A DNA stretch of 64,000 nt from contig NW_003314353.1 in assembly GCF_000143415.4 (NCBI RefSeq), positions 658,371-722,370 on the forward strand, in the 5' to 3' direction. Position 1 is the stretch's first letter. Each line of letters starts with the position of its first letter. The position numbers and the translations under genes were made by a program. The DNA is from Selaginella moellendorffii. Its lineage: Eukaryota > Plantae > Lycopodiophyta. Shown one piece after another: positions 1 through 64,000 of the stretch. The notes beneath the pieces were generated by a model. It saw only the letters and a program-made list of their open reading frames with translations. It did no database searches and was not told the origin of the DNA.

Positions 1-240
1 CTGATGCCTTCTGATGTTCCTCCAGATCCTAGCTCGTCTAAGAGAGAACCTTGACTATCTTCTATCATTCCGAGAGGAGAGGATGATGTGAGGTCTATTA
101 TTGTTTATTTTAAATCCTTTAGGGCTCAATTATTTGGCTTTGTGCATTGATTGAGTCTTGTGAAGAATGGGACTTACAAATTCTCAATTGAGAGAGCAGC
201 CAAGAAACAAAGATGCCTTAAAAACTAAGATATACTAGAA
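1..240 (+). mobile_element. 3' internal end, polypurine tract and start of LTR of a gypsy-type retrotransposon remnant
   Basis: 1-95 aligns with the reverse complement of ~1729-1827. PPT-like GAGAGGAGAGGATGA is followed by TGTGAGG. Cut by the N gap. Confidence 0.55.
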
Positions 241-348
241 ATTCAGAANNNNNNNNNNNNNNNNNNNNNNNNNNNNNNNNNNNNNNNNNNNNNNNNNNNN
301 NNNNNNNNNNNNNNNNNNNNNNNNNNNNNNNNNNNNNNNNNNNNNNNN

Positions 349-665
349 TGCTCAACAAGAGAACTCATAAGTTTGTCACCTTCCAAGAGATAATGTTTAT
401 CACTCATGTTTTCCAACACAGGCTGATTGATATGGTTCATAGATACTTTGTCTAAATTACTGAAGTTTATATTTTGCCATGTTGTCCATAATGAAATGCT
501 TTTTGTGGAGAAGGTAAGCTTTCTAATCTCATGCATTTGGTTTAAAACTTGTGTTCTTCTTGGAAGGTTGCCAACACTTTTGAAAAGGAATTGTGTAGGA
601 TCTACTAGTAAGGTGGTTTTCATTCACTGTAGCTTCATTTGGAATTATATTTACCACTATGTGAT
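349..665 (+). pseudogene. Degenerate, intron-containing duplicate of the 3' (EF-hand) part of the LPEAT2 gene
   Basis: Colinear with the reverse complement of ~31525-31881 across exons and three introns (e.g. GTCACCTTCCAAGAG, AAGGTAAGCTTT, AGGAATTGTG). Donor GTAAG is mutated to ATAAT, and there are indels. Confidence 0.85.
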
Positions 666-1026
666 AAATATAATGAGGAACTAGATTTTTAGTGGCATTT
701 ATAAAATCATATTTTTTAACCTCAGAAGATGAGTAAATATTTCTTGGATTGGATGATAAATAAATTCTATAGCAAAAACATGGCAAATAAATACTTAGAA
801 CTGCCAGCTAAAGAAGTGAAAGATTATTAATCCTCTAAGAGACCTACAAGAATTTCTTTAGACAAATAAGGTACTTTGGAATTTCCAGCTCTACTATGAT
901 GCCATTTGTCAAATATAAATTTTTTTGGCTGTTATCTAGACATGATTAACAATTGTTACAGCTATCTCCAACTAGCATACTATACTTAAATAGGATTCAT
1001 GGCTTGAATTTTTTGAATGAAAAGAA

Positions 1027-1443
1027 ATGAATTATATATTGCTTCTTTTGTCAATTCTTTCTACTATAGTTTTTACACAAAGCTTAGAAGGTTTAAATGA
1101 TTCATATTGTAAAGAGTTTGATTGGGAAAAACTTATGTTATGCATTTTGAATGAAATGATAGGTATTTATGGAGACAAAGTAAATATATTTATGTATAAA
1201 GAATCAAATAAGTTCAAAAGCTATCAAAATCCAGATCCAATATTTGATAATAGAGAATTTCATATTGATCTAGCAGATGGGTCTCGTGAAACTTATATGA
1301 TTATAATTTTTACTGGCCAAGCATTTTATATAGCTGATAATTGGTATGGATGGAATAATTGGTCATTTACAGGTTGTTTTCACCATCTTAAAGATTCAGA
1401 TAGTGTAGAATTTTATGATTTTAAATCATTTTGCAATAGTTAA
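1027..1443 (+). CDS. Intronless small secreted protein (138 aa), YvgO-like / GWxNWxFxG family
   Basis: ATG to TAA open in very AT-rich DNA. N-terminal hydrophobic signal peptide (MNYILLLLSILSTIVFTQS), 4 Cys, and C-terminal TYMIIIF...GWNNWSFTGCF...DSVEF motif resembling Bacillus YvgO and fungal small secreted proteins (compared from memory). Confidence 0.65.
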   Translation: MNYILLLLSILSTIVFTQSLEGLNDSYCKEFDWEKLMLCILNEMIGIYGDKVNIFMYKESNKFKSYQNPDPIFDNREFHIDLADGSRETYMIIIFTGQAFYIADNWYGWNNWSFTGCFHHLKDSDSVEFYDFKSFCNS

Positions 1444-1541
1444 CATTAACACTAATTATTTTTACCTATTACTTAAGATAAATTTATCTCTAAAACTAAT
1501 TGATTACTAGTCATTGAGTTTATAAATTAAAAAATTAGATA

Positions 1542-2720
1542 TGTGAGAGCATGGAATATAGAAATAGAATACAGAATATATATATATTAATTAACCGAAA
1601 AACCTTAGCTTATATACAGGAGCAAGTGGTCTAAATTGAAACAAATTTGACAGCTATCAAAATCCCACTACACTAATTTAGTGTATGACTATTAATATTA
1701 GTATATAGCATCATAGCTATACACTTGGACCTCATATTATCCTCTCCTCTCAGAAGAATATAAGGCAGTCAAGGTTCTCTAATTGATGGGCCGGGATCTG
1801 GAGGAATATCAGGAGAAGGCACCAGTGGATCTATAGGTGGTATTAATTGTTTTTTATTCCTTTGTACAAAGCATTTCAACTATTACATATACACAATTTC
1901 TAGAGGATTAACCTGTTGCCAAAATTTATAAACTTTTAGCCCAACTTGTTACAACATCTGATATGGTCCTTTCCATTGAGTAAGGAGCCCCTTAGACAAA
2001 CCATGTACAGTAGGATTGGGGAAAAAGATTAACACCAAGTCGTCTACTTTATACTCTACAAATGGACAATGATGAGAGTTGTAGTGCTGTTGTTATCCCA
2101 CTTGTAAGCAACCTAAGTGTTCAGTAGACTCTGCTCAGACAAGTGGAAGAATGCTTGTTAAATACTGATCCCAAAATGTAGTAATGGTAGCTTGTGGCAA
2201 TCACTAAAGTAAACTTTAATTCTAAAACGAACAGCATCGCTAAGAATTTATACAAACTAAATGATGTACGAAAAGTAATCTTGGGAATATCCTCCTTAGC
2301 CATCAGCACTTGCTAGTACCTAGAAGCAAGATTTAACTTGGTGAACTAACGATTCTTCCCCAGACAATCCAGGAGATCAGTAGTATGAGGAAGAAGGTAC
2401 ACATCTAGGATAGTCACTTTACTTAATGAATGATAGTTGATGCATCAATGAATACTCCCATCAGACTTCGTCACAAGATAAGGTTTATATGCCCAAATAC
2501 TCCAAGACTTTTAGACAACACCCTTTTCCAACATCTCTTTGACATTTGCATGTAAAATTTTGATCTTCTTTGGTGATGGACGACAAGCAAGAACTTTGAT
2601 TGGACAAGCATCCCCAGTTGAAATAAGATAACATGTTGCAATATTAGCCTTAGATAACAGGTCAAATTCGAAGAGATCATCATACTCCTTCATAAGCTAG
2701 TCAACTTCTGCAACATAAAG
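1542..2720 (-). mobile_element. Deleted Ty3/gypsy remnant: 3' LTR (~1542-1738), PPT, integrase C-terminus and RT fragments
   Basis: Minus-strand peptides ISTGDACPIK...VKEMLEKGVV and EDIPKITFRTSFSLYKF match the gypsy RT N-terminus. PPT GAGAGGAGAGGATAA precedes the LTR, which ends CTCTCACA. Many stops. Confidence 0.75.
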
Positions 2721-3148
2721 ACCATCAAAGGGATCTGAAAAGGTAATAAAGGAACAAAACAGAAACATAGGAGGAAGTAATAACAAGACAAAAGTGATGG
2801 AAACAGAGGTAGAAGTAGAAGTATGAGAGAAATAGAAATGAAAGGAATGGAAAAAATATAAAAAAATATGAGACAAAAGGGAGAAGCCTGAAAGTTACAT
2901 TTGGCATGATTGTGCACAACCTATCTATATTAAGGATGAGGTCAAAAACTTGACTTGGTACCACTTGTAACAACTAAAGCTCAAGCTCGAGATCGCCCAC
3001 ACACATAATTAAGTTTACCTTATCCCATACACATGTGTGTGTATGGCCATTACCATAAAGAATGAAAACTAGCTCTGCTACATGATGCAAATGTAAATGG
3101 CAACTTATGGCTATAAGTCAAGCAATATAAGATAAACTCAAGCATACT

Positions 3149-4485
3149 TGTTAAGGCATGACCATTTAAAGAGTGAGGGAATATTCTAATCCTTAGAATA
3201 TTCCCCATCTTACTTGTATAAAACCCACGCCCCACAAGGGCAAAGGGGGGGGGGGGGGGGGGGGGGGGCATTTGTGAAAAGCATTGGAGCATTTTTTGTT
3301 TGAAAGAGTGTTGGGGGAGGCACCCCTCCCCCCAATAAATGGTGAACTTGATGTGATTGCACATTACTTTCTATAGCATAATTTCTCTCTTTTTCTTTCA
3401 GTCGCAAAGTTTGAGGAGTGATTTCTTATTCATCTTGCATCAGTTTTACTTGATCTTAGGTGCGTTGGATAGGTCTTGAGCTTCTCTTTTTGGCATGGTA
3501 TGACACTCATCAAGCTATATAGTATTTGAGGAGATATAACGCTCGGTTTGGTGACATTTTGGGGTTTTCACTTTCTCGCCTAGATTCTCGACCCAATTTC
3601 TCAAAGAAATGCATTTGGATTTGTAGATTTGGCCTAGATCTATAAGATGTAGTGATTCTTGGCGATAGATTTGGGTGAATTCATGGCATGCAAAAGGATT
3701 TTCTTCTCCAGTTAAATAAGGGCATCTTTGTAGTAGGAATTTGTGCTTCTTTGGGCTTTGTTTTGGATGCCGTTTGTTTTTAGAAGTGCTCTTGGTCCTA
3801 GGCTTTCTGAGAATACCAATGGCACCTTGGTATCAATCTAGATTGGTGACATGTAGATGTTTTCCACAATATTGGTGTTTTGGGCTATTTTTTCTTGGAT
3901 TTCGCAGGATATTGAGGCATTTTCTTCACAAATTCTTGCAATAGAGGGTAGATGGGGCTGAGCTCTTTCTAATGAGCCTACTTACAGTCAAAATGGTGAA
4001 GGATCAAGACCAAGGTACTCATTTTTCTCTTTTGGGCTAAACTTTAGTGAGAGTTTCTTTGGAAAGAAGAAACCTTTAGGGAGTAGGAGTAGGAGTAGGA
4101 GGAGGTGTAGGGGTAGGAATTGGCATAGAAGTTGGCACTAAAGTAGGCATAAGAGTAGAAGTGAGAGTAGAGAGGTTATTGGTTATTGGTTACTAGTTAT
4201 TGTTTGTTTCTCTTTGTCACGGGCATTTTAGGCAACTTTGAGCAACTTGTGGAACCTTTAGAGAGTAGGAGTAGGAGTAGGAGGAGGTGTAGGGGTAGGA
4301 CCATTTATTTCGGCCAAGAGTTCTTCTTTTTGTGCTTTAGAGACCTTTATAGCCTTATTGCTTCTGTCAATCTAGTTGCCTTGACTAGGAATTTGCAGTA
4401 TTTAAGGTATTTGATGCCGTGTACAGACTAGGCATGTGGCAAATTGGTGCCCTTTTACCATATTTCAAGGTCCTAAGGTCTGTTA
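3149..4485 (+). mobile_element. Truncated copy (5' LTR 3149-3337, tRNA-Trp PBS 3340-3358, leader) of the LTR family at 6423-11573
   Basis: LTR begins TGTTAAGG and matches the reverse complement of 6423-6608 and 11403-11573. PBS TGGTGAACTTGATGTGATT resembles tRNA-Trp PBS TGGTGAACCCGACGTGATT. Leader is colinear with the reverse complement of ~10190-11400. Confidence 0.85.
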
Positions 4486-6422
4486 GTGCTACTGCAATGG
4501 AAAGTCTAAACACAGAGATGCTTCTGGAAAACGACGAGTCGTGCAAGTAGTGGAGGGTCCTTATGCAAATAACTTAGTGACCCTTTTATTCTTCTTTCGG
4601 AATATCATTAATAGGGTTTATTTGGCACTAGTTCATCCAATCTTTACTTTCCAAGCTTATTTGATAACAAAAGGTTTTCTATTATTCTCCCCATGTTGAT
4701 TGATACGGAGAAAAGTGAGCGGGGCAAATATAGTGACAAATGTGTAGTGAATTTAGGAATGAGCAGAGGATATGCACAATAACATATCCCATAGTATATA
4801 TATAGGAGTATATTCTAGGGTTTGTCATAGTTGAAACATAATGAAGTGAGAGCACTTGGAGAGAGTGCACATTTTGGTACACTAGACAGGGTATAGATGT
4901 CTTCTAAACATGCTTGACTTATAGATCTAGGGAGAATAGAGAGAAGATGAAGATTTCTCTCTTTTCTTTTGCTATGAAGATTTTTTGTTTCTTGACCATG
5001 TCCTTCTTAGAGCTATGCTGCCGCGGTGGGAGAGGAATTAGAAAGTGATTTTACTTTCCTTCTCTTCCTTGGGTCTAGGGCTTTCTTGGGAGTCTAAGCA
5101 CACTCAAATTGAAGTAAGGAGTGGGGAGATTTGGTCATTTTTTTGTGTTGCAACTTCTTGCTCAACACCACTAAATTTGGGAGTCTAGATCTCAAGATTT
5201 GTTCAACCTTTTTGAATTCCATAAAGTGGATTTGGAGTGGCATTTTCTAAGCTTTCCTAGGATGGGTTTCTTGCTGGAATTAGAGATCATTTCAGCCACC
5301 AAATAATCAAGTTTCTAAAGGTGATATTTTAAGGTTCTTGCCTCATCTAAACTCTAGCTCTTCTCCACGGTTTTGGATTTTGGATCCAAGTCTTCCACTA
5401 GCTTAGGGTACTAGAGCATGGTCTATGGTTTCATATGAGGAGTTTTATCATATCCTTGATTGCTCACATTGTAGATCTTGTCAACCGGTTATTCATCACC
5501 TGGATCTTTTACCACTTGATGATCCAGGTCCAATGCATGTGATTCTTGAGGAGTTAGGATAAGATCAAATGCAGCAAATGCCTCCCCATCCTGCTATAGC
5601 AATTGACCTATATAGTATCACGATATTGCTAAAGTTCCAAAGAGATGGTCGAGAAGATGCCTGAGTCTATATTAACTAGACAAAGAGACCTCCTCACCAA
5701 CCAAACTACCACCAACAAAATCAATAATATGATCCACCACCCAGAAAATACTTTATCTCATTGAAGTTAATCTCAATTGAGTTATCTTGAAGAATAGTAC
5801 ACACTGCACTACAAATCCTAATACTCAAGAAAACAACCTTTAAGGCAAATTCCCAAGTCAAGAAAACTCAACACCCATCAACACACCAACCAACATCAAG
5901 AAGCAACAAGATTGACTAGGAATCAAACTTGAATAACTCCAATTGATTCATCAACAAATCAATCTTGAAGAAGACTCAGCACTTTGACAAGAAGGAACTT
6001 GACTCACATTAATACTCAACCTTAAAGAGCCAACTGAAAAAATCAACTTAGGAACTGAAGATAAACCAAAGAAATTCTACATTGTTAATGACTTCAAGAT
6101 AAAAACAATGAATCTTCTTAATAGGTATAAAGATTTTTTATTTGGTTATATACAGATTTGCGAGGAATTGAGATCTACATACACCAAATTGACAAAATAC
6201 ACCAAGAAAGCAAGTAGACTATCAAATGAACCCTAATATGCAAGCAAAAGTTAAAGAAGAACTTGATAAGCATAAGAATGTTGGATTCATCTACCCAATT
6301 CAAAACTTAGAATGGCTATCACCACTTGTTATTGTCCCCAAGAAAAGTGGCAAACTTAGAGTTTTCGTCAACTACAAAAAACTTAACAATACAACCCAAA
6401 AAGATACCTTCCCAATTCCATT

Positions 6423-9400
6423 TGTTAGGGGAAGGAGGGGCACCTCCCCAACGCTCGCTCAAACACGAAAAATGCTTCAATGCTCTCCACAAATGCCCCC
6501 CGTTTGCTCTTGTGGGGCAAGGGTTTTATACAAGGAAGATGGGGAATATTCTAAGGACTAAAATATTCCCTCTCCCTCTCTCTCTCACTCAATGGCCACG
6601 CCCTAACATGCGACCACGGTTGATCATGTTGGCTCTAGACGTGAAAGAACCCTCCGAAGAGTGTAGAGTGTACCTTTGCTACTAATGCCAAGTGCTGGTA
6701 ACTGCGTGAAATAGTAGAAACTCTAGAAAACAAAGTGGAAAAGGAAAGAAAAGAGGTAGGTGCGAAGTTTGAAAACAAGGAAGAAAACTTGATGGGAAAC
6801 CTTGTAGTCACACTAGACCCTGAAGTGAAAAAAAAGTGCAAAAAAAGTGTGAAAAGAGGAGAAAAATATAAGAAAAAAAAGAAGAAAAGTGAGTACCTAA
6901 AGAACCTAACCCGTACCTGGATTTTGAGTATAATATGCAAATGCAGCCACTTGATGACTTCAAGTATGCTCCAAGGATTGGCCAAATTTGAGAAAGAAAG
7001 AGAGGTAGAAGAGGGGATGCATTGCCCAAAGTGGTAAGTGTGGAAATGATGAAAGATGAAGTGATATGGTGGAGCGCTAAAATGGTGGTGGCACTCTAAG
7101 AAGGTGGCCATCTCTGAAAGTGTCAGGCCAATGGTCTGATGTGTCGGACCGAAGAAGACAATAGCTGAAAAGGATGGCATAGTCACTAGGTTGCCGGTAA
7201 AGAGAGGTGGCATGTGTCCATTGAGTGCTAGATCAGAAAAAAGTGGCTTTGGCTTCTATGGCCTTGCCTAAAGATCCACCTAGGTGCCTTGAGTGAACAG
7301 GTTCACCCAGTTGGAAGAAAGTCGCTCCAGAAAAGCTAGTGCATCATCAACAAATGGTCGTAATGATATCTCAAAAACAGCGGGTCCAAATGAGGTGGTG
7401 TTTTTTTGCTCCTGGTGCATATATGAGTGTCCGTGGTATGGTGTAAATATGACCTCAAACGAAGATGGAAATGATGGTGAAAGAATGAAAGATGCAAGAT
7501 AGGCATCTAGAGGTAAGTGCAGGCAATGCTGCTGGAAGTGATTGGTGATAGAACTGTGAGTGTAAATGATATGGAATGGGTGTGGGGAATGTGTGGGGTG
7601 TATTAATGGTAAGGGAGGGCCAAAGAACTTGGAACAGAGACCGAGCCAAGTGAAGAACCTCTATACAAATGGCAATGCAACTTGAGCACGAAATCCAAGG
7701 CATGAGCCATGGTCCAATGGAAAAACACCCTCTGAAAGTAAGAAAAGGAGCCATGAAAGTAAAATGAAAGAAAGGAAGAAAAAGAAAAAGAAGAGAAGAG
7801 GAACGCCTCACCGGATGAAGCGTTTGAGGTGAGAGTGGTTGTGAGCGTGTGGGAGCTCACGTCCATCAGCATTGACTAGCACATATGCTCCACCTCCGAT
7901 GTGTCGCTGGACAAAGTAGGGCTGGTCTAGCGAGGGGAGAACTTTGAAGGTGGTGTAAACTCTTTGAGTAGAACAAGATTGCCATCTTCGAATGGTTCGG
8001 CAGACCGCTGGTGATCAATGACTAACTTGATCTTCTACTTGCCTCGAAGGAGATGTTCAATCGTGGATCATCGCTGTTCTTCTAAGGTAAGAACCTCCAA
8101 GTCACGTGCATGAAGCTTATCCTCATCACTAAGCTGCATTGCTGTTGCATATCAAAGTGAAAGTGAGAGTGAGTGCTAGATCTCCACTAGAAGCATGGCC
8201 TCTGTCCCATAGACAAGGGAGAATGGGGTTGCGGAGATGGATGTCTTGAAGGACGTCTAAAAGGCCCACAACGCCGTAACCAAGTGCTTGTGCCAATGCC
8301 TTGGGTCATCCTCCACAAACTTTGAGATGATTGTCTTTAGTATCTTGTTGTTGGACTTGGCCTAGCCATTGCACTTAAGATAATAATTGTTGCTCTTCAC
8401 GTGCTTGACCTGCAGCCATTGGAGAAGATGCTGCATCACCTCTCCAAGGAAGCTGCTGCCACGATCGGAAATCAAAATGGCAGGAACTCTGAATCAGCAA
8501 ATAATGTACTCGTAGACAAACTTTGCTATAGACTATTGATCTTCTTGTCATAGAGGGGTGGCCTCAACCCATTTTGTGAAATAGTCCATTGCCACAATGA
8601 CGTATCACTGTCCTTTTGAGCTCGGTGGGTTGATTGGGCCAATGAAGTTAAGTCCTCACTAGAAAAAGGGACCCGAAGAAGTGATGAGATGGAAAGGAAG
8701 ACGTGGAACATGGCTCCAGGGGTTGAACCATTGGCACTGCTCACATGCCTTTGCATAGACCAAGCTGTCCTAGTGAATCTGAGGCCAAAAGTAGCCATGG
8801 TGCAAGAGGAGCTGTGTTGTGACCTGTCCCGAGAAATGCCCCGCACAAGAGTGGAAAGCACGAAGGAGCTCAGGGACCTCATGTTCACCCACACACCGCA
8901 ACAAAACTTCCTGCAAGGTCCTTCTGTAAAGGTGTTTGTTGAGAAGGGAAAACCCTTGTGCTCGAATCTCCAATGCCTTTTGTTGCGCTGGTGAGGAATC
9001 TACTGGGAACTGACTAGAATCTAGGTACACTGCAATGTCCTATAATGCTACTGGGACTACAAAGGAAGTAGCTTCAACAACCAGAAACCTGCTCGGATCC
9101 ATCACACGCTTCTGACGCATGTGAAAATTTGGCTGGAACTCTTGGATAGTCACAATCCAAGATAAAGTACAAGGACTATGAACCAGTTGCTGTCAAAGAA
9201 AGGTCAACACATTAAAATAGATATGGAAATGGATACAAGCTCTAGCGAGAAAGTAACAAAATTGCTCTAAGGTGTAAATAACAACCACTACTTCTTTTTC
9301 CACATCCACGTACTTCTTCTTAGTCTCCTTGAATGAAATGTATAGCCAGAGGTGTATGCCCAATAGCAACGGGCTTTGGTGTGGATGGGCGAATAGTTGC

Positions 9401-11573
9401 ACAAGGTGACTTTAGAAAGAGAGCTTTTTGTCGACCTGGGGATTGCTAGAGTTGATTTCAACTAAGCCATCACCCCGTCAGAGTCGTAAGGAACCAACTT
9501 CCCGAGGTGTTATAGGCTAAAGGATCCCCGAAAGCATGACCGAAATGACAAAGAGTTATGGCAAACAAAAATGCCTCGCGGCAAGACCTGAATGTCTTCT
9601 TAAGAAGTTTTCGTTGCAAGTTCCCACGCAAACCCGCTGTGAATGCCATGATCATCTATTGTTCATCTTGGACCACTCTACGATCCCAACACTGCTTCCA
9701 GTATGCTCGAAACCGGGTGATATAGTTAAGAATAGACTCGTGAGCACCCTGCCGGAGCGAAAAGAGGTTGACAAGTAGCCAATTTATGGGTTTTTATTCA
9801 ATGAAACGTTCTCGGAAAGAAGCAAGTAGTGTCTGGAAGTTTGTCCTGTCCTTTGGGAGGAGAGAATTTGCCCAAGTTGTTGCTTTGCCTTTGAGAGACT
9901 GCAAGAAGTCGCGGCACATATGATCATCGTCAACGATCATGTTTGTGGTGTAGTAGTAATCAAAGTGACTAATATGTGATGTTGGGGAGAATGTTCCAAC
10001 ATCTGAGAAGGTCAAGAGATCACTCCCCTTCTGCAAAACATGGAGTTGAGGTCGAGCTAAAGGTGGCTGCACCAAAGCTTGTAGATCTAAGTCACTGGAA
10101 TTTGCCAAGGATGAAAAGGACTCAGCCCGAGAAGGTGCTATGTGGTACCTAAGCTACCTTTGGATGTTAGAAAGTTTACTCCGTACCTTAGGGCCTTGAG
10201 GTATGGTAAAAGGGTGCCAATTTGTCGCACGTCTAGTTTGTACCAGCATCAAATACCCTAAACACTACAAATGCCCGGTCAAGGGAACTGGGTTGACAAG
10301 AGCAAGAAGACTGTAGACTTGTGCTCAAGTTGCTCAAAGTTGCCTAAAATGCCTGTGATGAAGAGAAATAAGGGTGAAAATGGAAGGAGATGTAGGCCTC
10401 AAACACATATAACTGTTGACCCATAGAGTAACTGCTGACCTCTTGCAGTAGCTGGTAACCGGTAACCCATAACTAGTAACTAGTAACTGGGGACCTATAA
10501 CCTATAACCCCTTGCTCTCGCTCCTACTTCTGCGCCTACTCCAACACCGACTCCTACCCCTGTGCCTCTTCCTACTCCTGTGCCAACTCCTGTTCCTGCT
10601 CTTGTACCTGTTTCCACGCCTACTCCTGCTCCCTGAAGATGGCTTCGTTCCCAAGGAACTCCCAACCAAGTTTAGCCTAAAAGGGAAAAATGAGTCCTTT
10701 GGTCTGGATCCTTCCCCATTTTGACTGTTGGTGGGCTCATTGGAAAGGGCTCAGCCCCGTTTACCCTTTATCGCAAGAATTTGTGAAGAAGCTACCTCAA
10801 TATTTCCTGAAATATAAGAAGAGTTAACCCAAAACACCAATATTGTGCATGTCGCTGATGTAGATCGATACTAAGGCACTGTTGGTATTGTCAGAAAGCC
10901 TAGGACTAGGAGCACCTCTAGAAACAAACAACATCCAAAAGAAAGCTCGGAGAAGCATGGATTCCTACTACAAAGAAGAAAATCTACCCAATCTAGCCGA
11001 AGAAGAAAATCCTTTTGCATGCTGTCAATTTTCCTGAATCTAGCACCAAGAATCACCACTACTTGTAGATCTAGGCCAGATCTACAAGCCCAAATGCACT
11101 ACTTTGAGAAATTAGGCCGAGGATCTAGGCGAGAAAGTGAAAACCCCAAAATGTTCATTCAATTGAGCCAAAAAACATTGTATCTCTTCAAATACTACAT
11201 GGCTTGATGAGCACTATACCTTGCTGGAAAGAGGAGCTATACCTTGTTGGAAAGAGGAGCTCCAGACCTATCCAACACGCCTAAGATCAAACAAAACCAC
11301 CGCGAGACAAACAAGAAATTGCTTCCCAAAGTCTGCAGCCAAAAAAAAAAGAGAGAAATGATACCTCAGAAAGTGTTGCACGGTCACACTAGATTCACCA
11401 TTTGTTGGGGGAAGGAGGGGCACCTCCCCAAGACCCACTCAAGCACGAGAAATGCTTCAATGCTCTCCACAAATGCCCCCCCTTTGCCCATGTGGGGCAA
11501 GGGTTTTATATGAGGAAGATCAAAAATATTTTGACCAGAATATTCCTGATCTTCCTTGTATAAAACCCTAATA
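6423..11573 (-). mobile_element. Non-autonomous Ty3/gypsy LTR retrotransposon (LTRs 6423-6608 and 11403-11573; gag, RNase H fragment, integrase; RT absent), 4-bp TSD CATT
   Basis: Paired LTRs start TGTT(A/G)GGGGAAGGAGGGGCACCTCCCC. CATT at 6419-6422 and 11574-11577. PBS 11384-11400. Gag (FLQSLKGKATTWANSL, 9794-10108), RNase H-like 9193-9402, integrase HHCC (FHSCAGHFSG...GYFWPQIH) and GPY/F-like C-terminus ~7810-8010. Confidence 0.9.
11384..11400 (-). promoter_or_regulatory. Primer-binding site complementary to tRNA-Trp 3' end (mutated)
   Basis: TGGTGAATCTAGTGTGA two bases after the LTR end. Differs from TGGTGAACCCGACGTGA only by transitions. Confidence 0.7.
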
Positions 11574-14500
11574 CATTCTCCTATGAAATTCTCGATGCAG
11601 TAGTTAAACATGAAATGTACTCATTTCTTGACAACTTCAGTGGCTAAAATCGAGTTCACATCACACCCAAAGATCAACATAAGTTAGCCTTCATTAGTCC
11701 TTGGGGCACTTATGTTTATCTATGAATGCCTTTGGTCTTTCTAATGCACCATTTACTTTCTAGAGAATCATCATTGACACATTTCAAGATTACCTCACCA
11801 ACTTCATACAAGTTTTTATGGATGACTTTAGTATCTTCAACAGCAAAGGACAACATCTCCAACATCTCAAGAAATGCTTTATCAAATGCCAAAGAATAAT
11901 ATCACCTTAAACCCCAAGAAATTTACCTTCTTCGTCAAATCTGGTGTCCTACTTGGACATATCGTTTGCAAAGAAGGCATCCTCATCGACAAAGCCAAAA
12001 TACTTGCCATCATCAACATGTAACATCCAACAAATGTCACCAAACTACGATCCTTCTTCGGCAAAATGGGATACCATCAATGCTTCATCAAAGATTACGC
12101 AAAGATTGCAAAGAGAAGACTAAAGAAAAGTGAAGAAATCAAGATCAATGATCAAGTACTCTAGTTTTGAGGAAATATCAAGAAAATCAGCTCCAAAGTG
12201 AAGTCAAAATGGGAAAGACTATTCCTCATCCAAGAATTCAAAGCTCCAAGAACAGTAGCAATCGTAACACTCAAGGGCAAGCATCTCCAAACTGTCAACC
12301 TCAATAAGTTCAAGAGATACTAATTGTACAACTCAAATGTCATCAATAATAACCTTGAAAGAAATGAAGGTTTCAACTTTGAAATTCAAGAACAAAACAT
12401 TAAGAAGAGTTATTAAGACTATGAAGACTCGACCTCAAGAATTCAACACATTCAAGGTTTACAAAGTTCAAGCTTAAGAACTCAACACAATCAAGAAACA
12501 CAAAGCTCAAGTTCAAAAATCCAACACAAGAAAGACTTTGAAGAATCAAGCTTAAGAAAACAATATGAAGAAAAACAACAACTTTAAGAACTTCAACCAA
12601 AAACAAGACTTAGAGACTAATAAATCTCTCAAGATGCATCAACAAACGTGCCAAAGACCAACACAAAGCAAACTTCTCCAACATTACCACACCAACATAG
12701 TATCTCCACAAGTGTGAATGGTTGAGTGTCGATTAAGGCTTATGTTAACTCTCTCAATCCAGCACTTAGGAGAAAGGTTCAAAGGAAGGGTCTAGCTACC
12801 ATAGAGTTGGCTATGTAGCAAGTGGTGCAAGTTGAGCATAAAAGGTTGCTCAAGCAAGAAGCAAGGACATACAAGGAGAGTTGCTACCACCACCTGGAAT
12901 CAGATGTCTACTCTTATTCATCTCTTCATAGATGTGTTAGGCACCTTCTAGAACTCCATAACGAAGCTTGGTGAGAGGCAGGATCAACTTGAGAATCCTG
13001 GTCTATATCGTAGTAATAACAACTTCCCTCAAGTGAATGCTGGATATCAGCAATGGAGGAGAGGTGCACAACAAGAAGGATGTTATCAGGAGCCTATTGG
13101 TTATCGTCAAGGATACAACAATGCTCCTCCACCAAGCTTATATAAGCAAGAAGTGGGATTAATGCCTCAATCAAGATGACAATGTGACCTTTCGAAGTGT
13201 TTCAGGCATGAGGAGGACCAATGCTGGTTCAAGAGAGACTACCTTAGCGCGTTCTGGATAGTCTCAAAGGTCAACTCTAGCTCCACAACAACAAGTTTTC
13301 CAGCAAATGCCATTGCTAGATAATGCTCACTTGGTGGGTGGTGCATCTTCATCAGGTGGTGGTGCATCATCTACACAACAACACCAAGCTTTGTGGGACA
13401 TGAAGGGGAAGGGTGTAGTTAGTAGTGGGCTTTTCCTCCACTCCGAGGAATTTCTTGGCTAAACACATTGGCTGCAATGATGAGGGTGATAACTTTGTCG
13501 AGGAACAATAGCTATGGCTTGGAGAGCTCTCCCATGAGAACCCCAACTTTTGGATGTTGGAGAAGGCTGGCTAGTTTGCAAGAACAGGGCTATGATCACG
13601 TGGTTAGGGTCAGCTTTATCCAATTGAAGTTACCACGATAGTTGGTTGTCAAGGAGTTGGCATGGGAATGATCTTCAACGAGTTTCAAGATGTTGTGGAG
13701 TTTGTAGAAGTGGATCACAGCTCTCAACCTCTCTTGGATAGTCAGGTGGATGCAGTGACTTCCTTAGATCTTCCTATGCTGTGACACATCAACAAACTCA
13801 TGAGAAGGAAATGGTTGATCACTCAATCCTAGCACAAACTAAGGTGGTGTACAAAGATGAGATGCTAACGACCATGGTTTTTTTAGAGATGAGTAGAGCC
13901 AGAGCAGCAGTATCTCTCAACAACTCCAGGTGTGGTAGATCCACATATGCCATGGATGGAGTTGTCTTGTGCTTTGCAACAACATTAGCCATACTCACTA
14001 GTTGAGGACTTGAAATTGATGCAACTGAGCTTAGATTTTCTATAGCTTCTCCAATTAGCTCCATATATATTGGATTAGCTCCTAGTCCTTGCCAACAAGC
14101 CATTTCTCTTCCAACAACACGTTCAGTAAGAGCTCAAGTGTGCATAAGTAGCAGCAGAGCCGATGGAAGTTCATAATCTCAAGGATGATATCACCTCCTA
14201 CATGGTGCTTCATTGGGATGAGAGCATTTATCAGGATAAGGATGACATGCTCCTTGATTGGCTTCAGACCACAAGAGATCTAGAGTGTCCACACACTCAA
14301 CAAGAATTGCTACTCAAAGTTCCTGAGGATCCAATACCCAAGTTGACGACCATCGATTGGAAAGTCTTGCCATAGGCTCTTCCTTCTATGAAAGAGATGT
14401 TTTGGAGGCTTGTCAACATTCAGAAGCTAAAGACTCTCTCATACACCAGTCTGCAGAAAATAGTGATCTCCATCCCATTTTTGCAGTGAACAGCTCGGCC

Positions 14501-16599
14501 TCTTTATTTAAGGACCAGGATTCTAGTGAGTTTGTTGTTCTTTCAACAGTTGCAGATGAAATCTTTGATGAGCTTGAGGCCATGGATAATGCTCAAGACA
14601 TGGATGACAACACTCTCAATGTTCTAGAAGCTTCTGGGGCAACTTTCAGTGATCAAGATGCCATAGACAATATGGAAACATCTGCGTCAATATTGGAGAG
14701 ACAACTTGATCATCATCCACGATCTGAAGTGGTTGTCCTTCAGCACCAGCATGATCAACCTGGCCATCTCATCATGCCTGGTGAAGAGCTTCTGTTTGCT
14801 ATAAAGAAGTGGCTCTAAAGTGCTAAATTCAGCTTGAATTGCTCTAGAGGATCTGGTGGTCGAGTAAAGTGTCAGTCATCGCAAAAGATGCAACAATCGC
14901 TTGAAGCCACAACCTGAGTTGCATCTTCAATTGTTTGCCACACACAGTAAAGCTCCAAGTGTTCTCACAAGGCCACACACTTCCATCTTAAGCCTTCACA
15001 CCATTTTGTGGCCGCATTGCATGGAGAACCAGCTTGCTTCAGTGGTATCCTAAGCCTCCTCTAGAACTCCTTGAGATCTCCTAAACTTGCTACAAAGACA
15101 GAGTGGTCCCATCTTGCACTTGACAACATGGCATTTCAAACACTAGTGAATGTGTAACTTTTACATGAACTTTAAGGACACTTTTTTCTCCAACTTGTGA
15201 GCAGTGTCATCACTCTTCCATAGGCCTAGTAGTATGCTAGGATAACACACTTGCATGGAGACAACACAATAAATAAATGTATCAAGGTTTGTTTTTAATT
15301 TTCAGAATAATTGGGTGCTTCTTTTTTGTAAATCACTAGAGCTCTTATACCTCCTACTCAAAGACAAGTTACACCACCACATGATACCTCTTTGCTGGTC
15401 TTTTTCATACTTTCAGCCAAGTACTTGACATCACATGCATGTGATGCTTGTTTTGCGTGGCAATTGCACATTGTGTTGCATTGAGATGCTCTTGGAAAAT
15501 TGCATTTTTTAATTTCTTTCAACATCTTATTTCTTTTCCAGCTTTCATGTCATACCTAGACCTCAGGAGTCACTGCTACTGGTATGTTGGGCCAAGGAAA
15601 AAGAATAGGGATAGAGTTGCCAATACACATAAGATTTGGTGAAGGGATTAATGAAGACTTTCTAAGGGATTAGAAGGGAAATCTAGGGAAGCTGATTGAA
15701 GCAGATTGTGCACTTTCATTAGACATGTGCTCAAGAACACTCCCACTCTTAGAGAATGTGCCAAACACAGTCTAAAATGAAATTTAATCAAGCTAGCCCA
15801 CTGCCGAAGAGAGATATTGGTGAATTAGAGGCCAGATTATAGAGAATTCTCATCAAAAGAAGACTAATGAAGAGTAGGAGTATATAATCACTGTCAAGAG
15901 TATCAGCGAAGATGATTGCAAAACTAGCATATTGGATTTCTATTGCATGTTGCCACCTTTTGCCAAAAAGGAGCACCCATCCTTGACACTTCCAGGCTAG
16001 TGGTTTCACTTTAGTTTTTAGGAACTTGTTAGCAAGCTTGCAGCAATGGCTGAGTGAAGGGCAAGACATGATTGATTTGGCTATGCTTTAGAGTTCTGGC
16101 CTTGGTCTCCATGCTTGTATGACTTGCAGCTTACTATATTGGGACTTGCATCAATGCATGTGACATTGATGATCCTTGGTTGAAGTATGACAAGGCACTA
16201 TAAGGAATGCACACTAGAGATCCTAGGTTCATACATCTGGGACAAACATGGCCAAATGGAGGTCACAAGATCTGTAGGATATGCACACTAGCATATCCCA
16301 TAATATATATATATATATATAGGAGTATATTCTAGGGTGCCATAGTTGAAGCATAATGGAGTGAGAGCACTTTGAAAGAGTTCACAGATGCTAATTGTGA
16401 ATGACTCAGAATGATGTAAAGGATGTATGGATGGATTTAATGTAGAGAAGAACCTAGAAATTGTGGGAGAAAAGTTGAGAAATGAATGAGCTCCTAGGCG
16501 ATTGGAGTTGATGCCACCTCAAGACTAACATCCAAGCTCAAGCCTATTATCGCAAAGATACAAGTCTTAGGAATGCAGTAAAAAAGTGTAACACATATG

Positions 16600-16957
16600 G
16601 TTTTCACTATAGTGGTTTACTGTAGGGTAATCACGGAGTGGAACTTTAACATTCTATATGCCATATGCCACATGCCATGTGTTCAAGGGCAATGGAACAA
16701 AACTCAAGTTTTAGGGCCTTGGGCCACTGAATGAAGAATAGAGCCAAACTTCTAAGCTTGTAACCAAGGAGTGAAGGAATTGAAGCATGAAGCAACTCTT
16801 GAGCATTCAGCCTAAAGAGCGAAAAGACAAGAGCATGAAATGACATAGGAAAATTCCTAGACCATCCAATATCTCAATGCTAAGACCAACTTGCAAAATG
16901 GAGGTAAACAGGGTTTGGCACTATTTTAGCATATCGGTAGCGTAATGCGAGGATATG
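16600..16957 (-). repeat. ~350-bp dispersed direct repeat (second copy ~21290-21636), probably LINE ORF2 C-terminal (zf-RVT-like) remnant
   Basis: Colinear copies share CTTGTAACCAAGGAGTGAA and AACTTGCAAAATGGAG. Minus strand reads VLFHCP..HGMW, like the HxFFxC..W zinc motif of non-LTR RTs. Confidence 0.5.
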
Positions 16958-19199
16958 GGTATTCCACTAGCTAGCATGGTATAAAACTTGGGCTTAGGCG
17001 TAAGTTAGACACAGAATAAAAACAAGTATACAAGTAGAAGCTAGATTATACTTTATGTTAGTTAGCCATACCTAACCTACCCACTATCCTTACTATACAT
17101 TTGGAACCCCCACCCCCACAGATGATATAGAGAGAGAAGTTAAAGGCCCTAACCCTTTTGAGTAAAGAAACTAAATACGTTGGTAAGGTTTAGATAGATT
17201 ATTGTAAATAGACAGTTAAAGTTGTTTACATAGTCATACCTTTTTTAATGGAATAAGGAACATTGAGAGAGAGGCAATTGATATGACCAGTTGACAGTAG
17301 CTATCTCATGACTAAAGATTTTACCATGCACACGAAGTGCCAAAGCCAATTTGCCTATACAAGCCCAAAACTAAAAATCAAGAGATGGTCAAGACTTAAG
17401 TTGCATCAACAACATCCTACCAATATCTTAAACCCAAGATATTAATCTAAAGCATATTACAAAGAACATGTGGTACTGCAAAATGCCAAAAGCTATTAAA
17501 GAGAACAACTAACCATTATAAAAGATCATCAATCATCCCATTAATAGAGAGATGCATAATCATTATCGAAGAAAGAATCTGTCATCCCAAAGAACTGTAA
17601 ATCATTCTATATCAACAATAATCAAGCAAACCTTTGACAAAGATAATCAACTATCTTAGATGACAATCAGTTATCACCAGATGCAAATACTAACTTCAAT
17701 ATCAAAGACAATAAGCCAAAATACCTTCCTCAAGAACTCCTAATAAATGGAATAATGAGCATAAAACTCAAAAAACCAAAATTTTAAAATAACCTACTCA
17801 CCTAATAATGATTATGATTCTAATATGAACTAATTTTAATACTAAAGAAGAAATCATTGGTACAACCCACAATATCCTCTTCAACATATTTCAGAAACTA
17901 AACTTCATAAAGGTAAAGAAAAGTATATCTGCATCAATCCAAAAGCCAAACACAACAAAGTTATACTCAATAAGTGATCATAAAATGATCTTCCATAAAT
18001 CCATCTTTTATAGCAAGATGTAACTCACTTCAAACAAGCACAAGAAAAATCATTAATGATCAATATAATCTCAATGCAAGTTTAATAAGGAACTAACAAC
18101 TTTAAAATCGATCACTAACTCTTCCTCTTGTAAAGCTAGTATGGTCTGCAACTAAATCACTTTTCAAAAAAAAGCTAAAACTCAACCTCTACTAAGTAAT
18201 TTCATCTAGAACAAGACTAACTCAACTTGCTACTCAGTTCATTTGAACACTAACATAGGTGTTAATTAGCAAATGCACAAATGCTAACAACATAAAGTTT
18301 CAAATCATCAACACTATCTATATTAAGACTAGCAAAACTCAATATCAATCCTCTAGAGAGATATCTCATTTCACTACAATCTCAATATCAACAATATCAA
18401 TGACAAAGCATTACTTTAATGTCATCAAAACTAAAATAAAGATAAAAGAAAGCAAGAGTGAATCACCACTCAACACTCTTTAACAACTAAACTAACCAAG
18501 GTAAAAAATACCTTACTTAGTATTTGAGACTAATTCTTTGACAATACTCAACTTCAAATAACACATAATTAAGGAGTGATTCACCATGTCTAAGACTCAA
18601 TAAAATCCAATACTATAAACTAAATGTAACTAAATGATATTGACAAAGGTAGAATTAACATGTTAATATAGAAAAACCATGTACGCCAAACAATACAATC
18701 CTTCACAACACCATCCGGTAAAGCAAGCCTATCACCACTAAATCATCATTAAGTGAAGTAAGTGATAAAAATCCTCAACGAAGTCTGCAAGCAATCATTA
18801 GTTGCAAAGTAACCAATAATCATTCTTTAACTTATCTTTACAAGACCAAACACTAAACTCACATCATTATGCTATATATTTGTTTAACCAAAATGTAACA
18901 CCCCAAGTATAAGATATATAGGAACATAGACAAGCATAGACTAAATGACCACTCAAAATCAATCATACAATAATAAACTCACTAATAGGTCTAGCCAATA
19001 AGTTTAAGTATGCCTTGAAGAGGTTAGTTATACATGATTAACAATCAGCTGAAACTTTAGTGAAAACCATGAGATAAACTTAAATGGTACATAACCTCTT
19101 AATGGACAATACTACAATACAAGTATTAATATTTTAACCACAAATAACTAAGTTGGACATCACTATCCTCAACCAAGGTGCAAGGCTACCAAGACCAAG

Positions 19200-20825
19200 T
19201 CAAGATTAGTGAAAACTCACTACTTTCATAAAGTTTAATAAAATGCAAAGTGCAACTTACCACCAAACATAATGTTATAGAAGAAAAGCACAAGGGTCAC
19301 CTTTCTAAAAAAGTGCAATAGCCACTTTTTTACACAAACTTTAGATTCTATTCAACCCAATTGCTTTAACCCCATTCCTTTCAAGTTACATTATACAAAC
19401 TACATACTAAAGTCTAAGCTAATTGAAGTCAATTACAACCCTTTTATTAGTTTATATTGGCTTATGAAAACAAAATGGTTTTTGGGCAAAATGATCAACA
19501 AATTAGCCATTTGGAAAGCCTAAGAAAATTTGTGGAAAATTTTCCATCCTAGAGAAAGAATGACTCTCAGTCTATAAATGCAAATTTCCAAAACTTAACC
19601 AACTTCCTCCTACCTATAACTTCACATAGATTCACCTTCACATAAATTCTCATGACCCAAAAACATATCTAAGCATTGAATATCATACCTATATAACTGA
19701 CATTCAATACCCAAGATTTAATCATGAAGACCATATCTTCAAATACTTTTATTGCACTAATACCCTTTTTCAATCATCCTTAAGATCGAGGATGAAGCCA
19801 AAACACTAACAAAAAAAAAAAGACATTAAAAATTAAGCTCTAAGGACAAGTCCTCATCACTCGATATAACAATGCTACTTCCACTAACATAAGTGTTAGT
19901 AATATCATTTCCTCAATTATACACTTTCTCCATCTAATAGTCTACTTCAAGTGCTAATAGATAAACCAACAAATTATAACAAGTGAATGCTATAACCCTT
20001 TCTAAAACTTAATAAGCAATTCTAAAGGAATAAAGTATCAACTTAAGCTTAGCATAATGGATTATTATAAAATCTAGTCAAAGCTACTACAATGCTACTT
20101 CTTGCAAGTATGTTAACTTCACTATCAACCACTTTGAGGTTAATCATCGTTGACCAAACAACTTCATAAACATATTGCTCACAATCATATAAATATAATA
20201 CAGAAATCACAATGACTTGATCATCAATTGAGCAATGCCCATGTCACTATTACAAAGATTCACGTGAGTATTAAGTGCCAACTCAATTCGACAAAATGCA
20301 ATAGAAATGCCACATCCCACCAATAAAAATTTATGACACCTAACACCACTAACTTTTGTTCACAACATGGACAAGCTCATGCCACTCTCTATTTGACCAA
20401 ACTCAAAACTAATCAAACACCAAACTACTCAAGAAGCAATAATAAAATTCCCTAGAAAAAAATTAAGTATTGTAACCCAAGTCTTCAATAGCAAGCCTAA
20501 GCATAATGGTTTAGTGTTTCACTGTTATTCATCTCACGACTCACCACTTATAAAACTATCATAATCAACATGTATTAAAGTAAGGATTCTTAAATGCATG
20601 ATGTAAACATAAGCAATGGTTTACACCTTGTTGCAAATCATCTCTCCAAAAAGAGAAAATAATTTATGTGTTTGACACTTCATCCTTAATGACTCTCTTT
20701 TTAGTCTTAACATGATTAAACCTCAAGCTTTGCATTTGCACTACCTTCAATCTAGTCTAAGAAAAGTGTATGAGAGAGCACAACAATGGCTATTCGAACT
20801 AATAAACTAATCCCTATAGTCTTGA
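19200..20825 (+). mobile_element. Degenerate non-LTR (LINE) reverse-transcriptase remnant, left arm of inverted repeat
   Basis: Colinear inverted match to 22963-24563. The right-arm copy translates to RDLQHLTPLTFVHN...GFL...NLRKNYERAQQ, resembling LINE RT motifs NWRPISLLN / GF / DLxKAYDRV. A-rich flanking DNA 17300-21270 is probably the same element. Confidence 0.55.
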
Positions 20826-22303
20826 TTGATCCACTTATAATCGTGCCTAGGAAGGATCCATTAGTGCCGTGCTAAATAACTACAGAACAGTTTATTCACC
20901 ACTCTTAGCAAACCCAAGGGAGGTTTACTTTTACCCATAGTAACACAAAACCACTCATGGTAACCATTGATATGCTAACATTAATCTTGCCAACTCAAAA
21001 TATAACCTTAAGTTGCTAATATGCCTCCCTTATGAGCCCAAGCCCAAACTCATGCAAATGGAACATCTCACATCCATTCTATAAGCCTAAGTGAAAGCTC
21101 ATATAATCTAGTATGAAAAGTTAACCAAAAATTCATACCCAAGAGACATATGCGAAGCCATAGCAACCAAATATATACCACTTGAATCATTGTTTTCATC
21201 TCTACATATTCAACAAGACTAGTTACCCAATCTCATTGTATAATATTCGCTAAGACTCACCAAATGTAATGTATATGATTTTCACCCTTTACCCTACAGT
21301 AGTTTACCATAGGGTAACCATAAAGTGGAACCTTAACCCTTTATGTGCCACATGCTATGTCCAAGGGAAGTGGAGCGAACCCAAATTTCAAGGCTTTGGG
21401 CCATTAAATAAAGAAATGGAGCTAAACTCCTAAACTTGTAACCAAGGAGTGAAAGAATTGGAGCATAGAATGATTTCTAAACATTTAGCCTAAGGAGTGA
21501 AAAGATAAAAATATAGAGCAACATAGGAATAGTCCTAGAGCATTCAACATCCCAATGCCAAAACTAACTTGCAAAATGGAGCCAAAATAAGTTTGACACT
21601 CTTTTAGCATACTAATGGTCTAATGCAAGGATATCACTCCATACTTGAGAAAACAACTTCTCAAGTTATGTCAAACTTCACCATTAGTAAATTCAACTCA
21701 AATCAAGAGAAAGACCAACAACTCTTCATCCCACAAAACTGCCATTTAACCCAGCAACTTCGATGAAGATGTACCATGCATCCTAATCATAATAGGAAAG
21801 AACAAAGCTCCATAAGGAATCATCGACGGCAACACAAATGTTAACATCATCGAGTATTCAACCTGCAAAGCAATGAGACTTGGGTTAATCCACCCTGCAA
21901 TCTTCAACATCAAGATGACTAACAATTGAAGTGTACAACCATCAAGAATCATATAAAATATTCCTATCAAGATCAAGGATCAAGAATTTAGAATTTTAGG
22001 TAACTTTTATCGTGCTCAAAATGGCAAAAGACTAAAGTTCCTATAAAGTACTCCTCAAGCAAACTTGGCTTAAAACAGCTGATGTTGTCACATACTAACG
22101 GAAGAACACAATTACCTTTGGAGAGCATCAAGAACCCTCTTGAATCCCCACAACTATAGCAAAGAAGATCACAAAGAAATTTCAATCAACCATCATTGAA
22201 CAATACGAATGAAGGTCTTAATGACTATGAAGAAGCACAAATCTTGAAGGCATATTAACAGCAACAACCTGAAATTGAAGACAATCAAGAAATTATGACA
22301 TAG

Positions 22304-22967
22304 TGTAGCGCATGTGATCATGGGATGAGATTTGGATGTACTGTCACAGTGGATACTTAGAACCTTGGGGGATAAATAAGGATAAAAATAGCCACTAAGG
22401 GCTCTTTCATTAAGCAATTGCCCTTTTTCTAGTTAGCTTAAGGGAAAATAGATAAGGTGCGCTACATGTGGTATCAGAGAAAATGGCACAAGTTTGATTC
22501 CCATTGATTAGTGGCTACTTAAAAATATAATATACCTTGAACAAAGTATATTCCTACCCCTAAAATTTAAAATCGTATGTATTGGGCATCCATGCGTACG
22601 TCCTTCCTCTTGGTGAAGCATCCACGGACAAAGGTATCCACCATGGGACTGCGATACAGGTGGATGATTAGTTGCCTCACATGGAATAACTAATCTACAC
22701 AATGGAAGGATTGGTAGATTGAGTGCGGAAATGGAGGTGTTGGTTCCCCTTGGCTCAGTAGGGGTTGTTAGTCAATAGTCAATGAGAACATTGACATCTC
22801 TGAAGGGGGGGTGAGTGTTGCGCATGTGATCATGGGATGAGATTTGGATATACTGTCACCGTGGATCCTTGAAACTTTGGGGGATAAATAGGGATAAAAT
22901 AGCCACTAAGGGTTCTCTTATCAAGCAATTGTCCCTTTTTCAATTGGCTTAAAGGGAGAGAGATAAG
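22304..22967 (+). mobile_element. TRIM (terminal-repeat retrotransposon in miniature): LTR 22304-22466, Met PBS, ~350-bp non-coding interior, PPT, 3' LTR 22816-22967 (truncated)
   Basis: LTR TGTAGCGCA...TGCGCTACA; PBS TGGTATCAGAG at 22469; PPT TGAAGGGGGGGTGAG at 22801-22815; second LTR TGTTGCGCATGTGATCATGGGATGAG. Confidence 0.9.
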
Positions 22968-24563
22968 ACTAAGGATTAGTCTATTGATTTAAGTAATTAT
23001 TGCTGTGCTCTTTCATAATTTTTTCTTAGATTGGACTGAAGGCAGTGCGAATGCAAACTTGAGGTTTAGTCAAAGATAAGACTGAAAAAAGAGTTGTCAG
23101 AGACAAAAAATCAAACACATAAATCATTTTCTCTTGGAAAGATGATTTGCAACAAGGTGTTAGCTCATTGCTCGTGTTCACATTATGCAATCAAGAATCC
23201 TTACCTTGATGCATGTTGGTTATGGTGGTCTTACAAATAGTGAGTCTTAGGATGGATAGCGGTGAAGCGCTAAACCATTTTGTCTAGGCTTGCTATTAGA
23301 AGACTGGAGTTACAATGCTTAATTCTTTTCCAGGAACTTTGCTATTGCTCCTTGAGTAGCTTGGTGTTAGATTAGTTTTGAGTTTGGTTAGAAAAAAAGT
23401 GGCATGAGCTTGTTTGTGTTGTGAACAAAAGTTAGTGGTGTTAGGTGTTGTAAGTCTCTATCGGTAGAGTGTGGCATTTGTGTTACATTTTGTCAAATCG
23501 AGTTGGCATTTGATGCTCACATAAACCTTTGAAGTAATGAGATGAGTGTTGCTCGTAGTGTTGCTTGATGATCAAGTCATTGTGATTTTATATCATATCC
23601 ATGTGATAATGAGTAATGTGTTGACGAAGTTGCTTGGTTAAATGATAATCAACCCCAAAGTGGTTGATGGTGAAGCTAGTCTACTTATACGAAGTAGCAT
23701 TGTAGTAACTTTGATTGGATTCTCAATGGTGGTTCATTATGCTAAGCTTATGTTGGTACCCTATTTCTTAGGGAATTTACCCATAAGGTGTTGGAAAGGG
23801 TTATAGCATTCACTTGTTATGGCTTGTCAGTTGATCTATTAGCACTTGAAGTAGATTATTGGATGGAGAAGGTGTGTAGTTGAGGCATTGACATTGCTAG
23901 CACTTGTGTTAGTGGAAGTGGCATTGTTATTTCGAGTGATGAGGAATTTTTCCTTAAAATTTAATTTTCCATGTCATTTTTCTTGTTAGTATTTTGGCTT
24001 AACATTGGATCTTGAAGGTGAAGAAAAGTGTTAGTGCAATATGGATATCCAAAGATATGGTCTTCGTGATCAAGCCTTGGATGTTCACTTTGTATTTTGC
24101 AGATGTTGGTGTTGGATGTCGGTTATATGGGTAAAGATGTTCGATGTTTAAGCATGCTATTGGGTCATAAGAATCTGTGTTGAGGTGAATATATATGAAG
24201 TTGTTGGTAGGAGGAAGTTGGTTGAGTCTTGAAAGTTTGTATTCCTAGACTAAGAGTCATTCTTTCTCTAGGATAGAAAATTTTCCACAAATTTTCTTCA
24301 AACTAGTGAAGGGGTTCAAGTTGACTTTGGTTGGCTTAAACCTTAGTAGGCAGTTTGTATGATGCAACCCGAAAGAGATGCTGATTTTTGGGGCTAACGC
24401 AATTGAGTTGGATAAAGTCTAGAGTTGGTGTAGAAAAGTGGCCGTTGCGCTTTTCTAAGAAAGGTGACCTTTGTGTTTTTCTTCTATAGCGTTGTGCTTG
24501 GTGGCAGGTTGCACCTTGCATTTCGTTATACTCTATGAGAGTAGTGAGATCTCACTGATCTTA
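22963..24563 (-). mobile_element. Degenerate LINE RT remnant, right arm of inverted repeat
   Basis: Reverse complement of 19200-20825 over ~1.6 kb with many transitions. Confidence 0.6.
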
Positions 24564-24859
24564 ATTTTTTAATTCTGACAAACCTGACATTTACTAGCTA
24601 GAAAGCATAGAGTACAAATTTAAAGAAGTGACAAGAATACTCCTTTTGCAAATATTTTATTTTATGTTCTAACAAATGTCCCTATCATTGCATGTAGTAA
24701 ATATTTAAATTATTAGAACAAGAAGTGTTTTTTAGAACATTTTTATCTATATAATATATAGAGAGTTATTAAATTATTAGGTTCACCATAAACTTAAAAT
24801 TTTAAAGTTTATAATGTTTATACTAAATTTAAAATTGAAAATTGAAAATTGAGCTCAAC

Positions 24860-25140
24860 TCGTGAGATCAAGTATGGTCCACGCCCAATGGAGCATCATT
24901 CTATATGAGTTAGGAATATTACAATTGATTTTCCTTCCAAGAGTGGGAGTTGCCCTTAGGTAGCCTCTCTAACAGCACTCGAATCCATGCTCACTCCCAC
25001 CCAAGGCCATTAACCCCCAATCTTAACCTCAACTCAGTTGAAAACACTATTGGAGAGTTCCTTCAAGACTAGGTCTTAAACCTCATTATCTCTACTATAT
25101 TTTTGGAACCTTCTACAACCAATCCCCCACCCCCCTTGAG
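24860..25140 (-). mobile_element. LTR remnant with polypurine tract
   Basis: Minus strand CTCAAGGGGGGTGGGGGATTGGT followed by TGTAGAAGG, a typical PPT-LTR junction. The other end is not defined. Confidence 0.4.
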
Positions 25141-26130
25141 AAACGATCATTTTGGGCTTTTACCCCACAATTTGTATTAATATTCAGACTTGGTCTTGGA
25201 GTTGATCTTGGACTTGGTCCTAGATCCGGACCCAATCTCAGATTCAGACTTTACAAACTTCAATTGTGCTCATTTGAAGTTGTCTTGATGAACTCATCTG
25301 TATCTTGCATTAATCCAGTTATCTTGCAATGTCTGCCACACACGAATAGTGTCTCTGATAAATCCATAATATCCAAATTTGCATTATGCTTATCTTATGC
25401 ATCTTAGGATGATCACACAAGAGTGGTAGTGCTTGGGATTCTAGGAGAGAAAAGGAAAGTGAGAGAAAGTGAGGGAATGTCTCTCACTTGAATTCTCATT
25501 GTTTTCTTTCACCCTCAATGTGAAGAAGTAATTGTGTCTTACAACACCCTAAAACACATAGACTCTTTTGACTGACTTAATAGTTTTCCTCCTCAGAAAG
25601 GAAAACTAAGAAAGAGCTTCATGACACTGATCCCACAGGTACCAGGAAGGAGCAACAATAGAGAAGAGTGTGATATGCAAGAGACACTGTCTTTAAACTG
25701 AAAGGTGAAATACAAAGCAACTTACACAAGACCAAGAAAAATCAAAGGCAGGATCCCCCTTCTTCACTGACTTTTTTCCAAGCCATCCCTACTCACTCCC
25801 TTAGTCTTGCACGAAACACTGGAGGATTTCATGTCAGGAGCTGTAATCCGGAGGGATACTTTTCTGTTCTCATATGTCCCCTTGACCTGTCAAAATTAAG
25901 TTTAACAGTTCCCGAGCATTGGAACTTGTTTTCCAGTATTTCCTCCATACCAAGTGCTTTTCCATACTTTCTTCCTCCCCTAAGTCCACATGTATGTCTA
26001 GCGTATCATGTGTGCAGATCCTCCTCAACCCAGTTGAATTGGGTCCTCATCAGCTTGATTGCAAGCCATCCGCGAAGAAGATGATCCTGCTCCTAGCAAC
26101 ACAACACTGTTATTTACCTTTTTGCTAAAC

Positions 26131-26899
26131 TCACTTAAGCTGTCTGGAGCTCAAGCAAGCGTCCAGCACTCCGGAGTAAGCATACATGTTTGGTTTGGTT
26201 TCCATCTTTCGAAACATTTCCAGGGTGGTCTTTCCATCTCCGTGCTCCGAATAGGCCGTGATGATAGCTCCCCAGGCAACGATATCTTTGCGCACCATCA
26301 CGTCGAAGGCTTTGCGCACCATCCTCAACGCTGCCACACTTGGCATACATGTCCACCAAGCCAGTCGTGACGATGCTGCTGTTGCCGAAAGATGGTGCCT
26401 TTGCTCCGGTGGAAGATGCAACGATTAAGTGCGAGTGAATCGCCCGTCCCTCCTCGAGCGCGTCAGTTCCGAGCGCTCCACAGGCACCCAGAGCGATTGA
26501 GAAGATGAAGTCGTCCGGCTCCATTCTATCGTCCTTCATCTCCTGATAGGCATCGAGAGCGTCCCGGAAGAGCCCGTTCTGGAAGTAGGCGATGAGAATT
26601 GTCCAAGAGAAGACGTTCGTGGTGACTATCCGGTCGAAGGCACTTCGGGCTCGATCGAGCTCGCCGCATTTGCCATACATCTGGACGAGCAAATTCCCGA
26701 GAAACGTATCGCCATCGTAGCCGCGGGACTTGAGGAGGAAGTGGAGCCTCTTGCCTTCCCAGAGGTTCTGGCTGCTCCCGCATCTTCGCAAGGCCTCGGC
26801 GTAGCATTTGGTGGTGTCGCTGCTGCAGCGCAAACTTGGACTAGAACCCACTACAGCAACATCGCTGGCGAGGGAGCTGGAGCTCCAGACAGCGTCCAT
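26131..26899 (-). pseudogene. Truncated, frameshifted PLS-class PPR gene
   Basis: PLS motifs (GNLLVQMYGKCGELDRARSAFD, NVFSWTILI, GLVDMYAKCGSVED). After a +1 frameshift at ~26320 it continues as RKAFDVMVRKDIVAWGAIITAYSEHG, then stops. No E/DYW domain. Confidence 0.8.
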
Positions 26900-27244
26900 T
26901 CATTCCATCACAAACTTCTCCGCAAGCAATAGGTAAGGTTCTTTTGTGATTTAAAATCCACTGAAGTTCTGATTCTTTCTCTTGACATTCAGGATTGACA
27001 GCATCGCAATCAAGTCCCATTTTCATGGAACATACCGAAACACCAAGATGAAGGAATGATGGCAACCTATCAGCCAGGCAAGAAACTTCTCAAACTTCCA
27101 AACTTTCGTTTCAAAGAAACTTCTTGAAAGAGCCAACTTTGCAGTTCTAGCTGCAATCGCTAAGCTATTGCTGCGTACTATCGAAGCCTATAGGAGTCGT
27201 TGTCCTCGAAACTCTCCCCGCAGAGCTCTCTCAGCAAGATGATC

Positions 27245-27720
27245 TCAACAAAGCTCACGAACGACGAGGCTATGAGCTTTGTTGATGCTCATGAAATGTT
27301 CTCCTCAAGATCATCCACGAGCTGCCCAAGCACAATCTGATTCCTGCTCAACCGCTGCAGCGATTCCCGCAGAATCAACTTATCCTCGTGCTTCAGGCAG
27401 AAGGCTAAGGTCCTGTTCGTGAACTCAATCTCGCAGCCTAATCTCATCACCAGCCGCTTCATCATATCCAGATCTTGCACAACCACAAAAGTCCCCTAAG
27501 CAACATACTGCTTCTCCAGATCCACAAGCCGATGCTTCCGCCTCCTGCTAAGACGTAATTGATCGGAAGCGTAAACACTTTATTCCACGATGAGTGCAGC
27601 CACCGCAAGAAATGCAGCCAAATCTGCATCGTCGTTGGCTTTGTCCATAACCCCGTTGAACTCTTCGCTCGACACCATGACGCTGTGACCTGGTGCATTA
27701 ACATTCTGTGACAATTCATT
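27245..27720 (-). pseudogene. DUF677/UPF0496-family pseudogene (C-terminal part)
   Basis: GTFVVVQDLDMMKRLVMRLGCEIE...LVDDLEEN, then frameshift to SINKAHSLVVREL*, matches the DUF677 C-terminus pattern. Two in-frame stops upstream. Confidence 0.65.
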
Positions 27721-29941
27721 GTTTGTTCACTATAAGCGATCTAATGTTTCAGGTTTGGTTCAACAAAAAATACATCTAGACCATTCTATAAATGCTTTAG
27801 TATTTAGCTGTCTTAATCCCGCTCGTAAATTGGTTCTTAATGGTAACCTATATTATCTAAACAAATTTGACAACAATCGCCAAAGTTCCAAGATCGGCTT
27901 GCTCTTCTATAGTGGAAATGTTATCTATCTGCAAGTAAACAGATTCAACACCTGTTGAGAAATAATAAACAAACAAACCTCTAGTTCCCCCGCGTTCCAT
28001 GAGGTTTGTACACGAGAGAAAATGTCAGATATGAGCAGCACCTCATCACGATTTAGATGTCCCTGTAGAAAACAATTGAGCTTCAAGAACAACATCAAGA
28101 ACAAATTCTTACCCATTGCAGAGTTGCATAGCTCTCACAAGAACTTGAAAACTCCTGTAAACACCATCTTCAGACCTCTACTAATTGGACAGAGAAGTCC
28201 TTACCTTTAAGCTCCTCTGTCCAGCAACAGCAACCGACATCGCCCCTGGCCCAGCAACAGCCACCTTCCCGCTTTCATATATGGCTACCAGAGTTGTGTA
28301 AAGATGAGGAAGCCAATCATTTTCCTGAACAGATACAAGTTAGCCGAATGCACATTTCAACATACGTTACCTTGACTGTACTTATGGGATCAGGGTCTAA
28401 TGGCAAAGGATCCATTAGGTGTAAATCTCCTAGAAAAGCTTAAGAATCCATTATAGAATATGGTGCTAGATCTCAAATGAACTCATTTTCTCATTTTGAG
28501 CTTTTTACTCATGAGTTCTACACATTCCCCAAGCTTCTCACTATCAATTTCAACTACTAAAAGCCATCTCCTAGATCAAGATTTTACATTTGAGGAGGCC
28601 TAATCTCCTAAATTTAGACTTCTTGAAAATTCATTTAGATTAGTGTTATTTAAACTTGAGGATGCTTAACCTTTAATATATTTGTCTCTAATGTGTATAT
28701 CTTCCACCACCTGGTTCATATGTTTAGTCTACCTATCCGTTTAAGGATGATTATTATATGATAGAGTTATAAACATGGTTTTGTCATCATTTGAGTAAAG
28801 TGGTCAATGAGTTTGGGTAGTTAGTTGAGCATGATCATTAATCAAGTAAATATAATTGATGCATTCCTTGAGTATGAACTCAAAATGCCTAAAACTTGTG
28901 TTGAATGCCTTCTTGGAGATACACATGTCATCCTTTGCAATCTGATGATCCATTCTTTAAATCAATCTTGGTAAATATTTGGGTATCAAGTTTTATTATG
29001 ATTATAAATAAACTTTTAAGAGCAGTAAATCATAACTATTGATTTAAAAAAATCATAAAATATACCTAGATATTCTTGCTTTATCCTTTACACCTTATAA
29101 GAAATATATGTTTCTATTTGTATAAAAGTATTATAGATTTTAAAATTTTAATTTTTTTACTTAAACTATATTACTATCCTAAATTAAAATGATAATTAAT
29201 TAATTTAATTATCTAATTTATCAAGAAAAGGCTCAACAATTTAAACTAAAATTATATTAATCCTTAAGAAATTTACAAATCTACCTATGTAGTAAAGTAA
29301 GATATTAGAGTGAATAATAAAAGATTGATTAGGATAATTTATAAAATCAAATTCCTTTTTTATAAAATAATGTATTTAGGATGAAAATATTTGACAAGTA
29401 AATGTGTAAGTTACAAAGTTTTCCTTTCCAATTTGCTAGCTTACCTCATCTATCCAACCACCACAACCTTGGCCTTAGTTAAGTTCCTTCGCTAAGGTTC
29501 CCGCCTAATGTACTAACTCCTACTTAGTCCTACTTAGTTTTAGTAACTCACTACACGAGCAATAGAGTGTTAGCCATCCATCCACGGATTCCCAAATTCT
29601 CTCTTAATCCCCCTCTCTGAGTTAGATTTAACTTAAAGTTCATCTACACTCCCCGAAGGCACAAACAGCCAAGCACACCAAGCTTTTAAATTTTTAACAT
29701 CCCTTGGTACAACAAAACTTAATCATAGGACATTTTAAATCCCAAACCTTAGGTGCAATACTTGTTTTGGGACACCAAGGGGAAACACCATGGCCTAATA
29801 ACCTAATATGGGTACCCTTACTCCCCCACTTCCATCCCGAACAGAAGGCCCAAGGACCAATGAGTTGCAAAGTATTTAAATGGGACACCACTTCACATGA
29901 GCCGGGAGCATTACAGTTGGTTTCCCTTCCGAAAGTAAGAG

Positions 29942-30431
29942 TTACTTTTGAACACTTCCTTGGGTGGCCCCTCCAGCACCACCCAAGTCAGTGAGCAACT
30001 CCAAAGAGTGAGACATGGTAACTCTTTCCTGGATGCAACGTTTAGCCAAAGCAGCACCATCACTTGCAATCTCCATGGCAGTCCTGCCACCAGCAACCGA
30101 AATATCTGCTTTTTTTGCCAGTTCTCGAATGATTCCTGTGTTGGCATCGCAAATATCCTGACGGAGCTGTGCAATGCTGACTGTTTCATCGCTGATCTTC
30201 TTGAGCAGATCACCAGATTTCTGTGTCATTGCATCATTCCAGGCATGGTTGCGAGCAATTGACAAAACTGTCAAATACAGAAAATGATTCAGAAGAGAGC
30301 TTACCTTCTTCCTCGTTGCCCGATTGCAACGCAACGCAATCATGCCGAGAACAAGCCAGCAGCAATGCCAGAACACTGAACGAAAGTGATTCCACATGAT
30401 CATTTTGTTTTCTAGCTTCAAAACATACCAT
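29942..30431 (-). CDS. Orphan helical protein, possibly secreted (2 exons, 37-nt intron ~30268-30304); start uncertain
   Basis: GAAG|GTAAG...TTTGACAG|TT joins VLALLLACSRHDCVALQSGNEEE to VLSIARNHAWNDAMTQ...GSVQK* in frame. Coding-like composition. Confidence 0.45.
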
Positions 30432-30453
30432 TTGCTGTCAGGCCCTCTTTAAT

Positions 30454-30469
30454 TAGGGTTAGGGTTAGG
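30454..30469. promoter_or_regulatory. Telo-box-like tandem TTAGGG motif between two divergent ORFs
   Basis: TTAGGGTTAGGGTTAGG directly upstream of ATG 30474. Confidence 0.45.
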
Positions 30470-30473
30470 AGCG

Positions 30474-31072
30474 ATGGCGATGGTAATCGGGCGGTCCAAG
30501 ACATTTTCCGTTGCGCGAAAGGCTGTGAGAGCATTCCAGGATCCGAAGACGGGTGTCAATTGTGTTCAGCGGGATAACAACCCAACAATGGCTTCTCATG
30601 TATGTACTGTGATTATGCGATTATCTGTTTGTATCAATTCCTTTCAGACTTTCATGGCGAGCACAGAGATTAAGGGAGAGCCAGTGACAATCATACTTTC
30701 TCACGTTTACAGCGGTGATCACTCGAGTATGTTGTTTTCCTTCGATTTTTTTTGAAGCTTATACTTGCTTACAGAGGTTCTGCGGCTTTGTGATTTCCGG
30801 CTTGCTTCCTTCAAGAGGCACCTCCATCAGCTTGCCAATGGGATAAATATCAACAGTGTGATGAGCCTCTACTCCAAGTAAGCTTTTCATTCAAGATGCT
30901 GCTTTGTATCTTCAGTTTCTGCAGTGTGGAGAAGGAGCTCCGTGAGCATGTTACAAGGGACATGCCGGAGAGAGAGGCGTATTGCAAGACACTAGACATT
31001 GATCCTGAAATAGATATAACTAACTATTCTAGGAGTTTTTTTTGGTTTCTGCATCTACCTACCCAGAAGTAA
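30474..31072 (+). CDS. Orphan 4-exon gene, 151 aa (exons 30474-30599, 30648-30726, 30775-30877, 30925-31072)
   Basis: Three GT-AG introns of 48, 48 and 47 nt keep a single open frame: MAMVIGRSKTFSVARKAVRAFQDPKTG...KVLRLCDFRLASFKRHLHQ...NVEKELREHVTRDMPEREAYC...LPTQK*. Confidence 0.7.
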
Positions 31073-31399
31073 AAGTTGGATTATGGAATAATCAAGGTTG
31101 CCTTCTTGTAAAACATCTTAAGCTCACAATACTCCCCTAGGGTAATGATTTCTGTGAAGATCTTCTCCAGCTGTTCAGTTCAGAGGCCCAAAGGATGGAT
31201 CAGGTTGAAGAAATCATCCAAACAGCTCTCCTATAGAAAAATTCCATCTATACTTTCAATTTCATATTGTGTTATAAGAATCAGGTACAATGAATTTAAG
31301 ACTTATTAAGTTATGTCTCTTAATTTCCATACAAATTCCGCTAAATTATTGGAATTATTTGTTCTTTTCAACTCATAATTTTAATTTTGATCCTTCAGT

Positions 31400-33682
31400 T
31401 TATTCCTCATTCAAAGAAAGAATTACCAGAGACAAGGGAAATATTAGCTCTGGATTTCTTTTAAGATATAAGCAAAACGTTGCATGGTCCATCCGGTCGG
31501 TTTGTTTACAAAATTGATCCACAAGCACCTGCAGTGTTAAAATGAATCTAAATGATGCTGCAGTGTATGAAAGCCACCTTGCTTGTAGATCCAGCACAAT
31601 TCCTCTCCAAAAGTGTGGCAACCTTTCAAGAAAGAACACAAGATTTAAAGCAAAAGTGTGAGACAAAAAAGCTTACCTTGTCCATGAGAAGCATTTCGTC
31701 GCTGTTCTTGTGGACCGCATGGCAAAACGTCAAATCCAGCAGCTTCAAAAAGCTTGCATTTCTGGACAAAGATACTGATGCGGCCACAAACTGCATCAAT
31801 CAGCCAGTGTTGGGAGCAAACCAGTAGTGACAATGCTTACCTCTTGGAAGGTGACGAATTCATGCTTTTTCCTGTCAAACATCGCAAAAGCCTGTGAATT
31901 TCTGATGTGAGTAGCCAGTTTTCTTAAGACATATCGATCTTCGCTTCTTACCTGCTCTCCGAATGGAGAATGTGTAAGTCCCAGGCTTTGCAAGAACTCA
32001 AACCTCGTCAGTTGCCCACTACATGAGTAGAAGAGGATTATGTGAACAGGAAAAGAGCAGGTTGATAGATTTACCTGCGAGATGAATTCATGATTGAGAA
32101 TTTCTCCAAATAGTAGAGTGCGTCGGCGTCTGTAAGCTGGAGTTGCTACGAGAAAACTTGGGAGGTCAGGCCTGAGATCTCTGAGAACAACTCTGTAAGA
32201 AAGGACTCGATGCCGATAACTTACCGTGTCCATTTTTCTCATTTCAAGTGTGAACGAGGTTGAAAAAGGCTAAAGAAAGAGCAAACTAAATAAACTCACA
32301 AGATTCAAGGACGTACCATTTTCAGCGACAACGATCTTGCAGAAAGGAGTAAATCACCATAACTGTGTTCCGTTTCCGGAACGTTGAGGCTCCTTGCCAT
32401 TGCATATCTCACCTGAAAATCAAAAGAATGATAAGTATGAGTATTAGTTTCAAGCACGTTTACCCTTTGTGCATAATCCGCTGGATGGGACTTTTCATGC
32501 GACGAGGGATATATAACAGGAAGATAATGAACCTGCTTGCCCACAAAATGGTTTTTTAAGCTTAGACAAAAATTCGTCTGACCTGCATAAAATTGTGAAA
32601 TTGAAGCAGCATCCGAGGGATCAAGCTTTTCAGAGAGATGTTGCCCCTGTGAAGCAAATGGATGAGAGGCTATCAAGTTGGTGTTTCAAGCACATACCAG
32701 GATAGATCAAAATGAACGTGCGGGTACTTAACCACAACAGGTTGTATTGGAAATCCAGGAACGAAGGCACCGGGCTTAAACGATATCAGAGCCTTTCCAT
32801 TTGTTGTAGTAGCCTCGGGAAATAAAAGAAGACGAGGAAAATCGCTACACATCGCTCTTCTCTGCATGAGCATCCATAAAATGTAGTGTTACATCCAGCC
32901 AAAGAGAAAATACTTTACCTTGATTTCCGCGATGGCGCTTTTCCTTGAAGCTGGAGATAACCTATCCACGGGAATCACCTGAACACACCAAACTGTGATT
33001 TCATTTATCAGATCGAAAGTGGCACCTAATACCTGCATTGATCTTATTATGGTGCCGACGAAAAGACGATCATTGTGTGAACTCGAGCTCACGATGGTCG
33101 GGAAGAGTTCGAAGAAGTAGAACATAGGATCGATGAACGATACATGGTTTGACACCAGGATGGGAGCGACTTCTCTGGGAGCAGGCCTTCCAATGCGCTG
33201 AATCCAATGGAACCTGGATAAACCAGAACAAAAGTGTGAGAACAAGAAGATCGACAGAAGAACTAGAAGAAGAAAGGAAAGACAGGCAAAGAAATAGTAG
33301 AAGAAAAGCTTACGCACCCAAAGCAGAAGAGTATACCTCGAGCGCAAACTCGAGTGCCCCACATTATATCTCGTCTCCATCGCGGCATGGCCTTGTGGTC
33401 ACTCTCCCAGCGCCATAGCGCCAGCTTCGTGCACAGGAATCCCAGGAACAAGAAAACTCCAATGAGAATGACTCTCACCACCAGCAGCGGCGAGCACAGC
33501 ACCGCCTTGAAGACCTCCCAGGCTCCACCAAACTTGTAGCTACTGTTCCGGAAAGGATCCACGGGCGAGCTGGCCGGCAGTGGAGGCAAGTCCTTGAATT
33601 CCCAGGCGCTCCACCACTTTACCTTGGAATTGGGCGAAGAGATAGCGCTCCTCCCAGAGTCTTGGACGTCGACCACACACAT
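31400..33682 (-). CDS. LPEAT2: Lysophospholipid acyltransferase LPEAT2 (PlsC domain + EF-hands), multi-exon
   Basis: Acyltransferase motifs VSNHVSFID and LLFPEATTTNG, PIQPVVVKYPHVHFDLSW, GNISLKSLIPRM, EF-hand AFAMFDRKKHEFVTFQE. Many short GT-AG introns. Confidence 0.92.
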
Positions 33683-33920
33683 GTCGGTGGAATTGCTTCC
33701 TCCTCAAATCTAGAGCTGCTAAGACAGCCAAGCTTGCATTGACGCTGTCATGGTCGTGGAGNNNNNNNNNNNNNNNNNNNNNNNNNNNNNNNNNNNNNNN
33801 NNNNNNNNNNNNNNNNNNNNNNNNNNNNNNNNNNNNNNNNNNNNNNNNNNNNNNNNNNNNNCCCTCCCGAAGATTTGGCGCGGCGCCAAGAGAGAATGCT
33901 ATCGATCGCTACGAGAAGAA

Positions 33921-33934
33921 GCCCAAAACCCTAG
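33921..33934. promoter_or_regulatory. Site II (GCCCA) + telo-box (AAACCCTA) module upstream of LPEAT2
   Basis: GCCCAAAACCCTAG between LPEAT2 and RRP1. Confidence 0.4.
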
Positions 33935-34171
33935 ATTGACGGAGGTGCATGTGTCTCACGTTTACCTTTGTAAGGAGACACATACGCGTTACGCGCCACA
34001 CACACATGGGAAAAAATCGTATGGAGAATGGCCTAGACACTTTCCGTACGCATGGTCCAGCAACAAAGAATTTCATTTCACGCCATTTTTTCTTACCATT
34101 GTTGGAAAGAATTTCACCCCGTTTTTTCTTACCATCGTTGGTCAAATAATTTCACCCAGAATTTGTTTTTC

Positions 34172-35833
34172 TTACCATCGTAGAGCTTTCTTCTTTGGCG
34201 AGGATCTCTTTGGCCCTGGCGTGGCCTTTCCGCCCCTCCTTTGCTTTGGCGATGGCGATGGAGTGTTCTTCCTCTTTGGCGAGAACTTCCTTGGCGAGAA
34301 CATCCTTGGCGAGACGTGAGAGATCGGCCCTGGCAAGAGCCCCTGCTTCAGAGCGCTGGCCTTTGGAGTGGAATCCAAGGCCAGAGGAGTCATCCTGAAA
34401 GGCTTGCCAAACTTCCACGTAGTGTTGCTCTTGAGCGAGAACCTCACTTTCTTCGCCTTCTTGCCGGTGCTCGTCTCGCCCGCGTCGGTGTTGCTCTCGG
34501 CCACCGCTGGAGAATCGTCGTCCTTGGAGCTCTTTCTCTTCTTGCTGGCGGTGTGGAGCGGAGAAACTGGCGCTTTCCTGTTTATCTTCTTGGAGCCTGC
34601 TGGAGATCCGAGCTCCTCCGGAGCAGCAGCAGATGAGACCATCGGGGTCTCGTCCGGAAGAACAATCGCCTTAGTCTCCGCGTTCTTCTTCTTCTTCTTC
34701 GGTTTTTCCCCGATGAGAGGAGAGAGAACCATCTCCAGAGGAGGGACTGAAGCACCACCATCGCCATTTTCCTCCACAGCAACCTCGAACTTCTTCTCCA
34801 AGTTGGAGACCACCGGGTCATCCTGTTTCACGGTAGCCTCTGGACTTTTCACCTCGGCACTAGCTGGTGCCGCACTGCTGGCTGATTTTTCCATCTTGGA
34901 GATCTTGGCACTAGTTGGTGCCGCAATGCTGGCTGGTTTTTCCATCTTGGACGTAGCAGCAGCTGCAGTCGCCAGAGCTTTCAGGTCCAAACTCCTTTTG
35001 ATCTTCTTAAAGTCCTCGGAGAGAGCGTACAGCACCTTGCGATTTCCCTGTAGAGTGTCCGCTGAAGCTGCGAGCTCGAAAAGCCTCTTTTCCATTGGCA
35101 GACTGGTCACGAACTCGGCCAACTTGTTCTCGGACTTGACACTCTCCCTCGCAGCCTCCAAAAGACGATCAAAAACTCCTTCTTTGACGCGCTTCAGCAC
35201 ATTCTTGTCCGGACCAAGCGCAAGAGTTGCATAGAAAGGCTCCAGAAGAATGCCGAGAACTTCTTTCTCCTCCGGAAGAACACCATCAAGTTGCTCCAAG
35301 AAAATGTCCGCCAGATGCATACTACACCCCTGGGCCGGGAAGAGATCGTTGGAGAGAAAAGCCCGATTTTTCAAAGCGTCCATGTAGCGCTGGACAATCT
35401 CCTTGTCCCATCTCTGCTGCCTGAGTGCCATGAACATAGAACTCACGAACTTCCGCTGGAGAAGATAGAACTTGTCCATCCTCAAATGGTCTATCCCGCC
35501 CCATTCTCTCCGCATTGTGCCCAAATACCCCTCAAAGAACTGGAGTGCTAATTCGCTCGGAAGGCGCTGTATAAGCGATGCGAGGCGCTCCGCAAGATCT
35601 GCCTGGACAATCGCCTTGTCTGCGTGCCAGTAGCAGTAGAAAAGCCCCTTCCAGATCTTCCTCAGGTCGGCTTCGTCCACGGAAGTCCGGCATTCTAACC
35701 AGCTCGCCAGGAGCTCCACTGCGCGATCGCGTACCTTCTTGTCGACCGATGCCAGGCGCCGTGGAAGGCCGCCCGATTGGATTTCCAGCTCGCCGCCTGC
35801 CGCCAAGGGCTTGCTCTTGTTCTTCGCGACCAT
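34172..35833 (-). CDS. RRP1: Ribosomal RNA processing protein RRP1/Nop52 homolog, intronless
   Basis: Nop52 motifs LRKIWKGLFYCYWHADKAIVQ and MRREWGGIDHLRMDKFYLL. Basic low-complexity tail with KKVRFSLKSN. Confidence 0.93.
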   Translation of the reverse strand: MVAKNKSKPLAAGGELEIQSGGLPRRLASVDKKVRDRAVELLASWLECRTSVDEADLRKIWKGLFYCYWHADKAIVQADLAERLASLIQRLPSELALQFFEGYLGTMRREWGGIDHLRMDKFYLLQRKFVSSMFMALRQQRWDKEIVQRYMDALKNRAFLSNDLFPAQGCSMHLADIFLEQLDGVLPEEKEVLGILLEPFYATLALGPDKNVLKRVKEGVFDRLLEAARESVKSENKLAEFVTSLPMEKRLFELAASADTLQGNRKVLYALSEDFKKIKRSLDLKALATAAAATSKMEKPASIAAPTSAKISKMEKSASSAAPASAEVKSPEATVKQDDPVVSNLEKKFEVAVEENGDGGASVPPLEMVLSPLIGEKPKKKKKNAETKAIVLPDETPMVSSAAAPEELGSPAGSKKINRKAPVSPLHTASKKRKSSKDDDSPAVAESNTDAGETSTGKKAKKVRFSLKSNTTWKFGKPFRMTPLALDSTPKASALKQGLLPGPISHVSPRMFSPRKFSPKRKNTPSPSPKQRRGGKATPGPKRSSPKKKALRW

Positions 35834-36121
35834 CGCTACGCCGCAACTCTCTGCGAAGAACCCTAAACCTTGAAATCAAAATAGACGGTGCCGTCAATAA
35901 CGTTCAAAAGTCGGTATATTCTGCTAACATTGTAAATGCCGACTAAACCAATGGTGGATAATGTATGCTTTAGTTAAGCCAGTGGTTTTCTAAGGCTAGG
36001 GTTTTCGGGGCCTCCATTCAACGATCAAGCGATGGCGTCGTCCTGGCTAATCTGATCGTCCAATCGCCCAAGACTTCCCAGGCAGCTGGAAATCTTGAAG
36101 CGCTGGTAAGGAAATCTCGGG

Positions 36122-38020
36122 ATGAACAGGGCATTGGGGATGGAAACGCTAGCTCCGGGCGCTCGATTGACGCACTGGCGGAACTCCGCAGTTTCTCCAG
36201 TCACAAATGCAACATTTCCATCCCGGAAAGCCGCATTTGGCATCGGATTGCGCGCTGGATTGAGCTGCTCGCCGCCGCGCCAGGTCGGATTCATCTCGAG
36301 GGATTCCTCGTCCTCCAGGAAAATCTCGTGCTCGTCGGCTCCAGAGCCGTCGACGCCGGCAACAGTGATCGAGGCGGACGATCCGAAATCTCTGAAAAAG
36401 CCGCTGGAGGGTGCCAAGCCTTTGCCACTGGCGATCTCGGTCAGTGTGGGGCTGATTTTGAGATTCCTGGTTCCAAAGCCCGCGGCAGTGTCGGCTCAAG
36501 CCTGGCAGCTCCTATCGATCTTCTTATCGACGATCACGGGTCTCGTTCTCAGTCCACTGCCGGTTGGAGCTTGGGCCTTCATAGGATTGACAACAACAGT
36601 GCTCACACGGACACTATCTTTCGCGTCGGCTTTCAGCGCCTTCACAAACGATGTCATCTGGCTCATCGTCATCTCCTTTTTCTTCGCGAGAGGATTCGTG
36701 AAAACCGGCCTGGGTGATAGAATTGCCACGTACTTCGTGAAGTGGCTGGGGAAAAGCACACTGGGACTTTCTTATGGGCTTACTGTGAGCGAAGCGCTCA
36801 TAGCACCAGCGATGCCGAGCACGACCGCACGAGCGGGGGGAGTGTTCTTGCCGATCATCAACTCACTCTCTCTTTCGGCTGGGAGCCGTCCAAACGATAA
36901 ATCGTCGTCAAAGCTTGGAGCGTACCTCGTCCAGACTCAATTCCAGGTTTGGTTTCTAACTTTTACGTGATATGTTGGTTTTAAAAGTGTTGGTGGCGCG
37001 AAATGCAGGCTGCTGGAAACTCGAGCGCTCTCTTTTTGACTGCTGCGGCACAGAATCTATTGTGCCTGAAGCTGGCAGAGGAGCTGGGCGTTATCGTGGC
37101 GAATCCATGGGTGACATGGCTTAAAGTGGCGATCGTCCCGGCCGCTCTATCGCTACTCTCGACCCCGTTGCTCCTCTACAAGTTGTATCCTCCCGAGATC
37201 AAAGACACTCCTGAAGCTCCTGCAATGGCTGAAAAGAAGCTGCAGCAAATGGGGCCTGTGACTAAGAGCGAGTGGGTGATGGTTTCGACGATGCTCCTCG
37301 CTGTTACTCTGTGGGTTTTGGGGTAAGTTATGGTTTTATCCAGTAATTTGCGATGTCTCACTGGTGATTTTTTTTTTCGCAGAGATAAACTTGGAGTTCC
37401 AAGTGTTGTGGCAGCTATGCTCGGCTTGTCAATATTACTGGTTCTTGGCGTCCTCAATTGGGATGACTGCCTAAGCGAGAAATCAGCCTGGGATACTCTT
37501 GCGTGGTTTGCAGTACTTGTTGGTATGGCCAGCCAGCTTACCAGCTTGGGACTCGTAAAGTGGATGTCCGACTCCGTCGCTAAAGTCCTGGCCTCGTTTT
37601 CTCTCAGCTGGCCTGCTGCATTCGGCGTTCTCCAGGGTTCATACTTTTTGATTCACTACCTCTTTGCGAGCCAAACCGGTCACGTCGGTGCACTCTACTC
37701 GGCCTTCCTAGCCATGCACCTCGCAGCTGGTGTTCCTGGCGTGCTGTCAGCGCTGGCTTTGGCCTACAACACAAATCTCTTTGGTGCGCTCACGCACTAC
37801 AGCAGTGGTCAGGCAGCTGTTTATTACGGAGGTAACTTTGTCATTCCAAAACAAGTGTTTCGTTCTAAACTTAACTATTTCCTGTCTTCGTTCTTGACTT
37901 TCAGCTGGATACGTTGAATTGCGGGACATTTTTAAATACGGGGCCATTGTAGCCCTGTGGAACGGCATTGTTTGGACCGTAAGTGGAGCAATATGGTGGA
38001 AGATCTTGGGTCTCTACTGA
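36122..38020 (+). CDS. DiT2: Plastid dicarboxylate (glutamate/malate) translocator DiT2, 4 exons
   Basis: Transit peptide then GAKPLPLAISVSVGLILRF...LSPLPVGAWAFIGL...GLGDRIATYFVKWLGKSTLGL, THYSSGQAAVYYG, ends WWKILGLY*. These are DiT2-type rather than DiT1-type motifs. Confidence 0.93.
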
Positions 38021-38487
38021 GGCAAGTTGAGCTTCTTCTACTTTTTGAAGTTCTCTGTCTGGTCACTCATGACATTCTTTGGAATAAGTACGAAATGGCG
38101 TGAATGCGCAACTCGAAGTTTCTGTTTTCTATCATTTTGCTCGTTCTTTGCATCGGCTGGGAATGATGACAGGTCTCGAGACAGGTAGCAGGATGGAATA
38201 AAACGCAATCTCGTAACCCCAGCACAGGTCTACCTTAAAGTGTCTCGTTCTTCTTTTTATTTCTTTTCTACATGACTTCCCATGTTGTATTGCTGCAGTG
38301 CCATATAGTGGAGCATGATACCACATTGTGGGTGACGTGAGTGAGGTAAATTAAACTACTGTCCAAAGCTTTCGTATTAAAGTACTGGCAGCAGCGGTAA
38401 GAGGTTATTCGTTTCCGAGCTTATCATTGGTTTTTTCAAGTTACAGGCTCAACCAAGGACTGCTCAACTTCAAGGGCGATTTGTTTT

Positions 38488-39837
38488 TCAACTGAGACCC
38501 CTCTTCCCGGCTTCTTGGAGCATGGGAGCGTAAGTCGTAAACCAGGTATGCATGATGGCCGGCTTGGTGACCGTGTTGCTCGCATCCACGACTAAGTTGT
38601 GTCCACTCACATACCCAGACTCGTCGCCGGCGAGGAAGAGCGCGGCGTTGGCGATGTCCAAGGCGCAGAGCGGGCGGTTTGGAAGCAGCGAGTTCTTCTT
38701 CACAATCTCCACGACCTTCTCCGCCGTCACAGGTAAGTCTCCCATGGTTTCCAGCGCGGTGCTCAAGAACTTTGTTGGTATGGCGTCGGGGGATATCACG
38801 TTTACGCGGATGCCAAACTCTCGCAGCTCCACGGCACTGGACCGGACGAGGCCAATAACTCCAGCCTTGCACATCGCGTAGGCGTGAGGCGAGAGGCCCC
38901 CGACTATCCCGGCCACGCTGCCCGTGAGGATGATCGAGCCGGCGGCGCGAGGCTTCATGACGCGAGCGGCGTGCTTGAGCGCCAGGAAGTGGCCCCGGAG
39001 GTTGACCTGCATGGTGCGCTCCAGCTCGGCCACGTCCGTCTGATCCAACGGCCCCAGCGCGCCCAGGATGCCGGCGTTGCTGAAGACAACGTCTACGTGT
39101 CCGGCAATGGAGTGAGCCACGTCCAAGGCGGCGGCCACGTCCGGCTCCGCGGTGACGTCGCAGTGGACGTAGCGAGCAGCGGCCGGGGAGGAGAAGTCCC
39201 GCTGGAGCTCCCGCGCGAGGTGGCTGCCGAGCTCGTCCTGGACGTCGGCTATGACGACTTGAGCGCCGTGCGCGACGAAGTGGCGGACGGTGGCGTCGCC
39301 GATACCGTTTGCTCCACCGGTGATGATTGCCACTTTGCCGAGTAATCTAGATAACGCAGAGAAGAAAACGAAGAGGTATCAGCCAGGGAGACACGGGGTA
39401 ACTAAAGGCAAACAAAAACTCGGAACAAAGCAACAGGTGTCGAGAGCGGAAGAATTTGCCAGGACAGGTTCGTTGCTGAGACAAAAGACTCTGCTGGAGG
39501 TGGTGTGCTGCGCATTCTTTAACCGAGAATGGGAGGAAGGTATGGTTTTTTTTTTTTTTTGGCAATCAGCTGATGATGATCCTATCTTTCAAGGCACGTT
39601 TTTCTTCAGCAGTTTGTGGTTTTTGAGTTTTTTTCTGTGCTTGTATGGATAGATTACTGACCTCTGCTTTTGTGTTGATGTTGCCAGGGAGCGGATGATT
39701 TGGAAGATCCTGTCCTTGCTCGCCACGCATCGTCTGCCAGCTCCATTCCTACGACCAAGGCTTCTCCTCAGTCAGGAAACACAGAGCTCAAAGTGCAAGT
39801 GCAAGGCCGTGTGTACTCACCAGCTGCTGCGAATCAT
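38488..39837 (-). CDS. Short-chain dehydrogenase/reductase, SDR110C (ABA2/tasselseed2-like), exons 39837-39821, 39748-39662, 39346-38488
   Basis: RLLGKVAIITGGANGIG, FSNAG, YAMCK catalytic motif, GIRVNVISP, VSGHNLVVD. Two upstream exons join in frame, giving an Arg/Ser-rich N-terminus. Confidence 0.9.
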
Positions 39838-41185
39838 CGCTGAACACAAGGAAGTGCTCCTAGAGGAAAGAAGGAAAGGGAAGGTTTGCTGGGAGTCAGG
39901 AGCAGAGCGAGGGATTTTAAATGGAGGGCGACGAAGGAGGATTTTGGTGGAGAGAGGAGCTCGGAAACGACCAAATCGGGCCTTTTCTGGACAGCACAGG
40001 CAGCCGAGCAAGAGATAAATATGGGCGGAGAAAGACGACGACGAAGACTACCGCAAGCAGCAAGATCGAGCACGAACAAGCAAGTTGATGTCCGCTGGCA
40101 GGGTCTTGGATTGATCGACGAGATTGTTCTCGGAAACTGGCACTAGGTACTCACTGAGAGCGAAAAGAAGCGCAAGGTACTCCACAACAGCTCAAGCTTA
40201 TGCTAGGTACGGTCCGAAAGCTTGTTTTTCTTCTGTCTTTATTCCTTGCGTTGCCGCTCGTGCCTCCTATCTTACAGAAGTTCCGCGTGACAGGCAGAAT
40301 TCGCACAGTACTGTTGTGCTGCTGGTCCCGCTTCCATTCGTCGCTAAGCTGCCATTTGATCAAACCCGACTACCTCAGAGGAAAAGCCAGGGGATGGGGT
40401 CCCGGAGTGGCCTTCTTCCGCTGCTTCGCGATTTGATCCAGAGAAGGAGAGGAAGAGGACATGGATAGATGCGACTTGGAAGCTGAGGAAAGATGACGAT
40501 GACGATGGCGAAAGAGTGGATTCCCTTGCGCCAAGGCGAGAGGCTACGGAAAAGGAGGAATCGCGAGTGGAGCTCTAGGTAGATAAAAAAAAATTCAATT
40601 GCGCGACATGTCTCGATCGCTCGGCCATGACGGAAGCCGTGCCAAAATACCTGGAATGTAGCCAGTTTTTGGAAATCCCCGGGCTCTCAAAGTCAGCCAC
40701 GGGAGGAAAGTCAGTGTGCGTTTGGACCGAATTTCCCCCCATTGCCTAAATTTGCTCCATTTTCTATTTCCCGTTACGAGGAAAAAACAGTTTAAAAAAT
40801 AAATAAATATGCACTTTAGGAATATACCTACGGCTGCAAGGCATATTCCTTTGAGAATATACTAGGGCATATTTCCGAAGGAATATGCGTGGGATCAATT
40901 TCGAAAATCTCAAAACAGGAAGAACAATTGTCGTCTCCAAAGCACAGGAAATCTCTCACACCTATACAATTAAAAACAAAAGAGCATAACTTAAAAGCAG
41001 TTCCTGTGGAGATGGAAGAAAACAAAGAAGGCCAAAGAGAGAGAGAAAAAAAAGGAGGGGAGCGGCAACGAACCTCACCCTCTCTCAATCGATCGATCGA
41101 TCGATCAATCTCGACGCGCGGGCGAGGGGAGAAGAAGCAAAACTTTCGCCACCAAAGAGAGAGAAATGCATCGTCTCCTCGTCTC

Positions 41186-44100
41186 TCAGCGAGCGTCCTC
41201 GGAAGTAAAAGTCTCGGCGAAGCCCGACGGCCGCGGCGGGAGGCTCGACTGCGTGTCGCTCCACACCGCCGCCGCTCCGCCGCCACCGCCGCCGCTGTCC
41301 AGCTCCTGCCACCGCTTCACCGCCTGGGGCAGCGGCACGTCCAGGTCGATCCCGCCGCTCTCGTCCTCGTAGTCCACCGGCTTCCAGTGCTCCACCAGCG
41401 GCGAGAGGACGTTCACGGCGTGGCCCATGTCCGGCCGCTGGTATGGCTCCCTCGCGGTGCAGTGGCCGGCGAGCTCCGCCACCACGCTGATGCTCGCGAA
41501 GTTGTCGTCGGACTCGATGGCCGGGTCGATGAGCTTACGGACTCCCTCTTTGTTGGCGGTGGATCGCCGGAACCACGTTACCAGATGCATGTTTTCTTCC
41601 GCCTGCGTCTCGTCCAGCGCCCGCCGCCCCGTTATCAGCTCCATGAGCACCACCCCGAAGCTAAAGACGTCGGCCTTGGTGGTCACGCGCCCGGTAACTG
41701 CGAGAGGACGTTAATAACGAACAAAACATGCAGCGTTTTCTCGCAAAATCCTCTGCCGGATCGAGCACGAAAACGAGAATTCCACACGCACGCAGTAGCA
41801 GCAGCAGCAGCCCAGGCAGGCAGGCACGGCAGCGAACAGACAGCATAAAAGTAAAGAAGCACACAGCCCAAGCAAGCAGGCGAAAACAGCTGGAAACAGA
41901 AGCATTAGACAAAACCGCACGACCAGCCAATGTGCCAAAAGTAAAGAAAGGAATGAAAAGAAGAGGAATACCAACCTGCATACTCGGGAGCCAAGTATCC
42001 AAACGTTCCGGCCAGCCGCGTCTCCACCGAGTACTTCCCCTCGGGTGCCAGCTTCACGAGGCCAAAATCCGAGACCTTAGCCCGGAGGTCGTCCCCGAGA
42101 AGGATGTTGGACGGCTTCAAGTCCCTGTGGATGAAGCTCCTGTGCGCCAGGCCATGGAGGTACTCCATGCCGCGAGCCACGTCCAGCGCCACGGACAGCC
42201 TTTGCTTCCAGTCCAGCGGCGGATAGCCGCACTTGGCAGCCTCGAACAGGTGCTGGCTCAGCGTCCCCTGCGGCATGAACTCGTACACCAGCATCTTCTC
42301 GTTGCCTTCGATGCAGTAGCCGAGCAGCGCCACCAAGTGGCGGTGGCGGACCTTGGTCAGAACCGCGATCTCGGCCTGGAACTCGCCCAGGCCTTTGTTG
42401 CTGACGACGCAGTTGGATTCCATCCGCTTCACCGCTATGGCCGTGCCGTCATCCAGGACTCCCTTGTACACGACTCCGAATCCCCCACGGCCTAGGATAG
42501 TCGCCTCGCTGAAGTTTTTGGTGGCCTCTCGCAGGACGTGGATGGAGATGACGAGATTCCCGGCCTCCACAACTTGAACGTGATCGCTGGGCCCGCTGTT
42601 GGCCCGGCTCTGGGTGTCGCTGTTGTCACTGGTGATCATGTTGTTGTTCACCACGATTTTTACCACCTCTGGATCGTCTGAGGAGTTGTCTGTCCGAGGA
42701 TGGACAACCACCGTGTTGGATCCCTGTAGCCTCAAGAACTTACGTCCCTTCTTCTTGTAAACCAGCAAGCAGATCCCAAACAAAACGAGCAGCAGTGCCA
42801 CTAGCCCGACCACAACTCCCACGATGGGACCTGCATTCACTCTTTTCGATCGAGTGGTAGCAGTAGCCTGTCCATCCGGCGTCGCAGCTGGTCCCCCAGA
42901 AGTCCCCCCCGGCGGAGAAGTCCCTGGAGACGCGGCGGGTGTGAGAGGATTGCCAGCGATGTTGAGCTTCACCGAGGACGGAAAAGCTGGCACTGGCGCC
43001 GAGAAGAGGTTGTTGCTCAAGTCCACGGACTGCAGCGAAGGTAGCTTCGCCAGGGACTCTGGAATGAGACCTTCCAGCTTGTTGTCGCTGAGCCTGAGAG
43101 TCGTGAGCGTCGTCAAGTTCCCGAGAGCAGCTGAGAGCGTGCCGTTGAGTTGGCTGCTTGCCAGATTGATAACCGTGACATTCGAAGTCGTCCCGGGGGT
43201 CGAGCCGCAGGAGATTCCCAGCCAAGCACTGCCGCTGCTGCCGTTGCTACCAGAAGTTCCACAAGGATCATTCCCGATCCACGACGATGTGAGCGAGTCG
43301 GGGTAGCCAACGCCAGCGAGAAAGTGCAAGAGCGCTGTCACGTCTCGTGCGCAAGCCTCTCCAGGACTGCTCTTGCAAAAGTTGTTCCGCGCGTACTCGA
43401 AGCCGACGGTGTCCTTGAAAACCGGAATCTCCCCCACGAGCAAGTTGTTCTTGACCGTGAAGTTCTTGAGCGCCGGGAGATTCGCGAGCGAGGGAGGAAT
43501 GGTTCCCGTCAGCTGGTTGTCGTTGAGCTTGAGCTCTTGGAGTGACAGCGCCTCCCCGAGACCCTCCGGAATGGAACCGCTGAATCGGTTCACGTGAAGC
43601 CACAGAACTCGCAGAGATTGCATCGTTCCCACGACCGTGATCGGCCCACTGAGCACCGGATTCTGCTGGTTGTTTGCCCGAAACTCCGCCAAATTCGAGG
43701 ACCCAAAGCTCGAAGGAATGCCCCCAGAGATCCTGTTGTAGGCGACGTTGAGCACCTTCAAGCTCTCCATCTGTCCCAAAAAATCTGGAATGCTTCCTCC
43801 CAAGCTCGTGTTGGTGATCGAGAGCGTGGAGAGCAGCGAAGAGTTCTGGATCTCTGCCGGAAGCATCCATCCCCCGGATGACTTGTTGAGAGGATTGTCG
43901 TCGAGGTAGATCTCCGTGAGCGCGCTGAGCCCAGTGAAGAAATCGCCAGGGATGGTGTCGAAAGAGTTCCCGGAAAGGAGCGCCGTTTGGAGCTGCGAGA
44001 GCCCACTAAGCGATGGTAGCGATCCTGTGAACCCATTCCCCTGGAGCTGGAGGTTCTCGAGATTCTTGAGCTTGTTGAGGTCGGGTGCCACGGTTCCACC

Positions 44101-44343
44101 CAGCGCCAGCCCTGCTACCTGGAGCGCCGATATGCTCGAGCCCTGGCATTTGATGTGCTTCCAGTTGCTCCCACAGGGATCGCTCCCAGTCCACGAATCC
44201 AGTAGCGCCGGATTCTTGACGCCCTTGAGGAAGTTCTGGAGGACCTGGAGCTCTGCCGAATCGGTCTGCGCCAGCGCCATGGCGAGAATCGATGCCACCA
44301 GGAGTAGCAGCAATGCCGCTGGATGCTTCTTCTTGAGCTTCAT
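41186..44343 (-). CDS. TMK: TMK-family LRR receptor-like kinase (exons 44343-41976, 41697-41186)
   Basis: Signal peptide, LRRs interrupted by a non-LRR island ([12 protein letters not shown]...WIGNDPC), TM helix, [58 protein letters not shown]-terminal [12 protein letters not shown]. Confidence 0.96.
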
Positions 44344-44462
44344 TCTGGGCGAAAGAAATACGATCGACTCAAGAACACGAAAAGAGGGCGCTTGGATGTA
44401 TCAATGCTGCCATACCTGGCTGGGAAGAGACCTCAAAGATCGATCGCGCGAGCGCGCAGCCC

Positions 44463-44665
44463 CGAAATATCACGAATCCAAGCCACGACACGCGTCAATC
44501 GAAGAACACCGAGCCGAAATATTCGTACCCCGGCTGGGAAAGATCGATCGCGGGTGCGCGCAGCCTCGATGTCGTGACGAAGAAGCGAAATACCACGAAT
44601 CCAAGCCGCGACACTGCGGTATCGAGCGTCAATCGAAGAACATCGAGCGAAAAATCCGTACCTCG
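44463..44665. repeat. Degenerate tandem duplication upstream of TMK
   Basis: CGAAATA(T/C)CACGAATCCAAGCC(A/G)CGACAC...CGTCAATCGAAGAACA at ~44463 and ~44586. Confidence 0.75.
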
Positions 44666-45366
44666 CGAGCGTTCCACGCCTTAGATCGCCGCCAACACGC
44701 CAAGCTCCAGCGCCGCGCTTATGATCGCTCTGGCGCCGAGCCGCCGCTGGCAATGCGGCCGGCTCGATCGATGGAAAAGAAAAAAAGATTAGGGAAAAAA
44801 GAAAGAGAGAAAAGAAAGCACAAAGAGCGTGCGGTGTTCTACACTAGTACACAACTGGCACGAACGCGGGATGGGATGCGAGAAGCGAAGAACACCAAAA
44901 AGAAAGATTGGCGATCGATGAGCTAGACTCCACTAGCGGCCAACACGAAAAAGACAAATCGCATGTTACTAGCAGTGACAAGGTCGGCGCTGCGCAGTGC
45001 TCGCTCGATTTCTTCGCCAATCCCTCCGAAAACCTCTGTTCTATTTTATCACCGATCGATCGATCGATCGCCTATGGCGCCGCGGCCATGGGGCAAAATA
45101 ATCGATCGATCGAGCGAGCTATTTAATCGCTCGCGCAGAGAGGGAGAGAAGAATGCGAGCGCCGCAAGAGGACAGATCGATTGATCGTGCGCGCCAGCAA
45201 GCTACTGCTCGGTCAAAACCCTAGTCAAAGAAAGATGCTCGGGAATATGCCCCTCCACGGCCGTTTGAGGAGGTTTAAACTCGAGGATTGCCGGCTTTTA
45301 TGGTACACACGACTTAAGCACGGCAGTCCATTTAATTCTCCACGGCAAGCCACAGCCGTGTTTCGT

Positions 45367-45692
45367 GAAGTTTGAGAGAAACTTTGATCGATTTTCGAGC
45401 TGGATCCTGGAACAAAGAGTGAAGACGTGAGAGATTTCAAGGTTTTCCGTCCCAAACCATTAAGAAAAACATACCAAAACTAGAATTTGATAGTGTTCCA
45501 GCTCTCGAATCGTTTAGAATTTGATCGTGTTAATCATTTCTTCATACTTCACATGAAGTTTGAGAAAAACTTTGATCGATTTCGAGCTGGATGGATCCTG
45601 AAGCGAAGTAGAGACGAAGATTTGAAGATCTTTTCTGCTAAACCAGTAAGAAAAAAATACCAGAACTAGAATGTGATCGTGTTCCAGCTCTC
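45367..45692. repeat. Degenerate ~140-bp tandem duplication in intergenic DNA
   Basis: GAAGTTTGAG...AAACTTTGATCGATT...GTGTTCCAGCTCTC at ~45367-45506 and ~45555-45692. Confidence 0.8.
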
Positions 45693-46024
45693 CCATCGTT
45701 TCTTTGGCGCCATACTTCACGGCAGTGATCGCGAAAGCACCTAAACATCGCTGATAGAAATTAATTTCATCGAGAAAAAGACACCAGGAACTTAAAACTT
45801 ACGAGGATCGGTGTTGCAAGGACGAGCGCAGCTGCAAGAACAAACATGTCAGCAGCGACACAAAACCAAAAGAGAAAAGAAACAAAACAAAACGTGGAAA
45901 AACGTGATTGTCGAAAGAGAAACAACTCGTACAGGATGAAAAAGCTGCGATACCAAGAGAAATTGTCACCGCTGGAGGAGGAAAAAAATCGACAGGAACT
46001 TACAGAGTGATCGATCGATCGTTG

Positions 46025-46660
46025 TCACAGGAAGAAAATGACGAAGGCAATAAGAAAACCAGCGAGAACAGTGTACTTGAGGCCAGAGACTATAATCGCC
46101 GCGGTGACTAGGAGGAGTTGCCAGCTTATTTGTAGGACGGCCAGTCCCAGGAGGCCAGTGAGAACGAGCGCGAGCGCATTATCCACGCTTGGTTCCAAAA
46201 GTTCTCCCCATTTTATCTCCAAATCCTCGAGCCCAGGCGCATCGGCTTCTCTATCGATCGACCCAGTCAAGGAACCCCAAAATCCTTGGTAGCCTTCTTC
46301 CTCTTTCTTTACTTCTTCTTCTACCTGTTCTTCACCGGGAGGCTCGTCCTGCTTGTTGGATTTCCAGAAGCTCGCGAAGAATCCAGAGCGATTTTTCCTT
46401 GTCTCGCCTGTTCTAGCCGGAGATTTCGCTTCTTCTTCTTGTTCTTCCGATTCTTCTCCTTCTTCTTCGTCTTTATCGGAATCACCGTCTTCTCCCGCTC
46501 TAGCGACTAGACGACTACTGCGAAATCGAGAAATTCCAGACCTGAGATTCACGCGCCGCGATTGCGCGCCCAACCGGAGGGCCAGAGGAGCACTCGATGC
46601 GTCCTGCCGTGCGCGAAGAAAGCCGCTTGGAAGAGGAGCTCGCGCAAGCCCTACATTCAT
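46025..46660 (-). CDS. Plastid-targeted membrane protein of unknown function (211 aa, intronless)
   Basis: Transit-peptide-like N-terminus ending RLVARA, acidic linker, conserved-looking WGELLEPSVDNALALVLTG...WQL...LKY with two C-terminal TM helices. Confidence 0.75.
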   Translation of the reverse strand: MNVGLARAPLPSGFLRARQDASSAPLALRLGAQSRRVNLRSGISRFRSSRLVARAGEDGDSDKDEEEGEESEEQEEEAKSPARTGETRKNRSGFFASFWKSNKQDEPPGEEQVEEEVKKEEEGYQGFWGSLTGSIDREADAPGLEDLEIKWGELLEPSVDNALALVLTGLLGLAVLQISWQLLLVTAAIIVSGLKYTVLAGFLIAFVIFFL

Positions 46661-46726
46661 CCTATTCCAGTAGATTTAGGGCTTATGGATAATTTGGAGG
46701 GAAAGAGTATGTGAAATCTAGGGCTT

Positions 46727-48859
46727 ATGGCCGTGGTGTCCGCGAGGCTACAATGCGCTCGCGAGGATCAATTCGCGAGGGACTCCTCGGATCATCTGGC
46801 GAGAAGGCAGCGCCCAGGCAAGGCGCGCACGGTTCCGAGGATCGATGCTGCGGAATCAAGCAGGGAAGCGTTGCGCATTGCGGTGGATCGGCTGGAGCGA
46901 TTGTCGAGCGAGGAGGAGGAGGAGGATCAGACCGGCACTTGCGTTTCACTTCTCAAGCTGTGCGGGGATTCCAGAGCGCTGGCCGAGGGCCGCCGCCTCC
47001 ACGCTCACATCGAATCAGGGTCTGGCGTCCCATCGCGGCACAGGACAATGCTCGCGAATCTCGTCGTCCGGATGTATGGCAAGTGCCGGAGCATCGACGA
47101 GGCAAGGAAGGCTTTCGAAGGAATCGACGAGCGGGATCGAGATCTCTTCTCGTGGAACATGATGATCGCGGCATTTGCCGAGAACGGGCACCTGGAGGGA
47201 GCTCAGGAAATCTTTGAGAGGATGCCAGTAAAGGATGTGGTGGCTAGAACAGCCATGGTGGCCGCGCATGCGAATTGTGGGAGTCTAGAGGACGCAAAGA
47301 ACGTTTTTGATAGCATGCCAGTTCGCGACGTTGTGGCATGGAGTGCTATGATCACGGCATTTAGCCAAAGAGGGCATTGTCGCGAGGCACTTCACACTTA
47401 CCGGACCATGGATCTCGAAGGGATGAAGCCCAACGACATAACCTTCATCAGCGCTCTAGATGCTTGCGCAGGTATGAAACTTTGCTACCTCATTGTTGGT
47501 CTTTCTTTCCTTCTTTTAGTTTTCATTCTTTGCTTGTTTCTGGCGCTTCTTTGTGCTTGTTGTGAAAGCTGATCTGGTATTGTCCTGATAATGATTTTAA
47601 GAGTTTGTGGCTGCTGCGCATCATTGTTGGTCTGTTTTTCCTTCTTTTAGTTTTTATTCTTTCTTCTTGCTTGTTTCTGGCCGCTTCTTTGTATTCGTGT
47701 TGCTTGTTGTGAAAGCTGGTCTTGGAAACTTGTCCTAATACTGATTTTTAGATTTTGTGGCCTTCCAGGATTGACATCTATAGCCGAAGGAAGAGTCATT
47801 CACGCAAACATTCTCCAGACCGGCTTTGAAACCAGGCTCAAAGTTTCGACTGCTCTCGTCAACATGTACGGGAAATGTGGGAGTGTAGAGTCCGCAAAAC
47901 AGGTTTTTGACGGCATGAGTTCTAGAAACTCGTATACTTGGACAGCAATCGTGTCGGCCAACGCTCAAAACGGGTACTACGAAGGAGCGGTGGTAATGTT
48001 CCAGACGATGGAGCTCGAGGGTGTTAAGCCGGATGGGATCAGTTTTATCAGCTTGCTCTACGCTTGCAGTCACGGCGGTTTTCTCGGCACTGGAAAGCAG
48101 TATTTTTCTTCGATGAAAGCCGACTATGGAGTCCCGCCCTCTCACAGCCACCACGAGTGCGTGATGGATTTGCTGGGACGAGCAGGGAGGCTGGAAGAAG
48201 CAGAGCTTTTGATCGAGAAAATACCATCTACGGGGCATGTTTTAGCTTACCGGACTTTACTCGCGGCGTGTAAAATTCACAGAGACGTTGAGAGAGGAGC
48301 AAGAGCTGCCGAGAAACTCTTCGTGATCGACTCCAAGAATCCATCTCCATACTTGCTGCTGATGAATATATACGCCGCTGCTGGACTGTGGGACTTGGCA
48401 AGCAAAGTGAGAAAAGCTCTCAAAGAAAAGGGACTGAAGAAGGAAGCAGGCTGTAGCTGGATTGTGGTGAAGAGCAAGGTGCACGAGTTTACAGCTAGTG
48501 GTGGAAGCGATCATCCCCGGAAAGAAGAGATCTACGCCGAAGTTCACAGGCTCGAGAGTGAAATGCGTAAAAGATATGGATACAAGCCGGATACCAGCGC
48601 GGTGATCTTTGACGTTGATGAGGAGGAAAAGGAACAGAGGGTGCGGTTCCACAGCGAGAAGCTAGCCATTGCGTTTGGGATAATCAGCACTCCAAACGGA
48701 AGCCCGCTGACGATCATGAAGAACTTGAGAGTGTGTGCCGATTGCCACACTGCAACGAAGATGATATCTCTGATCGCTGGAAGAAGCATCCGTGTCAGGG
48801 ACGGTAACCGGTTTCACCAAGTGAAGGACGGAGTGTGCTCTTGTCGAGATTACTGGTAA
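46727..48859 (+). CDS. PLS-E-DYW pentatricopeptide repeat protein (organellar C-to-U editing factor); intron 47472-47768
   Basis: PLS repeats, PG-box KKEAGCSWI, HSEKLA, LRVCADCH, terminal CSCRDYW. GCAG|GTATG...CCAG|GA keeps frame. Confidence 0.93.
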
Positions 48860-49117
48860 TTCGATCTACACTTCTCTCTACAACTTCCACCGCCAAGCCT
48901 CGAAAACGGAAGGCTGCACTTTGAGGTAATGATGATGGTTTTACTTCTTCTCTAATATCCATGTTTATCAGGTTCGAACAGTGATTTGATTTAAACGTCG
49001 AGAACTACATTATGTACAAGTTTCCAAGCTCCAAGTCATTGTCGGGTAAGCTGACTTTGTTTTTCTCGGTGACCTGATGCTCCTAAGTTTTTATTTTTTC
49101 TCTCTCCCTCTAGGACC

Positions 49118-50784
49118 ATGGCGCCTAGAACACCCAAGAGCGTTGTTAAGGTGGATGTAACAAAGCAGCCATGGGAGCAAGACAGTCCTCTTCACAACAG
49201 ATGGCATCCAGACATTCCTCCAGTTGCTCAGGTTTCGGTAGAGGAGCTCTTCAGAGTAGAAACAATAGATTGGACTGGAGGCCAAATTCTAGACAATGAT
49301 TCTGCCGAAGATGTGAAGAACATGGACTTGTCCAGGGTAAGCATTCAAGCTTTAGTCGTTTGTTTATCTTTCTGTTTGTCTTCCAGGTGCATTATCTGAG
49401 TGGGCCGATCCGAGTTATGGACGAGGCTGGCAAGCCTGCAATCCCTGGTGACATTCTCGTGGTTGAGATATGCAACCTTGGACCACTTCCAGGAGACGAG
49501 TGGGGATTCACTGGAACTTTCGACCGAGAGAATGGTGGTGGATTTCTTACAGACCATTTTCCTTCCGCCACCAAAGCAATCTGGCACTTTGATGGCATTT
49601 TTGCATACTCTCGACACATTCCAGGTAAAAAGAGCTGAAAGTTTTGTCTAACTAGTGTTTCTTCCTCATTTTCTGGACGACAGGGGTTCGTTTTCCAGGA
49701 CTGATTCATCCGGGACTTATTGGCACCGCGCCGTCGAAAGAACTATTAGATATCTGGAACAGCCGCGAGCGCTTACTTGTAGAAGAAACTCCGAGCTTGA
49801 CACTCTGCAGTTCACTTCATACTCGGCCACTTGCGAACTTGCCTCTAGCAAAAGGAGCTCTTCTTGGAAAGGTTTGTTCTGTTTGAATTAGATCTCTTTT
49901 ATATATTGTGATTTGCTTCGTTCTCGTAACAGATTCCTCCAGGCTCTTCCCAGTGGCAAGCAATTGCAAATGAGGCTGCAAGAACGATCCCGGGAAGAGA
50001 GAATGGTGGCAACTGTGATATAAAAAACCTGAGCAGGGGCTGCAAGGTCTATTTCCCAGTGTTTGTGGAAGGAGCAAACTTAAGCATGGGAGACATGCAT
50101 TTCTCTCAAGGCGATGGCGAGGTCTCTTTCTGCGGAGCAATCGAGATGAGTGGCTTCCTCGAGCTAAGGTCCGTTAATCTCGAAACTTCATTTTTCAAAC
50201 TTTTGATGTTTCCAGATGTGAGATTCTTCGCGGAGGAATGGAAAGATATATGACTCCAATCGGGCCGACAAAGCTCCATGTCCATCCTTTGTTTGAGATC
50301 GGCCCGCTGGAGCCAAGATTCTCAGAGTGGCTAGTTTTCGAGGGAGTGAGCGTGGATGAGTCTGGCAAGCAACACTTTCTGGACGCGAGCATTGCCTACA
50401 AACGAGCAGTCCTCAACGCGATACACTACTTCTCAAACTTTGGATACTCTAAAGAGCAGGTAAAATCAAGCTGGTTTTAGAACTTCTTTGTGACAAATTT
50501 GTTCTACCAGGTCTATTTGCTTCTCTCCTGCTGCCCGTGCGAAGGACGCATCTCTGGAATCGTGGATGCTCCAAACGCTGTAGCCACTCTCGCCGTCCCT
50601 ACAGCCATATTCGATCAGGTTGGAGCTCTCTTCTAAAGTTTCCTTTTTCTCATTTCTCTTCGCACAGGATGTTCGTCCCAAGCGAGGCACTCCAAGCGCT
50701 GCTCGTGTGATCCAGCAAGCCAACGTTCCCAAATGCGTCTACGAAGGCAAACTTCCCATCACCAAAGTTCTCTCGCTGGAATAA
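49118..50784 (+). CDS. Formamidase (FmdA/AmdA family), multi-exon
   Basis: LHNRWHPDIPP, DWTGGQI, VHYLSGPI, GGGFLTDHFP, RENGGNCDIKNLSRG, GDMHFSQGDGEVSFCGAIEM, GIVDAPNAVATLAVP. Confidence 0.95.
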
Positions 50785-51357
50785 GAAAAGAGAAGAAGAA
50801 CCAGTAGAGAATCTACTGTGAAACTTCCGTGGAAGGTCGTGAGAGCGTTAGACCGTGTCATACCCGATTATAGTACCATCAAAAAATATGGAAGAGTCTA
50901 ACCATGCATGAATAGTAATAAGTTTAATAAGTTTAATTGTCAAGTTTTTACTAAATTTTAAATTTTATTATTATTAAGACTTTAAAAAGTTTATTAATAT
51001 TTATTATTGACAATAAGTCCTCCTTTCCCTGATTAACTCTTTGCATGCATTTGGATGGGCTGGGTTGCTCTTCTTTTGAAAATGGACTGGAGCTTTTTCC
51101 ATTGTGGTGGTGTCGATCAAATCTCCAGGACGAGGAGCAGCAGTAGCAGCAGCACCACCGAGAGATCCCACCACGGTATTGTAATGCTCGCTGGTCTCCC
51201 TCATTCCTCCAATCACCACCACCACTCCTCCTCCCCGGAAGAACTTTCGAGTAGCGCTTTGATCGCTACTCACTCCTCCTGATCACTCCTCCTGGTCCCT
51301 GGGATGTGAATCCATCCGGAAAACGATCCAGCATCCGGAAAAGTGACGAGATCCAGC

Positions 51358-52272
51358 ATGCGTTCCAAAGTTCCCAGAGAAGGCCCGGCCTGGGTGGACG
51401 AGTTCCTGTCCGGCGACTACTTCACCAGCTGCAACTTCCACACCGGCGGCAAGAACGAGCGCAACCAGTTCTGCACCGAATGCTCCGGTAGCGGCCCCCT
51501 CTGCCAGTTCGGCCTCCTCACCTCGCACTCGGGCCACCGGACTCTCCAAGTCCGCAAGGCCTCACACATGGACTCCATCCGGGTCGTGGACATCCAGCAG
51601 TGCCTCGAGGTCTCGGACATCCAGACGTACTCCATCAACAGCGCCAAGATCGTCTTCCTGCTCAGCCGTCCACAGCCCCGTCCCAGCAAAGGAGCTCTGC
51701 ACGCCTGCCTGTGCTGCAACCGGGCTCTCTCGGACGACGTCAAGTTCTGCTCGCTTGCATGTAAGCTGGACGTGCTGAGGGAGCAGCCGGAGGACAGATC
51801 CATCACGTTTGCATTGCCGGCCGATGGGGAGGGCGCTGGAGGTGGCGCTGGAGGTGAAAAGGAGCAGCGGCAGCAGCAGCTCGAGGAAGTGGAGCAGAAG
51901 TTCTCGTCAGCTGAAATGGTTTCCACCAGCGAGCAGCAGCACAATCTGCAACAACAGGAACAACACCAACAACAATGGCAGCAAAACGGTGAGCTCGGGA
52001 TCCAGCAAAAACCAGCGAAGAGGAAGAGGCTGTCCAAGAGGAAGAAATGGACAGAGAAGAAGGGGATCAGGAAGAAGCAGCCTACCAAGTTGCTGCTTCC
52101 AAAGATCCGCAATCGACTGCTGCTCGAGGAGGAGAATGGATCCGGCTGCTTCAAAAGGAAGAACAGTGAGGCATTCCAGGATTCGCCCACCACACCTGAA
52201 AAGTTCGAGTCAATTTCCACTGCGAAAGCTCGATGCAGAAAAGGCGTACCTCGTAGAGCACCGATGGGGTAG
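51358..52272 (+). CDS. PLATZ: PLATZ zinc-binding transcription factor, intronless
   Basis: PAWV...F..C..H, LQVRK, IQTYSINSAKIVFLLSRPQPR, CLCCNRAL, FCSLACK, C-terminal RKGVPRRAP. First ATG 51358. Confidence 0.92.
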   Translation: MRSKVPREGPAWVDEFLSGDYFTSCNFHTGGKNERNQFCTECSGSGPLCQFGLLTSHSGHRTLQVRKASHMDSIRVVDIQQCLEVSDIQTYSINSAKIVFLLSRPQPRPSKGALHACLCCNRALSDDVKFCSLACKLDVLREQPEDRSITFALPADGEGAGGGAGGEKEQRQQQLEEVEQKFSSAEMVSTSEQQHNLQQQEQHQQQWQQNGELGIQQKPAKRKRLSKRKKWTEKKGIRKKQPTKLLLPKIRNRLLLEEENGSGCFKRKNSEAFQDSPTTPEKFESISTAKARCRKGVPRRAPMG

Positions 52273-52664
52273 TAGCCTGGATCATCGATAGAGAATTCAA
52301 AGTGCTCGCTGGATGGATCAACCTTGAAACGGGCATAAGTTCCACAGGTACTTGTAAACTTTCTTGGAATGTTTTCCTGTTCTTTCGTTAGAAAAGAGAA
52401 AAACAAACTAAACCATTAGCCTGTGAAGAAGCAAAAAAAAATTCTGTGCAGATCAAAGAGCGCACGTTATGTGAATAACAATAGTTTTTTTTCAGAGGTT
52501 TGAAGCAAACTGGCATCGAATGACTCCAAACAAATGCGCTAGCTGTCTGTAACTACATATATGAGTGCTTAGCTTATTTTGTCCCTACTGGAAATCGTGC
52601 TGCTTTGCTTGCGAATCATGGTTCGTTTGCTGGGATTTATTATGGCGAGAGGGAAGTTACCGGA

Positions 52665-53299
52665 TCATCGCAGCTCCGATTTTCTTATCCCATTTATGAT
52701 CGTCTCCAAGCGTCCGCTCTCATGAGCTTCGACAGTGTCTGCAACGCACAAACGCCAGTGAGTGGAAAAAAGCACGCGACTAGTTTGCACGAACTCTACG
52801 TGCCAACCATCCTAGAGGCGACGAGAAAAAAATGTACCATCAGAGCCACCGATGTGTTTACCACCAACGAAAACTTGTGGAACAGTGCGGCGTCCCACTA
52901 GGCCTTGCAACGCTTCCTGGATCTCGTCTCCATCCTCTAAGAACACCAATTAAAAAACACTGAGAACATCCAGTACGAAAGAAAAAAAAGAATTTTTCCG
53001 AGTACCTCTTAGATCCAGCTCAACGACATGGGGAGTTTCATTCAAGCTCTTGAAAACCGACTTAGCTCTCCGGCAATAGCTGAGATTTCCAAGGGACAAG
53101 CGTTAGAGACCCCTCCCCACAGCTCGATCGACATAGAATTGAGAACTTACGGGCAATAAGACTTGGAAAAAATCACGATGTCGTGATTATCGATCGTGCT
53201 CTTCACAAACGAAGGCGCCGACGATCCATCCGCCGCGCGCGTCACGGCGAGCGCCACAATCCCGCACAGCACCACCGCCGGAAACCCCATTCTCCTCAT
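52665..53299 (-). CDS. CPYC-type glutaredoxin (GRXC3/C4-like) with signal peptide, 131 aa; exons 53299-53151, 53079-53006, 52936-52838, 52738-52665
   Basis: Spliced product [19 protein letters not shown]...[16 protein letters not shown]...VVELDLREDG...[20 protein letters not shown]...SGRL. All introns GT-AG and phase-consistent. Confidence 0.95.
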
Positions 53300-53312
53300 C
53301 CTCGCTGCAGAT

Positions 53313-53376
53313 AAACCCTAAAAACCGGTGACCTAATTCCCGCTCTTGCATTGAATATTCCCACATAAAACCCTAA
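53313..53376. promoter_or_regulatory. Two telo-boxes (AAACCCTAA) in the short NPF-GRX intergenic space
   Basis: AAACCCTAA at ~53313 and ~53368. Confidence 0.5.
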
Positions 53377-53384
53377 ACTTTTCT

Positions 53385-55660
53385 TCACGTTTCACCATCT
53401 CTTTCTTTGTCTTGCTCTTCCTTGTACTTATAGAATCGCGCACACACGAGGAACAACGCAAAGTTCACAGCATTGAGGCATGCGAGAAGCCAGTAGTAGT
53501 AATCGAGATGCCACTGCCAGCTCTGGTGGAGCCAATTCGTGGACGATCCCACGATGGAATTGAGCGCGGTCGCCGAGAAACTCCCAATCGCGGCTGTGAA
53601 TGGCAGCAGCGAGCTTCCAAAGCAGCGCATCCCTTCCGGTGCCTGGCTGTAGAAGAGCTCGATCAATCCAATCGTCCCGAAGATCGACGCGAGACCATAC
53701 ATCGAGAACGGGATCGTGAGCAAGAACGCGGAGAATCGCGCCCTCTTGGATTCCGCCCTCTTGTGCTCCACGAATCCGGCGACGATCATGGTGAGCGTGG
53801 ATAGAAAGAGCCCAATCCCGATTCTTTGGAGATGCGTGGTTCCGCGAGGATTTCCAGTGAGCTTTCGCATCGCTGGGACGTAGACGAGCTCGTAGAAGGG
53901 GATGGCGATCATGACGAACACCGAGGAGAGAAACGGGACGGATGGAGCTGGGACCTGAATGGATTTGGAGAGGCTCCTGTCCATCATCAGGGCCTGGACG
54001 GTGGAATAGTTGAGGAGCACGACGACGGTGCTCATGAGGAGCATCGTGGTGGCGCAGATTGGCAAGAGCCGGATCATCGCCTTGAGTTCCTCGACTTGGG
54101 TCACCGTGCACAGCGTCCACGATCCCTCCACTTCGTGATCCAGGCCGATCTTCACCGCGGCCTTGTCGAGAAATCTGGAAGAACGAGGTTAAACCTTTGA
54201 AGAGTTTCAAGGAGATGGAAGTTTGATGAAGATATAGAACTTGTAGCGAAGATAGAAAAGATTTGAGAGAGTTGGCAAGCAAAGGCCTACGATCTTTGAG
54301 AGTTTCAAGGAGCTCGAAGACTTTCAACTAGCAAAGATGAGAGAGTTGGCAAAGATCTTAGATTTGAGAGAGTTGGCAAGCAAAGATCTTTGAGAGTTTC
54401 AAGGAGGTAGAAGCAAAGATCTTGGAGGAGATGGGAATGAAAAGCTTGCCTTAGTCCATCGGTATGCTGGATCTTGCTACTCCCCGGGATGGCGGACATT
54501 CTTCCAGGAACTTCGTAGAGCAAATTCACATCTTGCGGCAATTCCAGCTTCCTCTTTCGATACGCGGACACGATCACTTGGAGGAGCCTCGTCACTGGGC
54601 TCCCGCTCGGCCGCTTTTGCTTGTAGAAGGGCGTTCCAGCGAAGAACAATGCGTTCCCGGCGGCCATGGCGATGGCCAGGGTGGTGAGCCCCCAGTTCCA
54701 GCCGAATTGGACCTGGATGTAGACGACGATCGTGAGCGCGAGGACGAATCCCAGGTCGAGCGTCATGTAGAGGGAGCTGAAGAACATGCCGAGGTTCTTC
54801 TTGTCGCTGGGGTTGCCTCTGTCGAATTGATCGGCTCCAAAGACAACGATGTTGGATTTGATCCCCCCAAAGCCAATCGCGACGATGAGCAGCGAGACGT
54901 AGAGGTATCCCATCTGGAAAGCTGTGGCCTTCTCGTCTAGGCATTGTTCAGCGTCGTGCTTGCAAATCCTTGGAGAGAGTGGAGCTACCACGGCTCCAGC
55001 AGCCAAGAGAATGAGTCCCTGGAAGTATGATCGTTCCATAGGTGAGATCCAGGATCAAAGTTTGCAGGCGAGACGAAGAACTATCAGAAAAAATCAAACC
55101 TTTGCTAGTTGCTAGAGACGAAAACTTATCAGAAAAATCAAATCTTTGCTAGCGAAGTTGCTAGAGACGAAGAACTATCAGAAAAATCAAATATTTAGCA
55201 CTAGCGAAGTTGCTAGAGACGAAGAACTATAGGTTGCTTTGATAGCAAAGTTGCTAGAGACAAAGAACTACCAGAAAAATCAAATCTTTGCAAGAGAGGG
55301 AGATGAGAGATCGGAGAACCTAGCTTGAACTTACCAGGAGGTGGACGATCGAAAAGATGGCGATGGTGGCGTATCGGCCAAGGTAAGCGTCGGCGAGAAA
55401 TCCCCCAAAGAGTGGCGTGGTTCCACAAACTCCAAAGAACACTGTGATGATCGTGCTCGCTTCCAGGGGTGATTTGTGCATCACGTCCATGAGATACGAG
55501 ACGAAGCTCGTCGCAAAGGTCGTGAAAGCCATTCTCTCGGCAACTTCACTGCCTGTGGAGAAAATAGAAATCTTTTCCTCGGTTAGAGACTAAGGGATCG
55601 TTTTTTCGTGAACTTACCAAGAACGAAGACTGCTGCAAACCATCCTCCTCTCTCGGCCAT
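53385..55660 (-). CDS. NPF: NPF (NRT1/PTR) family transporter, 4 exons, third intron GC-AG
   Basis: RGGWFAAVFVLGSEVAERMAF (ExxER), GGFLADAYLGRY, FGADQFD, PSGSPVTR, RFLDKAAV, CTVTQVEELK, LQRIGIGL, ELFYSQAPEGMR, HLDYYYWLLA. Confidence 0.94.
54190..54425. repeat. Degenerate tandem repeats in NPF intron 3
   Basis: Recurrent GAGAGAGTTGGCAA and GAGTTTCAAGGAG units. Confidence 0.75.
55068..55292. repeat. ~45-55 bp minisatellite (about 5 copies) in NPF intron 2
   Basis: GCTAGAGACGAAGAACTATCAGAAAAATCAAA repeated with variation. Confidence 0.85.
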
Positions 55661-56048
55661 GGCGTTCTTCGAGTAAACATTTTAGAAGTTTCTTTCCCAA
55701 AGTAAACAGCGTTTTAAACTGGTGGAGAACTTGGTGAGGACCGTCGATCGACCTGGAGAAGCATCGGAGTCACAGCCCCGAGATTGCTTCACTTGATCAT
55801 GCTTCGTCGAAGCCGAAACTTTTTTGCAACTTTGGACGGTCCCTGGAAATCTAAGAGCGTGATAGGCGAGCAAAAGGACAATGGCAACTCACGACAAGAT
55901 CGAGAGATTGTTGTCACAGCTCATATCTAGTGCTCATCACGCGTAAACAGGCAAATAGCGCCAACCAAATCCTCTTGGAACATCGCGGTGCGAATGGAAC
56001 AAGTCCATTTGGCTTTAAGTTGTTTTAGTTGGTTTTAGTTCTTCGGCT

Positions 56049-57636
<1,588 letters not shown>

Positions 57637-57815
57637 TTAATCCCTGTTTAGTTTTAAGCAAAAATGAGATTAGACAAGGTCCCGGGTTCGATCTTTCTAG
57701 TTGTTAGGGTTCTTCCATTTCCCGTATCTCGAGTCGAGGGAATGGAATTTTGGCACAGGGAACGCATGGCGTAAGCTGCCGCGCCCGGCCGCCGCAGGTG
57801 CTATCGAAATCCGCG

Positions 57816-59144
57816 ATGGAAGTCTCCTCCTGCGGCTTCAATCCGTGCTTGAATCACAGCCTGCTCGATTTTGGGCCCAGGAAGGGGCAGCGGTGCCAGG
57901 TTCTAGGGCACAGAAAATGCAGCTCTCGCGCCGCGAGCTCTTCCGGTTCTACCGTGTTTTCGATCGATGAGAGAAGGCGCAGGGGATTCTCCAAACCCCA
58001 TTTCTTGTCGTTCGTTGAGCCTGGAGGGAATTTCACCTCTGCTGTGATTTTCTCGCGGAGCAAGAGGAGGCGCGCATTTTCTGGTAAGTTCTTGCTCAGC
58101 CTTTCGTGATTCTTTTGTTCTCGTACGAGTCTTTCTCGTTTTTTTGGTTCTTGTTGTGTTCGTGAAGTTAGCCGTGTTGTTGCTTGGTAGTCTTTGTGTG
58201 TTCTTGGCTAGCGGAAAAAGGAATTTTCTGTTCTTCTTGGTCATGAAAAACTTGTTCATCGTTGAGCGTTGCATTCTTGGAGAACTTTCTTCCATGATCT
58301 AAACGGTTAAAAAATTCTCTCAGGTTCTCTGGTAGTCCGAGCAGCACAGAACCAATCCAACGATCCCTCCGACGAGAAAGAAGAAAAAGAAGGCCCGGAG
58401 AACTCCTCCGACTCCCAGGGCACAGACTGGCGAGCATTCCGCGCGAGGCTGATCGCCAACGAGCGATCCATCGAAGAGCAGGACCAGCCCAGCACCTCGG
58501 ACGCCTCCAAAGCTCCGGAGAACTTCGCAAAGTCTCTTGGGGCTTGCTGGGCTCATCCCATCCTCAAGCCCGAGGCCGGCTGCGTGCTCATCGCCACGGA
58601 CAAGCTCGACGAGCTCTCCATCTTCGAGCGGACAGTGATCATCCTCCTCAGCGCCGGATCCAGCAAAGGCAACGAGGGACCCTTCGGCCTCATCCTCAAC
58701 CGGCCTCTCCCTCACGTCCTCAAAGACATCCGGCCACAGGACCAAGCTCTCGCCGAGGCGTTTGGAGAAAGCCAGGTACACTTCGGTGGTCCGCTCGTCT
58801 CGGACTTGATCCTGCTGCTGCAAGGAGCCAGCGCCAGGAAAGGCTACCAGGAAGTAGTTCCAGGGATCTTCTACAGCTCGGCCGAGGGACTGGATCAGGC
58901 AGTGAGTATGATCAAAGACAAGGCCTCCGGCGCCGAGGACTTTAGATTCTTCTTCGGCTACGCCGGGTGGGCGATCGGGCAGCTCGAGAGAGAAGTGGAG
59001 GATGGATACTGGTGCGTTGCGGCGTGTAGCACGAATCTCTTCATCTCCGGCTCGGCTGCTAATCTCTGGGAGGAGGTGTTGAAGCTCATGGGTGGGCAGT
59101 ACGCGGAGCTTAGCAAGAAGCCCAAGAAGCGATGGTTTAAGTGA
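57816..59144 (+). CDS. DUF179/AlgH (UPF0301) family protein with transit peptide; intron 58084-58323
   Basis: TDWRAFRARL, WAHPILKPEAGCVLIAT, FERTVIILL, GPFGLILNRP, HFGGP, FRFFFGYAGW...QL..E...GYW, LWEEVLKLMGGQY. Confidence 0.9.
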
Positions 59145-59313
59145 AGCTCCTTCGTGCCAATAAGATGGATCTCTTCGAGCTCTTCGTCAAGAAGGGAAGC
59201 TAAAGAAAGCTCTCCGTTTCGCTGTAAGAGATAAGTGGAAGTTAAAGTTTTAAGTGGCCTAAGAACCCTAAAGTGCCAGCAAGAGCCCTACATTTATTTT
59301 AGGGCTCCTAGCG

Positions 59314-60501
59314 ATGACGAGGACGCGGGAGCGCGCGATCGCGAGGTCAGTGGCAGGATCTAGCCTCCTCTTCACCAGAAATCAGCGGCAAATGCGCATG
59401 GTGGTGAAGAGCGCCATGGCGCAGCGGCAGAGAAAGAGGGCGAAGCGCCGGAAGAGCAGTGTGGATCTCCTCCCGGGGCTCATCCACGACGTGGTCTACC
59501 AGCAAATCCTCCCGCGGCTGCCCTGGTACCAGCGCCCCGTGATGACGGCCGTGTCCAAGCTCTGGCGCGCCGCGATGGAATCGCTCAATGCTGAGTTGGG
59601 CGCCCGGTCCCGGGAGCTCCAGGATCTTCCCAGGGGCGTGGTGCTGCTCTTCAATGCCGGGAGTGGCAGCGATGGGATCTTCCAGCAGCAGAGTTTTTTC
59701 GAGCTCTTCGACTACTCGACCGGGACTTGGCACGAGCTTCCTCCACTGCCGGATCGCTCTCCCGAGGAGAGCGTGGAGGAGTGCTTTTGCTTCGAGCGGT
59801 GCATATACGGGATTTGCAAGGGGGAGATCTACAAGCTAGATCTTCCAGCCGGGATTTGGAGGTGGGAGAAGCTCACCACCAGGACGAGGATCAATGGAGG
59901 GGTGGCGGTGGCGTTTATGGAAGATGGGATGCTCTACCTGAGTGGGAAGCGGGCGGAGGTCTTTGTGCTGGAGAAGCACGACTTGGCCAACCGGTGTGCC
60001 AAGTCGATATGCGTCCAGTTGGTCGGCTTCTCCGGCCTCGCGGCGCAGAAGGGCGACGTCAAGTCTCTCTTTGAAGGCTTCTCCGACTGGAACCGAGTGG
60101 CCGGGACGCTGGCGTTCCTCTTCCAGATCAAGCCGCTCAACATCAGCCGGAGCTGCACGGCCCCGGCGTTTGTGTCCGAGAGGAAGTTCTTGGTGGCGAC
60201 GAGGAAGTGCTACCTGGAGCTCCACGACTTGGACACTGGGCTGCTCGACGAGATCAACGTCCAGCGCAAGCTCAGGCTGGTTGTCTCGCACACGATCGTG
60301 GCGCTGGCTTACCACGGGGGCGTGATCTACGTTTTGATGCAAGTGGACAAGGGGAGCCATGCGAGCTTTAGCCTGTGGAGGGGCGAGGCTTGTGGAGATT
60401 CTCTGTCTCCGGAGCTTGGGAAGTTCGAGTGGAAGAGGGCGCCATGTCCGCTCAAGTTTGGAGATCACTGCAACAAAGCTAGCCTGCAGATCTTGTCCTG
60501 A
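59314..60501 (+). CDS. Divergent F-box/kelch-repeat-like protein, intronless (start may be 59392)
   Basis: F-box LLPGLIHDVVYQQILPRLP...AVSKLWR, then kelch-like ELFDYSTGTWHELPPLP and YKLDLPAGIWRWEK. Confidence 0.8.
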   Translation: MTRTRERAIARSVAGSSLLFTRNQRQMRMVVKSAMAQRQRKRAKRRKSSVDLLPGLIHDVVYQQILPRLPWYQRPVMTAVSKLWRAAMESLNAELGARSRELQDLPRGVVLLFNAGSGSDGIFQQQSFFELFDYSTGTWHELPPLPDRSPEESVEECFCFERCIYGICKGEIYKLDLPAGIWRWEKLTTRTRINGGVAVAFMEDGMLYLSGKRAEVFVLEKHDLANRCAKSICVQLVGFSGLAAQKGDVKSLFEGFSDWNRVAGTLAFLFQIKPLNISRSCTAPAFVSERKFLVATRKCYLELHDLDTGLLDEINVQRKLRLVVSHTIVALAYHGGVIYVLMQVDKGSHASFSLWRGEACGDSLSPELGKFEWKRAPCPLKFGDHCNKASLQILS

Positions 60502-60787
60502 GAGAGCCTCTCTCTTCTCCAACAGGTAAGAGACTTTACTACTCCAGGAATGCTTGATTTGCCAAAGTGGCATCTTCGAGCAGCCTCTCTCTTTTCGAAA
60601 ATCGGGCAGCAAAACCTGGGCATGCTCACGATCAACGAGAACTTCCTTTATTCACCGATCTCCGTAGGGCTCGTTTTCTTTTAATGCTTTAAACCTGGGA
60701 AGCGTTCTCATAACTTTGTTGCATTGATCTCCAAACTGGGATTGGAAGAATTTTTGGATCTGTTTCTCCTTTTTGGTTTGGTTAAGC

Positions 60788-61662
60788 AAGTGAATATAGT
60801 TAAAATATTCTTGGATATTCTAGAATATTTTACCATCTAACTGTTGTTATTCATTTAAATTAATCTTTTATAATTTATAAACATGTTTATAATTTATAAA
60901 TTTTCTTAAACACTTTTTAATATATTATTTTTTATTCTATTATCTAATGGTTGATATGCAATAAGATTAATCTTGTGATTATGAATTACAAACATGCTTA
61001 TAATTATAAAATTTATTTGATCAATTGGATTAATAAGTAAGAGATTACATAGTAAAATAAATTGCTACGTGTTGCATGTAGCAACACTTAGTTTGCTTAA
61101 TAGTAGTGTTATTCTTAGTCTCTCACTAATCTGCCAGAGTTATTGTTGAACCTAAACATACAAAAGGATATTCTAATAATAAGTTATTATTCATGTACAC
61201 TATATAATCTATAAACATGTTTATGTATTTATAAATTATAAACACTTTTCTAACTATAAACTTCCATTTTCTAAGTGAATTAATAAATAATGAATAGATG
61301 ACTATTAAACAAACCAAACATGCTATATGTAATGGGCAGCAAATTATTTTTATTATGTTATAATTAACAACAAATAATATAAATACATTTGTATAAATAG
61401 CGATTTTTTTTCAATAATCATATGTTAGAACAAAGTTTGGTGACATAAAGAGTTTTAAGTATACATTTGACTAATGATTATATATTACATTTCACAATCA
61501 ACTCTCTGAGAAATTATATAGTTGTATTTTTACAGAATAAACTAGAATATCTTAGGAAGCATTTAGATTTTTTTTTTATAAATTATAACTACAAAATTAA
61601 TCTAAGTAAATAGCAACCATTAGGTAGTATAATATCCTAGAATATTCTAGGTATATTCACTT
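60788..61662. mobile_element. AT-rich MITE/foldback element with ~80-bp imperfect terminal inverted repeats
   Basis: AAGTGAATATA...ATATTCTAGAATATT...AAATTAATC at the left end versus AAATTAATC...CTAGAATATTCTAGGTATATTCACTT at the right end. An internal inverted module (61052-61105 vs 61300-61350) is also present. Confidence 0.65.
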
Positions 61663-62713
61663 ACATATATACATATATATGTATGTACATATGTATTTTT
61701 AAATTTTAAACTTTACATCATCCTTCCATCTTAAAGATGAGAAAGGATGATGATGATAAGTCAAGTGAAACATCTAGAGCTTTTGTTAGGAATTGTAGAC
61801 TTCGACAAAATTTAAGCTTCCACAAAACTACAGATATAGTTGTTGACAACCATGACAAAAATAAGGCACAAATTTAGAATTATGGAATCTTAATCAATCA
61901 ACTACAACCATATATAATTATTAAATACACAAACCAACCTCTTAATCTATAACTTTAAACCAAAACAAGGGTTTTGAGGGCAATTGTAATTTATAAAAAT
62001 ATTGTGGAAACAAAAAAGATAGTTTATCTCTATATCTTTCCTTTAATCAGCCCTTTAAGACCATACTTAACTCAGACTTATGACCATATATAAAATTTAT
62101 TTCTATATCTTTCTACTGGCTAGCCTCCAAAACCATTATTAACTCTAACTCACTACTTTTATTCTTATCTAATATTATATATATGGGATTGCTATTGAAA
62201 AATAGAGACTATATTTTCACTAGTGCTATGCTATGTTTAAGTGCAGAATTTCACTTTGTTTGTCCATCATTTCTTTTTTATCCCCTTTTTGAAGGAAAAG
62301 AAGTTTTAAAACACTAACTTTGTTAGTCTTACTATTGTTGGTAATAAAATTATTGATAGGTTTTTTTTTATTTTCCTTTTTTAAGTATTAGTTTGGTATT
62401 GAAAATTTTGAACAGTATGAATATTTTGTTATTTTATTTTTGTTGAGTATTTTTTAACATGATATCATTTATTATCAAGCCTTTTTTGCATAGATTTGTT
62501 TTTTCATTCTTCATTTCTGCATTGACTACTATTGAAAATTCTCTTTTAGATCTTTTTTATCCCTTTTTGGTTTGCTTAAACAAATCTGTAGGGTGCATAC
62601 CATTTTTTATCACAGTGGAAATTTGGACTCAATCATTCCATGAGAGAAGCAAAGTTCCAGAATGCTTCATTTTCATCTCACATCAAAAAAAGAATTAGTG
62701 GGACTGGGATAGT

Positions 62714-63013
62714 AGTGAATATGCCTAGAATATACTTAGGTATTCTAGGATATTCTACCATCTACAGTTGTTATTCATTTAGATTAATTTTGTATTTATA
62801 ATTTATAAACTTTCTTAAACCTTTTCTAGTATACTATTTTTTATTCTATTATCTAATGGTTGATATAAAATAAGATTAATCATGTGTTTATAAATTACAA
62901 ACATGCTTATAATTATAAAATTTATTTGATCAATTGGATTAATAAGTAATAATAAAATTACTATTAAGCAAACCAAACATTGTTACATGCAATGCGTAGC
63001 AATTTATTTCTAC
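62714..63013. repeat. Partial second copy of the 60788-61662 element
   Basis: ~240-bp direct repeat of 60790-61040 (e.g. AATTACAAACATGCTTATAATTATAAAATTTATTTGATCAATTGGATTAATAAGTAA), followed by the internal module. Confidence 0.8.
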
Positions 63014-63421
63014 TTCTACATCTTTCTATCTTTGATTTTTCTTATTCTCTCTTCTTTACTCTAATATTTCAAATGTCTTTCTTTTTTCCCACTTGGTTTC
63101 CCCTTGACTCCAAAAATCCACACTCTCTTTCTTCTTTATCTTTTCTTTTCTTTTTTTAATTTAGTCTCTTCTCCTCACAACAGTTGCCAACACAAGGCAT
63201 TATATTGGAGTCTACACTAGCACTTTGGCTATAGGTTATTGTGCATGATGAAGTTAGAGCATTCCCTTGTGGTCGCATAATATTCTATTGTTAGAATATT
63301 CTAGAGGCATGGATGTAAGGGGTATATCCCCCTTCTGCTCCGGTGGGGAGTTCACATAAGAGAGATGTTTTGTGCTGGATTTCAAAGCATGAGTGAGTGT
63401 TTTCTTCACCAAAACCCTAAA

Positions 63422-63469
63422 CCCTAATAAAGGCTTTGTTTCATCCTTGAAACAAAGCCTTTATTAGGG
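63422..63469. repeat. Perfect 22-bp-stem hairpin, 4-nt loop
   Basis: CCCTAATAAAGGCTTTGTTTCA-TCCT-TGAAACAAAGCCTTTATTAGGG. Confidence 0.9.
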
Positions 63470-63660
63470 GGAAGTATTATTAAGTGCTAATTTTGACCAT
63501 GTGTTGACCATAACTTTCCTAACTTGATTTGATTTAACATATTTACTCGGGATGAAGGAAGAGGCTCCAAAAGCAAACACCAAATTACATAAGTAATTTA
63601 GATGGTCTTAGATGAAAATAATGCAATTTCTAAAATACATTATCACAATCATCAGTATAT

Positions 63661-64000
63661 TGTAAGCAATCAAAGAGAACAACTCAAAAGATGGTTTATA
63701 GGGTTCAAATATAGAGGGAAAGGGCTTATAAATAAGAATGCACCTTTTTTTTCAATCGATTAAGGGTTTTGGGATATTTGAGGTTAAACGTCTTTGGGTT
63801 TGAATAGTACTGAGTTGGATAATCTCCCAAAAAGTCTAAATTCAAAGAACTTACATTTGGTATCACAAAGGTCTCAGGTCCGACTCCTTTGGTTGGCTAA
63901 GGGTGTTAAGAGAGCGGGGCTTTCGAGAGCTGCGGCTTTTAACTTCTATTCACGAAGGTGTGAACTTACAGGAAAGCATGATAGATTATAAACAACCAAA
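63661..64000 (+). mobile_element. 5' LTR (63661-63855) and Met-type PBS of an LTR retrotransposon running off the window
   Basis: TGTAAG...CTTACA termini, then TT and TGGTATCA at 63858. Confidence 0.55.

What the first reader, a model, noticed from the sequence alone, without database searches (positions are those of the whole stretch)
1027..1443. Candidate horizontally acquired YvgO-like secreted protein gene intact inside a decayed TE block
Seen: a 138-aa intronless ORF with signal peptide and 4 Cys stays open in very AT-rich DNA where neighbouring TE ORFs are full of stops. From memory of Bacillus subtilis YvgO (G.KYNVMVFNLS...DGITYGIWVF...GGWINWAFRGWF..DG..V.F), the ORF keeps the same ordered motifs: GDKVNIFMYKES, DG...TYMIIIF, GWNNWSFTGCF, DSVEF. 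I know this family from Gram-positive bacteria and fungal small secreted proteins, not as a standard land-plant family. Inference: a microbe-derived secreted family in an early vascular plant, possibly for defence or microbe interaction. The GDGG loop is altered (DNWYG), so this copy may be diverging or decaying.
Basis: partly seen in the sequence, partly recalled or inferred. Interest (0 to 1): 0.8.

Follow-up and report, generated by a model that had tools for sequence, protein, structure and literature searches.

The report
Divergent YvgO-like secreted gene in plant
An intact, unannotated 138-codon gene in a land-plant genome encodes a small secretion-type protein that is a very distant but statistically solid relative of the bacterial YvgO "stress/antifungal" family; whether it was acquired from microbes and whether it is expressed remain open.

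Summary

It is longer than chance. None of 2000 shuffles of its AT-rich block reached 138 codons.

Standard searches with the ORF alone found nothing: Pfam, NCBIfam, PDB, the word search and phmmer over 1.84 billion proteins.

I fetched real YvgO genes with a DNA pattern and built profiles. The ORF then scores 24.7 bits (E 1e-9 for one comparison). Its residues 34-131 align with positions 17-104 of the 105-position domain. The next best of 1203 six-frame pieces of the window scores 6.8 bits, and 20000 shuffles reach at most 15.2. So the YvgO likeness is real, though only 25-31% identical. The C-terminal GW.NW.F.G.F...V.F core is kept and the GDGG loop is lost.

The gene is resident plant DNA. 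It has single-copy read depth like its unique flanks, a bridging contig in a second sample, and contiguous sequence up to plant genes.

Horizontal transfer is not shown. The tree is unresolved, and the family also occurs in fungi and in Chlorella.

Expression is untested: two RNA runs gave no reads on the whole stretch.

The four differences from another sample are all amino-acid changing.

This scan has already noted YvgO-like ORFs on other DNA of this genome.

The parts
1027..1443 (+). Complete intronless coding sequence, 138 codons plus TAA stop
   Evidence: The frame opens at 1021.
1027..1083 (+). Predicted signal peptide, residues 1-19 (MNYILLLLSILSTIVFTQS), with cleavage inferred after TQS
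   Evidence: Hydrophobicity profile and the -3/-1 rule. This is an inference; no predictor was run.
1126..1419 (+). YvgO/DUF7888-like domain, residues 34-131: one helix followed by a beta sheet
   Evidence: hmmsearch: 24.7 bits for the whole sequence (24.3 for this domain), ORF 34-131 against profile positions 17-104 of 105. Controls. MAFFT alignment. AF2 model with the family alignment: pLDDT 76-91 over residues 30-135.
1333..1347 (+). Altered loop ADNWY, replacing the bacterial N.GDG of the nearly invariant GDGG loop, with a one-residue insertion
   Evidence: Alignments.
1348..1380 (+). Best conserved motif GWNNWSFTGCF (bacterial GWINWAFRGWF). G108, W109, N111, W112, F114, G116 and F118 are invariant across the alignment. 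An N-W-S glycosylation sequon lies here.
349..1482 (.). AT-rich block (24-34% GC) at single-copy depth that carries the gene
   Evidence: X1 contigs at depth 185-290, like the unique pieces at 3371-5999. GC profile.
1483..4700 (.). High-copy repeat DNA directly downstream of the gene
   Evidence: Summed contig depth of about 1e3-1e5, mostly above 1e4.
8..95 (.). Left arm of an inverted repeat that brackets the gene block. It is separated from the block by the assembly gap at 249-348.
   Evidence: the repeat finder pair I2, 88 nt, 81% complementary. Alignment.
1728..1815 (.). Right arm of the same inverted repeat. It lies inside the high-copy repeat.
249..348 (.). 100-N scaffold gap. The left linkage of the gene block rests on scaffolding only.

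Best explanation
The ORF is a genuine, highly diverged member of the YvgO/DUF7888 protein family, and it sits in the plant's own nuclear DNA as a single-copy, intron-free gene in an AT-rich, repeat-rich region.

Shown: the homology, the intact frame, the coding-type composition and the residence in the plant genome.

Inferred: the product enters the secretory pathway through a 19-residue signal peptide. The mature protein of about 119 residues has one helix packed on a beta sheet and up to two disulfides from four Cys. It would be released outside the cell, where it most likely acts like Bacillus YvgO, as an extracellular protein that inhibits fungi or other microbes. Because the GDGG loop is replaced, its target or activity may differ.

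It is probably one copy of a fast-evolving lineage-specific family. That rests on earlier notes of this scan, which I did not verify. I do not think it is a recent insertion of foreign DNA.
For: Homology. A profile of 60 bacterial YvgO domains scores the ORF at 18.5 bits, E 9e-8 for a single comparison, and 0 of 5000 shuffles reach that. A more diverse profile of 57 sequences raises this to 24.7 bits, E 1.3e-9, covering ORF 34-131 against 17-104 of 105 positions. The next best of 1203 six-frame segments of the window scores 6.8 bits, and 20000 shuffles reach at most 15.2. hhalign gives E 5.7e-5. MAFFT independently aligns the whole domain and leaves F95, G108, W109, N111, W112, F114, G116, F118, V127 and F129 invariant.

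Fold. With the family alignment, AF2 gives pTM 0.72 and pLDDT 76-91 over the domain. The nearest Atlas model is a DUF7888 cluster at TM 0.70.

Coding signature. The ORF is longer than any of 2000 shuffles. GC1 > GC2 > GC3 with p = 0.004. 5.9% of possible substitutions create a stop, so the frame would survive 0.1 neutral changes per site with probability of only about 0.09.

Residence. X1 contigs cover 349-1600 at depth 185-290, equal to unique flank pieces. A 663-nt contig from a second sample (X4) bridges 1178-1840, from the ORF into the flanking repeat. There is no gap between the ORF and plant genes, including a PPR gene at 26 kb. Positions 355-658 are a diverged copy of a sequence at 31.5 kb in the same window.

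Function lead. YvgO of Bacillus thuringiensis is described as a proteinaceous antifungal (PMC8703302).
Against: Standard searches with the ORF alone found nothing.

The nearly invariant bacterial GDGG loop and the NR..FVK helix motif are not kept.

No RNA read lay on the locus in two RNA-seq runs, but no read lay anywhere on the 5.6-kb stretch, so this is not a valid test.

All four differences from the X1 sample inside the ORF change the amino acid: K29Q, H79Y, D123N and S134L. Their density (about 1%) equals that of the non-coding flank, so there is no sign of present purifying selection. The sample is tiny: P = 0.43 under neutrality.

The X1 contig has two gap letters somewhere in 920-1600 that I could not place. 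The (AT)n run near 1580 is the likely site.

The AF2 model is driven by the family alignment. The single-sequence model had pLDDT 44.

No solved structure or mechanism exists for the family.
Confidence: 0.6

Rival explanations
1. Silent relic. The ORF descends from a real YvgO-like gene but is no longer used. It lies in methylated, repeat-rich, AT-decaying DNA, is not transcribed, and has simply not yet picked up a stop codon.
For: There were no RNA reads in two runs. Two earlier follow-ups on other copies in this genome also saw no expression. The polymorphism is 4 non-synonymous to 0 synonymous, at the same density as the flanks. The neighbourhood shows GC-to-AT decay: where the upstream repeat differs from its copy at 31.5 kb, the ORF-side copy is A/T 29 times and the other way 12 times, p = 0.01. 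The catalytic-looking GDGG loop is lost.
Against: The frame is intact although 5.9% of substitutions would create a stop, and the GC gradient across codon positions persists. The conserved hydrophobic and aromatic core is kept along the whole domain. The RNA result is not a valid negative.
Confidence: 0.3
2. Horizontal acquisition. An ancestor of this plant took the gene from a bacterium or fungus, and it then multiplied and diverged.
For: Nearly all sampled family members are bacterial (Bacillota, Actinomycetota, Cyanobacteriota), with some fungal ones. The gene has no intron. Its GC3 of 0.17 is far from host genes at 0.57-0.82. phmmer found no relative of the ORF, from seed plants or any other source, among 1.84 billion representatives.
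Against: The tree gives no supported sister group; the ORF branch is 9.5 changes per column. Identity to any sampled relative is at most 31%, so any transfer was ancient or came from an unsampled donor. A Chlorella vulgaris nuclear gene with introns belongs to the family and pairs with cyanobacterial members. That allows descent from the plastid ancestor followed by losses. The AT-richness matches the local flank and a local decay bias, so it need not reflect a donor. The absence searches are too insensitive at this divergence to count.
Confidence: 0.35
3. Chance ORF with a spurious motif resemblance.
For: The scan reads a whole genome, so rare long ORFs in AT-rich DNA will turn up. hhalign probability is only 66%.
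Against: 0 of 2000 shuffles reach the ORF length. 0 of 20000 shuffles reach the profile score. The ORF stands 18 bits above every other frame piece of the window. The score rose when the profile was made more diverse. The alignment is collinear over the whole domain.
Confidence: 0.04
4. Contaminant or misassembly. The AT-rich block would come from an associated microbe and was scaffolded into plant DNA.
For: A 100-N gap lies 680 bp upstream. The composition is unlike host genes.
Against: Read-contig depth equals that of unique plant flanks. A contig from a second sample joins the ORF to the flanking plant repeat. The sequence is uninterrupted from 349 to 33761, which includes a PPR gene. The upstream flank is a diverged copy of other DNA in the window.
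Confidence: 0.02

Closest known systems
Bacillus subtilis/thuringiensis stress response protein YvgO (Pfam PF25411, DUF7888)
   Same: Both are signal peptide plus a single domain of about 105 residues with one helix and a beta sheet. The alignment is collinear over the whole domain. The core GW.NW.F.G.F...V.F is shared, as are the TY.I..F strand and the G.K.N(V/I) strand.
   Different: Identity is only 25-31%. The GDGG loop is replaced by DNWYG with an insertion, and the NR.GFVK helix motif is lost. There are two further small insertions. The ORF has four Cys where the Bacillus, Streptomyces and most other bacterial members seen have none. The host is a plant, the gene is very AT-rich, and expression and activity are unknown.
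Fungal YvgO-like small proteins (P0190 on contigs with a Het-6_barrel gene; Basidiomycota Atlas clusters)
   Same: They are eukaryotic members of the same fold (TM 0.62 over 107 residues). They contain Cys. P0190 has Cys in SGCF at the same column as the ORF's C117 in TGCF.
   Different: Pairwise similarity is limited to the C-terminal motif (20.8 bits). P0190 keeps the DGG loop. No common ancestry closer than with the bacterial members could be shown.
Chlorella vulgaris hypothetical protein D9Q98_003194 (P0181)
   Same: It is a green-lineage nuclear member of the family with Cys residues.
   Different: It has introns and keeps GDGGYINWAF. It pairs with Calothrix-type cyanobacterial proteins (SH-aLRT 92). 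It is no closer to the ORF than the bacterial members are.
Other YvgO-like ORFs noted by this scan in the same genome (s1-374864, s1-421622 and 11 more notes)
   Same: They carry the same description: AT-rich, mostly intronless, unannotated, secretion-type, YvgO-like.
   Different: No copy is at least 90% identical in DNA to this one (single contig at single-copy depth). There is no second copy in this window.

Membership tests
YvgO / DUF7888 (PF25411) | Significant match to a family profile over most of the domain | tested here: met
   My own profiles give 18.5 and 24.7 bits, E 9e-8 and 1.3e-9 for one comparison, covering positions 17-104 of 105. Shuffle and six-frame controls are clean. hhalign gives E 5.7e-5 and 66% probability.
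YvgO / DUF7888 (PF25411) | Passes Pfam's curated threshold for PF25411 | tested here: inconclusive
   hmmscan reports no PF25411 hit for the ORF. The same local model (PF25411.1) gives true Bacillus and Streptomyces YvgO only 12-13 bits, below its cut-off of 27. A blank is therefore uninformative.
YvgO / DUF7888 (PF25411) | Invariant C-terminal motif GDGGWINWAF.G.F ... V.F | tested here: inconclusive
   G-W-.-N-W-.-F-.-G-.-F and V.F are kept. Only a minority of the 24 columns invariant in the bacterial alignment A1 are retained. The GDG of the loop, I141 and A144 are replaced.
YvgO / DUF7888 (PF25411) | Secreted: N-terminal signal peptide followed by a single small domain | tested here: met
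   A hydrophobic 19-residue N-terminus with a TQS cleavage motif is read from the sequence. The domain follows directly. No predictor was run and there is no experiment.
YvgO / DUF7888 (PF25411) | Shared fold | tested here: inconclusive
   The model built with the family alignment matches a DUF7888 Atlas cluster at TM 0.70, but that is partly by construction. The single-sequence model is poor. No solved structure of the family exists.
YvgO / DUF7888 (PF25411) | Antifungal or stress-related activity | not testable with these tools
   Activity is reported only for the Bacillus thuringiensis protein (PMC8703302).
Horizontally transferred gene in a plant | Physically integrated in host chromosomal DNA | tested here: met
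   Single-copy depth, a bridging contig in a second sample, and contiguity with plant genes.
Horizontally transferred gene in a plant | Nested with support inside a donor clade | tested here: inconclusive
   IQ-TREE quick tree of 58 rows and 105 columns. The ORF branch is 9.5, and no starred (at least 95% SH-aLRT) set smaller than half of the rows holds it.
Horizontally transferred gene in a plant | Absent from related plant lineages | not tested
No plant genome collection was searchable. The protein searches are too insensitive at this divergence. A Chlorella member exists.

The most novel reading that the evidence does not exclude
Lycophytes, and perhaps ferns, carry an overlooked, unannotated and fast-evolving family of secreted YvgO-like proteins. 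The family would have been acquired anciently from bacteria or fungi and now serve as apoplastic antifungal defence proteins, with this ORF as one active member.
Probability: 0.2. Interest if true: 0.6.

Novelty: new member of a known kind. Interest (0 to 1): 0.4.

Why it matters
The full-text search found no paper that names YvgO in a plant. The protein is absent from a collection of 15 billion predicted proteins, so gene annotation has missed it.

If the family is expressed, it would add a microbe-type secreted protein class to early vascular plant immunity. It would also offer a test case for how such genes persist in AT-rich, repeat-rich DNA.

If it is silent, it is an ordinary decaying lineage-specific gene.

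The practical lesson is that a profile built from a remembered family detected what exhaustive single-sequence searches could not.

Tried and rejected
Searches with the ORF alone:
- Pfam, NCBIfam, PDB sequences, the word-indexed protein search, phmmer over 1.84 billion representatives, and ESM-Atlas feature search (whole protein and residues 30-135) all came back blank.
- The single-sequence AF2 model was too poor to use (pLDDT 44).

Structure searches with the family-alignment model:
- Foldseek against PDB found nothing at E <= 0.001. VIA-align wide gave a best Z of 4.6. BFVD viral structures gave nothing. There is no solved or viral counterpart.

Attempts to find relatives elsewhere:
- A giant-virus or other viral source: two scans of viral contigs found no relative.
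- Metagenome scans with the family alignment and with the ORF's own GWNNWSFTGCF motif found no ORF-like relative.
- A third protein search, restricted by length to short proteins, listed 82 family members (all hits up to E 0.1 among proteins of roughly 46-145 residues).
- tblastn and the profile found no second copy in the window.
- The search of earlier findings by sequence was blank.

Context checks:
- Pfam scans of 14 neighbouring ORF pieces gave no transposon domain.
- Rfam found nothing on 1-8000.
- The tree gave no placement for the ORF.
- The species name, Selaginella moellendorffii, comes from earlier notes only. I could confirm only that the window is land-plant nuclear DNA: LRR receptor kinase, PPR-DYW and Nop52 genes.

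Full report
**Observation**

The window holds an ATG-to-TAA reading frame at 1027-1443 on the + strand. It encodes 138 residues.
- The frame opens only two codons upstream of the ATG, so the N-terminus is defined.
- Residues 1-18 are strongly hydrophobic and are followed by TQS|LEG. This fits a eukaryotic signal peptide. It is read from the sequence and was not tested with a predictor.
- The ORF has 26% GC and sits in a block of 24-34% GC.
- In 2000 shuffles of that block the longest ATG-ORF averaged 49 codons and never exceeded 125.
- GC falls from codon position 1 to position 3 (0.34, 0.28, 0.17; p = 0.004). That pattern is typical of coding sequence under AT mutation pressure.
- Host genes in the same window have GC3 of 0.57-0.82.

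**What standard searches say**

With the ORF alone, nothing was found.
- Pfam gave only a sub-threshold DUF2860 hit.
- NCBIfam, PDB sequences and the word-indexed search of 5.8 billion proteins gave nothing.
- An exhaustive phmmer run over 1.84 billion cluster representatives gave nothing.
- The ESM-Atlas feature search gave nothing.
- The exact protein is not in the 15-billion-protein collection, so the gene is unannotated.

**Testing the YvgO idea with real sequences**

I used the remembered motif only as bait. I searched bacterial and archaeal genomes for the degenerate DNA pattern of GGWINWAF.
- This returned 76 loci. Nearly all carry a small protein with the YvgO architecture, from Bacillus, Streptomyces, other actinomycetes, cyanobacteria and Paenibacillus.
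- A profile search confirmed that sources name these proteins 'stress response protein YvgO'. Their precomputed Pfam family is PF25411, DUF7888.

Results against the plant ORF:
- A profile of 60 non-identical bacterial domains scored it at 18.5 bits (E 9e-8 for one comparison). None of 5000 shuffles of the mature sequence exceeded 12.9 bits, and the reversed sequence scored -0.1.
- I added short and divergent members from a third protein search and thinned the set to 57 sequences below 75% identity. The score rose to 24.7 bits (E 1.3e-9). ORF residues 34-131 align with positions 17-104 of 105, so the N-terminal helix is included.
- Among all 1203 stop-to-stop pieces of the window, the next best score is 6.8 bits. 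20000 shuffles reached at most 15.2.
- hhalign gave E 5.7e-5 with 66% probability.
- MAFFT alone aligned the domain collinearly with three small insertions. F95, G108, W109, N111, W112, F114, G116, F118, V127 and F129 stayed invariant.

Pairwise identity is only 25-31% and about 15 phmmer bits. That explains the blank database searches.

The bacterial NR.GFVK helix motif is lost as well.

**Fold**

- Folded alone, the ORF gave a poor model (pLDDT 44).
- With the 63-sequence family alignment the model reached pTM 0.72 and pLDDT 76-91 over residues 30-135. It shows one long helix followed by an antiparallel sheet.
- This is not independent of the alignment.
- The nearest ESM-Atlas models are an actinomycete DUF7888 cluster (TM 0.70) and two Basidiomycota clusters (TM 0.62 over 107 residues).
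- Neither Foldseek nor VIA-align found a convincing solved structure (best Z 4.6). The family has no structural or mechanistic template.
- The only functional lead is the reported antifungal activity of Bacillus thuringiensis YvgO (PMC8703302) and the listing of yvgO among Bacillus subtilis SigB-regulon genes (PMC7824861).

**Is it plant DNA?**

The window is land-plant nuclear sequence. It carries an LRR receptor kinase, PPR and PPR-DYW genes, and Nop52.
- A 100-N gap lies at 249-348. From 349 the sequence is uninterrupted to 33761.
- Contigs of a DNA run (X1) cover 349-1600 at depth 185-290, the same as unique pieces further right.
- From about 1483 to 4700 the summed depth is mostly 1e4-1e5, which marks a high-copy repeat.
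- A 663-nt contig from a second sample (X4) bridges 1178-1840, from inside the ORF into that repeat.
- Positions 355-658 are a 70% copy of 31533-31875.
- An 88-nt inverted repeat (8-95 and 1728-1815, 81%) brackets the block. The block itself is single copy, so the gene is not cargo of a multi-copy element.

Contamination and misassembly are therefore very unlikely.

At sites where the two repeat copies differ, the ORF-side copy is A/T 29 times against 12 the other way (p = 0.01). The neighbourhood is decaying towards AT, so the AT-richness does not have to come from a donor.

**Constraint and expression**

- The X1 sample differs from the window at four ORF positions, and all four change the amino acid: K29Q, H79Y, D123N and S134L. 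X4 shares two of them.
- Their density of about 1% matches the upstream flank. Under neutrality four of four non-synonymous changes has P = 0.43, so this says little. It gives no sign of present purifying selection.
- 5.9% of possible substitutions would create a stop. The frame would survive 0.1 neutral changes per site with probability of only about 0.09. Selection must have acted until fairly recently.
- Two RNA-seq runs, each sampled at about 12%, laid no read on any part of the 5.6-kb stretch. The tool itself flags this as no test.
- The X1 contig has two gap letters somewhere in 920-1600. I could not place them; the (AT)n run near 1580 is the likely site.

**Origin**

- The tree of 58 domains puts the ORF on a branch of 9.5 changes per column with no supported neighbour.
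- The family is mainly bacterial, but it also occurs elsewhere.
  - It is found on fungal-type contigs next to a Het-6_barrel gene.
  - It is found in Basidiomycota by fold.
  - It is found in a marine metagenome protein, P0179, which is the best pairwise match at 29% over 106 alignment columns.
  - It is found as an intron-containing nuclear gene of Chlorella vulgaris that pairs with Calothrix-type cyanobacterial proteins.
- No viral relative was found.
- Earlier notes of this scan report 13 YvgO-like ORFs in this genome, which they name Selaginella moellendorffii, and one follow-up reports fern relatives. I could not fetch those sequences, and my searches found no fern protein. I treat this as an untested lead.

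Taken together, a recent transfer from any sampled lineage is excluded. Ancient transfer and old descent with losses both remain open.

**Verdict**

- The family assignment is supported as a very divergent member.
- The horizontal-transfer and defence readings are plausible but unproven.
- The thing itself is a new, unannotated member of a known family in an unusual host. This scan has already noted it on other DNA of the same genome.

Noticed in passing
L082:3001-3714 (Chlorella vulgaris SIDB01000004.1): A nuclear, intron-containing YvgO-like gene (P0181) in a green alga. In the quick tree it pairs with Calothrix-type cyanobacterial proteins P0182/P0187 (SH-aLRT 92). This hints at a cyanobacterial source for at least one green-lineage copy.
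   Followed up: partly
L077:2521-2820, L078:1601-1900, L079:2156-2455: Three Logan contigs carry a YvgO-like protein (P0190) about 660 bp from a gene with a Het-6_barrel domain, so they are probably ascomycete DNA. P0190 has Cys in SGCF at the same column as the plant ORF's TGCF.
   Followed up: partly
window 8-95 and 1728-1815: An 88-nt inverted repeat (81%) brackets the gene block. The right arm lies in DNA with read depth of 4e4-9e4. These are two inverted copies of a high-copy repeat, and homology probably runs past the left end of the window.
   Followed up: partly
window 355-658 and 31533-31875 (-): A 70% identical repeat pair. The copy next to the ORF is more AT-rich (34% against 43% GC). 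The substitution asymmetry is 29 to 12 towards A/T, which suggests local C-to-T decay.
   Followed up: yes
protein P0001 (301 aa, Logan/ENA): A natural fusion of two YvgO domains in tandem in one bacterial protein.
   Followed up: no
Pfam PF25411 (DUF7888), local copy version .1: The local model scores true Bacillus and Streptomyces YvgO proteins only 12-13 bits, below its 27-bit cut-off. The precomputed annotations (version .3) assign them to the family.
   Followed up: yes
window 34172-35833 (-), 36122-36970 (+), 41905-44343 (-), 47771-48859 (+), 26135-26899 (-): Ordinary GC-rich plant genes share the window: Nop52, a sodium:sulfate symporter fragment, an LRR receptor kinase, a PPR-DYW editing factor and a PPR protein. 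None of the exact translations I looked up is in the 15-billion-protein collection.
   Followed up: partly
window 1206-1245 and 1639-1678: A 40-nt direct repeat (73%, with a 14-nt exact core AGCTATCAAAATCC) links the ORF interior with the start of the high-copy repeat downstream. This is probably chance in AT-rich DNA.
   Followed up: no
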